From contig NW_026262593.1 of the NCBI RefSeq assembly GCF_021869535.1, positions 46,996,001 to 47,060,000 of the forward strand: a stretch of 64,000 nt of DNA. The letters are read 5' to 3'. This DNA is from Mytilus californianus. Its lineage: Eukaryota. The translations under genes were made by a program, and so were the position numbers. Positions 1 through 64,000 of the stretch are shown piece by piece (the stretch's first letter is position 1; the number at the start of each line of letters is the position of its first letter). The notes beneath the pieces are model-generated. The model searched no databases. It had not been told where the DNA came from and was given only the letters and a program-made list of their open reading frames with translations.

Positions 1-322
1 TGGGGAAATCGAGAAATCGGGAAATTGGGAAATCGAGAAATCGGGAAATCGAGAAAGCGAGAAAGCGAAAACGCTAAATTGAGAAATCTATTTCCCGTTT
101 TCGAGTTTTCGCCTTCGCGTTTTCGCGTTTTGGCTTTCTTGCTTTCTTGATTTCTCGATTTCCCGATTTCCCGTTTTCTGGATTTCCCGATTTCTCAATT
201 TCGCTTTTTCAATTTCTCGATTTTCCGATTTCCCGATTTCTCGATTTCGCAATTTCGCGTAAAAGTGAAAGGAGAAAACGCGAAAACGCGAAAAGGCGAA
301 ATGGCCGCATCCGACCACCATA
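1..322. mobile_element. Right end of a foldback/MITE-like element made of 8-9 bp units (GAGAAATC/GGGAAATC) whose orientation flips near 88
   Basis: 1-87 are GAGAAATC/GGGAAATC repeats and 88-258 are their reverse complements (GATTTCTC/GATTTCCC). A short CG-rich terminus ends ...GCATCCGACCACCATA. The left end is outside the window. Lies in an intron of the NIT-GC gene. Confidence 0.6.
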
Positions 323-453
323 GGATAGTGATTACTGTAGACGAACTACGTAGACCACTCGGCCATCGACGTCATTCTATGGCAGATGTGGTTGTCATTG
401 TAATACTAGCACGTATCGAATAAGTAAGTAATGAATAAAATTAAAGTAAAAAC

Positions 454-746
454 CTGATACCACCATGTAGCCATCTCCGACTGTTTCCACTTTATACGTA
501 TCATAGATACTAATTCTATCATCAAAACACGAAAACAACGTGTTCAACATGTCTGTTACTTGAAAGGGTGAACTGTTTGACGACAGCTGAGTGAAACCGA
601 CCATGTCGCTTTGAAATATTGTACATTCTGGGAAATGTTCAGCGTTGAAGCTTCCATTCTGTTTCAGGTCCTCAGCCACTGTCCTCGGTAACATTTGGAA
701 CAAAACAGCCTCACTCTGCTTCTTTTCTCTATTCAATGCTTTGGTT
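454..746 (-). CDS. NIT-domain guanylate cyclase, coding exon 3: coiled-coil/dimerisation helix and first half of the class III cyclase domain
   Basis: Translates [27 protein letters not shown]...[16 protein letters not shown]...[25 protein letters not shown], with both metal-binding Asp (SDMVGF, GDGY) and the GTP-specifying Glu (KVET). Acceptor AG at 748-747 is phase 2, matching the donor at 2946. The donor GT at 453-452 is at the usual VSG| position but has a weak consensus. The gene continues left of the window. Confidence 0.9.
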
Positions 747-1257
747 CTTTTATATGCAATAAACAGAAATACAGAATGAATAAGATTAAACTTGTTATAA
801 ATACATGTAGCATTATTGTACAGTTTCATCACACACTATAACATTAAAAGTACTTTCATTAACATCTAAAAGGGATCGAAATTGTTAATTTGATCTTTTA
901 AAAAAACTTAGTAAGTATGTGATGAATTTATTGAACACATAAAAAATGTAAATGCAGTTTGTGCATATTTTACGAAATACGTGTAGGTGTTATGTGTTTG
1001 AACGAATGCATGTTAATTTCACACGATCTAGGGTAAAAGTCAATGATACAGCAACCTAACGACACAAAAAAAATCAAAGGACATCCAGAGGTCAACATAC
1101 AGGCTTCAACAATAGTCGTGTCTAAACATAATGTAGAGCTTTAAGTCGCCTAGAATCTCAATAAGTTACGAATAAATTTAACAGAGACTATCACTGATAT
1201 GCCATCAGCAAAAAATTTCCGAAAGAAAAAAAGTAAAAATATACATCAACATATGAT

Positions 1258-1990
1258 TAAAATAAAAATAAGGAGATGTGGTATGATTGCCAATGAGACA
1301 AATATCCACCAAAGTTCAAATGAAGTGGATTTAAGCAATTATAGGCAACCGTACGTCCTTCAACAATGAGAAAAACTCATACCGTATGCTCGGCTATAAA
1401 AGGCCCCGACATGAAAAATATGAAACAATTCAATTGAGAAAACTAACGGCCTAATTTATAACAAAACAGCTTACGAAATAAAAGATATGACAGACATGAA
1501 CCAACGACAACCACTGAACTACAGGTTCCTGACTTAGGACAAGCACATAAAGAATGTGGCAGGTTTAAACGTGTTTGTGAGCGCTCAAACCTCCCTCTAA
1601 CCTGGGACAGTGGTTTAACAGTACATCATAAGAACAAACTATAAAAATCAGTTGAAAAAGGCTTAACTCATCAGATGGATACAAATAGAAACACCTCTAA
1701 CAAAAACACAAAGTGGACGTGGACGGGTACTTATACATCCCAAAAACAAAAAGACAATAAGTACAGATCTGAGAGTACTCGCAGTTATTAATGACAGCTA
1801 GTTCAAAGCCAATAACAAACCAATGAAAAAAATAATGTACCTAAGACTAGAATATCAATCAGTACATATCCAACATCCAATGGATTTAGTGTAAAGACGT
1901 CATTAACAGTCAGAGAAAAGCATGACCTTGTACAATGCCAAACTATAAGTATCGACAGATTGTAGTACCGCGAAAATACATATGTGTAAT
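1258..1990 (-). repeat. 3' portion of an abundant interspersed repeat family (probable 3' UTR of the adjacent Penelope-like element)
   Basis: Directly adjoins the RT C-terminal relic at 1993-2435. Related pieces recur at about 9090-9410, 12340-12620, 20260-20800, 24190-24620, 26050-26290, 35500-35760, 37280-37520, 45430-45770, 56760-56950 and 59490-60030 (shared motifs TGTTTAACCCCGCC, CTGTCCCAAGTCAGGA, ATACCACATCTCCTTATTTT). Confidence 0.7.
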
Positions 1991-1992
1991 AT

Positions 1993-2435
1993 TTAGTATG
2001 GTTTTAATTTACTGATAACAAAATCAATATTTACACCAATAAAAACAATATTCAAAGATATAATTACAGTTTTGAAAAGGTAACCTTTTAGAATAAGTTT
2101 ATTTAAAGGACTAATAATTTTACCAGGATCGTATCTAAATTTCCGGGCTCGGTTTACAACATCATCGTAAAATTTAGGATTTGCTATTCCGTTTGAAATA
2201 AGTTTTCTACAGGTACAGCCAAACTTGTAGACCAAATTTTGTATCTATGAAAGAATTTTGTAAAGGTTTTAAGTAATTTGTGGTAACGAAATCCCTGACA
2301 TAATAATTTACTAGTAGTACATAGATTACGCTCATTAAAATCCAAAACGTCACTACAAACACGAGCATAGCGAACGAGTTGGGATATATAAACACCGTAA
2401 GACGGTTCCAAAGGAACATAGACAACCACGGACAA
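1993..2435 (-). mobile_element. Penelope-like retroelement reverse transcriptase C-terminal relic (frameshifted)
   Basis: Overlapping ORFs give PSYGVYISQLVRYARVCSDVLDFNERN...KLLCQGFRYHKLLKTFTKFFHRYK then KFYDDVVNRARKF...LILKGY. YGVYISQLxRY is the motif I recognise from Penelope-like RT thumb regions. Confidence 0.75.
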
Positions 2436-2946
2436 GGTTCTTGACTTCAGAAAGGCACATGAACATGTGACGTAATTAACAATCTCAATCTCTTAATCTC
2501 GATCAGTGGACAAAAAAGGCTCATAAACGAACATTGCACAATGAAAACCAGTACAGAAATTTTAGACCTTGCTCAAGGTACCAATCGAAGAATTCTTTAT
2601 TCCTGTTATTACTGAAGTGGGAATCAACAAATTTGAATTCATATATAGTCAGTATTAGCAAAACCAAGTGCGAGAAATTATTGAGTGCTGTCTTTCACGC
2701 AACAATTGCATTGCATAAACAATAATTGGTTCCTCTATGCAAACTGTTGACATGGATTTAGTATATTATTGGAATATCCACAAGAGTCTAAATGACGTGC
2801 ATGAAAGCAACTACAGGTCCCTGCACGACCTTCAACAACGAGCATAATATCCCTACCGTAAGTCAGCTATCAGGCCCCATTATGAATAAATGTGAAACAA
2901 TTCAAACGAAAAAAAAAAACAAACGGCCTTACCTATGACTACTTAC

Positions 2947-3994
2947 TTTTTAGCGATGTTTAATGAGTACTTTTGGATATTTGATGTCAATTTGTATACA
3001 AAAAGGATTATGACTGGACTTATGATTACAATTCCGGAAAAGATAACACCTGCTATTATCATTTCTTTCAAATCAGCATTGGAGTTGTTTTTTAGAAGTC
3101 TGTTGATCTTAGCGGTTAACAATATCTGTGCAGATTTCATAACATCCATATAGATACTCATGTTTGCAAACCACCGGTTTGCCTTTTCAAGCGATCCTTC
3201 CGAGACTGATGAATTATTAGCTTTTATATCTTCTCTCAAATCGTTTATTACACGCAATGTTTGATTTTGAGCGTCAAGTGTTGTATGATAAATATCGTAA
3301 GCCGTAACGGAATACATTCTTGCAGATTCAAAATGTGTTTTTGCACTGTTTTGACTTTCCATAAAGAGTAAATAGTGCGTCCGGTCCACGAATGCACCTG
3401 TCGCGTAGTAATATATGCCATATCCTCTCTCTCGACCAATATACTCGCTGGCTATGATCAATTCTTGATAGCCCACTAGTGTTTTCCATATAGTTCCAGT
3501 ATCCAACTCATTAACTGAATCATACATCCACTTTATAAATATTTCAATAGTCTGCGAGTAAAAGCTTATTTCATCAGTTGCTGTCGCATTATTAGAATCC
3601 AGTTCGTATCGATGTCTATTCAGAAAATAAACGAAATGTTCGCGTGACTGGAATTCTTTCTGTTTATTACGCGTACTAACAGGCCACGAGGATAAAGTAT
3701 CTAAAGCGGCATCTGTTTCCGGATATGCAAGTAATAGTTCTCTTTTTGAATCAAAGCCAATTTGACTTAAATAAAGGGAGCTCATATCTCGTTCTTTTTG
3801 CAGGGCCTGTAGAAATCCACCAAGCTGTACTCCAAAATCTATTTTTTCGGCTATTTCATCGGTATTGATGTAACTTGATAAAGATTTAGAAAAACCCACT
3901 GCAGTGATAGTTGACAATATCAGTAATGGAAATAAAACAACTGCCAGCATTTTTGCCATTTGTTTTCTCTGTCCAATAATCGTAATTGGATTAC
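2947..3994 (-). CDS. NIT-domain guanylate cyclase, coding exon 2: TM1, extracellular NIT (nitrate/nitrite-sensing type) domain, TM2
   Basis: 1048-nt open exon. Acceptor TTTCAG at 3996-3995 (phase 1), donor GTAAGT at 2946 (phase 2). Hydrophobic segments MLAVVLFPLLILSTITAVGF and MIIAGVIFSGIVIISPVIILFVY flank a helical domain with the two NIT Arg motifs LQKERD and SEYIGRERG. Confidence 0.9.
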
Positions 3995-4776
3995 CTGAAA
4001 TGCATAAATCCATCGAAGTATTACATAGTTGCAGGGTTTTTCGAAAAGTGAATCGTTAATTTAGTTTGTTCAATTGTGAATACCAAACGAATAATCCAAA
4101 TGAATGAATGATACAAACTAGTGTGGGAAAGACAATAGTAAAGTCATTTTAAATGTCTATCGTACAGTAGGATCACGCAAATGATTCCATTAAATCACGT
4201 GTCTGTAGTCCATATGAAGTAAATTTTTCATTAATTTATTTGCGGATTTATGGTCGCATGAAACAACTGATCTCTAAAATTTATTTGGTTCAAGATACCA
4301 ATTAAGTGACGAAAATTCATGTTTTTTTTTTCTTTCAAATCGATGAATATTTCGCACGTTTCAATTTTCCAACCAACTACCCGAACAATGTACCTTGTGT
4401 TGCCATAAAAAAAAATTAAAAAAAACAGAGAAAAAAATCTACCGAAAGACAAAATGCATATTACTGAACAAATGACAAAAAGGCCCACAAAAGACATCTA
4501 GAGGGTAGGATCCAGTCTTCGATAATTGATAGATTTCTATACAATGTGTCAGGCTCTAAATTGTCCCCGAGTCTATACAATTATGATCTGATTAAACAGA
4601 AACAATCTGTGCCACCCAAGCCAAATTCTCCACACACACAAAAAAAAATTAATATATGACGTAAGACGAGCACTAACGAGCTTCGTGACTCTGGACACGA
4701 TAATGTGGTGGGATTCAGTTTCTTTATCTTTGATATCAAATCTCCCCCTTTTCTTGATCAGTAGACTCCGCATGTG

Positions 4777-4870
4777 GAGCAGGATCTGCTTACACTTCCA
4801 GAGCATCTGAGATTACCCCCAGTTTCAGTGGGGTTCGTGTTGCTCCTTCTTTAGTTTTTTTATATTGTGT
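4777..4870 (+). repeat. Fragment of a second Penelope-associated repeat (GGAGCAGG...CTTCCGGAGCAC...GGGTTCGTG family)
   Basis: The same motif recurs in reverse at about 19170-19230, 19520-19565, 36745-36850 and 40900-41000. The last copy adjoins the RT relic at 41080-41280. Confidence 0.6.
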
Positions 4871-5019
4871 ATTGTATACTGTTGGTTGCCGTTTGGTCGG
4901 TTTTCTTTTTTTTTTTTTGACATGGCGTGTTTGTCATCGATTTATATGTTTGATTCTCCCACTTTGATATCTTCCGCCTATCTTTAACAAAACATGCATA
5001 CAAGAATACAGCGCTACGG

Positions 5020-5350
5020 CAATAAAAATCAATTAAGGTTCTGGTGGACTATCAGTCCCCGAGGATATCGTCAACTCAGTAGTCAGTATTTCGGTACGGA
5101 CATTTTATTAAATATAACAAACCTTTCTAAAAGTGTCCGTTTATAAATTTAGAAATTATAAAGAAACTAAGGTTTCAACTCCCTCAGAAAAAGTTGAACT
5201 TAGAAGGATTTGACTATTTTTGTAGATTCTTTTTGGTCATATAGCTCTTCAACTGTTTCGGATATTATACATCCTGGTCTTTTGAGTACTAGTATTCGGC
5301 TTTTAGCGTTCCTGGTGAAGGTAAATCCAGAGAAGCGCTTCAGACGCATG
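5020..5350 (+). mobile_element. Degenerate hammerhead-ribozyme-bearing repeat (Penelope pLTR/retrozyme-like)
   Basis: Ends in TAGCGTTC-CTGGTGA-AGGTAAATCCAGAGAA-GCGC-TTC-AGACGC, a mutated CUGAUGA...GAAA core. The upstream part resembles the element at 13010-13200. Confidence 0.55.
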
Positions 5351-5432
5351 ACATCTATAAAGTGTTGTTTTCCTTTTTTTAAGGAATAGCACTTAACTGA
5401 AAATAACTGTATGATAAATAACAAATAAACAA

Positions 5433-5647
5433 TTAGTTTCTTGTGTATAATTTGGAGTTTAGTATGACGTCCATTATCACTGAACTAGTAATAGTATACA
5501 TATTTGTTTAGGGGCCAGCTGAAGGACGCCTCTGGGTGCAGTAGTTTCTCGCTGCATTGAAGACCCATTGGTGGCCTTCGGCTGTTGTCTGCTCTATGGT
5601 CGGGTTGTTGTCTCTTTGACACATTCCCCATTTCCATTCTCAATTTT
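5433..5647 (+). repeat. Young interspersed repeat, 5'-truncated copy
   Basis: Nearly identical to about 20010-20219 (...GGGCCAGCTGAAGGACGCC...GACACATTCCCCATTTCCATTCTCAATTTT). A reverse fragment lies at about 24105-24160. Confidence 0.8.
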
Positions 5648-6346
5648 AAAATATAATCAAATTATATTATCATGATTATAATAAAGGATACTCGAAGTTA
5701 CTGAAAGCAAGCTCAAAGTACGCATCCTGTCGATATGAAACCACGCCGTTCTATAGTATATATCCCTTATTTTTCTATTAATATCAGTTGTTGGACATTA
5801 TACATGCATGACATTAATACACAATTATTGACTTTTGATGAGGATAAAACAATGATTTATCAACCCCAGAGATTTGATATTCACCGAGGTCAATGGCTAA
5901 TCATGCAATTTGCGGATTGGTTACTTTGGCAAGGGATATGAGCCCATATCTCATATGAACAAAAACGAAGATCAGACTGGTACTTAATGTAGAAAGCAAG
6001 ACACTCCAGAGTATTATAATTGATGTTCGGGGTTTACATGAGATATGGTATCATATTCCCTGTCTGCGACCTATATCTTTTTTCGCCTGACGCCTCAGGG
6101 AATGTAAAACACTGACAGGAAATGTGATCATATTTCCCCTGTGAAGAATCGGAATAACATTATAGTGCGATTTAAAAAGCGTATATTGAAGCTACCTTTT
6201 GAGGAGTTTTTGTGTTTTATGTGGTTGCTATGTAATTGATGTATACTCAACCATTCCTCTTATGTATAATCAAAGCCACCGTCCAGCCCCATCTCGTCAT
6301 AATCCCAACCCACAAAATAGTGTTTTATAACATACCGATGACTTAC

Positions 6347-6545
6347 CAACACATATTCTTCTGCATGATTGATTTGGTGCTGAATGCAGCATACTCATAA
6401 TGGCCTCATTGAGATCATTCTGTGAGAACGTAGAACTAGATCGAGTGCTGATGGAATATCTTCTTCCTCGAGGTCCAGCGGCCTCTGATTTCAAGCTCCT
6501 CATGGATATTTCAATAGGGATGATTTTGTTATTTAGTGCCGCCAT
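6347..6545 (-). CDS. NIT-domain guanylate cyclase, probable first coding exon (cytoplasmic N-terminal tail)
   Basis: ATG at 6545-6543, open for 66 codons (MAALNNKIIPIEISMRSLKSEAAGPRGRRYSISTRSSSTF...CRRICV). Canonical donor G|GTAAGT at 6346 is phase 1, giving CVG-NPITIIG when joined to 3994. Confidence 0.75.
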
Positions 6546-8709
6546 TCTGCTTATCTAAATTTAATATTGTTTTGAAGAACTGTAATTTTACATAAAATCG
6601 GTGTATACAGTTCTAATGTAAATTTGACTTTGTGAAATTATTAGCACAAAAACTCATGATATATATATTTTTTTTAAACCAACGAATAATACGATCCCCA
6701 AAAAGCATTTAGGGCATACATGTGCATAAGGATTGTTTTTCATTTAGTGCTTAGGAGTAATCAGGCCATTGGTTTTCTCTTTTAAATTGTATTCATTTGT
6801 CATCCCGCTTCTACGAGTTTTGATCATTGTTAAGACCGTACGGCGACCTGTAGTTCTTCACAACAATGTCAGTTGGTCTTTGGTGGATAATAGTTGTCTG
6901 ATTTGAAATCTTACCAGACCTTATTTCATACAGTTTAAAATTTTGAATCATGATTTTTGAGAATTTGTATGTTTGAACAAATTTTCATTAAAACTAAAAT
7001 ATGGTAAATAAATGAGGAAAAAATATAAAGACAATTCATTTGAGATTTTTTTTATTCCGGTCATTTTGATGTATTAAATTTGATCTTTAATGCTTGCGTT
7101 AAAAGACGTACATTATAAGTTTCCAAAACCATATAATCTTATAAACATAAAATATATTTTGGATTTAATTTTACTTAAACTGCCATGAATCTATGGTAGG
7201 ACAGACAAACTCCAAGGACATTTACTTAAAAAAAAACCAAAATGATATGACATATTGTTCGTGATGTTGTGAAAATAATAATAATGATAATAATAATAAT
7301 ATTAACTTCAAGGATACTGCCTCATTCAGAAACAAATTTCCTAATTCTTTTATTTTCCGCAGTTATTCTTTATACTTTTGCACCCCATTATTCTCCAGTC
7401 TTTAACTTTTTTTGCTCATTTTTCTCTATTTTTTTTTTTTTCTTCATTATTCTCTATTCTGTAAAGACCACCCAGACCCTCCTATAGTGAAATATTGCTA
7501 CTTTATGTACAGACAACTGTGTGAAAAGATGTTCTCGTATTTAAACCGGAAATAAAAATAAAGGAACGAAGCAAATTAGAAGGACAAAGTAATAAGAATG
7601 TAGGCATGATAAAATCAAAAGGAAATTGTCATATTTCAAAATGTCTTACCTTATCTTACAGGTACCACGGATAAATGATCTAATAAACTTTTTATTTGCG
7701 TCTTACTTCACAAAACCATGTCGCATGATATGTGCTAAAGAGTTGAAATGGTGATAATTAGCTTAAATTAAGTGAAAATGATTACAATTAGTGTTTAGTT
7801 TATTGACGCAATAATCATGTTTTCTTGTTAAAAAGCAAGGAATGTTATTTGTCCAAATATGGTATAAAATATGCAGTTCAAAGATCAACTTAAAACGTGT
7901 TCCGTCTAGAATATTGTGTTAAATATCGTATAAACCAAAACATTGTGTTGACGGCCTTGCGGTTATCCACCCCTAGCATTGCTAAATGCTGATAACTTTT
8001 AATTATCAGTTCATTAGAATTCCATACCACTTTTTTTTAATATTGATAATTTGAAACTTAAATTTTAAAGAATCTGTAAGTCAATAGAAATAAGCAAATA
8101 AGTTTATTGAAATAAAGGCCAAACATTGGTTTTAAAATATCTTCAGTTATATAATGTACAACAAAATTATTATCACTGATACCACGGTTGAGGATATTAT
8201 ATAGATTTATCCTTGAATTGACCCGTTTCTTCTATACAAATATACGTTTATAGTCGCCTGGTATTCCGCTTCTGTTGTTAGCGACTGGTTATATTCAAAT
8301 TATTGGTTACGTCACAGTTACGGTCCGCGTTCAAGTCGTGGTGATTTCATATTAAAAATTTTTTTTTTTAAAAATCCAACGGTTGGGAAGTAAAAAAACT
8401 ATACGTTAAAGAGTAAATATTAAATTGCAGGAAGGAAACAATGTTCGTACATTGTAGGAAAATATCAAATGTTACTTATTGTATTTGTACTTGCTACGAA
8501 ACAACAGAAAAGCTCGGCGAGCTTCACTTTTCTCTCTGTTTCGAAAGTTCATACAAATAAATTTTAAATATTTCCAACAATGTACGAATATTGTCTAGGC
8601 ATGACAGTATTATTATAGGCGGTGAATGTACCGGTAATTATAATATTATCTTGCTTCAACTGAATTCCCGAGCTACGCTCTCTTTTTCTTTTGCCCCCAC
8701 CCCTTTCTT

Positions 8710-8727
8710 TGTGTGTGTGTGTGTGTG
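8710..8727. repeat. (GT)n microsatellite
   Basis: About 8-9 GT units. Confidence 0.85.
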
Positions 8728-9655
8728 GAGGGGGGTGGGGATTAAGCATTCAAATATTTCTATAAAAACAAATTGAGCGTCGAATTCGAATCGCCCTGAA
8801 TACATATATACAAGTAATATTTGTCACTGGACGTTAATAAAACAGATCATACCATCAAGAAATAATTTCTCAAATTTCGATTCTTGAAAATCTATTCAAG
8901 TTTACAGCCATTTGGCTAAAATTTACTTCTTTTCTCAATACTGTAAATATTCTTTTGAAAATACACGTTCAACTTGTCGAATTGGTCTATTTCATTATGA
9001 AGAATGAACGACATGTAAATATGAATAATGATGCAGGATGAAGGTCAGAGCGACAGAAACACAATGACACAGACAAGTCAAAACTAGGTCACAAACATGT
9101 TTAACCCCGCCACATTCTTTATGTGCCTGTCCCAAATCAGAAGCCAGTAATTCAGTGATTGTCGTTAGTTCATATCTGTCATATTAATTTTTTTCGTAAC
9201 TTGTGTTGTTATAAATCAGGCCGTTAGTTTTCTCGTGTGACTTGTTTCACATTTTGTATAGTCGGTGCCTTTTACAGCTGATTTTACCGTATGGGCTTTG
9301 CTCATTGTTGAAGGCCATTTATGATTGCTTACATCCACGTCATTTTAACTTTGATGGATAGTTGCATCATTACCAATCGTACCACATCATATTTTTATAT
9401 CAACATACAAAATACAACTCAGAAATACACTTCCAGTTTAAACATTTGAAATAGCACGAAGCTTTTCTTATTTTATTCAAACACACCTACTCTGTTGTTA
9501 TGACACATTAGAAAGGTATTGGTACTGTGAATGTGTAATGTTATTATATCAAAATGTAGCCTAAATATATAAAAAAATAATGGATTTGAAGCGAGACTGG
9601 TGTATCAATACTTTTGCTTTATACGTATTCAGGACAAAACAATCAACTCAAACAC

Positions 9656-11364
9656 CACCGTGCTTAAACGGCTGTGGGTAACTTAAGTTACCCACAGCCC
9701 AAGATGGCGGTCTCTAAACTCGTTGATATTATATAATTGATACAAAATCTGCTTTTTGCGACGTTTTTCATGAACTATCTAAATATTTATAGGATTCTTG
9801 AATAAAGAAATCACTTACCATTACCATAAATTTGTTAATTTTGAGTTCATTTAAGCGCAAGGCCAACTTTAAAAAATGCATACGATGTCCGTAACTTTAT
9901 GGTCAAAACTAATCAGACTGTCCGTAACTTTATTTTCGAATGTGGGTAACTTTTGTTTTCAAAATTGTAAGATTGGTAATTTCAACAATTAAAGGACAAT
10001 AAACACTATCAAATCCCGTATTTATTACCTAGTTTTATACTATTACGATATGCGTCAAAATAACCAAGAGAAAAGAGAACATAGCTGTAAAAAATCATAC
10101 CCGAGTTTAACGGATTTACCGTTGTTTTTTTTTCAATTTATTCCCGATTTTCGAATAATATGTTGATAGATTAAACCAGTAAACCTGGTTAGCAGCATCC
10201 AAAGTATACTTTGCAGAGTGTTTACATAAAACAAGATCTGATGGTACGGCGAAATTTATCTTCTGGCTTTATAGATTGTTCACTATTGAGTCCTTGGCCC
10301 TTTAGCCGCGGGAAAAATTGATACCTTTTCCTTTAGTTTCCGAATTGTTAGCCAAAAAGTTATGGTCTCCATTATACCTAGTGTTATGAAACATCTTAGA
10401 GTAAATGGAAGGCTAAATTGTTGAACAGGTGTCCGTTTATAACAGCAATTAAGGTAGATTTAAAATCTTCTAAACGTTTCATTGACCTCAGGGATTCAAT
10501 AACACTTGCTATCAAAGCGTAAGTATCTTCTTCAGGGGTCTGGACAGCTCCGTCTATGAATTTCCGCTCAGGAATGACATCTGAACTTGTTCTCTTAAAG
10601 GTGATTTTAGTATGTTCACTTTTAATGTATGGTTTAAAGCCTTTAGTAATTTGATCTGAATTTGTGATATCTGCAGTGGGAAGTGGTGAGATTTATCAGC
10701 TGCATGTCCTGATTTTTCGTCCAAAACGTGTTTCCTTATGCTAAAATTTGAAGTTCCATTGTGTTGGCTGATTGAGTGATAAACATGGTATCTATGTCAC
10801 TAGATAAACTAACACATGTAATTTAAAAACAAATTTCTAGTTTATTAGCTGGGTACAATACCAGAAATCATGGAATTCACAAAAGAATTATATCATACTA
10901 GAAATCTACTTTATTTCTGATTATATATTCGATGCAATTTCTATAATACTAGTATGTTTAATTATTACATCCATGAATATCGATTCTTTGAAAGTTACAG
11001 CTGGGACTATTATACTATAATATATTATGTCCCAGGTTACGGACATCATGTTAAAGTTACGGACATACCGTTAAAGTTACGGACATCCCTATTGGTATAA
11101 TGAAAAAAGTTACGGACAAGTTGTTTTCAAGTTACGGACATCCTAAGTGTTTTCGAAAATCGTAATGTGATCGTTTATTTTGCAGTATTTAATCATCTTT
11201 TATGTTTAGGTGTTTCCCTAAAAGATTGATACAACTTTTTAATTACTGAACATTTGTGTTGTTTTCATTGTATTGTTATTATATAGGAGAGAAGTTTCTT
11301 ACCGAAGCCAGGCGCCTCCATCTTGGGCTGTGGGTAACTTACCCACAGCCGTTTAAGCACAGTG
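9656..11364. mobile_element. Non-autonomous DNA transposon with CAC...GTG termini and 5-bp TSD (Transib/RAG-like structure)
   Basis: Left end CACCGTGCTTAAACGGCTGTGGGTAA; right end read inward CACTGTGCTTAAACGGCTGTGGGTAA. AACAC is duplicated at 9651-9655 and 11365-11369. Subterminal TGTCCGTAAC (left) and GTTACGGACA (right) repeats. Decayed coding-like interior. Confidence 0.85.
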
Positions 11365-12797
11365 AACACGCTTGAACGTAAAAAGGTGTACCCGATTTTC
11401 TCTTTTGATAAGATGAATACCCATTTTGGTTATTTTACCCCAAAAACTACATGAAATGTAATTTACTGCTTGAAAAAGATCAAACAGTATAATTCGACAA
11501 TTAGAAGAAAACAGTTGGATTATCACAAATCGGCACTAAAAGAATTCCAATACTGATGGGAGGACTTTGTGTTTCTAGCTCAGATTTTGAATTAAAAATT
11601 AAAGAAAACCAACTAACGAATAATGAATTTATATTTTTTTTCTACCTAATCTGCTGAGTCAAACAAAGTTTTACGAGGGAGTCTTTTTCTTCTATGGGAT
11701 ATCCATCCTATTTGCAGGGTCGCCATATAAAAAATATATGCGTTTATTTTTTAAATATAATTTACCTCGTTAATATAGTTATAAATGTTAAATTAAATTC
11801 ATTTAGTGTATTTTGACATTTTGATACGGTCCCTCTATTTTTTTAGTCAGTGTAGGTGTCGGTGTCGGTATAAGTGTCCGTGTAGATGACTTTTCGAAAA
11901 TGTCTAATAAAATAACATGATAAACGAAGGTGATAAATACTGAAGTGGACCCAGGTTAATATACTAAACCAAAGCCATTATCACCTTATCAAATGTACCG
12001 AGCGCAATTATTATCGATATATATAAACTTTAGGTAGTCAATATATAAATAACACATAGATGAGATGGTAATTTGGAATGTTATTAAATGATATTTTGAC
12101 GAAAATCAGCATACGCAACACTGATGACCGCGCCCGGTTTATATAAATACAGCTTTTCGGCTCAGTCTATTACTGAAAAATACGTATGTTGATGTATAGG
12201 ACTTATTTTTATTCAATTTTTAAATTTAATTGACATGAACAAATGTTTTGTTGTTACCGCAAGAAAAACATTGTCAATCGAGGCGAAGCTGTGTAATAAT
12301 GACTTTTTCAGCAATATTGGTCATAAACGGCATGTTACATCATTGTCCCAGGTTAGGGGACAGTTTATAGCGCTCGCAAACATGTTCAACCCCATCACAT
12401 TTCGTATGTGCCTGTCCGAGGTCAGTAATCTATCATTCAGTGGTTTTCGTTGGCTGATGTCTGTCAAATTCGTTTTTTGTTAATTTATTTGTACATAAAT
12501 CAGGCCTTTGGTTTCTCGTTTAAATTATTTCACATTTTGTCATGTCGGACCTTTTATATCTTACTATACGGTATGGGTTTTGCTCATTGTTGAACGCCGT
12601 ACGGTGACTGACCTTCAATAGTTAAGATTAGAATCGAATGTTACCGCCACGATGAACAGAGGAAAACGACTTATAGTTCTTTAAAATTAATTATGAAACA
12701 ACGTATTCCCCTATGATTTTATTATTAATTATATTCTTATACTACAGATAAAATCAATAATTCAAACATCAATACAGGGAATACAAAATTTTGAACA

Positions 12798-12917
12798 TCA
12801 GTTACATGGCTCAATAAGTCGCCATTTACATTCCTGGCCAGCATCTCTTTCACACACAGCGTTGGCTTTGTAACAGTCGTTAACAAGACGTCGGTCACAT
12901 TTCTTAAAACCAGTGTT
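12798..12917 (-). CDS. TIMP-like protein, last coding exon (C-terminal Cys-rich subdomain)
   Basis: Acceptor CCAG at 12919-12918, phase 0. NTGFKKCDRRLVNDCYKANAVCERDAGQECKWRLIEPCN then TGA. The A-x-C...C-x-W pattern matches the TIMP C-terminus. Confidence 0.75.
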   Translation of the reverse strand, partial: NTGFKKCDRRLVNDCYKANAVCERDAGQECKWRLIEPCN

Positions 12918-13009
12918 CTGGTGTAGATAACAGCAATATGAAAAATATAAATACATAAATGTTAAAATCAATAATAAGTATTAAATGAACTAATCATAGA
13001 GAAGCACCT

Positions 13010-13200
13010 TAAAATTTGGACGCAGGACGCGCGTTTCGTCTACAAAAGACTCATCAGTGACGCTCGAATAAAAAAGATAATAAAAGGCCAAGTAAAGTAC
13101 GAAGTTGAAGAGCACTGAGGACCAAAAATTCCGATAGGTTTTGCCAAAAACAGCTAAGGTAATATCTATCCCTGGGGGTAGAAACCTTAACTTCATCTGC
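13010..13200 (-). mobile_element. Short repeat ending in a minimal type I hammerhead ribozyme motif (Penelope pLTR/retrozyme-like)
   Basis: Minus strand reads GAGCGTCA-CTGATGA(13057-13051)-GTC-TTTTGTA-GAC-GAAA(13037-13034)-C-GCGC-GTC-CTGCGT. The catalytic core, 3-bp stem II and palindromic loop III are intact; stem I is partly mismatched. Confidence 0.75.
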
Positions 13201-14276
13201 TATTATATAATACACATGTACACATGTCTGTCATATTTTATTTCGGTAATCGTGCATCACCACAACCATATGTACTGCAGTCGTCCGGTCGAAATATATA
13301 ATCAATAGGCAAATTATTTAGAATTGTTTGTTTCAATCTGAAATTGATAGCCAAGAATGAAGAATTTAATTGAAATTGAAAATCAAATACAAATTATTCA
13401 TTTAAATAGCCCTTTAAATATATCCTTTTTGTAATCAAATTAATAATATAATAACCTGTAATAAGCATTTGTCTTCTTTTTATCTTGGCTTTGGGTTAAA
13501 CAAAGTTAAGGGCTCTGAAGCATGTAAAAGGACGTATCTGTAGTGTATTAAAAATTCGTTGAACCAGTATTTGAAGTCACCTCCACATTATAAAGAGTAC
13601 AGTATTCTCTGCTTCCGATAATTATTTCAGGCTTGCAATGACAGAACTCAAAGCCGTAGTATGTGGATGCAACTTGGGAATATTTTGTTAAAAAAAATAC
13701 AGATGAGCTCACTATAATATCAACGTGAATCAAAGAAGAGATATCGTTTCATATGCCAGTTGATTTTAGTGCAGGGAAAAATTGTCCGGTGGAACAATTC
13801 TATATTTTTATATGGTTCATTTAAAAACGACATTTGTGCTTCTCATATGTCTATGGACATAAACAACGAAATGAGTTATTCCAAAATGTCTTTAAAGATT
13901 TGAAAAAGAGGCGGAAGATACCAATGGGACATTCAAAACTTATAAGTCGAGCTAAACTAACAATGCCATGGCAAAAACACGAAAGTGCATCGATACTGGT
14001 GTGAGTTTAATGAAATATATAATGAATGAAAGCATGAATATCAAAAAGTCATTAAAAATAGTAAATATAAGCCAAAATTATCAAAGAAAAATTTTCCTGA
14101 GTGAGTTACAACCTCCATTTCAGTACAACTACAACAGGAAAGATAAAAATAGGAAAAGTAGTTATCTCCTGTGCCGTTTTCAACCGACTCGCAATGTCAG
14201 CTTATAGATGCAAGCTAAGGTAGATGTATCAGACCTTTTTGTATTTGTAATTCATATTACTTCAAGTTCAATAGAA

Positions 14277-17200
14277 ACTAGACTTGTAATTGCGAGCAAT
14301 AACGGATGGCACCCTCGTTCTCCCATTGCCAGGGTAACGGCAGTCATTTTGAAATTCCAAAGTCAAAGAGTGCATCTACACATGCAAATTATCATTTTTG
14401 TAAAGTTTCATTTAGTTTGGAGCATTTTGAAATTTTTGACATTTTTGCTGTTTCCATGGTTACGGCAGCCTTTTTGAAAATTCCAACTTCAAAATGCAAC
14501 TCTGCCCATGCCAGTTACTATTTCTGTAAAGTTTCATCCTTTTGATTTTTTTTGCTGCATCCATGGTTACAGTGGATAATTCCAAAATTCTAAAAGCAGA
14601 CATCTCATTGCCACATGTCATGTTATATATCAGTACAGTTTCATTGACTTTGGTGAAATACTCTTTAAGAAAATGCTGATTTTATGCATTTTCCCATAGG
14701 ATCAATGTAAAACTTGCCCCCAGTTTCCATGACAACGGCGGCCATTTTGGAGTATCCAAATATTGTCTTAACATCTTGGCATACTGGGTAACATTTTCAT
14801 AAAGTTTCATCCAGTTGGGTTTTATAACGGAAGAGTTAGAATTTTTGATATTTTAGCTGTTTCCATGGTAACGGCAGCCATTTTGAAAATTCCAAAGTCA
14901 AACTGCAAATCAGCACATGCCAGTTAACATTCCTGTGGAGTTTTTTCCAGTTTGGAACACTTTGATTTTTTTCGCATTTTTGCTGTTTCCATGGAAACGG
15001 CGGCCATCTTTTACCATTCCATAGCAAGGTGCACAACTTTACATGGGGGTCTTCATTATAGTAGAGTTCCATCAACATTGGTTCATTGGATTCCAAGAAC
15101 TCGCTTGGACAAAATGTGTGGAGAAAAATAATAAAAACTAGAATTGCAATTGCAAGCAATAGCGGATGTCACCCTTCCCCCATTGCCACTAAGCGGCAGC
15201 CAATTCAAAATTTTAAACAGTGGTTGCACATATATGCATTGCTATACACCTTTCTGCAAATTTTCAGTACATTAAAGGCTTTTTCAATTTTTCTCATTTT
15301 TGATGTTTCCATGGCAACGGCGGCCATTTTGGAAATTCCAAAGTGGAGAGTCTCATCTTTACTTGCCAGTTCACATTTATATTAAGTTTCATTAAATTTG
15401 GAGCATTTTTTGAAATTTTTGAAAGTTTTGCTGTTTCCATGGTAACGCTTATTAATTCCAAAATTCCAGAGACATATGCCACACTGACTGATGACATGTT
15501 ACATATGATTGCAGTTTCATTTGGTTTAATCTTATATTCTTTAAGAAAATGCACCTTTAATATGTTTTCCCGTAGGGTCAATGTTAAACTTTTGCCAAGT
15601 TTCCATGGCAATGGCAGCCATTTTGGAATTTCTAAATATAGTCGGTGCTTCCACACATACCAGGCAACATTTCCATAAAGTTTCATTTGGTTTGGTCTAA
15701 AAGAATTGGCTTTTTGAAATTTTTTCACATTGTTGCAGTTTCCATGGAAACGGTGGCCATTTAAAAAATTCCAAATGTGTCCTGCATAACTAGAGTTGGT
15801 GGTCCTCATTATGGTACCCACTCATTATGATTGGTCCACTAATCTATGAGAAAACTCTAGGACAAAAAGGTGGAATAATAATAATAATAACTAGATTTGT
15901 AATTGCTAGCAATAACGGATGGCACCCTTCCCCCTTTGCCAGGTGAGCGGCAGCCATTTTGAAAATTCCAAAGTCAAAGAGCGCATCTACAGATGTCTAT
16001 TAACATTGTTGTAAATTTCATCAATTTTGGAGCATTTTGAAATTTTTGAATTTTTTTGCTATTTCCATGGTAACGGGTACAATTTCCGAAATTCCAAAAA
16101 ACAGGTGCCACTTTGGGATATGCCATGTTACATATCCATTAAGTTCTAGAAGGTTTGATCTAACATTCTTGCAGGAAATGCAGCTTCAATGTGTTTTCCC
16201 ATAGGGTCAATGTTAAACTTTCGCCCTGTTTCCATGACAATGGCGGTCATTTTGGAATTTCCTAATATTGTCACAACATCTAGGCATACTAAGGAACATT
16301 ACCATAAAGTTTTATCCAGCTAGGTCTTATAATGAAAGATTTAGAATTTTGAAATTTTTTCACTGTTTTGCAGTTTCCATGGAAACGGTGGCCATATTAA
16401 AAAATTCCAGAGTCAGATGCACAACTTCACATGGGGGTCCTCATTATAGTAGAGTTCCATTAACATTGTATCACTCAATTCTGAAATGTGTGGAAGAATA
16501 ATAAAAATAGTAAGAAAAAAAAGAAACGTAGAATAACAATATGTCACCCCAACTCCGTTGAGGGTGCCATAATAATAAAGAAACGGAGGAAAAGCAATAT
16601 GTCACCCGACATTGTCGTACGGGTGACATAACTAGATTTGCAATTGCAAGCAATAGCGATTGGCACCCTTCTTCCCCCGTTGCCAGGTGAGTGGCAGCCA
16701 TTTAGAAAATTCCAAAGTCAAAGAGGGCATCTACACATGCAAATTATCCTTTTTGTAAATTTTCATTAAGTTTGGAGCATTTTGAAATTTTTGACATTTT
16801 TGCTGTTTCCATGGTTACGGCCGCCATTTTGAAAATTCCAACTTCAAAATGCAACTCTGCCCATGCCAGTTACCATTTCTATAAAGTTTCATCCCGTTTG
16901 CAGCTTTTTTATTTTTTTTAGAAATTTTGGACATTTTTGCTGCATCCATGGTTACAGTGGATAATTCCAAAATTCTAAAAGCAGACATCTTATTGCCACA
17001 TGTCATGTTATATATCAGTACAGTTTCATTGACTTTGGTGAAATACTCTTTAAGAAAATGCTGATTTTATGCGTTTTTCCATAGGATCAATGTTAAACTT
17101 GCCCCCAGTTTCCATGACAACAGCTGCCATTTTGGAGTATCCAAGTATCGTCTTGGCATTTTGGCATACTAGGTAACATTTCCAGTAAGTTTCATCCAAT

Positions 17201-18590
17201 TGAGTCTTATAATGAAAGATTTAGCATTTTTCACAATTTAACTGTTTCCATGGTAACGGCAGCCATTTTGAAAATTCCAAGTTCAAAATGCAGCTCAGGC
17301 CATGCCAGTTACTATTTTAGTGAAGTTTCGTACAGTTTGGAACACTTTGAATATTTTCGGATTTTTGCTGTTTCCATGGAAACGGCAGCCATCTTGACCA
17401 TTCCAAAGTCAGGTGCACAACTTCACATGCTGGTCTACATTATGGTATAGTTCCATCAACATTGGTCCATTAAATTCTAAGAACTTGCGTGGACAAAATG
17501 TGTGGAAGAAGATTTAGGAAAAAAAGAATCGTAGAATAACAATACGTCACCCCAACTCCGTTGAGGGTGCCATAACTAGATTTGCAATTGCAAGCAATAG
17601 CGGATGGCACCCTTCCCCCGTTGCCAGGTGAGTGGCAGTCATTTAGAAAATTCCAAAGTCAAAGAGTGCATCTACACATGCAAATTATCCTTTTTGTAAT
17701 GTTTCATTAAGTTTGGAGCATTTGAAATTTTGGACATTTTTGCTGTTTCCATGGTTACGGCGGCCATTTTGAAAATTCCGACCTCAAAATGCAACCATGC
17801 CTATGCCAGTTACCATTTCTGTAAAGTTTCATCCAGTTTGCAGCATTTTGATTTTTTTTGAAATTTTGGACATTTATGCTGCAGCCATGGTTACAGTGGA
17901 TAATTCCAAAATTCTAAAAGCAGACATCTCATTGCCACATGTCATGTTATATATCAATACAGTTTCATTGACTTTGGTGAAATACTCTTTAAGAAAATGC
18001 TGATTTTATGCATTTTCCCATAGGGTCAATGTTAAACTTGCCCCCAGTTTCCATGACAACGGCGGCCATTTTGGAGTATCCAAATATTGTCTTGACATCT
18101 TGGCATACTGGGTAACATTTTCATTAAGTTTCATCCAGTTGGGTCTTATAACGGAAGAGTTAGAATTTTTGATATTTTAGCTGTTTCCATGGTAACGGCA
18201 GCCATATTGAAAATTCCGAAGTCAAACTGCAAATCAGCACATGCCAGTTACCATTCCTGTGGAGTTTCTTCCAGTTTGGAACACTTTGTTTTTTTGGCAT
18301 TTTTGCTGTTTCAATGGAAACGGCGGCCATTTTTTACCATTCCATAGCAAGATGCACAACTTTACATGGGGGTCCTCATTATAGTAGAGTTCCATCAACA
18401 TTGGTCCATTGGATTCCAAGAACTCGCTTGGACAAAATTTGTGCAAGAAAAATAATAAGAAAAAAAAGAAACGTAGAATAACAGTATGTCACCCCCAACT
18501 CCGTTGAGGGTGCCATAATAATAATAATAAGGGAAAAAAAAGAAACGTAGAATAACAATATGTCACCCCAACTCCGTTGACGGTGCCATT
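14277..18590 (+). mobile_element. Five head-to-tail Helentron-associated (HINE-like) non-autonomous elements with internal subrepeats
   Basis: Unit starts ACTAGA(T/A/C)TTG(C/T)AATTGC at 14277, 15137, 15890, 16631 and 17575. Internal subrepeats carry TTTCCATGGYAACGGCRGCCATTTTG. 3' hairpins CACCCCAAC-TCC-GTTGAGGGTG at about 16545, 17548, 18490 and 18563. Confidence 0.75.
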
Positions 18591-19618
18591 ATCACCAAAG
18601 AATGATTTTATTCAATGAGAAGATATCAACTATATAGCGGAATGTAAAAAGGGATAATGCTAGCCTCTTTTCTTTTATTTCTTGACAAGTCCCAAGCCTG
18701 TGCTATGTCTGCCTCACACGAATGAAATAAAAGGTAAACAAGAAGTTGAACACAATAGGTTTCCATATAAGAATGCCGGTCGTAACAAAAATAGTCTATC
18801 AAATAACCAAGCATCTTAAAATAAGTTTTGGGGAATTTTTCAAAGAATCAGATTGGTTTTTACAATATGCATGTAATCTTCTCCTAAAACAAGTCAGAAC
18901 TTGGCAGTTATGTAAAACCAATTAATATTTTTTATGAAAAACTGTTTGTTTTCATGATTAATTGGAAAAATTGTAATGCCTGTAGAAGTCAAATGTTTGT
19001 TTATATTATTGCATGAGAAACGTTTAAAAAAAGAGGCGGACGATACCATACCGAAGAGAGACTAACACAGTCATGGCAAAACAAAATTAACGAAGAGAGC
19101 GAGACAAACACCAGTATACAAAACACTACATAAATATAATAAAGACTGAGTAACACGCGTATGTCCCTCACATAAAACCGGGTGATATCAGGTGCTCCGG
19201 AAGAGTAAGCATAACCTGCTCCATATGCGACACTCGTCGTGATGAAGACTGACATTGATTATTTGTACTACACAATGTATATCAATATTGTGTTTTACGG
19301 TATGTGTTGTAAACATCATTCTATAACCAGCACATCCGATCCTGATATCCAAAATTGATTGGATGTTTTGTAAAAAAAAGGTGGGAGAAGATAAAAAGAA
19401 GACCATATGAAACCAATAAAAACAGACAATGTCATGTTCAAAAAGTACATCAACGAAAAGGCAAAGACAGCCACTAAACGTTTAGCAACAATAACCTCAC
19501 CAAAAAAACACAGTGTGTGAGCTCAGTAGAGCTCCGGAAGGGTCAGTAGTTCCTGCTCCACTAGTGACTTTGTTGTAGTGTCTATTTTATGTCACCAAGT
19601 TTAATATATGCTACTTAC

Positions 19619-19743
19619 AAATCCCCCGCATCCATCACAATCGTAAAGGCCACGGAAACCACGTTTCTGTGTTTCTGTGAAGGTATTAAATGGTGCAATC
19701 CAGTCAATACTAGTTAATTCCTGTGGCTCACCAGGGACTCGTC
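19619..19743 (-). CDS. TIMP-like protein, coding exon 5
   Basis: Acceptor TACAG at 19745-19744 (phase 1), donor GTAAGT at 19618 (phase 0). RVPGEPQELTSIDWIAPFNTFTETQKRGFRGLYDCDGCGGF resembles the TIMP segment ITLCDxIxPWxxLSxxQK...Y..GC.C. Confidence 0.8.
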
Positions 19744-19905
19744 CTGTAGAAATGATATGTTATCAAAGTTACTATTTAGTCTTTCTTGTTTAGGCACCGA
19801 CCATTCGTATTTTGTAGGGGTCATATTTGTTTCAATAATAAACAGGAACAAAATATATTTTGTAAACTCAGTTTGGAATGTAAAGTTTTTCTGCTAATTT
19901 CCAAG

Positions 19906-20219
19906 ACGAGGGTTGAGATCTCAAAAAAACATGTTTAACCCCGCCGCATGTTTGCGCCTGTCCCAAGTCAGGAGCCTCTGGCCTTTGTCAGTCTTGTATC
20001 ATTTTTAATTTTAGTTTCTTGTGTATAATTAGGAGTTTAGTATGACGTCCATTATCACTGAACTAGTATACATATTTGTTTTTGGGCCAGCTGAAGGACG
20101 CCTCCGGGTGCGGGAGTTTCTCGCTGCATTGAAGACCCATTGGTGGCCTTCGGCTGTTGTCTGCTCTATGGTCGGGTTGTTGTCTCTTTGACACATTCCC
20201 CATTTCCATTCTCAATTTT
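19906..20219 (+). repeat. Young interspersed repeat, longer copy
   Basis: The 3' about 210 bp are nearly identical to 5433-5647. Confidence 0.8.
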
Positions 20220-21322
20220 AAACATACAATTTTTCCCTTCCTTTCATGATTTTTTTTATTAGTTGTTACTGGCTTTGAAATAGCTGTCAGTAACTGCGAG
20301 TACTCTCAGTTCTGTACTTAGTGTCTTTTTTGTTGTGGGTCTGTGTTTTTGTTACTTGTTTTTCTGCTTTGTATCGATCTGATGAGTTAAGCCCTTTTTA
20401 ACTGATTTTTATAGTTTGTTGTTCATATGTTGTGCTGTTACACCACTGTCCCAGGTTACGGGGAGAATTAGGCGCCCGCAAACCTGTTTAACCCCGCCAC
20501 ATTCTGAATATGCCAGTCATGGCCTAAGTCAGGAGTCTATAATTCAGTGGTTGTCGTTGGTTCATGTCTGTCATATTTGTTTTTCGTTCATTGTTTTTTT
20601 TTATGAATTAGGCCTTAGTTTCCTCAATGGAACTGTTTCACATTTTTCATGTCTGAGCCTTTTATAACCGACTATATTGTATGGGTTTTTCTCATGAAGG
20701 CCGTACGGTTGACTGTTATTGCTTACATCCACTTCATTTGAACTTGGGTGAATAGTTTTTTCATTGGCCATCATACCACATCTCCTTATTTTAATTTTTG
20801 TATAAGTACCGATAGGATGTAGGACCTAAGTGTTCATTTCTGTTTAGGAATGAATATATAGTTATAATTCAATTGATCAATAAAAAAATCAATGCTAGAA
20901 CCGATAATTATACACCTTCAAAAAATGGAGACAGATATTTGATTGGCTGATGTGAAATTACCAGAACGGAAAAAAGAACGGAAAGTTGTTCGATCGTTGT
21001 AGACACGGGGTTTGTATTTTTATCAGATTGAGAAAAATCGCGACAGTATGCGTTTGATTCTTGCCATCAGCTTGTAAATATATAATTTATAAATAGATAA
21101 AATCAGAGATAAATTTGAATATTAAATACAACATAATAATATTTAAACTGAATTTTGACAATTCTTACTGTAATAACTAATCCTCTTTTAAAATATAGGA
21201 AAATTAACATTACGTTTTTTAAAATCCATTATAACTTAATTTTATGCTTAAAAAATTTGCACCATGGTCAACAAGGAGAGACAGATATGAGTTATCACAT
21301 AAATGAACACAATAACGCTTAC

Positions 21323-21464
21323 CATATACAGTGAAAATGTAGTAGTCAACATGATTTTCCAGGTCAACGGTGCACTTGACTTTTTTGTAATTTGTCCAAA
21401 ATGTTACCAAAGCACCAGGGACAACATCCGTATAATTGGCAAAGATGGTCACTTCCTTTGGTCT
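21323..21464 (-). CDS. TIMP-like protein, coding exon 4
   Basis: Acceptor TTACAG at 21466-21465 (phase 0), donor G|GTAAGC at 21322 (phase 1). RPKEVTIFANYTDVVPGALVTFWTNYKKVKCTVDLENHVDYYIFTVY aligns by eye to TIMP IYT...CGVxL....YLI. Confidence 0.8.
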
Positions 21465-22140
21465 CTGTAAGATATTAAGGGTCTACTAATGATAATTCAG
21501 TACAATTCACCTTTTTTTCCCAGAATGCGGCAAGATCCCAGATATAATTCATTTTTGCATATTTAACGTGTAGTGGCAAATATTTCATACGATTTCAGGA
21601 CGAGAACAAATTATGATCAATCAAAACAACAAGTAAAAAAATTGGACTGTCAATGGAAAATGAGGGCATGTTGATAAGAGGCAGAAATGTTCCTGACGTC
21701 AGGACACCTACGGATTCCCAATAAATATTTAAACCACTGTTCTTTAATTGCAGAAAGAATTTTACTATCTCCATACGACGTCCACAGCCTATTTTTCCTA
21801 TCTGTGAATGACCAATTACCTTTGATGACTATGGTGTTAAAAACTGTTTTCAGTTTCCCTTCGGCTTATGAGTTTTGAATGTCCCCTTGGTTATGTTTAA
21901 TTTATAGACCTTAACAAATGTTTTAGAGATAATCCCTTTCCTTAATTTGTTTGTTTAAAAAATATTGTTTTGCTAGGTAATCAACAAAAAAACCTGCAGT
22001 TTTCTAATATATTTTATACGGACTTACCATTTATGTTTCATTTATAATGTTAATGTACCAGAGTCTGACTATTCTTCGAAGTTTTGTCCACATTTTTTAC
22101 ATTTTTTTGTTTTGATAACTTATCGATTCGTTTAAATTAC

Positions 22141-22223
22141 CTTGAAAACTTCATTTATGCGAATGTCATACATCTTTTTGTTGTCTTGTGTAAGGTTACT
22201 ACTCTGGACAGTTCCCCTGAAAA
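22141..22223 (-). CDS. TIMP-like protein, coding exon 3
   Basis: Acceptor TTGCAG at 22225-22224 (phase 1), donor GTAATT at 22140 (phase 0). (V)FRGTVQSSNLTQDNKKMYDIRINEVFK matches TIMP VIRAKV...YxIKxxKxFK. Confidence 0.8.
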
Positions 22224-22439
22224 CTGCAATGAAAATCACGATAGATATCTTAGCAAACTAATTAACCTGTACTTAGGACATCTCAGTTTTTTTCTATAAA
22301 ATCGAAATTAATAAGATAATTGATAACTTTTCGTTTAAATAAGAGAATTAAAAAAATCTGTTATTATAGTAATATCTATAATTTACCGTAGTCTTTTTAG
22401 AAGTATTGATATCTGTAGTCAGGGTTTGTGTTATTAAAA

Positions 22440-22720
22440 AAAAGATAATGTTGGATGTAACACGTCTTCTGATTGGCTAAAAGTTTTTATCTGTCAGCTC
22501 ATAGACATAATAGTTTTGTCATGTGACCGTGACGTCATCAACATTTTTTCATGATTTACTCCTTACAAATGGAACTTAGAATTAAATTATAAGGAATGAC
22601 CTAAAATATGTGGTGCACACTTTTTAATAACCCGTTACGCGGGTTATTCAGTGTGCACCACATTTTTGATGTTATTTCTTGATAGACAGTAAATTTTTTA
22701 CAGTCATTCCTTAAAGAATT
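22440..22720. mobile_element. MITE-like repeat remnant containing a TGACGTCA palindrome
   Basis: Internal inverted repeats (TGTGGTGCACAC / GTGTGCACCACA, ATAACCCG / CGGGTTAT). Boundaries approximate. Confidence 0.4.
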
Positions 22721-22770
22721 TGTTCTGTATCTTCTTCCTGTTATTTTTACCATGCATACAAATTACGTAC

Positions 22771-22918
22771 CTAGATTATTTAATCCACAGAACTCAAACT
22801 GTGGTATAAATAGATCATCCATCCAATCGGAGACTGAACAGGATTTGCCATTTGAACAATGTATAAATATATACAAAACCAAAACAATCCCAGAGCATTT
22901 CCTCTTCAAAAATAACTC
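22771..22918 (-). CDS. TIMP-like protein, coding exon 2 (signal peptide and N-terminus)
   Basis: Acceptor at 22920-22919 (phase 0), donor G|GTACGT at 22770 (phase 1). ELFLKRKCSGIVLVLYIFIHCSNGKSCSVSDWMDDLFIPQFEFCGLNNL gives a hydrophobic signal then C...PQxxFC as in TIMP CxC...PQxxFC. Confidence 0.8.
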
Positions 22919-23490
22919 CTTTAAAATATGGACAAAATAAAATATACAATGAACATCGCTATCGTTTCCCGTTCTATTGTCGGACTGCAGGCGTCAGGGT
23001 ATTCAATTTTCAAAGGGAAAGAAATATTAAATTATCTTATCCTTAATGTACAATTAAGAAGTCATTGTCCACGTTCGTGCAATTCCGTCGAAACAAGATC
23101 GTACAATTTCGTTGACTAATTATATAATACTAAAATACTAAAATTGTCGAGCTGATTCTTAATACTATCTCAGAAAAGTTGAATATTCTTCATTGGTAGA
23201 AATCTATAATGACGATAAATGTTCTTGCTTTCCTCTGGTCATGCTATTGTGACGTCACGAAAAAGGCAACCATGCCTGATAACGTCTCACAGAAAGAATC
23301 TTAAGTTTTTGCAGATCATTGAGAAAAAAAATAAATATTAAGTTTAGTTTGCCATCGTCTAAAACCACTCGTCTTAAGACATCAACAGATTCTGCCAATG
23401 TACGATATTTCTTCTTTCAAGATAGGCAAACTTTTAAATTACTATAAAACACGACGTTATAAAAGTTATACGCGTAACAAAAGGTCTTAC

Positions 23491-23493
23491 CAT
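23491..23493 (-). CDS. TIMP-like protein, probable ATG-only first coding exon
   Basis: ACAATG|GTAAGA on the minus strand is phase 0 and supplies the Met missing from exon 2. Confidence 0.55.
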
Positions 23494-23809
23494 TGTATTA
23501 TTATCAAATTATCACAAGAAGTAGTCCCTTACTTTTAAATTTATAATATTTGGGTAGTTGACATAAAAAAGAACATGTCAGGAAGGATGTTTGCGCCCAT
23601 TACATCAAACGGATATCCACAGGATAAATTACATACATGTACAGTAACTGTTGATAACTCGCTTTAATATATTAACAACACTCATTATGATTTTTTTAAT
23701 AGAAATTTTTAAATGGCCTGTGTTTTACACCATTAATAAAATATTTTTCAGATTGAAAGTAATGATCTTTATAAAAATTCGGACAGAGAGTCATTATCTC
23801 CTTCTGCAC

Positions 23810-23934
23810 GTTTTCCTACCGAAGGTCGGTGGTTCTTTCTGGGCACTCCGACTTCCTCCACCAATAAAAACTGATCGCCACGAAATAGTCACTAGTACTG
23901 AAAGTGGCGTTAAACACCAATCAATCAATCAATC
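23810..23934 (+). mobile_element. tRNA-SINE fragment with V-domain-like core and (AATC)n tail
   Basis: GGTCGGTGGTTCTTTCTGGGCACTCCGACTTCCTCCACCAATAAAAACTG...AACACCAATCAATCAATC. Related copies at 57620-57821 (+) and 60890-61100 (-). Confidence 0.6.
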
Positions 23935-26900
23935 CTCCTGCACGTCCGTTTTTTCTCTCCTGTGGAACCTTTTTGTGTAACATCCCCTTTTATGTTTAAC
24001 TGACGACAGAATGATTGCATACCATTTGTAGATGCGCAATCAGCTTTAATCCGATAGATGACATAAAATGTATATGTCTGTGTCTATTCTATCTGATATA
24101 AACTCAATAAAATTGAGAATGGAAATGGGGAATATGTCAATGAGACAACAACCCGACCAAAGAGTTCAAGTTCATTAAGACAAGGTCATGTTAATGATGT
24201 CTTTATACTAGACCCATGCCATTGGATGTTGGATGTGTACTGATTGATATTTAAGTCTTAGATACATGATCTTTTATTACTTGTTATTGGCTTTGAACTA
24301 CCTTTCAGTAACTGCGAGTACTCTCAGGTCTGTACTTTGTGTCTTTTGTGTTTTTGTTAGTTGTTTCTGTGATTTGTATCGATCTGATGAGTTAAAAGAC
24401 TTTTTCAACTATTTTTTATAATTTGTTTAAATGCAGTTCTGTTACACCACTGTCCCATGTTTAATAGGGAGAGTTGGGCACCATCAAATATGTTTAAACC
24501 CGCCGCAATTTGTATGTGCCTGTCCTAAGTCAAGAGCCTTTAATTACTTCCAAATCATTTGGTCTCTGGTGGAGAGTTGTGGCATTGACAATCATACCAC
24601 ATCTTCTTATTTTTATGATGAGTCTTCACACATTTTAAGGACCGGCAGTTTACACTTTTTTAATCAATATTTTCTTCGTATAGATTCATTGAGTAATATT
24701 GCACTATCAACACTTTCAAAGATGTATAACGAATTGAAATAGTCAACATTAATAAAGAAATAACTGCGATTCCTGGAGTTGTACTGGAATATTTACGTTT
24801 GACGTTGGTGGCTACCAAATTTATACGAGAACACATTTTGCTTACTCTGTTTATTTCTTTGTATTATTCAATAAGGTTAAACCATCTAGATTTAAATTTA
24901 TTTGGACGGTATTTTTGGCGGGCACCAATCACATACCGGACCTTCAAAGAAACGTGTGAAGAAACTAGTAACAAAGGTTCAATTAAGATAAAAGATTGTC
25001 CAAGTATATGTAAGAGAATGATAATTCCTTTTTTCGTGATTAAGTACGAGCGTTAGCGAGTACTTATCATGAAGTAAGGGATTATCATTCTCTTACAAAC
25101 TTAGAATATTGTAAAGTGCTCAAGGCTCAAATGATTTCTTGATTGGTTGCATTCAAGAATTAGTTTCATTGTCATTGCAATGTTTGTAATTGATGCATGA
25201 CTTCCTTTTTCGGCATTTCATTTATGGATTAGTTTTAGTGATGTAAGGACTTTCTTATAATTTGGGAAATATAAAAAAAAATGAGTTATAGACATTAGGT
25301 TACACAACAGTACAAAGAAAAAGTAGGAATTGTATATGTTTCCTGATTGTGAGTAAGACTGTAAATCATGTAATATTTTAGTGAGGAACTATCTACTGTT
25401 TATTTACAGTTTAAATCAATAAATACTTTTGAGTTACAACTAATTTTATTTCACAGGCAATATTTTGGTCCGGCTTTGTAAATCAAATACTATTTCATTC
25501 AGTCAGGGGAATGTTCAAATAAAATGCCATTTAAAGTATTAAACATATTCAAAATTTAAATTAATTCCTGTTTTATTTTTTTTTATTTTATCGGAATATT
25601 CTTCAAAACCGCTGGTCCAGTAATCAGAGTTTGGGAAACTAAATAATTAGGTTATTTTTTATTTAATTTTTTTTTCTTTTTTTGCATTGCTTTGATATTA
25701 TTCAATTTTTTAGTAATTTGAAGATATTAATATTTTCATAATAAAATTAAAGGTACCAATTTTACTGCACCAATAAATTTCAACTTATTTTGATTTTTTT
25801 GTTTGTTTCACAATTCAACTTTTAGTCAGTTTCAATCACTGTGTGATAAATCCTTTCAATCTGATAAATGTGCTTCGGGGCAGTTGTAACTCATTTATAG
25901 AAACTCTTTGTTTTGAACTGTAAATAGACCTAAATAATAGGATAATCCTTTACTAAGAACATGATTTACATTCATTCTTCACAATTAAGAGACAACAAAT
26001 CCTACAATTTCATTGGTCGAGAGCACTTTGCTATATTCTAAATCAATATTAGATGGTATGATTGCCAATGAGACAACTATCCAACAGAGTTAAACGTAAG
26101 TTGTAGTACGCAATTAAAGGCCAACGTACGGCCTTCAAAATTAGAAAATTCCATACCGTATAGTCGTATATAAAAGGCCCCGACATGAAAAATGTTAAAC
26201 AATTCAAAAGAGAAAACTTATGGCCTAATTTATAACAAAACAATTTCCGAAAAACAAATTTGACAGAAATGAACCAACGAAAACCACCGTGTTGAATCTG
26301 TCTTTCTATTTTTTGTAGTTTAAGTGATTTGTTTTATTTGTCTTTTGATTTTTTTTTAAGTGTTTATAATTTGTGTCGTGTTTTGTCTTGGTTCCAGAAA
26401 TTTTGATATTTTTGGCGTCTCATCAGTTTTCTTTGATGGAGACTGATACAGGTGTATACGTATGAAAATAATCTGGTATTTATGCATTCGTTCAACATAT
26501 TCTCTTTCTTTTTAACTCGTACATGCATGTACCTTATCTGAACTTAACTCATTTTCCAGATAAAAAAAATCGGCGGAATTTTTTAAACAGACGAATACAA
26601 ATCCATAGAGTAGTTTATTCTTACAGTATATGAGAGATACAAATGACATTAAAGACTTATCGACAAAAGAGCAACGATTTTAGCATTGGCACGTTCTGTA
26701 GGTACACCGTGGCCAAAATACCGTATCGTCCTCTCCCCAACCCCTTAAATAGAATGAAATTTAAAAAAAAGTGCAATTCATTTGGTTTATCGAAAATGAA
26801 ATATTTAAGATAGAACTAAGCTCTAGAGTGTCGATGTAAATTCCAATGTCTTCCAAAACCAATGTTTTGAATGAAAACCAATGTCAAGCGTAATGAGCAC

Positions 26901-26985
26901 CATCATTTGAGAGAAGATCTTCATCTGCAGATTGGTGTGATATGATACTGATGTCTGTTCATCTCCCATTTTAATTGATTCTAAA

Positions 26986-27176
26986 TTACATTTGACCTTT
27001 TTTGTCCGCAGTTTTACATTTTAGTCCTTTGTCAAGTTTGTAGTTTTCATTGTGATATTGATTTTTGTATAAACATTCCACTAGAGCTTTATCACATTCA
27101 CAGATTCGTCTTGGACAGTTTTCATTGCGCTTGAATAAAATAGATGTGCTTTTACTTTTGACCTTTTTCGTTTGAT
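26986..27176 (-). CDS. Secreted phospholipase A2, last coding exon
   Basis: Acceptor CACAG at 27178-27177 (phase 1). (D)QTKKVKSKSTSILFKRNENCPRRICECDKALVECLYKNQYHNENYKLDKGLKCKTADKKGQM*, containing the CECD motif (Asp99 equivalent). Confidence 0.9.
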
Positions 27177-27379
27177 CTGTGAAAAAAAAGATATATTTCA
27201 ATAATAACATTGCATAGATGTTACATATTCTGTAATTTTGATTTGCAGACAATATTGGCGAGACATTCCAAAATTAAGTTTTATTTCCACAAAAATTGCA
27301 ACAACTATAATTAAACGTTCTCTCCATGACATGGCTACAACAATGCATCTATAGGAAAATAACTAAAAGCTTGATTTAA

Positions 27380-27780
27380 GGTGGTACCAAACACCTTGAC
27401 TAGAATTAATTTGGCTTGTTTAATTTTCATAAAATTTTGACAAAATATTTAATTTGACCCTTTGATAAAAATATAAAAATTTCAAAAGAATTGAATCACA
27501 CACTTTATGGGAAAAAATTCATTGGATACATAGCATTTGGATGTAAATGTATCGGTTGCAGTCGTTATATTTCACTTTTCAGAAATACAAAAATAAACTA
27601 ACCGAATAGGCAAAGAAATGATTAAAGTCATTAGATATCTGCTGGAAAATATTCATATTCGTTTTTGACAAATACTAATTTTGATCATTGAGAAGCTTAA
27701 TATTTCCTTAACAAAAGAACGTGATTAAAACGTTCGGCTGATTTTTACAGAGTTATTTCCCTGTAGTGTTATGTACCACC
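27380..27780. mobile_element. MITE with TTAA target-site duplication (Kolobok/piggyBac-type)
   Basis: TTAA at 27376-27379 and 27781-27784. TIRs GGTGGTACCAAACAC / GTGTTATGTACCACC match at 13 of 15 positions. Confidence 0.8.
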
Positions 27781-28444
27781 TTAAGTCATAAATTCATGGG
27801 TACAGCATACAAATGTTTTTATAAGAATTTGATTTATATAAAGGTACAGGTACAGTTATAATTGCATGCTTTAAGTTGGGATGCAAGAACATTCAAGCAG
27901 AAATGTTGATCTGTGTGATCGGTTTAATTAAGAATTGAAAGCTTTTTTTTTTAAATTTAATAGGGGCGAAAATGTGTGTGATATTGAAAAAGTCATATCA
28001 TATAACTAAAATAGAAGTTTTCACGTGACACGAAGTAATACAGAGAAGGGGTTTGATAAAGCATTTGCAACCATGACTGATATGACGGATGGCTGATAAA
28101 GAACGTTTGCCATTGGTTGTATTAAATATTAAGTATGTAATAAAGATTATTATTGCAATTATGTGCTCTTTTTAAAAAAAATATTTGGAAATATATATAA
28201 TAATTGTTTAAGGCCGAATGCATACCTTTAGATGATTTTGTTCTCAGTTAATCTTTTAGTTTATTTTGTAGTTGTCATAATAAAGGTACGCCCTGTATCT
28301 CTCTTTAATTTAATATATGATGCATGTCGATATGTGGTGCAATTCGACCTTCATAAAAATTATTTAGCTAAACGAGTAAATTATCGGCTGTCTTTTGCTT
28401 GGAAGAAAAAAGAGATATAAAATCAACACAATCATGGTACGTAC

Positions 28445-28560
28445 CAAGACAATCAACTGTTTTATCCATGATGTTCCATTTGTAGTGGTTCCATTTTGGT
28501 GAGCAGTCCGGAAGGTCTGTTGTTACTTGACCGTAGCAGTCATCATGTTGTTGACAGCAT
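28445..28560 (-). CDS. Secreted phospholipase A2, coding exon 4 (catalytic His-Asp)
   Basis: Acceptor TTTAG at 28562-28561 (phase 2), donor G|GTACGT at 28444 (phase 1). CCQQHDDCYGQVTTDLPDCSPKWNHYKWNIMDKTVDCL contains the CCxxHDxCY signature. Confidence 0.95.
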
Positions 28561-29281
28561 CTAAAACAGTGTTATCGTCAGAGTTTTATTGCGTTTACAT
28601 TTCTTAAGGTTTTGTCTAATGAAGGAACATTTTGTAACGTTCAAGTATGGTGAAAAACTGTAAAATAATCAATTATCAAACATAAAACATGTCCGTTTTT
28701 ATTTTAGATTTCTACCACCGGTAACGTAGGTGCAATATGTAAAATAGAGCTGTTAGCTTTTAAGAGCACATGCCGTTCTAACCTATTCATCTACTGGTAT
28801 CATTGACAGGTTGTGTTGTTTAAGTACTTAATTTTACTCTTATTGTTCTGATTTAGTGAACCAATACGAAGAAAATATATTGAATCATTATATAAATATT
28901 GCAATTAAGCAACCTATGAATACCAAACTAAATAAGATATAGTTTACTCTAAGAATTGTGTAGATTGAATGATTTCCGTCGTCTATATTCTAAAAGGTAG
29001 TCATAATTACTATACGAATCAAATTTATACACGTCTTAACAAATGTTTGTTACGACTTATTTAAATACGTTATGTATTTGCTCATAAAATGTTGAATAGG
29101 TGGTTGGTTTTTTAAATTTGTCTGCAATTATCTTGATAAAAATTTAATTTCAATATAGTCAAAAACCGTAAACCATACTAAAATTAGTTAAATGTATCTG
29201 ATGTTAAATGTTTGAAATTGGCATTTCCAATAAAAAAAAATTAATTTCATCTACCGGTATTTATAAGAAACTAATCTTAAT

Positions 29282-30118
29282 TCTGAGGATTCTCGCCCTG
29301 AATATACATGACATATTTCAGCAAATAACAGTTACTCAGATGTTCCATAACAATACACCCTAAACTGAAGACTCAGTTACTCAAATATCCCATAACAATC
29401 AACACTTTTCTAAGAACTCAGTAACTCAAATATTCCGTGATAATCCACCATATTTTATGGACTCAGTTACTCAGATATTCCATGACAATCAACCATATTC
29501 TTTAGACTCAGTTACTCAGATATTTCATGACAATCAACCATATTACTCAGATATTCCACATCAATCAATCCTATTCTGAGAGTACAGTTACTCATATATT
29601 CTATAACAACCAACTCCATTCTGAGAACTCAGTTACTCAGTTACTCAAATATTCAAAAACAATCAACCCAATTCTGAGGACTCAGCTACTCAGATATTCT
29701 ATAATACTTAACCGTATTCTGAGGACTCAGTTACTCAGATGTTCCATGACAATCTATCCTATTCTGATGACTCAATAACTCAGATATTCTATAACAATCA
29801 ACCCTATTCTGAGGACTTAGTTTCTCGGATATTCCAGAACAATCAACCCTATTCTGAGGACTCAGTTATAAGTACTTAGATATTCCATAACAGTCAACCT
29901 TATTCTGAGGATTCACTTACTCAGATATTCCATAACAGTCAACCTTATTCTGAGGACTCAGCTACTCAGATATTCTATAAAAGTCAATCCTATTTCCATT
30001 CTAGGAACTAAATTACTCAGATATCCCATAACAATCTTCTCTATTTTAAGGACTCAGTCATTTGATATTCCATAACAATCTACTGTATGCTGAAGACTCA
30101 GTTACTCATATATTCCAC
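29282..30118. repeat. 45-bp minisatellite, about 18 degenerate copies, intronic in the PLA2 gene
   Basis: Consensus CTGAGGACTCAGTTACTCAGATATTCCATAACAATCAACCCTATT. The period of 45 is verified at 29721/29766/29811. Confidence 0.9.
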
Positions 30119-30144
30119 ATCTTTATTCATTATTCTCTCCTCAC

Positions 30145-30283
30145 CTGTCATCTTTATCCACAGGGGTTCCACTACCTCCCCATCCACAGTAACATCCATA
30201 TCCATTGAAGTTGAGTGGATCTCTTCCTGTGGTATCTACTATCATCTCGGCTAGCTGGAACAAATCTCGTTTCACTCTCAGCC
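30145..30283 (-). CDS. Secreted phospholipase A2, coding exon 3 (propeptide, N-terminal helix, Ca2+-binding loop)
   Basis: Acceptor TTTCAG at 30285-30284 (phase 1), donor AG|GTGAGG at 30144 (phase 2). [45 protein letters not shown](R), with the YGCYCGxGG loop. Confidence 0.95.
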
Positions 30284-31483
30284 CTGAAAGTAATCGGAAA
30301 CATCATTCCTGACTCTATCATTTTGAAACAGGATTTTTATCTCTTAGTTTTTCTTTAAATGATGCATTGCTAAGAAACATGAGAGTAAGTATTAGAGAAT
30401 TTATATTTCTATTCTACCTTTTTTTTGTACAAACTACTTTAAACAACCTTTTTCAATACAAGGAGAATGGAATGAATACAATTGGATAAAGAAATCGATG
30501 CTAGAACCGGCTGTTAATTCTTTGTTACTTCCAAAGAACACATTTATTCGTCTAGAAAACCACTCACGAATTGTTTTTTTTTTAACATTGTAAGCCTCTA
30601 TTAAGTTGAACTTACTATAAAGAACATATGGTATAATACAAATTAGACAACTATCATCCAAATACAGAAAGGACAGAAGTTTAACATCTTCAGGTTACCA
30701 TACGATGAGCAAATGGTCAAACTCCATATCTTACAATGAAATATAAAAAGCCCGGGATAAACAAATGTTAAACAATTAATCAGATAAAACCAACGTACTT
30801 AATCTAGATTAAAAACAATAAATAGAAATTAATTATGACAGACAGACAGCAACCAAGGACCACCTCTTGATTACGGATGCCTGGCTTTTGACGGACACAT
30901 GTAGACTGTGACGGAGTTTACCACATTTTTAGAGTTTAACCATCTTTCTTACCTATGATAGTGGTGTAATAGTATAATAATAGAGCACACTGTACAAATA
31001 TACGGCTAGACTCATCTAATCGGTACTAAGCACAAAAGACACAAATAACTGATCTAAGAGTGCTCGTAGTTACTGAAAGGTAGTACAAATTCCTAACTTC
31101 AACAAATAAATAAACCATGTTTTCAGTAACCCAAATAATTCAGTCCCTCCCATATGATCGACTCTCCCACTCAGAATGTAGTCATCGTGGAGCAGTGGAA
31201 TATAACGACTTATATTCGGTATACATGTACCTCTAATGGATTCAGAAAAGACATCATAAGCAGTCTTTAAAATTAATTGACCTAGTACAATACAAAAATA
31301 TCATTCTTGACAGATATATGTCTTGAATGTATAAGTGTTACTAACTGGATAGTAATAAGTTTATATCTTATAGAAGGTTATAAAAGGAATACTGCGATAC
31401 TGAGATCCTTGCTATCCTTTTTTTAGTGTCTATGAAAATTATGTTAAAGGTCTATAAACCAATAAATAATTAACCTTATTTAC

Positions 31484-31547
31484 CTTCAACTAAACCAAGA
31501 ATGACTACAAACAGCGCCACCTGGACAGTCATCATAACTTTCAAAAC
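31484..31547 (-). CDS. Secreted phospholipase A2, signal-peptide exon
   Basis: Acceptor TTATAG at 31549-31548 (phase 0), donor G|GTAAAT at 31483 (phase 1). VLKVMMTVQVALFVVILGLVE(G). Confidence 0.8.
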
Positions 31548-33680
31548 CTATAAGTAAAAGAAACATACAGTTAGTTCAAGCACCTGTTACAACTTTAGTA
31601 TGTTGTTTTTAACTGTATCTTCATTTACATGGGAATATAAAACATGGTGAATTCAAATCAATTCACATCATATGTTGCATGAAACATCCATTTTATATTA
31701 AAGATATTGGGAAGTCTCACTTAAGTCGTCTTTTTTTTTTTTTATTTTTATTTTTTTTAGAAAAGAGCAAGAATAAAATTGATTAAATAAGTGAAATTAA
31801 ATGGTATTTCACTAAAAAAATTTAACACACCGAAAAAAATGAGAAATGTGGGGGAGGCGTTCCATGTCCAAAGCGCCTATGGTTTTCTGTGTTACATGTA
31901 CTTGTTCAAAATACGCCATTTTAAGTACATGTACAAATGTATGAACATCAGATTGTACAATGGCATTTGAAGCTGTGCTGAGGCGAATTTTTGTACAGTT
32001 TGATTACACTTTAAAAAAAAGTTTGATATATAGAAATTATTCATTTGTTCAAAGAAGATAGCGCTAGTATATTAGTAAATACTTACAATATACATGCAGT
32101 TTTATAGAAGGAAATACACAATGTACACACGTTACAAGATTACGTTTTATTCAATCTTGCTGAAACCGTCTAATCCTATTAAATTTTGATACACGTCACA
32201 ACCGAAAATTTAAGTAATCTTAAAATTGAACGTCCTGGTTTGGTCACCATTTGACGAATGTTTAAATGCACAAATAAATAAAAACAGGAACAAATATTAT
32301 TTAATTAGTCACACTAACTTTTGTTTCTGAAACAATGTGTTTCCGTGTGATAACAATTAAACAACTTTAAGTATAACATGTACTAGTGAACTAACTGTTG
32401 TGTAATATAAAAATGTTATAGATCTGACGACACATGATTTGCATTTTTAATTATTAATTGACAGTAATGAAGATACATTTGCATTTTAATTAATACATTC
32501 ATAAAAAGAATTTTACACACTAAGGACATCCTTTTCAACTCTAATTTGCACTTCAATTATAAATTTAACAAAAAGACTTCCGCGTAAACCGAACTCTTTT
32601 TTTTTAATATAAATTATGCTTTTGTTTAGTTAATATTGAGTACATAATATTTATACATGTAATGCAATAATACAATAAAAACATGTGCAAATAGTTGTAG
32701 CCAGAAGCTAGATATAGATTCTGTATGAATAACAGTAATGACAATTACATATTGTGTTAATATCTCGGACAGAATGATGTATGTACATTATTTTAAAAAA
32801 TGGGTTGTAAGCATAGAACGTCCATACATACATGTACCTGAATTGTAAGACAGAGCATTTCATCAATTTGAAAATGATATATTCGGACATTATAATGAAA
32901 ATTTTATGATCATATAGTATAGGATATTAAGATATATAACTTTTTTTCATTTTGCTCCTGTTAGAATGAAAATAGTCCTACATTTATATAAATATATGTT
33001 AGAAAGGTGGCGAAACTTACTTTTCCTATTTTTTTTTCATGTATAATTGTTTGGTTTTCATCATTTTGATTTTTTATTAACCACTTTATGATGTTACCTT
33101 CAAGATTCTTTATTGAATAAAATAAGAAATTTAACATATCAGCCTAATAACCGTTGACTGATTTATTGAAAACGCGATGAATTAAAAAGAAAAGTGTTTA
33201 ACTTATTTTGGGCTTTCTTTGTGGTGGTGATATAGAGCGGGTAACTTATTTTGGGTTTTTCTTTGTGGTTGTGGTAAAGGGCGGATAACACTCCGTCTAC
33301 ATTGGTATTTAATGTATTAAACGAGAATAAAGTTAACTTTTTTCGTTGTTTTCTTCGGTCATTGATTTTAAGGTCAATATTTTCATAAATCTCTTTATAT
33401 CAAAACATCACTACTTTTCTTATATTAAATCCATACGAATGCAAATCCATATATATTCAGGAATAAGTTGTAAAGATCTGATAAAAAACAATGTTTGCAT
33501 ACAGTTAAATATGACTGTGTTCATTGATCCGAATGGTAACCATTGCTTGATAATTGTGGGTTCCCGGTTTTCTTTTTAAAATATATTCAAATGGCTACTA
33601 CATGAAATAAAATTGTAATAGAATAATTCAAGATTTATTTTTTTCAACAACACATTTAACATGTACTAATAAATACTTAC

Positions 33681-33683
33681 CAT
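33681..33683 (-). CDS. Secreted phospholipase A2, possible ATG-only first coding exon
   Basis: ATAATG|GTAAGT is phase 0 and compatible with the signal exon. An internal Met in that exon is an alternative start. Confidence 0.45.
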
Positions 33684-35201
33684 TATTTTGACCTTAATCG
33701 GATTTTACATGTTTTGGTAAAGACACTTCCTGTTCAATGCTCTTATGACAACGTACAAAGAAAAACCATTCAAACGTGAACTACCTGGTCAAAGGTAAAA
33801 TATGGCGAACGAAAATATGTCGTTTAAATAATATGACGAATGACGATCATACTGCAGTATTGATCAATACCTTTTGATTGATTTCATATTTACAAATACA
33901 AAGTGTACATCAAGTAAAAAAAAGGGTATTTGTAAACAAAAGAATTACTCTTATATTAATCCATTTCTCTCGGGTCAAAATCAAAAAAAATAAAACTCCA
34001 TTTACCTCGTATGCATGTCGACAGACGAATACTATAAAATTTAGTGAATAAAAAAACTAAACTTTGTATAATCGCCCACGGAAATATTTGATCACCGAAG
34101 CGGAGAGACAGGACAAAAAATAGCTAAGGTACGATGTTCTACCATTCAATCCATTTCGATCGATTTGATGAGGTTAACAATTTCCAGTTCAAGGTCTTCC
34201 GTCTTCCCCGTTTTGAGAATAAAATGTGTCTTCACTTAACCACCCAGTTCAATATGAAATTATGCTTAAGGTAAAAAGTTGTAGAATTTTGAAAAAGTTT
34301 ATAGGAGATTGAAATACTGTTCAATAACTATTTAAAAAAAAATACAATAAAGTATGCCATTTTAATCAAATATTCTGGATCTGTCCCAAGATACATTCTG
34401 ACTACTAGTATTTTGTAATGGTATTCAGAAAAGAGTGAAATTGACGTTATTTTTAATAACAATGTAGACATTTTTCAAAAGGCAAAGTTTTACAGCTTTA
34501 TGAATGAACGATAATTGAATTAAATATTTTGAGAGGTATACTTAATGTAATCATCTATATAAGGTGCTCAGTATTTTTCGTTTGAATGTATGTCTACGCA
34601 TCCCATTATCATAATACACCTATATATGATATACATACAAACACTGACAAATGTTTTTTGTGCAAATACAGAAAAAGAAAACTGTTTGACTAATTAATCA
34701 AAATGTAATGTTTCCTTGTAAAAAGTAAAATAACAAAAAATAAAACGAACTCCAAGGAAAATTCAAAACGGAAAATCCATTATCAAATGGCAAAATCAAA
34801 AGCTCAAACACATCGAACGAATGGAAAACAACTGTCATATTCCTGACTTGGTACAGGCATTTCCTTATGTAGAAAATGGTGGATTTAAACTGGTTTTATA
34901 GCTAGCTAAACCTCTCACTTGTATGACAGTCGGATAGAATTACGTTATATTGACAACAATGTGTGAACAAAACAAACAGACATAAGAGAACCGAGAAAAT
35001 AAATCTTAATAAAGGATTGTACAGAAAATTTAGCTATTTGTTATGTACATGTAGCAAGGAATAAATACGGTGTACTATTTTTTCTCTTTTTCTTTTCTTA
35101 AAGCTATTATCTTTCTATTTTATTCCTATGTTGGATTTAAAAAAAACACTTTCTTTTCCTTTAAAAATGGGTTTTGGAAAAGTAGGTTCCCACCAGCAAC
35201 G

Positions 35202-35888
35202 GTACCTACCACTGGTAGTAAATGAACATGATCCTTTTTATCACAAAAACACCTCGTGCTGTTAAACTAGATCAAGTCTTACCTGTAAAATTTCATTTTA
35301 TTATGCACAATATCAAAGTTAAAAAGATCTATACAATTTCACATTGTTCATGAAAATGTACTTCAAAAGAGAAGTCATCCCTTTTTAAATTTCAGTCAGA
35401 TATCTTAACGGTAGACTTTTATTTTTGTATATTGAAAATGGAAAGTTTAAAAAAAAATCAACTATTTGTTTGTTATCGATAGATCGGTTTCCAGAATGTC
35501 TATACGCAAAAAAGGAGATGTATAAATGGCAATGATCCACCAGACTTCAAATGAAATGGATGTTAGCAATAAAAGGTACCCGAACGGTCTTCAACAATGA
35601 GAAAAACTCATACCGTTTAGTCGGTTATTAAAGGTCTCGACATGAAAAAAGTAAAATAATTCAAACGAGAAAACCAAAGGCCTCATTTACAAAAAAAAAA
35701 AAAACAAGTTACGTAAAACAAATATGATAGACATGAAACAACGACAACCACTCGAATGTTCTTTCCGGAAATATTTTTTATAGAAGTATTTAAATGTTTT
35801 TTTAATTAAACGTTTGAAAATTCGTCTTGACAACCAGCAATACAATAGTTGTAAGTAGTATGACGGCATGCACATTTACACCCCAGTT
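35202..35888 (+). repeat. Local duplication block A, copy 1
   Basis: Co-linear, high-identity match to 36954-37653 (GTACCTACCACTGGTAGTAAATGAAC...ATTTACACCCCAGTT). Confidence 0.9.
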
Positions 35889-36017
35889 AATATATAATTC
35901 AAATAAAAGTTCTATACATGTATGTTCTTTAAGTCATTGCCATATGGGATTTAAATTTTAACTTCAAGCAAAGGACTATTTAAATGATTTTTTTTAATTC
36001 AAAATAGATGCTAAATA

Positions 36018-36936
36018 TAGGATTCTATATAGAGAGACCAATCATTGTATGACATTTTCAGTTCGTGTCTTTCGTACATTGGAAAGCTGCTTAACCTGAT
36101 ATCGCCACTTATTATTATTCATAATAGTGATTTAGCTCATATTTACAATTCAGTTATTTGCAAAATGCTTTTTCTAGATCTTTTGAACTCAAGATCAATA
36201 TTTACCTTAACAACAATAGCATGTAATTGTTACTATAAATATCAAAGGGGGTATCAAATGTATGGTTCCTCTGGAATGTGTACTAGCTTTCAGTTAAACA
36301 AAAATTAGCCAGTTCAATTTAAACGGTATGTCACATTATATTATTCAATAAATTTTAATACCAAACCAACAACTGACATTAGCAATAAACATGATAAACA
36401 AACGACAAATAATCTATCTGGAACTATTTCACTTTCGTTTTAATTTCTGTATTCCTATACTATTGGATCAGATTATATCTTTATTATTTAATGGGCACCC
36501 CACATATCTGACCTTTCAATGCACTACTCAATCACATCTTTAGGTATTTTTATTTAGTTTGTATGATGTAGCATAGATATCTACAACTTATCTCATTTTT
36601 TTACATTTATCAATATGACAAGGGAGAGGCGAAAGATACCAAAAGGACAATTAAACTCATCATTTGAAAACGGACTGACGATGCCATGTCAAAAACGAAA
36701 CGACAAACAACATTACACAACAGACAGCATAGAAAACTAAAGGCGGAGCCACACGAACCCAACAAAAAACCGGGGGGGGGGGGGGGGGGGGGGTAATCTC
36801 AGGTGCTTTGGAAGGGTAGGCAGAATTTGGTCCAAAGGTGGCACCCGTCCTGTTCCTCGTGTAAGTACAAACCCAGTGATACGTCTAATTCGGTAGGTCA
36901 TATTCGAAGAGGACGGGATTGCGGTTACAATAATTG
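36018..36936 (+). repeat. Local duplication block B, copy 1
   Basis: Co-linear match to 40183-41078 (TAGGATTCTATATAGAGAGACC...TAATTG). A diverged partial third copy lies at about 48965-49080. Confidence 0.9.
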
Positions 36937-36953
36937 GAACATACACGTCGTCT

Positions 36954-37653
36954 GTACCTACCACTGGTAGTAAATGAACCTGACTCGTTTTATCACCAAA
37001 CCACCTCGTGCTGTTAAACTAGATCTAGTCTTACCTGTAAAATTTCATTTTATTAGGCACAATATTAAATCAAAAAGATCTATACAAGTTCACATTGTTC
37101 ATGAAAATGTACTTCAAAAGAGAAGTCATCCCTTTTTAAATTTCAGTCAAACATCTTAACAAACATCTGAACGGTAGACTTTTATTTTTGTCTATCAAAA
37201 ATGCAAAGTTTAAAAAAAAATCAACTATAATTTTGTTTGTTATCGATAGATCGATTTCAAAAATGTTTATATGCAAAAAAGGAGATGTATGAATGGCAAT
37301 GATCCACCAGACTTCAAATGAAATGGATGTTAGAAATAAAAGGTATCCAAACGGTCTTAAACAATGAGAAAAACTCATACCGTTTAGTCGGTTATTAAAG
37401 GCCTCGACATGAAAAAAGTGAAAAAATTCAAACGAGAAAACCAAAGGCCTCATTTACAAAAAAAAAAAAACAAGTTACGTTAAACAAATATGATAGACAT
37501 GAAACAACGACAACCACTAGAATGTTCTTTCCGGAAATATTTTTTATAGAAGTATTTAAATGTTTTTTAATCAAACGTTTGAAAATTCGTCTTGACAACC
37601 AGCAGTAAAATAGTTGTAAGTAGTATGACGGCATGCACATTTACACCCCAGTT
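36954..37653 (+). repeat. Local duplication block A, copy 2
   Basis: See 35202-35888. Confidence 0.9.
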
Positions 37654-37919
37654 CTATTATTATACTTTATAGTTTCTATTACTGAAACAAATGTAAACTG
37701 AATAGATTTATTGTTACGAATACAAATGGGGTGTGACGAGCGGGGTTTCTGGAAACCCCTGCTTCTGCATCCCGAAAACACAGTCCATTGTTATTCATAC
37801 CAATAGAAATTTGGTTTTTGTGATAGCATGAACAGAAGAGATTACTAATAGTGTTAATTTCAAAGTGTTTCAAGACATATTAAAAAAAAAAATATTTCAG
37901 AAAATTCCAATAGCGAAAA

Positions 37920-38045
37920 AAATATTTAGCATCTATTTTGAATTAAAAAAAAATCCTTTAAATAGTCCTTTGCTTGACGTTAGAATTTTAATCCCATATG
38001 GCAATGACTTAAAGAACACACATGTATAGAACTTTTATTTAAATT
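37920..38045 (-). repeat. Inverted copy of 35898-36018 (block C)
   Basis: AATATTTAGCATCTATTTTGAATT...GTATAGAACTTTTATTT is the reverse complement of the sequence between blocks A1 and B1. Confidence 0.85.
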
Positions 38046-39059
38046 AAACATTAAAAGCATAAATATATTATAGTATTCATTTGGACTTAGTCTAAATCAT
38101 AAAATAAATATTAATATTTGGATTGTTGAAGACAAATGATGGCATCCAGGGGCAGATCCAGCCATTTTTAAAAGGGGAAGGGGGTTTCAACCAAGGATAA
38201 AAAGTTTGGGGGGGTTCCAACCATATGTCCCCAATCAAAAGCATTGATCGTCAAAAAGGGAGGTTCCCCCCCCCCCCCCCCCCCCCCTTGGATGGTCCTA
38301 CATATGCAATCTGTATTTTTGTTTGTTAAGCGTGTCTGGTCGTCGTAGTTTCTAATCCAGACACACCTATCCCTCAGTATGTTAGAATATGAATGTTTGA
38401 TTAATGATGATAAAAGAGGGGGGGGGGGCTTTTTGATAAAACCGTAGCATGTAAATTACATTTATGTTTACCTTCATTAAATTGATACAAGCAAGTACTT
38501 TGGGTTATAAATATTGCGTTATCTTCAGTCTCTTCTGCCAAATCCAAAGCCTGACTCAAAATGTCGTCCGTCTTATACCCGTCCATATTGACAACTGTAT
38601 ACAAGAAGCATGATGTATTTTTTTGTAATAAAAATGCACGATACGGCCAACATTGACCTGCTGGTCCATATTATCACATGCATTTTACGGGAATATGCAC
38701 AACGGCAACTTTGACATTTGTAAAATCTACTCACTTGTCAATGTTCGAATGAAGATCGTCAAAGTAAGGCTACTACTTGGGTTTCATATAAAAATGTTTT
38801 TTTCTTATTAATCATGATTTGGTATTGTCAATAAAAATGCTATTCGTTCTTTTTCATTTAATATTCAATATATTTATACCTCTTTATTCCAAAAGCAATA
38901 CAGCTTATAGGTATCAAGTTCAATTAATGTTACAATAAATATGTATATAGTAATCATCACATAGTACAATACAGTACTTCATTAGTATACAATTCATACA
39001 ATTTAAAACAAATTTAGGCGCATGACATTAATTAATATAGTTTAACAATTTTGAAGTAT

Positions 39060-39760
39060 GATATACACACTCAATGATTAGGAATTTTTTCGGCAATACA
39101 TAAATACTTCCCAAAATTATTAAGTTCTTTTATATTACGAACAGATAACAATTGTATAAGTTTAAATACTGATGGATTTCTCCAATGATAAGGTTTAATA
39201 TACTTCATACGAATATCTTTATATCCAATACATTCCAAAATAAAATGATATCCATCCTCAACAGAATTACAGTTGCACATATTACATATTCTAGCGTTTT
39301 TGTTTATATTTAAAAATCTTCCTGTTTCAATGTTCAAATTATGTGCATGTAAATGGTACTTGCTTATTCATGGTTTATATCTAAAATTCACGGGTCTACT
39401 TAGATAAAACTGCAAACCATGACTGTCATATATGTATTTGTAAAACTGACATTTAGAAGACTCCTGAAAAAATGACATCGATTCAGATATAAATCTTTCA
39501 GTAACACGCTGTTTGGAATCAGCTATACAAACATCTACATCTAAAACATTTTGTGTCAACCATACATGACTTAAACCATAATTACATAATAAATCTCTTA
39601 TTTTACATAACCAATTCAATTTATTTTTACTTTTTACATTGCTAGCCTCCAGCATTTCAAATAACCATTTTTCAGAATACAATTGTCAGTTTTTTACAAT
39701 TTACACCAATATTTCATCATTTTACAGTACCTATGTACATACAGTGGGACTCTTCCTAGT
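39060..39760 (-). mobile_element. 3' relic of a non-LTR retrotransposon ORF2 (CR1/L2-group-like) with C-terminal CCHC zinc knuckle
   Basis: NWLCKIRDLLCNYGLSHVW...KCQFYKYI...QFYLS then NIETGRF...ICNMCNCNSVEDGYHFILEC (C-x2-C...H-x4-C), broken by frameshifts and stops. Confidence 0.75.
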
Positions 39761-40182
39761 TCGAAATACACAATGTAATTTGTAGTACTCTTTTTTTACT
39801 TTCAAAATCCTCATTAAATAATATAAGTGAAGAACAGATATAGGGTTAAGTATCGGGTGTAACTTAGTTATACACTTCGGGATACGGCGTGTCTGGATAA
39901 GAAACACCTCCAGCCTCCGGACACACCTATTCCTCAGTGTATAACTATTACATATACAATTGTGATAATTAGATAAAAAGAAACATAATAATGTCTTTCA
40001 AAAGACAACTTCCCCTCAGGTGATCACAATGATGCAATGTTAACGGTTATCATGACAATGTGTCTTTTATACAATGATTACATTTTTATTGATGAGAAAT
40101 TAAGTATTTTACAATTCTAGCACAGAAGAGTATTGCCTGTTACGTCCGAGTACGGATGAAATATACATGACTTTTTGTACCA

Positions 40183-41078
40183 TAGGATTCTATATAGAGA
40201 GACCAGTCAGTGTATGACATTTTCAATTCGTACATTGGAAAACTGCTTAACGTGATATCGCCACTTATTATTATTCATAATAGTGATTTAGCTCATATTT
40301 ACAGTTCAGTTATTTGCAAAATGCTTTTTTTTAGATCTTTTGAACTCAAGATCAATATTTACCTTAACAACAATATCATGTGATTGTTACTATAAATATC
40401 AAAGGAGGTTTAAAATGTATGGTTCCTCTGGAATGTGTACTAGCTTCAGTTAAAAAAAATTTAGCCAGTTCAATTTAAACGGTATGTCACATTATATTAT
40501 TCAATAAATTTTAATACCAAACCAACAACTGAAATTAGCAATAAACATGATAAACAAACAACAAATGATCTATCTGGAACTATTTCACTTTCGTTTAAAG
40601 TTCTGTTTTCCTATACTATTGGATCAGATTATTTCATTATTATTTAGTGGGCACCCCAAATATCTGACCTATCAATGCACTACTCAATCACATCTTTAGG
40701 TATTTTTGTTAAGTTTATATGCTGTAGCATAGATATGTACAACTTATCTCTTTTTTTACATTTATCAATATGACAAGGGAGCAGCGAAAGATACCAAAAG
40801 GACATTTAAACTCATAAGTTGAAAACGAACTGACGATGCCATGTCAACAACGAAACGACAAACAACAGTACACAACACACAGCATTGAAAACTAAAGGCG
40901 GTGCCACAAGAACCCAACAAAAAACCGGGTGGTAGTTATCTCAGGTGCTTCGGAAGGGTAGGAAGAATTTGGTCCATATGTGGCACCCGTCCTATTCCTC
41001 GTGTAAGTACAAACCCAGTGATACGTCTAATTCGGTAGGTCATATTCGAAGAGGACGGGGTTGTGGTTACGATAATTG
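40183..41078 (+). repeat. Local duplication block B, copy 2
   Basis: See 36018-36936. Confidence 0.9.
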
Positions 41079-41079
41079 T

Positions 41080-41280
41080 GAAACAGATATTCCATAATAA
41101 ACAACCACCTCGTGATGGCGTCCTTAAAATTCTCAGAGGTATGATTGCATCTTCACCACTTGGAAATCTTTGTCAAATATCCTTCTTGTAAGTAGCAACC
41201 CTCTACGAAGGAAAGAAATAATAGGAAATAGAAGCTCTTGAATATCGTATCAACTGGGAGGTATATACTCCATATGCAGA
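41080..41280 (-). mobile_element. Second Penelope-like RT C-terminal relic
   Basis: AYGVYTSQLIRYSRAS on the minus strand, truncated at its 5' side where the SINE begins at 41281. Confidence 0.65.
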
Positions 41281-41625
41281 CGACCGCCTCGGTGGTCTCG
41301 TGGTAGCGTGTTCGCCTGAAGTGCGGGAGGTCGTGGGTTCGAACCGCCGCCGGGTCGAACCGAAGACTTTAAAATTGGTATTTGCTGTTTCTCCGCTAAG
41401 CACGTGGCATAAAAGGAAAAGACTGGTTGGCTCGAAGTCAGAATAATGTGTCCGGATAAGGTGACATGCCTTCCTGCGGACTGTTACCTTGTGAACTAGC
41501 ACGTTAAAAATCCGGCCCAGCGTGTCTAGTATAAAGCAGGGTTAATTTTCATTTTACATTAACATGTTATCGTCCTGAATATATATATTAATTTGCCGCT
41601 GGACATTTAGCAGCCATCAACTACC
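41281..41625 (+). mobile_element. tRNA-derived SINE with Meta-type central domain
   Basis: A-box-like GGTGGTCTCGTGGTAG, B-box GGTTCGAACC (41336-41345), core TTGGTATTTGCTGTTTCTCCGCTAAGCACG...GACTGGTTGGCTCG, and tail TGCCGCTGGACATTTAGCAGCC. The Meta-domain assignment is from recollection of mollusc SINE families. Confidence 0.75.
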
Positions 41626-42081
41626 ATCCATATTCAGGCTCTGCTAGAATGTTGCTACATAGAAATGGAAAGTTTACAATTGGGAAGCTGAAATCATCTC
41701 TTTTATTGTAAAGTTATGTTTTCAACCGACCTTCAATGTCAATACCAAGATATAAGTCATGTTGGTAAAATTGAAACATTTCTTGTTAAAATGAACAATA
41801 TGATTTACAACATGTTTATATGACAGTAGCTCCAATCACTCTTTTGCATTTTCATGTTTAGTGAACAGTAAAAGTTTGATTACAAACCTTATTGGCATAT
41901 ATATAAAAAAAGTTGACATCATGATACACGTATGTTGGACTAAGTTTCATGTTGATGTTACCACAAATTCAAGGTAAATGAAAATAACATATACACTTGT
42001 ACGTCCAAGCTCATTATTTCTGATGAACCTTCATCAGGAACGCTCAAACCCATACATTTAAAAGACAGTGGTGTATTCATA

Positions 42082-42289
42082 CTGTAAACCAACTTATTTT
42101 CGCGGATACTTTATTTCGCGTTTATCCCTTCGTAGCCGACTTCGCGGCGATTTATTTTCACGATTTTCTAATTATTTTGACGTATTTATATTAGGAAGAT
42201 AAAAATTCGCGACGATTTATATTCGCGTAACTTTTCAAGTCGCGAAAGTCGCGAAAATAAATCGCTCGCGAAAATAAGTTGGTTTACAG
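42082..42289. mobile_element. 208-bp MITE with perfect 23-bp TIRs and TA TSD (Tc1/mariner-pogo type)
   Basis: TA|CTGTAAACCAACTTATTTTCGCG ... CGCGAAAATAAGTTGGTTTACAG|TA. Confidence 0.9.
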
Positions 42290-42730
42290 TAAGTAGAAGC
42301 GTTAGAAGCTTTATGACAAAAAGGGACATAAACAATTTAGCAAAATTCGGATCAGTTCAACTTTACCTCATTGGGTTGGAACCATTATTTCTTAAGTTTG
42401 TAATTTCTTTATTTATCTAGTGGGAGTTTTTGAAATATATGTTAAAAATCATGTCAGGACCGAAGCACTGACTACTGAGCCGATGGTGTACTTTTGGTTG
42501 CTTTATCAGCTGTCACGAAAGAAGATTACAATTTTGCATGAAATATTTCCCAATTGAAGCATACAACAATAGAAAAACAAAATTGTATTACACATTGCAC
42601 AACAACATATTCAATCAAATCTGGTTAGATAAAACTTCAATCATCCTTTAACAAACAAAAAAAATATCAAAAAAGATTATCTAAATCAGTAAATAAGAAA
42701 AGATTTTTATTGGGTTTTTTTATTTAGAGG

Positions 42731-43360
42731 ATGGATGTAGAGGATCGTCGACGTTATTTTATTGTAGGATCAGTATTTTTTGAGATTGTTCTACCACTGT
42801 TCAGAACCAGATTAGAAAATGACTACAGAAGTAAAGGGCAGGGATCTTTACAAGCTTTTCTTAGCACCCAACCAGTAATACACATACTGTTTCATCTACG
42901 ACACAGAAATGCCAGCTGCTGTAAAGACAACCTCAAATGTTTCAATAAATCAAATCTTCCGCTGAATTACTGTCAGTGGGATCTGCTGTACACTGAGAAT
43001 TCAAGTCAACCTGGTCACAACTGTCATTGCAAGTTCATAGCAAACCCAGTACAGCTATGTGAGCTTGATATAACATTAGCAAGTTTAATCTTATTGAACT
43101 GCTGCCATCTACAACCATCTGAAGAAAACGCTGTACGCAAATTACGTCGCTTCAAGAATAATTATCTCAGCCACAACACCGAAGGTCAAATTACCGAAAC
43201 AGAGTATAAGAGCTTATGGACAGATTTGACGAGTTTTGTCCTACAGCTAGATCCAAATAAACAAGATGACCTCATCAGGATAGATAACAGACCTCTTGAT
43301 GAAGGACTGTGTATGAGATACAGTACAGAATTTTTGAACATTCACAAAAAACTGAACGAG
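42731..43360 (+). CDS. HEPN(DZIP3-like)/beta-propeller protein, exon 1: HEPN-like domain
   Basis: ATG at 42731, 210 codons, donor GTAAGC at 43361 (phase 0). MDVEDRRRYFIVGSVFFEIVLPLFR...LDITLASLILLNCC...VRKLRRFKNNYLSHNTEGQITETEYKSLWTDL shows the DIT...RN-x3-H...W layout of DZIP3-type HEPN domains, with K in place of R. Confidence 0.75.
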
Positions 43361-44788
43361 GTAAGCATTTTTCTCTCCGGATTAAAGTTGGAAAAAATTA
43401 ATATTAAAATATTAGTTTTAGCTTTTTACTAAGTGGCTGTATCTTTGACCGGTTCTATATTAGTTTTTATATATTGTTGGGGGTATCCGCCGTCCGTCCG
43501 TCTGTGAATTTCAACGAAACGTTTATATATTCTGTATAACTTATTGTACTTGTGCATCTCCTATGCTCCTTTGTGATCAGAATTTCTTGCGTGTCCTTTA
43601 CCAAAATATGGACTTTTCGTCAACTTTATATTAATGGGGGAACAGCCCCAAGCAATAACTGAGTTATTCTTATCCTCATAAACAGTTGATTAATTTAAAA
43701 AAAAAAAAGTTATTCATGACATTATGCCATTACCTCCTATTTTTTGTTTTAATCAGAATGATGTCTGAAGTTTTCTATACAGAACATGGACTTTGCTCTT
43801 TCATATTATGATCATTACATCCCCATCCACGAGTCCGTCTCTATGACCTGTGTTATTAAACAGGTAGAGGTAGCAGAGGGGTTTATAGAAGTAAGATTTC
43901 CTCACATTATTCTACTCTTTATTTTTTCTTTAGTATGTGTTCATGTATTCCCATAACTAAACATGTTCTTAACCTCTTATAGTTATCCAGTGGGTAATAG
44001 GAGCGGATGTATTAATTTTTTCGCTTTGTTCTCGGTGCCTCTAGTTGTGTATTTGATCCCTGTTAAAACAGTAACAAATTCCTACATCTACAAGCAGAAG
44101 ACAGGATGCAAGTTGAGATATCTCTTTTTCAGGTAATTGATTCCATCTAATAATATATTCTTCAAATGCAGGCAGTCTCCTTTATAACTTATGTCAATTA
44201 TTTTCAGGTTCAATGTATATAATTCAATTATCATGAATTCAAAATGGATATAAGAACTTTTCATTTTGAAGAATGAAGAAAATAAACTCCACATTATACA
44301 AACTATCAGATTCTAATGTCTTTTGGCCACTCAGGATAATATATTCACAAATGTACACCAAAATAATTTTTATTGGTACCCATATCGTTAGCAATGAATA
44401 TCCAACGTAAAGAAAAAATTATTTTCATTTTGATGTTCTAACAAGGCAATTATTGTTGACAGAGTTTGTTAGTTTCCTGGAATATGTCAATTTCTATCAG
44501 TAGGTCATTTGTTTGCTTCTTAGGATACAGATAGCTTTCTTCCTCAGCAATCGAATGAAACCAATAAAAAAGTAGATTCAATCTCTCAGAGAAAGATCAA
44601 GAGTATTCTAGACACTGAGTAATGCATACATAGTAATACAAACTGAAACAACACGTATTAGATAGAAAATAGTCAAATCCATCTAATGTAAACTCTGCCT
44701 GTGGTAGAGATAAAGGATCGAAGGTTTTTTTTATTTGCTTCATGTTGTTTTAGTTGATCTTTAAGATTTTAAAACATACATTTTACAG

Positions 44789-44827
44789 ATGGACACTCGT
44801 ATGCAAGGAATTGATTCCGCTGTGCAG
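44789..44827 (+). CDS. HEPN/beta-propeller protein, exon 2 (linker micro-exon)
   Basis: TTTTACAG|ATGGACACTCGTATGCAAGGAATTGATTCCGCTGTGCAG|GTATGT, 39 nt, phase 0-0, MDTRMQGIDSAVQ. Confidence 0.7.
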
Positions 44828-45944
44828 GTATGTCTATTGTTTTTAATATGCATATTTGAGTACAGTTTTGATCTATTTTATATTTTTCAGTGCAATTGTT
44901 TGTGTGTGAATGTTAACCTTTTTCGAAATATTTGAAGAACTTATAGTTTGTAGGTTTGTGAAAAGCAAATGTGATCCCGAAGATAGGTGAATAAAAATTA
45001 TATTTCAAAACTCTTAGAAAAGAACCCTTAAAAGCATAGTTTACCTGCTACTGCTAAATGAAGAATTAACGGAAGAAATAAATAATACAAAACATGCTTT
45101 CAATCCCTGTAACGTAAAAATTTTACGATGAACGCTAAACGAAATAACGGTAGCTGAAAAGATACGCTAAACGATATGATGACAGCTAAGCAAAACGATG
45201 TACGCAAAACTATTGTCTTGAGGCATCGTTTATCGTATGCTTTAAAATAAATATACTTTTGTTCGTACATGGTTCGTTTATTATCCGTAAAAAATATGTT
45301 TGGACAACGTTTCGTTTGCGTTCTTACATCGTTCGTACATAATTAAGGCATTATTTGTTTTGTGAACTCTTACTGTCATATTCTTTGTATGCTTGTCTTA
45401 AGTTAGCAGCATGTAATTCAGTTATTGGAATTTGTTGTTCGTTTATTGTTTTTACGTAAACTAAGCTTTTGGTTTCTCGTTAAATTGTTCCATATTTTGT
45501 CATTTAGTGGACTTTTAAAACTTACTATGGTGTGGGTTTTGCTTATTGTTAACGTTAGTAGCGACAGTAGTTCACCGATGTTCAAATCTCGTAAATCGAT
45601 TAGGAAGAGTCATATCAAGTAAAAAAACAGTAACAGCGGGAACTGCCTGAACTCCAAAAGGAGCGAAACCGGGTACGTCGACAAGGTTGGTGTTTCTCAC
45701 ATCCATTTCATTTGGTATCTGGCGGATAGTTGTATTATTGGCAATCATATCCCATCTCTTTTTTGTATTTCAAAATCATTTACACGTACTGGCCATGGGA
45801 GATATGTCCAGAAGACTTTTAAATTTCAGGAGTAAAGAAACTATTTGATTCTTTCTGAGAGTATACATAAGAGTACACTTTCTTTAATAACATCAAATAT
45901 CTGAAGTAAACTTTTCCTGATTATTTCAATTGGCTATTTAACAG

Positions 45945-46011
45945 GAGATATTGAGTTACCACAGAAATGAAATCATTTGCCAGTACTGCAAGAAAAAGTT
46001 GATTGAACAAG
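45945..46011 (+). CDS. HEPN/beta-propeller protein, exon 3 (linker with CxxC)
   Basis: TAACAG| EILSYHRNEIICQYCKKKLIEQ G|GTCAGC, phase 0-1, bridging to the phase-1 acceptor at 46256. Confidence 0.6.
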
Positions 46012-46256
46012 GTCAGCCTTTTTACAGTAAATTATAATGACAAACATGCTTCAAAATTTGAATTTACATATTATCATTGTATAAATAAATACATTACTGA
46101 CATGATCATGAATGATCCAAATCATCTCAAAATTTCAACATACTAGTAACTGCTGCATTTACATATAATTATGTTGTAAATTGAATACGAGCATAAAATG
46201 TCGAAAATGTTCCTTATGTGATAAGTAAAGTACAAAGTTTATTTCTTTTTTCATAG

Positions 46257-47035
46257 GCATAGATGAAAGCAATATTAGTCCCTACAAACTTGGGCAGAAT
46301 ATCTTTTATCCTCATCATCAGATTAATCTGAAGTCAGAATTCAGTACATTATTGCCTAGAGCGACATTAGATGTCGTTATGATGGATGACGGTAGACTTG
46401 TGCTTTGTTCGTGCTTCCAGTTCAGACTACTTATCTGTAACACAGATGGATCAGAGATAGCAGCTATACCAGTCGATGCAGATGGAAGTAGTCTTACTGC
46501 TGTCAACAACTCCACAGTGGCAGTTATTGTTAATCAACCGTTCAGTAATCCTAGAATCGAGTTGTATGACATAAACAATAAACACAAAATTGAATCCATA
46601 TCACTATTTGGATTTGAGGATACTTTTGGCATGACAATGATAAATGACAATTTAGTAGTAGGTGCTGATAGGGAACTATTGATAATTGATTATCAGACAG
46701 ACGAGATATTACGGAGAATAGGAACACACTGCCACCCATGGGGAATAAATGTTTCTGGTAACAGAATATTCTTCAGTGAAGAAATGGAAAACAACCTTTA
46801 CTGTTACAGCTTTATCGATGACAAAATACACACATTAACACTACCATCCATCCCATATCCAATGACTACACTACAAGACGGTAGTCTGTATGTTCTTTGT
46901 GAGGATGGATCTGTACAACATGTATCATCCAATGGGAAACAGTTCAAAACTTTGAAAACAAATCAATCCCACGTTTTCAATTATCCTGGCCAGATACGAT
47001 ACAATTCAAAATCAGAAAAAAATGGTCACATATAG
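46257..47035 (+). CDS. HEPN/beta-propeller protein, last exon: NHL/TRIM-tail-like six-bladed beta-propeller
   Basis: Acceptor TTCATAG at 46256, in frame with ORF 46352-47035. Repeated about 40-aa beta-rich units (DDGRLVLC, AVNNSTVAV, GMTMINDNLVV, PWGINVSGNRIFF, PYPMTTLQDGSLYV, PGQIRYNS). Confidence 0.8.
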
Positions 47036-50000
47036 TTATCAGTTTGGAATGAAAATACTTCATGAATTATAAAATATGGAACTTGTAGTGATTTTTTCCT
47101 CCGAAATTCAAAATGGAATCATTCAATATTAGCATAAACAATGTTTTGAATAAGATCATGTCGCCGTACAACCGGACAATACACATCCTCATTAATTTTG
47201 ACACGGTTGTCGAAGCAGAAGTTTGGTCCTATACCCAAGATTTCTAAAAAATAATCTAATATATGCAATAAGTTGGTAAATTATGGATGAATTTTAAACC
47301 ATAATCATGCAACCCAATCAGGATTCTTCTTCACCAAAATTATCCCCCATATACCACCTAATCTGTTCAATCGTGAAAATGGAAGCAATTGTAGAGATGA
47401 AACGCTGTCAATTTAGCGCTTGGAAATCGATAAATTTATTCAAATGGCATTGTTACGACAGATATTTCAAAAGATAAATGTATCTTCTAGATATTAAGCA
47501 TCATTTAATATACTTTTATGCCTTTTGTCAACATAAAATTATTGTCTGATTGACCATTTGTACTTTTTCTATAAAGAGTTTTAATTCTTAATATTAATTC
47601 CGACTATATATCAGTCTGAACAGTGATTTAGTACAGTATACTAATAGTGAATGCACTGGGTATGATTTTGTCTAAATACTTTTGAAACCAGATTAAACCC
47701 GTTTTCGTCGGACAATGGATAAAGACAGTTGTTCTCAATACGTTACGTTGGTTGATATAGTATAACGTTTGGTTTTATAAGGTTTTGTGAACTTCACCCT
47801 TTTTGAATTTATCTTTGAGTTCAGTATTTTTGTTGATAATTGTTTTCATGATTTAAATAAAATGTACATCTTATTTATAGTTTTTGTTATTGCACCATTT
47901 AAAAAAATTAGATTGTAATCATATAGTATAATTAAGAAAGGAATTGTGAGGGCTGTTTCATAAAACCATACATATGGGAAAGAGGGAAAACATTGAACTA
48001 TGAGTTTGTGTTTTTGTAAAGTAAAAGTGAAAGAGACATTCTAAAATTGGCTCTTTAGATGGTAACCTAATTTGTCCCGAAACTGCACGAAGTTAATTTA
48101 GAGACCTGAAACCATTTTTGTACAATAAGCAAAGGAATGGATAAGTTGAACTAATTTCTTTACCATGACTCTCACTGTATAATTTTCTGCCTTGTATGCA
48201 ACATACCATCTAATAAGTTTTAACTATCTTTCCAAGTTTCATCACTCACTGTAAGGGGTCTGATAGTAATAGAGCGAATTTTGTACATATACACAGGGGT
48301 TAATAAGTTTAACTTAGTTTTTTTGACATGACAATGACTGTATAATCCACGTAAGCGAGATACGAACAAGTAGTGGTTTATAATCAAATATCAAATTTCA
48401 TTAATGAACTCCAAGGAGTTTGAAAGTTAGAGAACATAAAATATTTATGACAGACGGACAGACTAGTTGATTACTACATTGATTGCTTGTTGTTTGCTTA
48501 ATGTCATGGGGCAAATGTTTCCTGCATGTACAGGAGGAGAACACATTAACAACAAGTATAGTTGTGAGTTACTGCTCACAAATAATACCTCCGTTTTAAA
48601 AATTTGGCAAACAGAAAGTTGATGAGCAATGGAACTGAAAACGTGTCCAAGGTATAGCATGCTGACAATTAATCCGGCGACACATTTCAGGAAAATCATT
48701 ACAAAATTTTAATCTGCTAACGGATGATATACATGTACTATAAGATCCTATAGGTTAAAATACATAATTATCCTGTGTCCAAGCTTTGATATATCAACAC
48801 TCCATTTTACTTTCTATTCTGGTAATTATTACATCAGCCAATGACATTTGGGCTTCCAGTTTTCTAAAGTGCGTATTAATTCCACAAAGCCAGAGGATCC
48901 AGTAAGTAAAACGACGCCTTTTCAAATCATTGTTTGCAAAGCTTGGACAGATGATATGTATTTAATCAGATTGTACATTTCGTATATTGGAAAGTTGCTA
49001 ACCCGATAAATCCCCTTGCTATTATCAATGATAGTGATTTAACTCATGTTCAAATTGCAGTTATTTGCAAGATGTCTTACAGAAAATAACTTGTTACTCT
49101 GCTATACGACGTAAACCGCCGTGCAATTCACCGTACAATAAACAAATACTGTTTTGACAAATATCCTTTCCAAAAATTATGTTTTAAAGAGAATTTCAGA
49201 CAATATGAAGTCACATTGTCATATGCTTAAAACTCATCTGGATAAATATTGAATAACAGTTAATTCCCAATTTGCGGGGCGATGGAAGACGAACGAACTA
49301 TAACTTTTTATGTAATGGGTGCACAATTTGTTAGAAGAACACAAAATCTTGTCAGTGTTTGGTATTTATCTGCATATAAAATTAAAGTACCATATCTAAG
49401 AAAATCATTTCATACGCGTTTACCTTATTAAATCGATAGAAATCATTATGGTCTAAATGAAAGAAAATCTTGTAGTTGTCTTTTCTATTGGCTTCGTAGG
49501 GGACAATTTCCGGTTGCGATGATTCACATTGTTGATACACATCGGTGGTGGATGTAAGATAAGTTAGGGAAGGACAAGGTGTTTACAAAAAAAAAATTGG
49601 TGATATGGCGGAAAGGGTATTATTTCTGTAGAATGAAGGAGTGAGCAGAGTTATTATAGTGCAGTTTTAAATAGATTTCTACTCAAAATTAACTTTTTGC
49701 ACAGCTTTAGATAAATAAAAATCCGTCGGAAGCAAAATGTAAAATACTTGTGGAAATAATCATTGGAAGACTAAGGCTATCTATGTGTCTTCAAGTTGAC
49801 AGGCACTGGCTGAATCTGGAGTTTTTTTGGTTTATAAATGAAGTTAACTGTTTGGCTCTTTCGATTTCAAAAAAAACAAACGTGTACAATGTACGAGGAT
49901 CATCTGGTTCTGAATGGCGTTTACAGAATAAAAAATAATTGTCTAATAAATAAAAATACAGAAAAACGGGCCAAAAAAAAAAGGGTAGAGTACAATATGG

Positions 50001-53000
50001 TGCTGAAATACAATGAAATAGACAATAACTGAAAAAAATGGAGAAAAAATGCTTACGAATACAGAATGAATATCCCATTATCCAAACCCACATGTATCAA
50101 ATTAGAATTGTTATGGAATGAAATCGGTTACATTCAATTGAATGACAAAGTTGTATGGTCAAGAAAAGTTATTACACATTGAGTGCGTAGGCTAACTACG
50201 TCTTACAACGACATTAAAGCAGGATTTTCAACATGGCAGCAGGATTCCAGGGTATCATCTATGTGTCCGGAAAATCGACAACTTATACTTTATACTATAA
50301 ACAACTGTCATACAAATGAGAGGTTTGCATAGCTATAAAACCAGGTTTAACCCACCATTTTCTTCAGGAAATGCCTGTATCAAGTCAGGAATATAACAGT
50401 TGTTTTTCACTCGATCCGTTGGTTGGAAACGTTTAATTTTGTCATTTGTTATGGACTTCCCTTTTTTTCAAATAACTTTGGAGTTTGATATTTTTGTTAT
50501 ACTTTTTTACCTAACTATCTAAACCTACCTCATATACATAACATATAAACAATGATTTTTTTTTGTCAATAAAGATTATTTTCCCTGGTAAACGAAAGAT
50601 TACCCAATTTGAACTGTGATCTGCTACACATTACAAATGCATTATGTAACAGATCCTAGCATTACTTATGTTTTTTTCCGGTGGACTCTTGTTGTCTGTG
50701 GTATAGAAATATGGTCATTCCTGGGCTTTACCGTCCGGCAGTAAAACCCTTCCTTAAGTGGGTCACGTACGTTCGGAATGGGGAATAAAATGTTTAATAA
50801 AACAAAATTTGTTGAACAAAATATACAAACATTTACGGTACGTGTACATATGTCACAGTGAATTCGTGAAATTAGTTACAATTTAAATCATTGAAATAAT
50901 TGGGAACTTTTTTTACAAATTCGCCGGTTTAATTCAGATAATAAGAAAAATATATAAATTCGTGTTTAATGCCAATCTAGATGCTAATCATAATCTGGGT
51001 CTGCTTTCTCAAGATTTTATTAAACACCTTGTCTCTGGGAATAAACAAACCTTAATAAAATGGATTAAAAAAATCTAACTATCAGTAGGATACAAAAAAG
51101 CTCAGCAAGTACAATTTTCATATAATTTTGTTTGTCATATTTCGGCATAGTCTGTCAACTGTAACACAAACTCGAACTGTATGTCTTCGTTAACACTAAC
51201 GTACCAAAAATCAGGATAACTGAAAATTGACAAATGTCGGATTTTTCAGAAGAACGGAAGGATAGACATTTGTCAAACTATATGCCCGGCGATGTAATTG
51301 CTAGGCATACAACAACAATTACAATCAAAAAAGTTTAAGCATACCTAATTGTATCAAAGAATGTTCGTACTTTTTAATTGGTGCAATACCTTTGTTTTCG
51401 GGGTGTTAGTTACCGAAAGTATCAATAGTTAGTTTACTGCTTTAACAATGACACTTGTTATGACAAATATAATTTGTTTTGTCAATTTTAAGTTAATTTA
51501 TTAATATTTGTGTTAAAAGAGGATACTCAGTCAAAAGCCAGTATAGAAGAAGGACTGACACAATATCAATGTCCTCAAAAACTTTAAGCAAAAAAGTGAT
51601 GAATATGCAACAAGAACTCAATCAAAACCGAAGATGAACTCAGACAGAAGTAGTTTTTACTTGGAAAATGGTACCCGTCATTTTGTAAATGACATATACA
51701 TAAAATACTGTGATTTTTTTTTCGATGAAGAGATATAAACAAACAAAGACGGGATTGTGACTATTACAAACAAAAAAAAAACGTGTAAATTTTCATATAT
51801 GGATACCAAGCTTCAACTTCCGTTGGCGAAGATACTTTTGTGGTCTTTTATCTTTACTTTGTAATTTTCCTTTAGTTATTTAGTTTTGCTTGATCCACAT
51901 TTTTAGTATTCTCGAAAAAAAGGCTCATTCAATTAAGCAGTTAAGTCGAAGTTGTTGTTTTTGCTTCGCATCACGGTGCGAAGCTATTAGTTTTATACCA
52001 TATTCGTGCCACCTTGAAAATATTACGTACAAATATCGGTTCTCATTAGCTGTCTGTTGATGTGGTAAAGATTTATTGGCTAGAATGAGATATATAACTG
52101 GAAACATGTCCCGGACATGAGAAGATATTAAATACGAACATAGTTACAGTATGGGTATTCAAGATCCGAACTGATACCCGATCAATGAATAATTTTATCT
52201 TTACTGGTTTACATTGCTATATAATGTCGAGTGACTCGAGTCCATTCGTGTTGCAAAATTAGAAGAGGGACAAAGATAAAACAAATTTCTGAGTGTTCAT
52301 CTGACTATATATGCATATACACCAACACTTTAAATATATATAGTTACCAGTGATATTCAAGAAAATTGTCAGAATACGTGTTTTCCATGTTATAATTGTG
52401 AATTAGCATTATTGTGAGAAGATCTGAAATATTTATGCATCTAATAACAACTTGGTCACATTACTGTGTGAGAAAACATGCACGTCGAGGATATCCATAT
52501 GAAAATAAATATTGCGTCAAAATTGACTGTTAAAAGTCCCATAACTTTATTGAACGACAAACTATAAAATTTCAAAGTCAACGCGAGTCTAGATTCGCCA
52601 ATAACAACAATAATGTCAAGTTTGTAGTTAATCCAAACATTCTAGAGCTAGAGTATGCCATGTAGAATATTACCATAATTGTGGAATGACAAATCATAAA
52701 TTTTCAAAATCAAAAGGTATCTCTGGAATGACGACACATAAGAATTTTAAAATCAAAAGGAAGTTTCGTCTATCAATCCGTATGTTCCGTTTAGTTTCGT
52801 AGGAATTGTTTAAAGCAAATTTAAGTTTTAGTAGGAAGTATTCGTGGACAAACTACATGTAGTATACCACAATACACCCATCTAAGACGGGCTTAGAAGA
52901 CCACACTTATGAGTATATTCACAAAGGGGATAAAAAAAACACCTGTTTCGTACTTAAACAACCACTTAAACCACATCTTTCCTTAAATTATTATAAAGCG

Positions 53001-54501
53001 AAGCACTCTAACGTTTTTTTAGAAAGCTAAAACTTGTACTTCAAAGTATTCAGAAACTTGTGTTATATATATAAAAGCCATAATCTAAACTTTATCATGT
53101 AAAGCTTTTTTTTTGTTTGTATTTTGTTTTATTTGAGCCTCCACATATTTGATATCATAGCGAAAAAAAAATATTCAATAAAGTCTTGTAACCGGAAAGC
53201 AAAGTCTTTAAACCTAATTAGATTAATCAAAATCCCGACCAGGGATTCGGAACGTACATTTTAATAATGAAATATTGTACTTTTTTCAATGAATATCAAC
53301 CCAATCATATAATGTGGTTTTCATTTAGATTAATGAACAAGGAAGTTATGTGGTGTCTATTAGAATATTGCAAAAAGGGGAATTGCCACGTCTCGTTCAT
53401 TACAATTCAGAATTTTGTTACCAAAAGGTTGTCAAACAAGAACAAAATTATATCAAACATTTTTCATGAAGTTGATCATTCTATTGATATTTGTAATGTT
53501 TATTTGATCCATAAGTCTTTATAAGTTAGTCATCCCCTCAGAAGTTAGTGATTTGCCTCTATAAAGGAGTGGAGCCAGTAACCCCAAATAAACGGGCCTT
53601 TAAGGGTGCATTTTTTAAACTGCAATTGTTTTTTTAATCTAACGTATTGCTAAATGTATTATTTTGGAAAGTATAATAATAAAATTGTATATTTGCTTCA
53701 TAGTAGTCAATATATAAGACTGAAATAGAACAGATTTCATTTTGGTTCATTTATCTAGAAATGTGTCACCTTTTTTTTAAAACTTTTTTTCATTAGTTTA
53801 GATGTGGCGCCACGTCTCTCCCATTGAAATTTTGGTTAAAAGTAAACAATATGGTATATTAAAAATAATACAGCTAAAATATTTGTTGGAGAGTGAAGGC
53901 GCCAATGTTAATTTTTCAGAAAAATGTCATATATTTTGCTAAATTATGCAAACATACACCCCTCTTCCCCTAAACCAAAGTAGCAAGTTCATGTATATAT
54001 ATAAGGATTAATGACTTTGAAATTTATTTAATAATTTATATAATATTTCGTAGATAAACGACAGCGCATCATAAGCCTCTAAGGGCTGGTTGGTATAGAT
54101 ATACATGTTTATTAACTACATACATGTGTTTAAAATTGTTATATACATGCACCAAGTTGTGCTTTAAATTAGAAATATCTATCTATCTATATGGAGCATT
54201 GATTTAATTTATGGATTTACCACAAACTATTTTTTTCTTACTATCAATCTTACGTTTATTATCTTTTTATTTATCAATAGTTACACAATTATATTCCGAT
54301 AGGTTGGTGGCATAACACATAAGCATGTTTGAACATTAAATATGATTCACAAAGTTCAACATTGATATGCAGGTGTTGAATCAATCCTCCTATAAGTGGC
54401 AATGGCTTATTGCGGAATTTAAAAGTAAGCGGCATACTTCAATTGCAATTTATAATTTTGAATTATTTGAATTCTTAATTTTTGCAATTTTAAAATTGAC
54501 T

Positions 54502-54866
54502 TCAGGATGTTTTTGATCCTCTTTTAATTTGTAGACAGCAAATTAATGTATTTATTTCTCGACGGAAAAAAATGCTAACAGTCATACTTATATTATTATA
54601 TTTTAAAGTCAAAGACTTTATTGTACGTAGTAAACATTCCTGATTAACATCATTCGTTTGCGTCAAAGTAATAACATCTCTAACCAAGCCCCTGGCATGA
54701 CAAATTTAAAACTCGTTTCTCGGACATTTCGTGTCCAATTATTAAGATAACGAGAAGCCAATAATTTAATGAGAAGTCGCCAAAGGATTATTATAGTTCG
54801 GTACATTTTTTCCAATATTTTAGAGACCGAAGCACGACTTTCTTTGAATTCAAACTTGGCTAACAC
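54502..54866 (-). mobile_element. Possible highly decayed non-LTR RT fragment
   Basis: SVSKILEKM resembles the LINE RT motif SxxSKxLEK. The rest is too degenerate to confirm. Confidence 0.3.
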
Positions 54867-55517
54867 TTATTATGATAAGAGTTCTTCTCGGTGTGTAAAA
54901 GATGCTAATCAAGCATTTTAGCAATTCAATCTAATAAAAATCAGCTGTTTGTTTGTCATAGTATAAAAACGTTGCATTCGAAGCCACAAAAAAAAAAACC
55001 ATATGATTTTAATCAAATTGTGTGCTTGTGACTGCTTATACCGCCGTGTTGATATACAATGAATAGATATTTCGAAATGTTTTACTCGAAAACAAGGTTT
55101 CTTATTGTAAAGCTTGACAGTCGCGGAAGATTACCTGAAGAGCATTCATAGACATTATTTTTTTGTTTTTTATTCGCCGATTCCAAAAAATTATCTACTC
55201 CCTTTTTTATGAAGTTGATCATTATCATTGCACGTCATATTTCATCCGATGATATAGATGCTTAACATCAAAGTGCATGTAGGTAATATATTGATTAAAT
55301 CACCCTTTTTCAGAAATGGAGGCCACAATTTATAATACCTGCATTTGATCTGTGCCAAGGAACATTGCACTCAAATTTTTGAGAGATTTAATCAAGATTA
55401 CTGCAAAACCATAGAGTCTACATACAGACGGACAGCAAAAACGATGACAAACCCATATACATGTATGTACCCATATGCATAGAAAAGAAATGTAGTCGTA
55501 CAAAGATTACATCTTTA

Positions 55518-55801
55518 TTATGCTCCACCTACGATAGTAGTAGGGACTTTATGTTTTTTGGTCTGTGCGTCCGTTCGTTCGTCCGTCCGACTGTCCCGCT
55601 TCAGGTTAAAGTTTTTGGTCAAGGTAGTTTTTGATGAAGTTGAAGTCCAATCAATTTGAAACTTAGTACACATGTTCCCTATGATATGATCTGTCTAATT
55701 GTAATGCCAAATAAGAATTTTGACCCCAATTTCACGGTCCACTGAATATAGAAAATGATAGTGCGAGTGGGGCATCAGTGTACTATGGACACATTCTTGT
55801 T
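55518..55801 (+). mobile_element. Helentron-associated (HINE-like) element with (TCCG/TTCG)n microsatellite
   Basis: TTATGCTCCACCTACGATAGTAGTAGGG terminal hairpin, GTCCGTTCGTTCGTCCGTCCG microsatellite, and end GGGGCATC...GGACACATTCTTGTT. Confidence 0.65.
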
Positions 55802-56375
55802 CATTCATGGAAAAAGGTCTTAGATATTATATGAACTTGACGGTATACCTGAATTATTTTATTTCTTAAAAGGGCTCTGCAATAATTTAACTTGAACATA
55901 ATACCTCTGTAATCTTTTTATGTCCCTTTTGGTCATATACCCCTCAACGTAATAAGATATTTATACATCCTTGACTTTCAAATTTTAGGATTTGAGCGGT
56001 TCTAATGAAGATATCCCCAACAAAGCGCGTCGAACGAACAAATTAATAAAGTCTTTATTTGCTTAACATATTTTGGTAAACTTCTGTCCATGAATTGCTC
56101 TTCATTGAAAAGGGGTCATTCTCTATATTCTCTAATTTTCTAGGCCATTTTTGTTCTCTATTCTTATTTTTTTCCAAATTTTTTTGGCCCATAATTCTCG
56201 ATTTTTTTATAATTTAGTATCCCATTATTCTCTGTTCTTTTTTTTTGCATTTGATACACTGCATGTTCTACATTTTGTGAATAGCATTAAAATATTAAAA
56301 TCAAACAAACTCTTTAATAAAATATATCAACAAAATACAAATTTGTAAGGAAAATCCCTAGCTGTTACAGCTTTT

Positions 56376-56525
56376 CTAAATAAACACTTCGGTTTCTCTA
56401 AGATTTTCCTTATCTAATGCCCAAGGCTGAATTTCACCTCTGGCTATACAACAATATATAATAGCACCAAGTACATAAAATGCTGCTGTGACATAAAATA
56501 CATTCCTCCATTCTTCAGAGGTATC
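56376..56525 (-). CDS. SLC17-family (sialin-like) MFS anion transporter, last coding exon
   Basis: Acceptor TTCTAG at 56527-56526 (phase 0). DTSEEWRNVFYVTAAFYVLGAIIYCCIARGEIQPWALDKENLRETEVFI*, with the EW.xVF...GE.QPWA signature. Confidence 0.9.
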   Translation of the reverse strand, partial: DTSEEWRNVFYVTAAFYVLGAIIYCCIARGEIQPWALDKENLRETEVFI

Positions 56526-57619
56526 CTAGAATAGAAAGAAATATTATAATGAAATTTAAATGCAACAATTTGTTCATGGTTAAAACTGGCGTAAAATCCA
56601 GAACTGACATGCGGCAACTAAGGAGTGAGCCGCGAATCAACAAAACTGCGTTTGCAACCTTAAATACTAAAATTGACGGTGATAACTCCATATGATAACT
56701 ACAGTTATGTTATTCCTTAATTGTCCTCATAAAGTATTGAAAATGCAGATAACATACCTACGGTACCATTAAAACGTTTAAACCCGCTGCAATTGTTTGC
56801 ACCTGTCCTAAGTCAGGAATCTGATGTACAGTAGTTGGCGTTTGTTGATGTGGTTCATAAGTGTTTCTCGTTTCTCGTTTTTTATATAGATTAGACCGTT
56901 GGTTTTCCCGTTTGAATGGTTTTACACTAGTAATTTTTGGGGCCAATTCGTGGGAAAAATTTGGTTGATTATATAGGGAATCACTGAGGCATGACTGGAG
57001 CGGGCCCCCCTCCCCCCCCCCCCCCCTTATGAAAAGTTCTGGATCCGCCACTGCCAGCATATTCACATTTTTGGAATTTACTCAAATTTTGTTATTGAAT
57101 ATAACTACAAACAGTTGTTTGTATACATAAACGATGCATTAAATGCACAATGACTATACAGCTAACATAATATATCTTGCAGTTACTACAGAATAATTAA
57201 AATATAAATTTGTATTATTCCAATTCAGTAGTCATTGGCTGATACATGGACTGCAATTACAGTGCGTAATTCTATAAAAGTGGCAAATTGTTGTTTGCCT
57301 AATATCCAGTGGAAAATATTTCATGCATATTTAGGACAAGAACAAATATCCAATATATCCAAATGGTAGGTTCGACAAATTGGAATCTACCCGAGTGAAG
57401 ACCAGACTTTTGACCAGCACTTGATGTTAGATATGGCCTTGCAATAGGTCACCTACAGACTCCTCAGATTTATTGCAAAGGTTCTTTAATGGCATTAAGT
57501 TTGAACATTCCCTTCACAAGGCATCTTATTTTACTTCCTCATTCCGACCGGATATGGATTCGTATTCGTACATCTTTCACAGCTTGTAGTTGGTCTACAG
57601 TAATCAATAACCTTTTGAT

Positions 57620-57821
57620 CGTAATGAGGTTGTAATTCGAACCTCGCTCATGGCAAGGTACGTTCGATTCCTTTCTTAATTTGCTAAGATTGCAAGTTTA
57701 CATGCCGAAGGTCGGTGGTTCTCTCCGGGCACTTCGGCTTTCTTCACCAATAAAAACTGGCCGTTATGATATATCCTAATTTGATATAAAAAAGTGGTTC
57801 AACACCAACAATCAATCAATA
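57620..57821 (+). mobile_element. tRNA-SINE, V-domain-like
   Basis: B-box remnant AATTCGAACC, core GGTCGGTGGTTCTCTCCGGGCACTTCGGCTTTCTTCACC and (AATC)n tail ending about 10 nt from an SLC17 donor site. Confidence 0.6.
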
Positions 57822-57833
57822 AGCTAGACTTAC

Positions 57834-57924
57834 ATTTGGGGTCAGTTCACCAGCTATAACAGGTGCAACCATACCAGGTATAGTTGCTATAGTATTAGTT
57901 ATACCATACAATATACCTCCATAC
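57834..57924 (-). CDS. SLC17-family transporter exon (TM11)
   Basis: Acceptor TTTCAG at 57926-57925 (phase 2), donor GTAAGT at 57833. [30 protein letters not shown]. Confidence 0.92.
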
Positions 57925-58186
57925 CTGAAATAATGTTACACATTTTATACCAATAAATACATATTAATATTTATATCTTTCATTAGAGAGGAAAACATAA
58001 TCTACAGAGCCAAACAATGACGGCTATATGTACGCTTTTTTACCATGATCATAAATATATTGTTGGATTATTTTTTTTCTGTTTTAAAGACAAAGTATCG
58101 TTAAAGATGTGTCATCGTCCGTTGGTCTCTGGTGGATAGTGAGACATTAGCAATCATAGCACATAACTTTATTCTTTATTTAAAAA

Positions 58187-59369
58187 ATAAATGTGGATAG
58201 TGTCCACATGTGGACACAGATGATGCCCCCGCTTGCATATCATATAGTTATAAAGGGACATAACTGAAGAACGGTAAAAGTGACGCAACCCAAATTTGAG
58301 CTTGATCTGAGTTTTGTGGTAATAAGCATTGTGTGTATGTCTCATAACATTTGGTTGAGGCTAACTTAAGTAGAGAACAGAAACTAAAAATTCAGTAATT
58401 TTTCTATTTGTAAACACGCACAACTCTAGAACGGTTGTGTATAAGTTTTACAACATTTGGTTGAGACAAACTAAAAAATTCAGCAATTTTTATGTTTATA
58501 AAGGGACATAACTCTAGAATGGTAAAAGTGTTGCCACCTAATTTCGTACTTAATCTGTATTATGTAGTAATAAGCATTGTGTATAAGTTTCATAACATTT
58601 GGTTGAGGCAAACTCAAGTTAGAGAACTGAAACAAAAAAATTGAACTTGATCCTTACTGAGTTTTGTGGTAATGAATATTGTGTATAGGTTTCATAATGT
58701 TTGGCTGGGGAAAACTTCAGTTACAGAATGGAAACTTAAAAATTTTGCAATCTTTCTATTTATAAAGGGGCATAACTCAATAATGGTTAAAGTGACACTA
58801 CCCAAATTCAACTTGATCTGTGTTTTATCAGTGGAAGTCAAAATTAAACATTGCATTGTATAAAGCATTGATTGTAGTTGATTCAACTATAATCATGGTC
58901 AAAGGAAGATAACTCCAATTTTAAAAATATATTATATAAACTTGATATTTAGAAGAAAATCAAAATTTTTGCAATTTTTCCTTTTATAAAGGGGCATAAC
59001 TCTAGATCGGTTAAAGTGACACCACCAAAATTTAAACTTGATCTGTGTTTTGTGGTAATAAGCATTGTGTATAAGTTTCATAACATTTGGTTGAGGCAAA
59101 CTTAAGTTAGAGAACGGAAACTAAAAATTTTGCAATATTTCCTTTTATAAAGGGGCATAACTCTAGATCGGTTACAGTGACGCCACCAAAATTCAAACTT
59201 GATCTGTGTTTGGTGGTAATAAGCATTGTGTATAAGTTTCATAACATTTGGTTGAGGCAAACTCAAGTTAGAGAACGGAAACCAATTTCGGGACGTACGT
59301 ACGAACGTACGTACAGACGGACAAGGGAAAAACTTAATGCCCCCTCCGCTACGGCGGGGGCATAAAAAA
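58187..59369 (-). mobile_element. HINE-like element carrying an internal about 161-bp satellite array
   Basis: Terminal hairpin ATGCCCCC...GGGGGCAT (59338-59363), (TACG/GACG)n microsatellite, and tandem units with a 161-bp period (GGGGCATAAC at 58991 and 59152). Confidence 0.75.
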
Positions 59370-60348
59370 AAGTTCAACACTCTTTGTTAAAATATTACTG
59401 TTTCCATAATCTATCAATTTAGACAACCCAAACAGCTAACTATTAAATGCTTTAATCAAGGTCGTGCCTTTGTCCGACTGTTTATGGCGTCTTTCGTTAA
59501 ATCCGTTGTATGTGTACTGATTGATACTTTAATCTGATAGAAAATGATTCATTAGTTGATACTGGCTTTTAACTAGATTTCAGTAACAACGAGTACTCAT
59601 AGATCAGTACTTTTTGTCTTTTATCCTTATGTTAGTTGTTTTATGAGCTTCGTGCCAATCTAACTGAAGCCTTTTTCAACTGATTTGTACAGTTTATTCT
59701 TATCTTGTACTGTTTCACTACTGTCGTAGACTAGCGGAGGGTTAATCTTTCATAAACATGTTTAACTTCGCCACTTTTTATCTGTGCTTGTCCACCGCCA
59801 GGAGCCTCTTATTCAGTGGTTGACTTTGTTCCTGTTCTTCATCAAATAAATTATTTGTTTTTCGTTCATTGTTTCGTCATAAATCACGATGATGTTTTTT
59901 TCGTTTGAATTGTTTCATATTTTGTCATGTTGGGGCCTTTAACGCTGACTATACCGTATATTTGCTTAACCCCACGTAATTTGGAATTTGATGGATAGTT
60001 GTCGCATTGGCAATTACACCACATATACCCTATACGTTGATATCTATTATTCTATGAAGGCACGAATGAATACAATATATATAGTATTGCCGATAGCCCA
60101 GCAAGTATAGTGACGTAAACTTCTAAAACTATACGCTAGTACCGTTAATACAACAATTTCTCCTTATACTAACGAAATTGAGAAATTATACATCTCCTTA
60201 TTTTTTCATATAATTGTACAATTATAAAAAAGATATAGAACATCATACATTTATTTCTTTGAAATAACAGGAAGTAGTTAACTTCAATTTAAGATTGTTT
60301 GTGGATTTTAGATTAGTAACATACGAGAAAATCGGATTATGTACATAC

Positions 60349-60499
60349 TTAGGAGCGATGTCTATATGATTAACAGCATAACCAGCCCGCTCAAAACCAG
60401 TAAACAATAATGCTAAACATAAAAACACTACGGCAAGTCCACGTTTCTCACATTCTACAAAGCCAGTTGCTATTAGAAATATCCCTGCTCCAATAAATG
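60349..60499 (-). CDS. SLC17-family transporter exon (TM9-TM10)
   Basis: Acceptor TTTCAG at 60501-60500 (phase 1), donor GTATGT at 60348 (phase 2). FIGAGIFLIATGFVECEKRGLAVVFLCLALLFTGFERAGYAVNHIDIAP(K), with the NHxDIAP signature. Confidence 0.95.
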
Positions 60500-60889
60500 C
60501 TGAAAAAATCATTTGAAATTTGAATTCATTTGTCATATTGCCAAGGATAAATCTTTCCTACAGCATTTTAAAAACAGTTGCATAATATATATAATTTGTA
60601 TAATATTCTCAGTTGTATATGAAAATGGGATTAATTTGTTAAAGAGACCATTTTTTTCAAAGAAAGAAATAATTAAGACTCATATGAGAGCATATTTCTT
60701 TAAGTCAATCTTAATTGTATCTAAAGGGGAATTTAATATCTCAAAAATCAAATTATTAAATCAAATTCCGTAAAGCTTAAGCATTCCTATGAAACAAGAT
60801 ATCTGAGAACTAAGGAAGTCTTAGGGGCAATACAATGTAAAATTGATATTTTTCTACTCCTTCCACATTTTTACTGCAAATCATTGTTT

Positions 60890-61100
60890 GTGAGTTTGTT
60901 TATCTGTGTTTTACGACGCGATCAGCGACCTTGGCTATACAATTGCGGCCAGTTTCAATGGTTCGAGGAAGCTTGAATACCCAGAGAGAACCATCCATCT
61001 ACAACAGGAAAATTTGCAATCTTTGTCAATTAAGATCGAAGTCAAACACACCTCGCCACGACCGCGGTTCAAACTCACATCAGAGTTGACAAAATAGTGA
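60890..61100 (-). mobile_element. tRNA-SINE remnant, V-domain-like, reverse orientation
   Basis: The reverse complement has GAGTTTGAACCGCGGTCGTGGCGAGG and GGATGGTTCTCTCTGGGTATTCAAGCTTCCTC. Confidence 0.5.
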
Positions 61101-61370
61101 TAAATTAAGATAGAATACTTAGACAATTCGGCCGCCGAGGCTCGGTAAATATTGTCAATTCTCGATTATTGTTTGTGTTCTTTATGTGATCTGATATCTT
61201 TTTCCTGATTCAATCTTTATAAAGCTAGCTTCTACTTGATAGTATAGTACTACTACTGGTCCTGAACGCATATTCGTTTCAACCAATGAAATTTGTTTCA
61301 GAAGTTTTACATTCAACCTCGTTTAAGAGACAGCTGTATATTTATATTGATAATCCGACATTTAACCTAC

Positions 61371-61503
61371 CTGCCGTCTGAAAAGATCGTCTAGTTTGTG
61401 TTGTTGTTAAAATTTTTCTACTTCTCAAGAAATCTGCTATATGTGCTGTTGCAAAAGCCATGAAGGCAGCACATATATAAGGTATTGCAGATAGTGCACC
61501 ATT
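61371..61503 (-). CDS. SLC17-family transporter exon (TM8)
   Basis: Acceptor TTGCAG at 61505-61504 (phase 0), donor G|GTAGGT at 61370. NGALSAIPYICAAFMAFATAHIADFLRSRKILTTTQTRRSFQTA. Confidence 0.93.
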
Positions 61504-62261
61504 CTGCAAAATAAAAGAATATGTATTTGGCAAAAATGAAAACCCTGATGTGCGAACCAATTATAATACACACAAGACTGGATGCATGGTCGTGATAAGC
61601 ATACCCTACTCGTAATTTAAAGTACACGTTTCTATTCTGAATTCTATGTATAGGAAAAAATGGAGTAGGTGTCTTACAGATCCGAAAAACACTCACACTT
61701 TATAACTCATCACTGCTACTGACAAAATATGAAGCAATACTGTTTAGAAGTACTTGAGACGAGTGTGACACACGTTTTTTTAAAGTTCATTCAACCTATT
61801 AAACAATGAAAGTGTAGGTAAACAGAAGTTAGTGTTTGAACGATCTAAAAAAAAGTGGTCACACATTACAACTCATCACGCATAAGCTTCTGACCAAACA
61901 TGTAGTCTTTATGTTAATAATAACATAGTACCCGAGAAAATGCAACGGAAATATTTGTTGGATGAACAGAAGGAAAGAACAGACAAACAAGGTGCATGCA
62001 ATTTAGCTCCACTCCTTGTCGGGTGTAGAATAATATTATTTATTATACTTCATGTCAAAATGCCAGATTTTGATTGGTTGATACCAGGGAGACAATTTAC
62101 TCTATCCTAGTATGGTAAATACTCTATTACCTTTCACGGAGACGCTTGATCAAGTGTGCGCTTTATTAAATACGGATGGTTGTTATGTACAAGACATCAT
62201 AGTTTATTACTTTGAATTTGAAATTTAATAGACATTAATAACAGAACATTCAGTATAATAA

Positions 62262-62406
62262 ATTAAATAACACATATCTGAGAGGGTGACAGAGCAGATT
62301 GTTACGCCTCGAAAAGACATTGTCAACCTTGGCTTCGCCTCAGTTGACAATGTTTTCTCGGGGTAACAATCTGCTCTATCACCCTCTCAGCTATGTGTTA
62401 TTTATA
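62262..62406. mobile_element. Near-perfect palindromic MITE (about 60-bp arms)
   Basis: AATAACACATATCTGAGAGGGTGACAGAGCAGATTGTTAC...GACATTGTCAAC-loop-GTTGACAATG...GTAACAATCTGCTCTATCACCCTCTCAGCTATGTGTTATT. Confidence 0.8.
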
Positions 62407-62556
62407 TAATATCAAAGGTAAAGAACAGTTATAGTATTCATATTGTATATCTCGTATCTTATCCATTTATTTCAGATACAAAATCGCCTTACAATCAATT
62501 TGAACTTGAACTACATACAATCAGCGAGAAGAAAAAATAATGCACAAAAGTCTTAC

Positions 62557-62706
62557 AGCTTTTATGTCAAATTTTAAGACATGCTTCATAAATTCAGGAA
62601 GGCTTGTCCATATGGTATATATTCCCCAGTTACTACATGTATGTCCGATAATTATTGCCCACAGTGGTACAGATTTCGCCATGGCAACCCAGGGAACCTT
62701 TCCTGT
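62557..62706 (-). CDS. SLC17-family transporter exon (TM7); upstream exons lie beyond the window
   Basis: Acceptor TTGCAG at 62708-62707, donor GTAAGA at 62556. TGKVPWVAMAKSVPLWAIIIGHTCSNWGIYTIWTSLPEFMKHVLKFDIKA matches the VPW...S.PxWAI...NW..YT...LP..M..VL.F signature. Confidence 0.95.
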
Positions 62707-64000
62707 CTGCAAGTAGCAAAATCAAAGAAAAAAACTTAGATTAATTCTCTGTAACCTGATGAATAGAAAGGATATAAGATATTAAAATATTATAATTAGA
62801 AATAAATATATGAGTTTCAGAGCCATTATTTAGCGTAGTATTGTGGTAAATACGAACATTGTATTCACTTCAATTTAACATAAAATAGTAATAGGTTTAA
62901 CCTGGGACATAAAATATTGATTAGTCTAATAGTCCCAGGTTTAACCATGCAAGATTAGAATACTTGTTTATTTTGCATTCACTTAACTAGAGACACATTA
63001 TGTTAATATAAATAAGAAGATGTGGTATGAGTGCCAATTAGACAACTCTCCAACCAAGTCACATTGTATAAAATGTACAATGTATAATTTGTCTATAATC
63101 TTACGTAATTATTACATTTTGTCAGAGATAATCATTTGAACTTGAGATCTACAAACTTTAAGTATCGTTACACGATCATTGTCGAGGATATTTCAGTGTA
63201 TCTTTTCTATTTTTACCTCCTCTCGGAGATATAAAAACCAAAGATTTGCAATGTTAAAAATCGCGTGTATGAGAATTGCACGAGATATTCCATTTCTATA
63301 GCAATCTCAACTTCACGCCATCAGGATTTATGCCAAACTTTGACGAAAACTACATAAAATTACACTTCCAAATTATTGTCTTATTATGTTACATCGTAGA
63401 ATGTGTAGCGCATGATGTAGACGAGGTCGTAAGAGTGATGTGGTTGAGACTTGCTACATTGAACATGTATATCTCATGTTCTTTTTAATATCTATCATGT
63501 TGTGCATTCTACATGTCTAGCATTTTATTTTACAACTCACCCTTTTATTAGCATTATATTCAATATTTGTGACAATGTAATTCCTTTCTATTACGGTGAT
63601 TCTTGGATGATCATTCGGGGTGTCTCGGGTGAGGAAAAACCACAGAAAAACCCAGATCAAAGTCAAACCACCTTAAAAATATACAATTAACACAACAACC
63701 TTACTAAAATGAAATATAAAGTATCATTAAAAATTACTAAATTGTATAGCTTTAGATATCAATTATATCAAGTTTCGTTGACTTTGTAAATACCAACGGC
63801 CAGGCAAATTAAACCGTGAAAGAGCTAATTTTTAATACTATTATTTTTGATGTCACACAACATGAATTTCATATATAATTATTTATCCTCCAATCATGGA
63901 AATGATAGTATATGGATGCAATTATACACAAGATTTATGGTGGCGTACAAATACACGCGTGTTATGTAAAATCATATAAATCTACATCATAATATCCTAA

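What the first reader, a model, noticed from the sequence alone, without database searches (positions are those of the whole stretch)
454..6545. Animal guanylate cyclase fused to a bacterial-type NIT nitrate/nitrite-sensing domain
Seen: three phase-consistent exons encode a cytoplasmic tail, TM, a large helical domain, TM, a short coiled coil and a cyclase, with no kinase-homology domain. Both Arg-containing motifs (LQKERD, EYIGRERG) correspond to the LQxERG and ExxGxER motifs that bind nitrate/nitrite in bacterial NIT sensors such as NasR and McpN. The cyclase keeps both catalytic Asp and the GTP-specifying Glu, but has unusual IFQSD and GDGY substitutions. Established: NIT-GCs have been described in the annelid Platynereis as unconventional NO-responsive cyclases. 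Inference: this is a bivalve cell-surface nitrate/nitrite/NO-to-cGMP receptor, a class with little functional study in molluscs.
Basis: partly seen in the sequence, partly recalled or inferred. Interest (0 to 1): 0.72.

Follow-up and report, generated by a model that had tools for sequence, protein, structure and literature searches.

The report
Mussel NIT-domain guanylate cyclase gene
This is the front part of a real mussel gene for a membrane receptor that joins a bacterial-type nitrate/nitrite-sensing (NIT) domain to a cGMP-making cyclase. The receptor family is already known in molluscs, but this Mytilus branch appears to have replaced two catalytic residues.

Summary
On the minus strand, three phase-consistent coding exons (6545-6347, 3994-2947, 746-454) encode 513 residues. 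The order is cytoplasmic tail, TM1, NIT domain (Pfam PF08376, 93 bits), TM2, a short signalling helix, then the first third of a class III cyclase domain. There is no kinase-homology domain. Both introns are removed exactly as predicted in mRNA contigs of a sister species.

Orthologues in four Mytilus species are 91-94% identical without gaps, in conserved synteny, with dN/dS about 0.2. The NIT profile and an AlphaFold model match only NasR in the PDB, and the NasR pocket arginines R50, R176 and R236 are all kept.

- It is an NIT-GC, but Moroz et al. 2020 already described NIT-GCs in molluscs, and orthologues are already in NCBI.
- McpN is a PilJ-domain sensor, not an NIT sensor.
- In every orthologue and sister paralogue, the off-window cyclase half has the transition-state Asn replaced by Arg and the Arg replaced by Leu or Ile, under strong purifying selection.
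- Ligand-driven cGMP synthesis by a homodimer is therefore doubtful. A partner subunit or non-canonical catalysis is likely.

The scan also noted a second NIT-GC 19.5 Mb away on the same piece of this genome.

The parts
7650..7706 (-). Non-coding 5'UTR exon (at least 57 nt), donor GTAAGA at 7649
   Evidence: Nt 25-81 of the full-length mRNA contig L002 match this stretch at 100%. Sequence read. The mRNA then continues at the acceptor tttAG just upstream of 6554.
6347..6554 (-). First coding exon: 9 nt of 5'UTR, ATG at 6545, and the cytoplasmic N-terminal tail (aa 1-66 plus the first nt of codon 67). Includes an RGRRYS basic/Ser-rich stretch.
   Evidence: The joint 3994|6347 is seen in contigs of runs X1, X2 and X3. 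Gapless match to orthologues from residue 1.
2947..3994 (-). Second coding exon (1048 nt): end of the tail, TM1, the whole NIT domain, TM2 and the juxtamembrane linker (aa 67-416)
   Evidence: Pfam NIT 93 bits. The joint 746|2947 is seen in RNA contigs. AlphaFold model has pLDDT 87.9 and is all-helical.
3891..3950 (-). TM1 (aa 82-101), preceded by basic residues (QRKQMAK)
   Evidence: Kyte-Doolittle window maximum 2.4. In the model it is continuous with the first NIT helix.
3105..3809 (-). NIT domain (PF08376), aa 129-363, carrying six N-x-S/T sequons
   Evidence: The family profile hits only NasR 4AKK at E=1.9e-11. Foldseek finds only NasR at E=4e-6, TM 0.64.
3786..3803 (-). LQKERD motif. R135 is equivalent to NasR R50.
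   Evidence: Alignment to NasR. In 86 family members E is kept in 86 and R in 85.
3423..3446 (-). EYIGRERG motif. R256 is equivalent to NasR R176.
   Evidence: Alignment to NasR. In 86 family members G is kept in 81, E in 70 and R in 69.
2994..3062 (-). TM2 (aa 378-400), followed by a basic linker (KLTSNIQKYSLNIAKK)
   Evidence: Hydropathy maximum 2.79. In the model it is continuous with the last NIT helix.
454..746 (-). Third coding exon (293 nt): signalling helix / cyclase transducer element (aa 417-447), then the first third of the class III cyclase domain (aa ~452-513). Carries D463, E503 and D507, and ends at the conserved VVSG| intron position.
   Evidence: Pfam Guanylate_cyc positions 2-68 of 183 and the HNOBA C-terminal helix. 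Aligns to human NPR1 residues 804-899 at E=2e-27. The exon has the same 293-nt length in M. coruscus and M. galloprovincialis.

Best explanation
Shown. This is the 5' portion of an intact, conserved Mytilus gene of the animal NIT-GC family. The window holds one 5'UTR exon and coding exons 1-3 of seven. The orthologous proteins are about 664 aa.

Inferred mechanism. The protein is a two-pass membrane receptor with both termini in the cytoplasm. Its glycosylated NIT ectodomain is a double four-helix bundle. The first and last helices of that bundle run straight into TM1 and TM2. An Arg-lined pocket (R135, R256, R320, plus the invariant R195) equivalent to the NasR nitrate/nitrite pocket probably binds a small NO-derived oxyanion (nitrite or nitrate), or otherwise responds to NO. 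The conformational change would pass through TM2, a 17-residue linker and the signalling helix to a dimeric class III cyclase domain of guanylate type (E503, and Cys in the orthologues).

Inferred from orthologues. This Mytilus-specific clade keeps both metal-binding Asp residues but has replaced the transition-state Asn/Arg pair by Arg/Leu. A homodimer would therefore lack a canonical catalytic centre. Most likely the protein makes cGMP only when paired with an NIT-GC subunit that still has Asn/Arg. Mytilus encodes such subunits. In that pairing it would act like the metal-donating half of sGC or of membrane adenylate cyclase. Alternatively it works with a relocated Arg at reduced or altered activity.
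For: Gene model and splicing.

Domain identity: Pfam NIT at 93 bits and cyclase at 67 bits. Ten full-length homologues all have NIT plus Guanylate_cyc at the same positions.

Orthology:
- 513 aa gapless at 93.6% to M. coruscus, 92.2% to M. trossulus, 91.6% to M. galloprovincialis and 91% to M. edulis.
- The locus is collinear, introns included, and keeps the upstream TIMP-like neighbour.
- In the tree the window sits in a clade with 99% SH-aLRT support alongside these orthologues.

Selection. dN/dS against M. coruscus is 0.205 overall and 0.045 for the helix plus cyclase N-half. For M. coruscus against M. galloprovincialis the cyclase C-half gives 0.089.

NIT pocket:
- The profile of 86 homologues hits only NasR at E=1.9e-11, with R135, R256 and R320 aligned to NasR R50, R176 and R236.
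- Mutating R50 or R176 abolishes the nitrate response of a NasR-based sensor (PMC9581486).
- The AlphaFold model (pLDDT 87.9) matches only NasR.

Family function. Platynereis NIT-GC1 makes cGMP after an NO donor is added, and only if the NIT domain is present.

Catalytic residues:
- The orthologue reads PRYCLFGSTVRIAALMES where NPR1 reads PRYCLFGDTVNTASRMES.
- All 17 members of the Mytilus clade have the pattern D, D, E, C, R, L/I.
- Mytilus also has NIT-GCs with the full canonical GDTVNTASRM motif: P0299, P0308, P0314 and P0315.
Against: - The exons that carry the Asn/Arg positions lie outside the window. Their state in this species is inferred from orthologues and from the co-varying Q461 and G508 markers that are in the window.
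- No ligand-binding or activity data exist for any molluscan NIT-GC.
- At least one bacterial NIT domain (PA4520) binds neither nitrate nor nitrite, so the ligand is not established.
- The clade still keeps the base-specifying Glu and Cys. Those residues would be free to drift if the subunit only donated metal-binding Asp residues.
- An Arg one helical turn upstream of the lost Arg might compensate. Many NIT-GCs carry Ser/Lys at these two positions, so the family may tolerate variation here.
- In the one RNA run of the window's own species, about 6% of the run gave essentially no reads on the exons. Expression in this species is therefore not shown.
- Cell-surface localisation, as opposed to an internal membrane, is not tested.
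Confidence: 0.72

Rival explanations
1. Canonical self-sufficient receptor cyclase. A homodimer senses nitrate, nitrite or NO outside the cell and makes cGMP by itself. The Arg at the Asn position (four residues, one helical turn, upstream of the lost Arg) takes over transition-state stabilisation.
For: - Both metal-binding Asp residues, the Glu and (in orthologues) the Cys are kept.
- The cyclase domain is under very strong purifying selection, with dN/dS 0.045-0.089.
- The change of Asn or Ser to Arg arose twice independently among Mytilus paralogues, in the RL/RI clade and in the RK pair P0173/P0195. That hints at a workable alternative.
- Platynereis NIT-GC1 works when expressed alone.
Against:
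- Here both are changed, and the Asp of the GDTVN motif is Ser.
Confidence: 0.28
2. Non-catalytic pseudo-cyclase. The NIT receptor keeps a folded, nucleotide-binding cyclase-like domain that acts as a regulator, scaffold or dominant-negative partner and never contributes to cGMP synthesis.
For: The transition-state dyad is lost in all 17 clade members, yet the domain is strongly conserved. Several paralogous classes with different dyads coexist in Mytilus.
Against: Both metal-binding Asp residues and both guanine-specifying residues are strictly retained. Pure pseudo-enzymes usually lose some of these. Other family members that did lose an Asp kept Asn/Arg (GDECNR, SDECNR). That complementary pattern fits heterodimers better than dead enzymes.
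Confidence: 0.12
3. Decaying gene copy or annotation artefact: an exon-like remnant of a duplicated NIT-GC that is not expressed in this species.
For: The same-species RNA run gave about one read over the exons. Mussel genomes carry many NIT-GC paralogues.
Against: - The reading frame of 513 codons is open, with canonical splice sites.
- It aligns without gaps to orthologues in four species, in conserved synteny.
- dN/dS is 0.2.
- A full-length spliced orthologous mRNA is present in three RNA data sets of sister species, at depth 9-21.
Confidence: 0.03

Closest known systems
Animal NIT-GCs (Moroz et al. 2020, Sci Rep, PMC7400543; Platynereis NIT-GC1 and NIT-GC2, Jokura et al. 2023)
   Same: Same architecture: NIT domain (PF08376) flanked by two TM helices, a short helix, and a C-terminal PF00211 cyclase, with no ANF-receptor ectodomain and no kinase-homology domain. 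The NIT arginines are conserved. The protein groups with metazoan NIT-GCs in the tree. Moroz et al. explicitly list molluscs as rich in these genes.
   Different: It belongs to a Mytilus-only clade in which the cyclase carries Gln in IFQSD, Gly in GDGY, Ser in place of the GDTVN Asp, and Arg/Leu in place of the transition-state Asn/Arg. I found no functional data for any molluscan member.
NasR of Klebsiella oxytoca (PDB 4AKK), an NIT-ANTAR nitrate/nitrite sensor
   Same: It is the only PDB match by profile (E=1.9e-11) and by fold (Foldseek E=4e-6, TM 0.64). NasR R50, R176 and R236 align with R135, R256 and R320.
   Different: NasR is a soluble cytoplasmic protein with an RNA-binding ANTAR output. 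Here the NIT domain is extracytoplasmic, sits between two TM helices, and is coupled to a cyclase. Sequence identity is only about 15%. The ligand is untested.
Receptor guanylate cyclases of the NPR1/GC-A type
   Same: The signalling helix plus cyclase N-half aligns to NPR1 residues 804-899 at E=2e-27. The orthologue's whole cyclase region gives E=7e-63. The VVSG| exon boundary and guanylate-type Glu/Cys are shared.
   Different: There is no ANF-receptor ligand-binding domain and no kinase-homology domain. There are two TM helices instead of one. The catalytic Asn/Arg are replaced in this clade.
Heterodimeric class III cyclases (sGC alpha/beta, membrane AC C1/C2, and nematode receptor GCs proposed to pair)
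   Same: The pattern of catalytic residues is complementary. This clade keeps the metal-binding Asp residues but lacks Asn/Arg. Other bivalve NIT-GCs lack an Asp but keep Asn/Arg. Mytilus also has fully canonical NIT-GCs.
   Different: Heterodimerisation of NIT-GCs has not been shown anywhere. The clade still keeps Glu and Cys. This is a resemblance in residue logic, not a tested membership.
McpN of Pseudomonas aeruginosa (PDB 6GCV)
   Same: A four-helix-bundle sensor that binds nitrate through an arginine (R61).
   Different: Its sensor is a PilJ domain that binds one nitrate at the dimer interface. It is not an NIT domain and has no LQxER or ExxGxER motifs.

Membership tests
Animal NIT-GC family | NIT domain (PF08376) above Pfam's gathering score | tested here: met
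   93 bits against a cutoff of 24.9, E=4.9e-26, profile positions 4-238 of 239.
Animal NIT-GC family | NIT domain flanked by two transmembrane helices | tested here: met
   Hydrophobic segments at aa 82-101 and 378-400. In the AlphaFold model both continue the terminal NIT helices. This was a hydropathy analysis only; no dedicated TM predictor was run.
Animal NIT-GC family | C-terminal class III cyclase domain (PF00211) | tested here: met
   Profile positions 2-68 of 183 lie in the window, E=1.7e-18. The remainder is encoded left of the window. Orthologues at 91-94% identity have the complete domain.
Animal NIT-GC family | No ANF-receptor ectodomain and no kinase-homology domain | tested here: met
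   No such Pfam hits. Only about 52 residues lie between TM2 and the cyclase core.
Animal NIT-GC family | Groups with metazoan NIT-GCs in a phylogeny | tested here: met
   In the tree of 55 proteins the window sits in a clade with 99% SH-aLRT support alongside the Mytilus orthologues, nested among bivalve NIT-GCs. Platynereis sequences could not be included.
Animal NIT-GC family | NO-, nitrite- or nitrate-dependent cGMP production that requires the NIT domain | not testable with these tools
   Shown only for Platynereis NIT-GC1.
NasR-type NIT nitrate/nitrite sensors | Double four-helix-bundle NIT fold | tested here: met
   AlphaFold pLDDT 87.9. Foldseek finds only 4AKK, at probability 1.00 and TM 0.64/0.60.
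NasR-type NIT nitrate/nitrite sensors | Pocket arginines equivalent to NasR R50 and R176 (and R236) | tested here: met
   R135, R256 and R320 align to them. Of 86 family members, 65 keep all four conserved Arg residues.
NasR-type NIT nitrate/nitrite sensors | Direct binding of nitrate or nitrite | not testable with these tools
   This cannot be assumed. The NIT domain of PA4520 bound neither ligand.
Catalytically complete homodimeric class III guanylate cyclase | Two metal-binding Asp residues | tested here: met
   D463 (IFQSD) and D507 (GDGY) align with the NPR1 FSD and GDAY Asp residues. In 162 family sequences they are kept in 141 and 150.
Catalytically complete homodimeric class III guanylate cyclase | Guanine-specifying Glu and Cys | tested here: met
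   E503 is in the window. The Cys is present in all orthologues (PRYCLFG), but its exon lies off the window.
Catalytically complete homodimeric class III guanylate cyclase | Transition-state Asn and Arg (the N and R of the GDTVNTASRM motif) | tested here: not met
   This was tested on orthologues, because the exon lies off the window. All 11 RL and 6 RI members of the Mytilus clade read STVR(I/V)(A/V)A(L/I)ME. The window carries the clade's co-varying markers Q461 and G508.
NPR/GC-A type receptor guanylate cyclases | ANF-receptor ligand-binding ectodomain plus kinase-homology domain | tested here: not met
   Both are absent. Only the signalling helix and the cyclase are shared.

The most novel reading that the evidence does not exclude
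NIT-GCs may work as membrane-bound counterparts of sGC alpha/beta heterodimers. Under this reading the gene represents a Mytilus-specific 'metal-donor' subunit class. It keeps both Asp residues but has lost the Asn/Arg dyad under strong purifying selection. It would make cGMP only when paired with a canonical NIT-GC or with an Asp-less, Asn/Arg-retaining NIT-GC. Two different NIT ectodomains could then jointly gate one active site, giving combinatorial sensing of NO-derived anions.
Probability: 0.3. Interest if true: 0.6.

Novelty: new member of a known kind. Interest (0 to 1): 0.38.

Why it matters
NIT-GCs are the only known animal receptors with a bacterial-type nitrate/nitrite-sensing module. 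They are a candidate second arm of NO signalling besides soluble guanylate cyclase. Only one member, Platynereis NIT-GC1, has been tested. Bivalves have large NIT-GC families and live in water with variable nitrate and nitrite, so ligand identity and subunit logic matter for their sensory physiology.

This locus adds no new family, since the family and its molluscan members are published and annotated. It does show a conserved, selected branch in which the catalytic dyad is rewired. That makes a concrete hypothesis testable: subunit complementation among NIT-GCs.

Tried and rejected
- A single-sequence search of the NIT exon against PDB sequences gave only a spurious myosin-I hit at E=0.03. 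The NasR relation needed a profile.
- tblastn of the partial protein against the whole window found no tandem paralogue.
- Rfam found nothing in window positions 1-9000.
- The tandem-repeat scan found only an intronic 8-bp array.
- The eLife version of Jokura et al. is not held, and the preprint has no stored supplements. I therefore could not add Platynereis NIT-GC1 or NIT-GC2 to the tree or read their catalytic dyad.
- The search for homologous proteins with the orthologue P0152 scored only 8,000 candidates and returned 8 hits. The orthologues came from the cluster listing instead.
- The window's own full-length protein was not found in the protein collection. The species is not one of the four with listed orthologues. 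It is closest to M. coruscus, at about 90-92% nucleotide identity including introns.
- The RNA run of the window's own species gave essentially no reads on the exons. Splice support therefore rests on sister-species mRNA.
- Pseudogene, assembly-artefact and contamination readings were rejected, based on the open frame, synteny, dN/dS and spliced orthologous mRNA.

Full report
**1. What is in the sequence**

The feature lies on the minus strand. Reading the DNA and splicing it in a script gives three coding exons:

| Exon | Window coordinates | Splice sites | Intron phase after exon |
|---|---|---|---|
| 1 | 6545 (ATG) to 6347 | donor GTAAGT | 1 |
| 2 | 3994 to 2947 | acceptor tttcAG, donor GTAAGT | 2 |
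| 3 | 746 to 454 | acceptor aaaAG, donor GTTTTT | 1 |

- Together they make 1540 nt, which is 513 codons without a stop.
- An in-frame stop lies three codons upstream of the ATG.
- A further non-coding exon at 7706-7650 is spliced to an acceptor just upstream of 6554.
- The gene runs off the left edge of the window.

**2. Domain content**

- Pfam finds a full-length NIT domain on exon 2 (PF08376, E=4.9e-26, 93 bits, positions 4-238 of 239).
- Pfam finds the first 68 of 183 positions of the class III cyclase domain on exon 3 (PF00211, E=1.7e-18). It is preceded by the helix that Pfam captures as the C-terminus of HNOBA.
- Hydropathy shows two membrane segments at aa 82-101 and 378-400. Basic residues lie on their cytoplasmic sides.
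- Six N-x-S/T sequons lie between the two segments, which fits an extracytoplasmic NIT domain.
- About 52 residues separate TM2 from the cyclase core, and no kinase domain is detected. The 'no kinase-homology domain' statement holds.
- Exon 3 aligns to human NPR1 residues 804-899 (signalling helix plus the start of the cyclase) at E=2e-27. The metal-binding Asp residues (D463, D507) and the guanine-type Glu (E503) are in place.

**3. Is it a real, expressed gene?**

RNA-seq contigs from three runs in three studies lie on the window as three blocks, 600-746, 2950-3990 and 6343-6556/6599.
- The joints correspond exactly to 746|2947 and 3994|6347. The three letters printed 'between' at the first joint are positions 2947-2949 with one synonymous difference.
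- These contigs differ from the window at about 6% of exon positions, so they come from a sister species.
- One of them is the 2115-nt Logan contig L002. It encodes the M. coruscus protein P0265 exactly.
- In the single RNA run of the window's own species, about 6% of the run gave roughly one read on the exons. Expression in this species is therefore not demonstrated.

Orthologues are 91-94% identical over all 513 residues without a gap. They come from M. coruscus, M. trossulus, M. galloprovincialis and M. edulis.

The window is collinear with the M. coruscus locus at about 90-92% nucleotide identity including introns. It is also collinear with the M. galloprovincialis locus, including the upstream TIMP-like neighbour.

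In both those species the gene has seven coding exons. The first three match the window's in length: 1048 and 293 nt for exons 2 and 3.

| Comparison | Region | dN/dS |
|---|---|---|
| Window vs M. coruscus | all 513 codons | 0.205 |
| Window vs M. coruscus | NIT region | 0.24 |
| Window vs M. coruscus | helix plus cyclase N-half | 0.045 |

A pseudogene or artefact is very unlikely.

**4. The NIT domain and the two Arg motifs**

A search of 1.84 billion representative proteins with exon 2 found 673 relatives. The full-length ones all have NIT plus cyclase at the same positions.

In an alignment of 86 of them, the window's motifs are the family consensus:

| Residue or motif | Conservation in 86 members |
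|---|---|
| LQxER: Glu | 86 |
| LQxER: Arg (R135) | 85 |
| ExxGxER: Gly | 81 |
| ExxGxER: Arg (R256) | 69 |
| R195 | 86 |
| Y212 | 86 |
| R320 | 76 |

- The profile hits one PDB sequence only, NasR 4AKK, at E=1.9e-11. R135, R256 and R320 sit opposite NasR R50, R176 and R236 (numbering worked out from the printed alignment).
- In a NasR-based biosensor, R50A and R176A abolish the nitrate response and R236A weakens it (PMC9581486).
- An AlphaFold model built on this alignment is confident (pLDDT 87.9) and all-helical. Its first and last helices run into the TM segments.
- Foldseek finds only NasR, at E=4e-6, probability 1.00 and TM 0.64.
- It is wrong for McpN. McpN's sensor is a PilJ domain that binds nitrate through R61 at a dimer interface.
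- The McpN paper also reports that the NIT domain of PA4520 binds neither nitrate nor nitrite. It suggests that NIT is a superfamily with different ligands.

**5. The cyclase domain: what the window cannot show**

The second half of the domain is off-window, so I examined the orthologues.

Against NPR1, the M. galloprovincialis orthologue aligns over the whole cyclase at E=7e-63. It reads PRYCLFGSTVRIAALMES where NPR1 reads PRYCLFGDTVNTASRMES.
- The guanine-specifying Cys is kept.
- The transition-state Asn is Arg.
- The transition-state Arg is Leu.
- The preceding Asp is Ser.

Catalytic-residue patterns in 161 family cyclase domains. Each pattern lists metal Asp 1, metal Asp 2, base Glu, base Cys, transition-state Asn, transition-state Arg:

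| Pattern | Count |
|---|---|
| D,D,E,C,N,R (canonical) | 62 |
| D,D,E,C,N,K | 19 |
| D,D,E,C,S,K | 17 |
| D,D,E,C,R,L or D,D,E,C,R,I | 17 |
| First Asp lost, Asn/Arg kept (G or S,D,E,C,N,R) | 11 |

- The 17 R-L/I sequences are all from Mytilus and include every orthologue of the window gene.
Gln in IFQSD occurs in 17 of 162 sequences. In the tree's row labels it is carried by all ten members of the orthologue group and its sister paralogue group, but not by the clade's outlier P0158, and by no row outside the clade. Gly in GDGY occurs in 22 of 162.
- In a maximum-likelihood tree the window sits with its orthologues (99% SH-aLRT support). That group is sister to a 65%-identical paralogue group carrying Arg/Ile. 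Both lie inside a Mytilus-only clade with 100% support.
- The altered half-domain is under strong purifying selection, with dN/dS 0.089 between M. coruscus and M. galloprovincialis.
- Mytilus also encodes NIT-GCs with the fully canonical GDTVNTASRM motif: P0299, P0308, P0314 and P0315.

**6. How it most likely works**

Shown: identity, topology elements, the NasR-like pocket, a guanylate-type cyclase N-half, and conservation.

Inferred:
- A dimeric two-pass receptor has an ectodomain that senses nitrite or nitrate, or responds to NO as Platynereis NIT-GC1 does.
- The signal passes through TM2 and the signalling helix to the cyclase dimer.
- In class III cyclases the active site is built across the dimer interface. 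One subunit gives the metal-binding Asp residues. The other gives the base-specifying and transition-state residues.
- A homodimer of this protein would therefore lack the Asn/Arg pair in both sites.
- I think the most likely reading is that it supplies the Asp residues to a site completed by a canonical NIT-GC partner.
- The main rival is that the relocated Arg (four residues upstream on the same helix) sustains catalysis in a homodimer. The same Arg substitution appears independently in a second Mytilus paralogue pair, which keeps that rival alive.
- A purely non-catalytic role is possible but fits the strict retention of Asp, Asp, Glu and Cys less well.

**7. Comparison with what is known, and novelty**

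- Moroz et al. 2020 described animal NIT-GCs with exactly this architecture and the conserved arginines.
- They listed molluscs among the phyla with the most copies, and proposed nitrite/nitrate sensing.
- Jokura et al. showed NO-donor-dependent cGMP production by one annelid member.
- Orthologues of this very gene are already in NCBI as 'uncharacterized protein' or 'guanylate cyclase' entries.
- A full-text search found no functional work on a molluscan NIT-GC.

The finding is therefore a new member of a known kind. The only new element is the rewired catalytic dyad of the Mytilus clade. It rests on orthologues, not on the window itself.

I did not test that one.

Noticed in passing
window 1262-2413 (intron 2 of the gene): A stretch of about 1.15 kb is absent from the orthologous M. 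coruscus intron. It is covered at very high depth by RNA contigs and reads, up to about 18,000 in contig word depth, with many loose ends at 1262 and 1301. It is probably a recently inserted, abundant and transcribed repeat element.
   Followed up: partly
window 5505-5648 and 20077-20220: A roughly 145-bp element is present twice in the window. It is also found at about 92% identity, in the opposite orientation, at non-orthologous places in the M. coruscus and M. galloprovincialis loci. Read depth over it is high and loose ends cluster at 5648. It looks like a MITE- or SINE-like repeat.
   Followed up: no
window 3-301 (intron 3): An 8-bp microsatellite array (GAAATCGA)n is followed by an array of a near reverse-complement unit (TTTCTCGA)n. 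Together they form an inverted pair of arrays.
   Followed up: no
window 6556-6599: One RNA contig (run X2) reads straight through the 5'UTR acceptor into the upstream intron. The contigs of X1 and X3 stop at 6556 and carry the spliced 5'UTR exon instead. This is either an alternative 5' end or a retained intron.
   Followed up: partly
L002:1-24: The public Logan transcript contig that encodes the M. coruscus orthologue begins with 24 nt of Illumina adapter sequence. This is an untrimmed-read artefact in the assembly.
   Followed up: yes
window ~12,000-23,550 (minus strand): Blocks of 73-86% nucleotide identity match the gene upstream of the M. galloprovincialis orthologue, which carries a weak TIMP Pfam hit. 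This supports conserved synteny. Other first-reader notes already cover this gene.
   Followed up: no
window 42731-43432 and 46352-47035 (plus strand): One long ORF has a DZIP3-like HEPN domain (PF18738, E=9.5e-10). A neighbouring ORF has only weak matches (E about 0.01) to beta-propeller-type families. Another first-reader note already covers these.
   Followed up: no
protein family level (P0021, P0219, P0226, P0231, P0222, P0229, P0225 and others): Some bivalve and nemertean NIT-GCs have lost the first metal-binding Asp (Gly or Ser) but keep the Asn/Arg dyad. That is the mirror image of the Mytilus Arg/Leu clade.
   Followed up: partly

What the first reader, a model, noticed from the sequence alone, without database searches (positions are those of the whole stretch)
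12798..23493. Hidden six-exon gene for a highly divergent TIMP-like secreted protein
Seen: join(23491-23493, 22771-22918, 22141-22223, 21323-21464, 19619-19743, 12798-12917) on the minus strand is phase-consistent with canonical GT-AG sites. It gives a 206-aa ORF: MELFLKRKCSGIVLVLYIFIHCSNGKSCSVSDWMDDLFIPQFEFCGLNNLVFRGTVQSSNLTQDNKKMYDIRINEVFKRPKEVTIFANYTDVVPGALVTFWTNYKKVKCTVDLENHVDYYIFTVYGRVPGEPQELTSIDWIAPFNTFTETQKRGFRGLYDCDGCGGFNTGFKKCDRRLVNDCYKANAVCERDAGQECKWRLIEPCN. Only one exon appears in the ORF track. Signal peptide, PQxxFC, VFRGxV, YxIxIxxVFK, CxVxL, TQKRG..Y.C..C and AxC...CxW follow the TIMP/NTR fold in order. Established: TIMP families are expanded in bivalves and occur in shell and byssal matrices. 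Inference: a lineage-specific, possibly unannotated paralogue.
Basis: partly seen in the sequence, partly recalled or inferred. Interest (0 to 1): 0.75.

Follow-up and report, generated by a model that had tools for sequence, protein, structure and literature searches.

The report
Divergent mussel TIMP-family gene, already annotated
The six-exon gene is real, transcribed and conserved in Mytilus mussels, and it encodes a very divergent secreted relative of the TIMP protease inhibitors. It is not hidden, because RefSeq already holds the identical protein as "uncharacterized", and its inhibitory tip is altered, so its function is open.

Summary
All five introns are GT..AG and the frame is open for 206 codons. 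RNA reads and two transcript contigs show three junctions exactly as predicted. The other two junctions have indirect support.

The window is Mytilus californianus. It is absent from the published M. californianus TIMP census (PMC10755359, Table S9).

TIMP ancestry is well supported:
- Pfam TIMP scores 32.7 bits, above the 23.1 cut-off (E 8e-8).
- hhalign against canonical Mytilus TIMPs gives probability 98.5%, E 1.8e-15.
- All four internal introns have the same positions and phases as in a canonical TIMP gene of the same genome.
- The AlphaFold model matches TIMP-1/2 and NTR modules.

dN/dS is 0.14-0.17 across three Mytilus species. The gene is single-copy and was found only in Mytilus.

Two defining TIMP features fail. 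Cys-x-Cys after the signal peptide is replaced by Lys-Ser-Cys-Ser-Val plus an insert of about 7 residues. The EF-loop cysteine is also gone, leaving 10 cysteines instead of 12.

I read it as a remodelled, probably non-canonical TIMP-fold secreted protein: a new member of a known kind, of moderate interest.

The parts
23491..23541 (-). Exon 1: 5' UTR (at least 48 nt seen in a transcript contig) plus the ATG at 23491-23493, followed by the donor GTAAGA
   Evidence: One search shows the donor GT. In one search the X1 contig has 51 nt upstream of exon 2, and its depth of 5.85 in bin 23471-23650 equals 20.7 x 51/180. Searches show the upstream 37-48 nt 85-92% conserved and ATG|GTAAG kept in M. trossulus and M. 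galloprovincialis. The 5' end itself is not mapped.
22771..22918 (-). Exon 2: signal peptide, the altered N-terminal segment (Lys26-Ser-Cys28-Ser-Val plus insert) and the Cys13 equivalent (Cys45). It ends in phase 1.
   Evidence: joint 22223|22771; residues 2-50 of P0004.
22141..22223 (-). Exon 3: strand A, the hypervariable AB-loop region and strand B, ending after the invariant Phe-Lys (phase 0)
   Evidence: residues 52-78. One search shows that 6 of 12 positions in residues 55-66 vary among species.
21323..21464 (-). Exon 4: core strands of the OB barrel with the Cys70/72 equivalent (Cys109) and a conserved N-x-T sequon at Asn88
   Evidence: residues 79-125.
19619..19743 (-). Exon 5: EF-loop region lacking the usual cysteine, the most TIMP-like motif, and Cys161/Cys164
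   Evidence: Pfam TIMP E 0.013 for this exon alone; all 13 PDB sequence hits are TIMP-1/2; residues 127-167.
12918..19618 (-). Intron 5, 6.7 kb and rich in repeats. The same intron is 0.48 kb in M. galloprovincialis.
   Evidence: One search shows repeat-like depth at 17700-18700 and 19093-19291.
12798..12917 (-). Exon 6, coding part: compact C-terminal domain with five of its six cysteines, and the stop TGA at 12798-12800
   Evidence: residues 168-206. In one search the contigs X1 and X5 run 176 and 143 nt beyond exon 5. One search finds the orthologous exon with an AG acceptor.
12718..12797 (-). 3' UTR with a candidate AATAAA at 12718-12723
   Evidence: Read directly. The X1 contig covers about 56 nt of it. 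The poly(A) site is not verified.

Best explanation
This is the Mytilus californianus gene LOC127720201. It is a real, spliced and transcribed single-copy gene, so far found only in Mytilus. It encodes a 206-residue protein with an N-terminal signal peptide followed by a two-domain TIMP fold: an NTR/OB-barrel N-domain and a small cysteine-knotted C-domain. It descends from the bivalve TIMP family but has diverged very far. The edge that canonical TIMPs push into a metalloproteinase active site has been rebuilt. Cys1-x-Cys3 is replaced by Lys-Ser-Cys-Ser-Val, about 7 residues are inserted before the Pro-Gln...Cys13 motif, and the EF-loop cysteine that normally tethers the N-terminal segment is lost. 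That leaves 10 cysteines, enough for 5 disulfides. The rebuilt N-terminal segment is the best-conserved part of the protein, and the neighbouring AB loop is the most variable. Shown here: the gene, its transcript, its homology, its fold class and purifying selection. Inferred: it is secreted and still acts through that edge as a binding protein. I think it more likely than not (about 55-60%) that it no longer inhibits matrix metalloproteinases by the canonical route, in which the free alpha-amino group of an N-terminal cysteine chelates zinc. It would then have another partner or a matrix role, as described for atypical bivalve TIMPs.
For: Gene and transcript: canonical splice sites and an open frame; three junctions in raw stranded RNA reads and in contigs from two further studies. 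Identity to XP_052082635.1. Homology: Pfam TIMP 32.7 bits against a cut-off of 23.1, E 8.3e-8, residues 40-193 on profile positions 10-163. hhalign of the orthologue profile against canonical Mytilus TIMPs gives probability 98.5%, E 1.8e-15, over 174 columns covering both domains. Language-model neighbours are all TIMP clusters, top score 0.95. Intron positions and phases (1, 0, 1, 0) are the same as in the canonical TIMP gene on contig C99 of the same genome. Fold: the AlphaFold2 model has pLDDT 65.5, with the core at 85-93. Foldseek's best hits are TIMP-1 at E 1.9e-6. VIA-align gives Z 10.6 to TIMP-2 and Z 10.3 over residues 37-204 of 1br9. Selection: dN/dS is 0.14-0.17 in three species pairs with no stops. 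Altered edge: alignments, and cysteine positions. Only 2 of 29 positions vary in residues 26-54, against 6 of 12 in residues 55-66. [quoted passage not shown] A bivalve TIMP without inhibitory activity is documented (PMC5975577).
Against: No signal-peptide predictor was available. Cleavage after Ser27 would leave Cys28 as the first residue, and a Cys-Ser start as in TIMP-2, so canonical zinc chelation is not excluded. The N-terminal 38 residues of the model are below pLDDT 50, so the geometry of the new edge is unknown. The structure model used canonical TIMPs in its alignment, so it is not fully independent of the sequence evidence. In the M. edulis reference locus exon 3 cannot be found and the RefSeq models are truncated, so the gene may be dispensable in some haplotypes. 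Tissue of expression is unknown and read depth is low.
Confidence: 0.6

Rival explanations
1. It is still a working metalloproteinase inhibitor of the canonical type. Signal peptidase cuts between Ser27 and Cys28, and the free Cys28 amine and carbonyl chelate the catalytic zinc. Ser29 enters the S1' pocket, and the wedge is held by the single Cys28-Cys109 bridge.
For: Gly-Lys-Ser|Cys obeys the -3/-1 rule (read from the sequence). Cys-Ser is the start of TIMP-2 (PMC3779175). Parsimony favours loss of one whole disulfide (Cys3 with the EF-loop Cys), which would make Cys28 the Cys1 equivalent, and its partner Cys109 is kept. The N-terminal segment is strongly conserved.
Against: hhalign and MAFFT both align Gly25 with the -1 residue of canonical cleavage sites and Lys26 with Cys1. 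Cleavage after Gly25 gives a more typical 5-residue c-region, which is my judgement and was not computed. The distance from the Cys to the Pro-Gln motif is 5-7 residues longer than in any TIMP aligned. The tether to the EF loop is missing.
Confidence: 0.3
2. It is a decaying or dispensable gene: transcribed and annotated but without a maintained function.
For: It sits on a very long branch. It is absent outside Mytilus in two database searches. Exon 3 is undetectable, and only truncated models exist, in the M. edulis reference. RNA depth is low.
Against: dN/dS is 0.14-0.17 with dS of 0.27-0.42 and intact frames in M. californianus, M. trossulus and M. galloprovincialis. All ten mature cysteines and the new N-terminal segment are conserved. 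Splice sites are kept.
Confidence: 0.07
3. It is an NTR-module protein of another lineage (netrin, PCOLCE, sFRP or complement C345C type) that only resembles TIMPs.
For: The highest VIA-align Z scores are to complement C345C domains (Z 11.6, against 10.6 for TIMP-2, which is a tie). There is a weak Pfam NTR hit (E 0.037).
Against: Only TIMPs align through the C-terminal domain. Pfam TIMP passes its cut-off while NTR does not. The intron positions and phases equal those of a canonical TIMP gene. The size and two-domain layout are those of TIMPs.
Confidence: 0.03

Closest known systems
Canonical TIMPs (human TIMP-1 and TIMP-2; PDB 1UEA, 1BR9, 2E2D)
   Same: Signal peptide followed by about 180 residues. 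OB-barrel N-domain plus a small six-cysteine C-domain. Collinear motifs: Pro-Gln..Phe-Cys, Val-x-Arg-Gly/Ala, Tyr-x-Ile, Phe-Lys, and Gln-Lys/Arg-Arg-Gly..Tyr..Cys-x-x-Cys. Fold match E 1.9e-6 and Z about 10.
   Different: About 20% identity. There is no Cys-x-Cys at the mature start, the N-terminal segment carries an insert of 5-7 residues, and the EF-loop cysteine (Cys99/101) is absent. That gives 10 cysteines, not 12. There is an extra 7-9 residue insert with an N-glycosylation sequon around residues 83-92, and the C-domain loops are shorter.
Canonical Mytilus TIMPs, e.g. 'metalloproteinase inhibitor 2-like' of M. californianus (P0009, gene on contig C99)
   Same: Same genome. The four internal intron positions and phases are the same. 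There are 174 alignable columns at 29% identity, and the Arg-Gly-Leu-Tyr-Asp-Cys block is shared.
   Different: The canonical genes keep Cys-Ser-Cys-Phe-Pro-x-His and the Leu-Cys of the EF loop, and several sit in arrays on other contigs. This gene is a singleton on C13, with its ATG on a separate exon and a branch of 2.7 changes per site.
Scallop byssal protein Sbp8-1, an atypical TIMP (PMC5975577)
   Same: A bivalve TIMP-family protein with a non-canonical cysteine pattern. The authors found no metalloproteinase inhibition and proposed a structural (cross-linker) role.
   Different: Sbp8-1 has two extra free cysteines in the C-terminal region. This protein has two fewer cysteines and an even number. 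No byssal or foot expression has been shown here.
'Pseudo TIMPs' of the molluscan TIMP census (PMC10755359)
   Same: Proteins that match TIMP signatures but lack a good NTR-domain match, said to have undergone N-terminal structural change. Here Pfam NTR is below its threshold while Pfam TIMP passes.
   Different: That class is defined by the SMART NTR model, which I could not run. This accession is not in their Table S9 under any class.

Membership tests
TIMP (Pfam PF00965, homologous family) | Sequence matches the family profile above the curated cut-off over most of its length | tested here: met
   P0004, which is identical to the window's exon translations, scores 32.7 bits against a cut-off of 23.1 (E 8.3e-8), residues 40-193 on profile positions 10-163 of 183. 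Orthologues score 27-29.5 bits. hhalign against canonical Mytilus TIMPs gives probability 98.5%.
TIMP | Two-domain fold: N-terminal OB/NTR barrel plus a small C-terminal domain | tested here: met
   AlphaFold2 model with pLDDT 65.5 and pTM 0.65. Foldseek's top hits are TIMP-1 and TIMP-2 with probability 1.00. VIA-align gives Z 10.6 to 2e2d_C and Z 10.3 over residues 37-204 to 1br9. Caveat: the input alignment contained canonical TIMPs, and the C-domain is at pLDDT 44-64.
TIMP | Gene structure: intron positions and phases shared with TIMP genes | tested here: met
   This gene: phase 1 in the Val codon before Phe-Arg-Gly, phase 0 after Phe-Lys, phase 1 in the Gly codon before Arg, and phase 0 three residues after Cys-x-x-Cys. 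The canonical C99 gene: phase 1 in the Val codon before Ile-Arg-Gly, phase 0 after Phe-Lys, phase 1 in the Gly codon before Arg, and phase 0 one residue after Cys-x-Cys. Five main coding exons are the molluscan norm (PMC10755359).
TIMP | Cleavable signal peptide | tested here: inconclusive
   A charged n-region and a 10-residue hydrophobic core are visible, and the region aligns with the signal peptides of canonical TIMPs. No predictor was available, and the cleavage site (after Gly25 or after Ser27) is unresolved.
TIMP (functional inhibitor) | Cys-x-Cys at the very start of the mature protein, with Cys1 chelating the catalytic zinc | tested here: not met
   Every canonical sequence aligned has Cys-Ser/Thr-Cys directly after the signal peptide. 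This protein has Lys26-Ser27-Cys28-Ser29-Val30. Only one of the two cysteines is present.
TIMP | Twelve conserved cysteines forming six disulfides | tested here: not met
   There are ten cysteines after the signal peptide: 28, 45, 109, 161, 164, 174, 182, 189, 197 and 205. The EF-loop Cys is replaced by Ser-Ile here and by Arg-Arg in the other species. The C-domain keeps all six.
TIMP (functional inhibitor) | Tight 1:1 inhibition of metzincin proteinases | not testable with these tools
   Needs recombinant protein and enzyme assays.
NTR module (Pfam PF01759) | Match to the NTR profile above its cut-off | tested here: not met
   14.3 bits against a cut-off of 21.9, E 0.037. The structural similarity to C345C/NTR domains is clear nonetheless (Z up to 11.6).

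The most novel reading that the evidence does not exclude
A Mytilus-only offshoot of the TIMP family replaced the zinc-chelating Cys-x-Cys wedge and its EF-loop tether with a new, strongly conserved Lys-Ser-Cys start and an acidic-aromatic insert. That would turn the TIMP scaffold into an inhibitor or ligand with a different target, either a non-MMP protease or a matrix or immune partner. The fast-evolving AB loop would then act as a specificity exosite.
Probability: 0.3. Interest if true: 0.5.

Novelty: new member of a known kind. Interest (0 to 1): 0.3.

Why it matters
Pteriomorph bivalves have the largest TIMP repertoires known, used in immunity, shell and byssus. How the scaffold is re-used when the inhibitory tip changes is poorly understood. 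This gene gives a clean case: it is single-copy, under purifying selection, and has a precisely defined change (one disulfide and the Cys-x-Cys start lost, a conserved insert gained). It was missed by name-based annotation and by the published census of the same genome, so TIMP counts in mussels are lower bounds. Practically, it deserves a family name in the annotation and a simple inhibition test. It is not a new kind of system.

Tried and rejected
- Exon-by-exon family scans were nearly blind. Only exon 5 gave Pfam TIMP (E 0.013) and TIMP-only PDB hits at E about 0.3. Exons 2, 3, 4 and 6 gave nothing relevant.
- A Pfam TIMP scan of the whole genome in six frames listed 28 sites, none on this contig. 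The gene is too divergent for that screen.
- Searching the genome with exons 4, 5 and 6 found only the gene itself, so there are no close paralogues.
- The full-database search with exon 5 found one real cluster and one spurious bacterial repeat protein (P0002), which I rejected as a low-complexity match.
- The word search with the full protein found only the Mytilus cluster.
- Canonical TIMPs were reached only after adding canonical exon fragments to the query. Those E-values are circular and are not used as evidence of homology. The independent test is.
- The first AlphaFold run, with five near-identical sequences, failed (pLDDT 37).
- A phmmer search of the full protein against PDB sequences was inconclusive. 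The top hit was an unrelated aminotransferase at E 0.07, with TIMP-2 at E 0.85.
- A chance ORF was rejected on the RNA, conservation and homology evidence.
All whole-protein steps used the database protein P0004.


Full report
**Observation**

Their phases fit, and they add up to 621 nt.

The reading frame of exon 2 is closed upstream, with no in-frame ATG before the acceptor. The start codon therefore has to be spliced in.

**Transcription**

I laid one RNA run kept as raw reads (X21) and three sets of Logan contigs on 17700-23650.

- The joints 19743|21323, 21464|22141 and 22223|22771 are present with GT..AG ends on the minus strand.
- X21 shows them in 21, 12 and 10 reads. All have the first mate on the plus strand, which fits a stranded library reading a minus-strand RNA.
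- The same three joints occur in one contig each of X1 (724 nt) and X5 (578 nt), which come from two other studies.
- The X1 contig carries 51 nt upstream of exon 2. Its depth in the bin 23471-23650 (5.85) is what 51 nt of a contig at depth 20.7 would give, and the bins in between hold only exon 2.
- X1 and X5 continue 176 and 143 nt beyond exon 5, which fits a 120-nt exon 6 plus some 3' UTR.

They are supported by the items below.

**Identity of the gene**

I searched exon by exon by reference.

The full-database search with exon 5 alone returned a 207-residue Mytilus trossulus protein, 90% identical over that exon. Its 90% cluster holds six sequences:

- M. trossulus XP_063409316.1.
- M. galloprovincialis XP_076086311.1.
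- M. californianus XP_052082635.1, "uncharacterized protein LOC127720201", 206 residues (P0004).
- Two truncated M. edulis models.
- A fused phospholipase-A2 model from M. galloprovincialis.

The five exon peptides of the window occur without a mismatch at residues 2-50, 52-78, 79-125, 127-167 and 168-206 of P0004. Residues 51 and 126 are the split codons.

From here on P0004 served as the referenced whole protein.

The gene is therefore not hidden. It is unnamed, however, and neither its protein nor its gene accession occurs in any supplementary table of the published TIMP census that used this very genome. Table S9 of that paper was stored complete (PMC10755359).

**Homology**

Single exons are almost uninformative. 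Exon 5 alone gives Pfam TIMP at E 0.013, and its 13 PDB sequence hits are all TIMP-1/2 at E about 0.3. The other exons give nothing.

The whole protein behaves differently:

- It passes the Pfam TIMP gathering score (32.7 against 23.1 bits, E 8.3e-8) in one collinear stretch, residues 40-193 on profile positions 10-163. Pfam NTR stays below its threshold.
- Language-model neighbours are TIMP clusters (top score 0.95).
- A profile of the Mytilus orthologues alone, compared with a profile of eight canonical Mytilus TIMPs, gives hhalign probability 98.5%, E 1.8e-15, over 174 columns spanning both domains.

The E-values are not evidence, because those queries contained canonical fragments.

Gene structure gives an independent line. 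In the canonical TIMP gene on contig C99 of the same genome, the internal introns lie as follows:

- In the Val codon before Ile-Arg-Gly, phase 1.
- After Phe-Lys, phase 0.
- In the Gly codon before Arg, phase 1.
- One residue after Cys-x-Cys, phase 0.

In this gene they lie in the Val codon before Phe-Arg-Gly (phase 1), after Phe-Lys (phase 0), in the Gly codon before Arg (phase 1), and three residues after Cys-x-x-Cys (phase 0).

**Fold**

A first AlphaFold2 run with five near-identical sequences failed (pLDDT 37).

With 18 sequences, including canonical mollusc and vertebrate TIMPs, the model reached pLDDT 65.5 and pTM 0.65. The barrel core is at 85-93, while residues 1-38 and parts of the C-domain are below 50.

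- Foldseek ranks TIMP-1 first (E 1.9e-6). TIMP-2 and NTR modules of complement C3/C4/C5 and PCOLCE follow.
- VIA-align gives Z 11.6 to C3 C345C, Z 10.6 to TIMP-2 (114 residues, 3.1 Å), and Z 10.3 over residues 37-204 of free TIMP-2. Only TIMPs align into the C-domain.

The caveat is that the alignment guided the model.

**Conservation**

The orthologous exons lie in the same order in M. trossulus and M. galloprovincialis, with AG and GT kept. The ATG|GTAAG first exon is also kept.

- Nei-Gojobori dN/dS is 0.17, 0.17 and 0.14 for the three pairs, with dS of 0.27-0.42 and no stops.
- The gene is single-copy in this genome.
- No relative outside Mytilus was found by the exon-5 full scan or by the word search. 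The sensitivity of both is limited.
- In a tree with canonical TIMPs the clade sits on a branch of 2.7 changes per site, with no supported sister.
- In the M. edulis reference locus exons 1, 2, 4, 5 and 6 are present, but exon 3 cannot be found. This explains the truncated models and suggests a broken or variant haplotype.

**What differs from a TIMP**

Every canonical sequence aligned has small residue | Cys-Ser/Thr-Cys-x-Pro-x-His-Pro/Ser-Gln-x-x-Phe/Tyr-Cys. Here the corresponding stretch is Gly25-Lys-Ser-Cys28-Ser-Val, then an insert rich in Asp, Trp, Met, Leu and Phe, then Pro-Gln-Phe-Glu-Phe-Cys45.

MAFFT and hhalign put Lys26 on Cys1 and Cys28 on Cys3, with a 7-residue insert. Counting from Pro-Gln against TIMP-2, the segment is 5 residues longer if Cys28 is taken as Cys1.

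The EF-loop cysteine (Cys99 in TIMP-1, Cys101 in TIMP-2), present in all canonical sequences, is Ser-Ile here and Arg-Arg in the other three species.

The mature protein has ten cysteines. The likely pairs are:

- 28-109, the Cys1-Cys70 type.
- 45-161, the Cys13-Cys124 type.
- Three pairs in the C-domain, whose six cysteines are all kept.

Among the four full-length sequences, from three species, only 2 of 29 positions vary in residues 26-54. That compares with 6 of 12 in the AB-loop region and 9 of 25 in the signal peptide.

**Mechanism**

In solved complexes the TIMP ridge is the N-terminal segment, disulfide-linked to the C-connector and to the EF loop. The amine and carbonyl of the N-terminal Cys1 bind the catalytic zinc. 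Residues 1-5 fill the primed subsites, and the AB loop makes variable exosite contacts (PMC3779175).

Here one tether is gone, the segment is longer, and the first residue depends on the cleavage site. Both Gly25|Lys26 and Ser27|Cys28 satisfy the -3/-1 rule. The alignment to canonical cleavage sites, and a 5-residue c-region, favour Gly25|Lys26. That is my judgement and was not computed.

If the mature protein starts with Lys-Ser, canonical chelation is not possible. From my own knowledge, not checked here, N-terminally extended or blocked TIMPs lose MMP inhibition.

I therefore lean (55-60%) towards a secreted TIMP-fold protein that binds through a rebuilt edge and is not a canonical MMP inhibitor. 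I give about 30% to a still-functional inhibitor starting at Cys28, and a small remainder to a dispensable gene.

A scallop byssal TIMP without inhibitory activity (PMC5975577) and the "pseudo TIMPs" with N-terminal changes (PMC10755359) show that such departures are an established theme in bivalves.

**Verdict**

The gene is a new, unnamed member of a known and much-expanded family, with a well-defined loss of two defining features. Interest is moderate to low (0.3).

Noticed in passing
window 28446-28562 and 30144-30245, minus strand: Two exons of a secreted-type phospholipase A2 gene lie just upstream on the same strand (92-97% identical to the PLA2 part of M. galloprovincialis VDH92522.1). 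That database entry is a fused PLA2 plus TIMP-like model. The order PLA2 / TIMP-like / NIT-guanylate cyclase is also seen in M. edulis (L036).
   Followed up: partly
L036 (M. edulis, GCA_963676685.2), between 11246 and 14020; also 16656-16725: Exon 3 of the orthologue cannot be found in the M. edulis reference locus, although exons 1, 2, 4, 5 and 6 are there. The RefSeq models are truncated to 83 and 130 residues. A 70-nt partial copy of exon 6 lies just upstream of the real exon 6. This could be a disabled or variant haplotype.
   Followed up: partly
window 12918-19618; L033 7647-8129; L032 5521-79926: Intron sizes differ enormously between species. Intron 5 is 6.7 kb here and 0.48 kb in M. 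galloprovincialis. Intron 4 is 1.6 kb here and about 74 kb in the M. trossulus assembly.
   Followed up: no
window 19889-20883 (intron 4), also 19093-19291 and 22277-22873: These stretches have very high depth in all RNA and contig runs on both strands, so they are repeats. One odd joint, 20220 to 19103 ('goes back 1118' with 34-36 extra letters), is seen in 192 reads of X21 and in contigs of X1 and X5. It probably reflects a different arrangement of a repeat family elsewhere in the genome.
   Followed up: no
G000 contig C154 at 41.36-41.65 Mb and 88.05-88.13 Mb (loci L005, L006, L010-L012, L018, L023): Canonical TIMP first exons occur in arrays. The 41 Mb copies read Lys-Asp-Cys-Ser-Cys after the hydrophobic core, so some canonical-looking paralogues may also carry a two-residue extension before Cys1, depending on the cleavage site.
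   Followed up: no
L034 (G000 C99:60599000-60608999), minus strand: The RefSeq model of the canonical TIMP gene on C99 (P0009) has an extra 28-codon first exon ahead of the Met-Met that starts the signal peptide. This may be an alternative or over-extended 5' end.
   Followed up: no

What the first reader, a model, noticed from the sequence alone, without database searches (positions are those of the whole stretch)
42731..47072. HEPN (DZIP3-like) nuclease-fold domain fused to a beta-propeller: candidate sensor-effector immune protein
Seen: four phase-consistent exons give about 500 aa: a HEPN-like N-terminus, a helical linker with CxxC, and a six-bladed NHL/TRIM-type propeller, with no RING or B-box. 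The HEPN carries a Cys/His-rich insertion (HLRH..CC...C...C...HNCHC) and the motif KNNYLSH, where active HEPN RNases have R-x4-6-H. Established: HEPN domains are RNase effectors in RNase L/Ire1, Cas13 and bacterial abortive-infection systems, and NHL propellers bind RNA or proteins. Inference: an animal ligand-gated RNase or nucleotide-binding defence protein of a bivalve-expanded, largely uncharacterised family. The R-to-K change may mean altered or lost catalysis.
Basis: partly seen in the sequence, partly recalled or inferred. Interest (0 to 1): 0.7.

Follow-up and report, generated by a model that had tools for sequence, protein, structure and literature searches.

The report
Mussel HEPN–propeller immune-type gene
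This is a real, spliced and transcribed California-mussel gene that joins an altered RNA-cutting-type (HEPN) domain to a fast-evolving NHL-like propeller; it is one of about 45-50 mussel-only copies that look like an untested sensor-plus-effector immune family, and the copy in this assembly has a one-base frameshift near its end.

Summary
The four exons (42731-43360, 44789-44827, 45945-46011, 46257-) are joined exactly as predicted, at GT..AG introns, in a 1591-nt transcript contig.

- **HEPN head.** Exon 1 passes Pfam HEPN_DZIP3 (39 bits, cut-off 27). Its AlphaFold model (pLDDT 91) is closest to Csm6 and other HEPN folds.
- **Propeller.** Exon 4 folds as a propeller whose 16 best structural matches are all TRIM-NHL domains (Z 21-22.5). 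No NHL sequence signature is detectable.
- **Frameshift.** The assembled copy has an extra T at 47012. It replaces the last 19 residues with 7, and two transcript runs lack it.
- **Family.** The gene belongs to a discrete subfamily of about 45-50 loci, and every named relative is from Mytilus. Across 81 members the Arg of Rx4-6H is Lys (KNxYLSHN, 80/81). A second family Arg is Leu, a 14-residue loop is missing, and ten Cys/His are invariant.
- **Evolution.** The HEPN exon is under purifying selection (dN/dS about 0.2). The propeller evolves faster (0.6-1.4), with variation concentrated in the B-C and D-A loops.

The sensor-effector immune reading is plausible but untested, and catalysis is open. 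The scan has already noted other HEPN fusions in this genome, including a HEPN/NHL-like propeller gene 3.4 Mb away.

The parts
42731..43360 (+). Exon 1 (210 codons): derived DZIP3-type HEPN domain
   Evidence: Pfam PF18738, 39.3 bits against a cut-off of 27. AF2 model pLDDT 91.3. Best structural match Csm6 HEPN, Z 8.7, followed by many other HEPN folds. The RefSeq paralog P0176 starts at the same Met.
42881..43030 (+). Cys/His-rich insert (residues 51-100) between HEPN helices 1 and 2; candidate zinc site
   Evidence: H51, H55, H58, C63, C64, C70, H96, C98, C100 and also C124 are present in 80-81 of 81 family members. The insert is absent from canonical HEPN_DZIP3 exons of the same genome. Metal binding is inferred, not shown.
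43154..43174 (+). KNNYLSH: the position of the HEPN Rx4-6H motif, with Lys in place of Arg
   Evidence: It aligns with RNxxAH / RNDIYGH of canonical Mytilus HEPN_DZIP3 exons. K142 is kept in 80/81, N143 in 80/81 and H148 in 79/81 members. In the model it lies at the end of helix 129-147 and the start of the next loop, which is where the motif sits in HEPN domains (PMC3710099).
44789..44827 (+). Exon 2 (13 codons), linker
   Evidence: Joined on both sides in the X1 contig at GT..AG introns.
45945..46011 (+). Exon 3 (22 codons + 1 base), linker with CQYC
   Evidence: Joined on both sides in the X1 contig. It is 86% identical in paralogs L024 and L025. The CxxC is present in only part of the family.
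46257..47035 (+). Exon 4 as assembled: NHL-like beta-propeller, stop TAG 47033-47035
   Evidence: AF2 model pLDDT 83.8, with 20 strands forming five complete four-stranded blades at residues 37-231. The top 16 VIA matches are all TRIM-NHL domains, Z 21-22.5. The nearest ESM Atlas clusters are molluscan clusters carrying Pfam NHL. There is no Pfam NHL hit.
47012..47012 (+). Extra T in the assembly: a +1 frameshift near the 3' end of the coding sequence
   Evidence: Contigs of X1 (depth 9.7) and X2 (depth 4.1) both lack one base here (table 4).
47013..47072 (+). Transcript-supported C-terminal 19 codons plus stop TAA (47070-47072), out of frame in the assembly
   Evidence: Translates to QKKMVTYSYQFGMKILHEL*. 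This matches the paralog tails YNxKQ[KR]K[LM]VT...F.E.*.
47073..47276 (+). 3' untranslated region (minimum extent)
   Evidence: The X1 contig runs on without a break to 47276 (table 8).

Best explanation
This is a four-exon, transcribed Mytilus californianus gene for a cytosolic protein of about 516 aa with two modules. The N-terminal module is a strongly derived DZIP3-type HEPN domain. It keeps the conserved Asp of helix 2, plus the Asn and His of the active-site motif. The motif Arg is replaced by an invariant Lys, and the domain carries an invariant Cys/His cluster that probably binds zinc. The C-terminal module is an NHL-like propeller, probably six-bladed, whose B-C and D-A loops are hypervariable among paralogs. 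A short, variable helical linker joins the two modules. The gene is one of about 45-50 loci of a Mytilus subfamily that sits in tandem clusters. The most likely working model is inferred, not shown. The propeller is the recognition module for varied, probably non-RNA, ligands. Ligand binding brings two HEPN heads together, as in other HEPN enzymes that act as dimers. The conserved HEPN head is the output, either an RNase with a Lys-Asn-His site or a tight RNA/phosphate binder. That would make the protein an innate-immune sensor-effector. The copy in this assembly has a one-base insertion at 47012 that removes the last strands of the propeller. Intact transcripts exist in other individuals.
For: - **Gene and splicing:**
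- **HEPN identity:** Pfam above the cut-off. HEPN folds dominate the structural matches: Csm6 Z 8.7, then 1wwp, AbiF, sacsin HEPN, Cas13, MtlR and HEPN toxins.
- **Motif position and conservation:**. D113 is invariant.
- **Propeller identity:**. It is distantly related to the propellers of Mytilus B-box proteins.
- **Architecture in paralogs:** the HEPN exon lies upstream of the propeller exon in 10 of 17 paralog loci fetched. Full-length RefSeq relatives of about 500-600 aa exist.
- **Census:** 46 exon-1-type loci at 50% identity or more and about 50 exon-4-type loci, in the same clusters.
- **Selection contrast:** between the window gene and L024/L025, dS is 0.43-0.52 in both exons, but dN/dS is 0.18-0.20 for the HEPN exon and 0.60-0.70 for the propeller exon. 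In young pairs, whole-exon-4 dN/dS is 0.9-1.4 against 0.17-0.35 for exon 1.
- **Where the variation sits:** column entropy over 81 members is 2.63 bits in B-C loops and 1.92 in D-A loops, against 0.57 in A-B loops and 0.98 in C-D loops.
- **Precedent:** bivalve expansions of HEPN_DZIP3 with a presumed defence role (PMC3710099, PMC9646362, PMC8195603).
Against: - No activity, ligand, induction or dimer was tested.
- The motif Arg is required for RNase activity in RNase L and PrrC (PMC3710099). Here it is Lys, and a second family-conserved Arg (the LLRN motif) is Leu.
- HEPN structural Z scores (8.7 and lower) are below the level the tool calls safe for helical bundles. The fold call rests on enrichment of HEPN entries plus the Pfam hit.
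- NHL domains lead other propellers by only about 2 Z units, and the sixth blade is inferred from the termini, not modelled.
- dN/dS above 1 was never significant by bootstrap, so relaxed constraint could explain part of the propeller's pace.
- The raw RNA run X21 (6% sampled) had no reads on the exons, so expression is low or conditional.
- The assembled copy is frameshifted.
Confidence: 0.55

Rival explanations
1. The HEPN head is catalytically dead and serves as an RNA-binding, protein-binding or oligomerisation module. The protein would then be a receptor or adaptor without nuclease output, like the HEPN domains that Anantharaman et al. (2013) predict to be inactive in Swt1 and part of the MtlR family.
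For: The catalytic Arg is replaced by Lys in 80/81 members. The LLRN Arg is replaced by Leu, and a 14-residue loop of the canonical family is deleted. The Arg is needed for activity in RNase L and PrrC. In the pearl oyster, 194 of 202 HEPN_DZIP3 proteins keep Rx4-6H, so this subfamily is an outlier.
Against: Lys is a conservative, positively charged replacement. Asn, His and the helix-2 Asp stay invariant, and the whole KNxYLSHNT stretch is conserved at 90% or more. That is the pattern of a site under selection rather than a decayed one. HEPN families with variant motifs are thought able to use alternative residues.
Confidence: 0.3
2. The family is not immune at all. It would be a TRIM-NHL-like post-transcriptional regulator in which a HEPN head replaces the RING/B-box/coiled coil and the propeller binds mRNA.
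For: The best structural matches of the propeller are the RNA-binding NHL domains of Brat, Mei-P26, Lin41/TRIM71 and TRIM2/3.
Against: Every named relative is from one genus, and there are about 45-50 clustered copies with several pseudogenes. The propeller evolves fast, with variation on the predicted binding face. The top-face loops of this protein have net charge -7, and the family ranges from -7 to +4 with a median of -1. That does not fit a shared electropositive RNA-binding face.
Confidence: 0.08
3. This particular locus is a dying or dispensable copy. The frameshift at 47012 is real in the sequenced animal, and the gene is a null allele of a presence/absence-type family member.
For: The assembly carries an extra T that is not in a homopolymer run, and it swaps the last 19 residues for 7. 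About 9 of 53 exon-1-type loci and several exon-4 loci carry stops. An earlier scan report on a related gene 3.4 Mb away also found a frameshifted allele.
Against: Two samples express the intact frame. The rest of the reading frame is open and keeps every family-invariant residue. A single-base assembly error cannot be excluded.
Confidence: 0.35

Closest known systems
DZIP3/hRUL138-like HEPN family (Pfam PF18738), with lineage-specific expansions in bivalves and cnidarians (Anantharaman et al. 2013, PMC3710099; Takeuchi et al. 2022, PMC9646362)
   Same: The Pfam model is matched above its cut-off. The four-helix HEPN fold is shared, as are the FDITL-type helix 2 with its conserved Asp and the Asn and His of the motif. 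The domain sits at the N-terminus of a multidomain protein, and this genome holds at least 637 candidate exons of the family.
   Different: The motif Arg is Lys with x5 spacing, the LLRN Arg is Leu, and a 14-residue loop is deleted. An invariant Cys/His cluster is inserted between helices 1 and 2. [quoted passage not shown]
TRIM-NHL proteins (Brat, Mei-P26, Lin41/TRIM71, TRIM2/3, Thin) and the Mytilus B-box + propeller proteins
   Same: These give the best fold matches of the C-terminal domain (Z 21-22.5, rmsd about 3 A, 230-244 residues aligned). The blade pattern resembles the NHL repeat, with a conserved DxxG-type A-B turn. There is weak sequence homology (E about 1e-8 to 1e-5) to the propellers of Mytilus B-box proteins P0051, P0054 and P0060.
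   Different: There is no RING, B-box or long coiled coil, and no Pfam NHL hit. The top-face loops are hypervariable and acidic in this copy rather than conserved and basic.
RNase L / Ire1 (repeat or lumenal sensor + kinase-like domain + KEN-type HEPN RNase activated by dimerisation)
   Same: The logic is the same: a ligand-binding module in one chain with a HEPN output that needs two copies to form a site. This is a resemblance in how it may work, not membership.
   Different: A different HEPN family is involved. There is no kinase or pseudokinase domain, the sensor is a propeller rather than ankyrin repeats, and activation by dimerisation is not shown here.
Crassostrea gigas expansion of HEPN + Ig repeats + DED-TRADD-N + WD40 propeller proteins (Kaur et al. 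2021, PMC8195603)
   Same: It is a bivalve lineage-specific expansion with an N-terminal HEPN and a C-terminal beta-propeller in one protein, proposed to be an immune sensor and effector.
   Different: Here there are no Ig, DED or TRADD-N adaptor domains. The HEPN is joined to the propeller by only 35-95 residues of linker. The propeller is NHL-like rather than WD40, and every named relative is from Mytilus.

Membership tests
HEPN_DZIP3 (PF18738) | Match to the Pfam model above the gathering score | tested here: met
   39.3 bits, E 7e-10, cut-off 27, covering profile positions 22-140 of 144. Relatives P0001, P0005, P0012, P0013 and P0022 also pass.
HEPN_DZIP3 (PF18738) | Four-helix HEPN fold | tested here: met
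   AF2 model pLDDT 91.3. VIA wide search: Csm6 4rgp_B at Z 8.7, rmsd 2.8, 113 residues aligned. Then 1wwp, AbiF 8vz6, sacsin 3o10, HI0074, Cas13, MtlR, 2hsb and HEPN toxins at Z 5-6.7. Foldseek alone found nothing significant.
HEPN_DZIP3 (PF18738) | Rx4-6H motif at the end of helix 3 | tested here: not met
   The aligned position reads K-N-N-Y-L-S-H (K-x5-H). Lys is present in 80/81 family members, and the Asn and His are retained.
HEPN_DZIP3 (PF18738) | Conserved acidic residue in helix 2 near the motif | tested here: met
   D113 (LDITL, matching FDITL of canonical members) is invariant in 82 sequences. Its proximity to the motif in space was not measured.
HEPN_DZIP3 (PF18738) | Metal-independent RNase activity | not testable with these tools
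   Needs a biochemical assay.
NHL repeat propeller (PF01436) / TRIM-NHL | NHL repeat sequence signature | tested here: not met
   No PF01436 hit even at E up to 10; only weak generic propeller families such as DUF5050 and CPSF_A at E about 0.01. A family profile against PDB sequences gave nothing below E 0.19.
NHL repeat propeller (PF01436) / TRIM-NHL | Six-bladed propeller fold closest to NHL domains | tested here: inconclusive
   The top 16 VIA rows are all NHL domains (Z 21-22.5), but other six- and seven-bladed propellers follow at Z about 20. Five blades are modelled with confidence, and the sixth is inferred from the low-confidence termini of the truncated query. ESM Atlas neighbours carry Pfam NHL in 18-88% of members.
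NHL repeat propeller (PF01436) / TRIM-NHL | N-terminal RING / B-box / coiled coil (tripartite motif) | tested here: not met
   No such Pfam hits in any exon. B-boxes occur only in the distant relatives P0051, P0054 and P0060.
RNase L / Ire1-type ligand-gated HEPN RNase | Kinase or pseudokinase domain fused to a KEN-type HEPN | tested here: not met
   No kinase hit was found. The HEPN belongs to the DZIP3 family and lies at the N-terminus.
RNase L / Ire1-type ligand-gated HEPN RNase | Ligand-induced dimerisation forming a composite active site | not tested
No dimer model or experiment was made.

The most novel reading that the evidence does not exclude
Mytilus has built a repertoire of about 50 ligand-gated RNases. 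Each would have a hypervariable NHL-like propeller acting as a germline-encoded specificity module. Each would also carry a re-engineered HEPN site (Lys-Asn-His plus a zinc-stabilised insert) that cleaves RNA once the propeller engages a pathogen-derived ligand. This would be an animal counterpart of bacterial abortive-infection HEPN systems, with receptor diversity of the kind seen in NLRs or TRIM5.
Probability: 0.2. Interest if true: 0.7.

Novelty: new variant of a known kind. Interest (0 to 1): 0.45.

Why it matters
HEPN_DZIP3 domains are among the most expanded predicted effector domains in bivalve genomes, yet none has been tested at the bench. This subfamily is a compact case, with one head, one short linker and one recognition domain, and it has about 50 natural variants. 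It asks a clear question: does a Lys-for-Arg HEPN site still cut RNA? It would therefore be a practical entry point for testing whether these animal HEPN proteins are RNases and what their variable domains recognise. As a genome-annotation point, the reference copy is frameshifted while an intact allele is expressed.

Tried and rejected
- **Foldseek on the HEPN model.** Nothing was found at E up to 0.001; the best row was Csm6 at E 2.7. Only the exhaustive VIA search brought out the HEPN folds.
- **Family profile against PDB sequences.** No significant hit.
- **Pfam NHL.** No hit, so NHL membership by sequence is rejected.
- **CxxC in the linker as a family feature.** Rejected: many members lack it, and linker length varies from about 35 to 95 residues.
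- **Positive selection.** Whole-exon and loop-class dN/dS exceeded 1 in some young pairs but was never significant by bootstrap. The loop-class figures for L027-L028 disagree with the whole-exon figures, and I do not rely on them.
- **Frameshift placement.** I first placed the frameshift in the A-run at 47016-47022. The reads table puts it at the T at 47012, and only that reading reproduces the paralog tail, so I corrected it.
- **Raw RNA run X21.** No reads fell on the exons, so strand, transcript ends and expression level could not be read.
- **Repeat in intron 2.** No tRNA and no inverted repeats were found, so it stays unclassified.
- **Named hits outside Mytilus.** They were only weak matches (E about 1e-4 to 1e-5) to microbial YncE/YVTN-type propellers.


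Full report
**What is there.** On the + strand an ATG at 42731 opens a 210-codon exon that ends at a GTAAGC donor (42731-43360). Three further exons follow behind AG acceptors: 44789-44827 (13 codons), 45945-46011 (22 codons plus one base) and 46257 onward. All are in consistent phase. The window is C13:46,996,001-47,060,000.

**Transcripts.** One 1591-nt contig of run X1 lies on 42906-43358, 44787-44824, 45942-46009 and 46255-47276, with three GT..AG joints. After the tool's stated cut offsets these are exactly the predicted borders. Run X2 covers the exons in pieces. Run X5, from another organism label, also covers the introns and so looks like DNA. The raw RNA run X21, 6% sampled, had no reads on the exons, so expression is low or conditional. 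The 5' end of the mRNA was not seen. A pyrimidine tract and an AG lie just before the ATG, so an untranslated first exon upstream is possible.

**A frameshift in the assembled copy.** The contigs of X1 and X2 both lack one base at 47012. As assembled, the protein ends ...IRYNSKSEKNGHI with a stop at 47033-47035. Without that T the frame continues QKKMVTYSYQFGMKILHEL to a TAA at 47070-47072. The T is not in a homopolymer run. It may be a real null allele or an assembly error, and I could not tell which.

**The head is a HEPN domain of the DZIP3 type, but a derived one.**
- Pfam HEPN_DZIP3 is matched above its cut-off (39.3 against 27 bits).
- With an alignment of 82 family sequences, AlphaFold2 gives a confident, mostly helical model (pLDDT 91.3, pTM 0.88).
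- Foldseek finds nothing significant. The exhaustive VIA search puts the Csm6 HEPN domain first (Z 8.7, rmsd 2.8 A, 113 residues). It then lists 1wwp, AbiF, DrrA/GlnE, sacsin HEPN, HI0074, Cas13, MtlR, 2hsb and HEPN toxins at Z 5-6.7.
- These Z values are below what the tool regards as safe for helical bundles. The fold call therefore rests on the enrichment of HEPN entries together with the Pfam hit.

Canonical HEPN_DZIP3 exons of the same genome read FDITLMICLLRN ... RIKYYRNxxAH. Aligned to them, this protein differs in four ways:
- It has LDITLASLILLN, so the Asp and Asn are kept but the Arg becomes Leu.
- It lacks a 14-residue PPxxG[FY]DxLP loop.
- It reads LRRFKNNYLSH, so the motif Arg is Lys with x5 spacing.
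- It carries a Cys/His-rich insert between helices 1 and 2.

Across 81 family members from five Mytilus species, several positions are present in 79-81 sequences. These are K142, N143, H148, N149, R139 and D113, and also H51, H55, H58, C63, C64, C70, H96, C98, C100 and C124. The motif lies at the end of helix 129-147 and the start of the following loop. That is the place described for Rx4-6H in HEPN domains (PMC3710099). The site is therefore changed but clearly under selection. Whether it still cuts RNA is open.

**The tail is an NHL-like propeller.**
- Pfam gives only weak generic propeller hits and no NHL.
- The AF2 model (pLDDT 83.8) has 20 strands forming five complete four-stranded blades at residues 37-231. 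The termini are of low confidence because the query lacks the true C-terminus. A sixth blade made from the N-terminal strand and the C-terminal strands is inferred.
- Foldseek matches propellers of all kinds at E about 1e-10.
- The VIA second look ranks 16 TRIM-NHL domains first: Mei-P26, Brat, Lin41/TRIM71, Thin, TRIM2, TRIM3 and NHL-2, at Z 21-22.5. Other six- and seven-bladed propellers follow at Z about 20.
- The nearest ESM Atlas clusters are molluscan clusters with Pfam NHL in 18-88% of members.
- The exhaustive protein search with exon 4 found only 81 hits at E up to 0.001 among 1.84 billion representatives. I looked up names for 30 of them, and every hit closer than about E 1e-5 that carried a name was from Mytilus.
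- The weaker hits are Mytilus B-box + propeller proteins and microbial YncE/YVTN-type propellers.

**Family.** A word search with the full-length relative P0005 gave 157 hits. The 120 listed are all from M. trossulus, M. edulis, M. galloprovincialis, M. coruscus or M. californianus. They are named 'uncharacterized protein' or, by UniProt, 'DZIP3-like HEPN domain-containing protein'. The nearest annotated paralog is P0176 (LOC127720479, 518 aa), which is 81% identical in the HEPN exon and 56% in the propeller exon.

In this genome there are 46 exon-1-type loci at 50% identity or more, followed by a sharp gap to 38%. There are about 50 exon-4-type loci, in the same clusters on C13, C79, C99, C105, C165 and C2, and several carry stops. 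The HEPN exon lies upstream of the propeller exon in 10 of 17 fetched loci. HEPN_DZIP3 as a whole has at least 637 candidate exons here. I did not establish whether RefSeq annotates the window's own gene.

**Evolutionary pattern.**
- Against the closest paralogs (L024, L025), synonymous divergence is the same in both exons (0.43-0.52). dN/dS is 0.18-0.20 in the HEPN exon and 0.60-0.70 in the propeller exon.
- Among the youngest pairs, whole-exon-4 dN/dS is 0.9-1.4, never significantly above 1, against 0.17-0.35 for exon 1.
- Column entropy over 81 members is 2.63 bits in B-C loops and 1.92 in D-A loops. It is 0.57 in A-B loops, 0.98 in C-D loops and 1.0-1.5 in strands.
- By the usual propeller topology, the B-C and D-A loops form the 'top' face, where WD40 and NHL domains bind ligands. 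This mapping is an inference from strand order, not from coordinates.
- The top-face loops of this copy have net charge -7. The family ranges from -7 to +4 with a median of -1, which does not fit a shared RNA-binding face.

**Mechanism.** What is shown:
- A two-module protein that is expressed.
- A conserved head and a diversifying tail.
- A clustered multigene family whose named members all come from one genus.

What is inferred:
- The propeller recognises varied ligands.
- The head is the output.
- Two heads must meet to act, as in other HEPN enzymes.
- The role is in innate immunity.

I put about 0.55 on the sensor-effector immune reading and about 0.35 on real RNase activity of the Lys-type site. 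The main rival is a non-catalytic HEPN that binds RNA or partners.

**Comparison with what is known.**
- Bivalve expansions of DZIP3-type HEPN domains are known, with fusions to NACHT, Death, TPR, ankyrin and LRR (PMC3710099, PMC9646362).
- An oyster expansion of HEPN + Ig + DED-TRADD-N + WD40 has also been described (PMC8195603).
- I found no paper on a direct HEPN/NHL-like propeller fusion or on the Lys variant.
- The proteins themselves are in public databases, uncharacterised.
- The scan has already reported many HEPN fusions in this genome. These include a HEPN / middle-domain / NHL-like propeller gene 3.4 Mb upstream, also with a frameshifted allele.

Each exon was searched and folded by reference, and full-length relatives were used through their protein ids. 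As a result there is no full-length or dimer model of this protein, and no model of the complete propeller with its true C-terminus.

Noticed in passing
window 45406-45906 (intron 2): A high-copy repeat. Summed contig depth reaches about 1,500 in X5 (several thousand at single positions), and reads from the raw RNA run X21 pile up here with loose ends on both sides. No tRNA and no inverted repeats were found, so it is unclassified.
   Followed up: partly
window 42400-42566: A second high-copy stretch just upstream of the gene, with depth about 2,100 in X5. It was not examined.
   Followed up: no
L036/L037, L027/L028, L037/L038 (paralog pairs on C99, C79 and C105): In the same gene pairs, synonymous divergence of the HEPN exon is far higher than that of the propeller exon: 1.35 against 0.145, 0.77 against 0.17, and 1.32 against 0.21. 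The two exons therefore have different histories, which points to exon-level exchange or gene conversion between paralogs.
   Followed up: partly
G000:C13:64236859-64237527 and C13:64263160-64263753 (minus strand): A more distant sister locus, 38% identical in the HEPN exon and 28% in the propeller exon. The two exons lie about 26 kb apart. Similar distant HEPN exons occur on C154.
   Followed up: no
window 42992, 43004, 43047, 46582, 46695, 46992: The X1 transcript contig differs from the assembly at these single bases (A>G, A>G, C>G, A>G, A>G, A>G). This is most simply allelic variation between individuals.
   Followed up: no
P0001 (M. edulis CAG2216472.1, 959 aa): A gene model with one HEPN_DZIP3 head and three stretches matching the propeller. 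It is either a tandem-propeller variant or two neighbouring genes fused by annotation.
   Followed up: no
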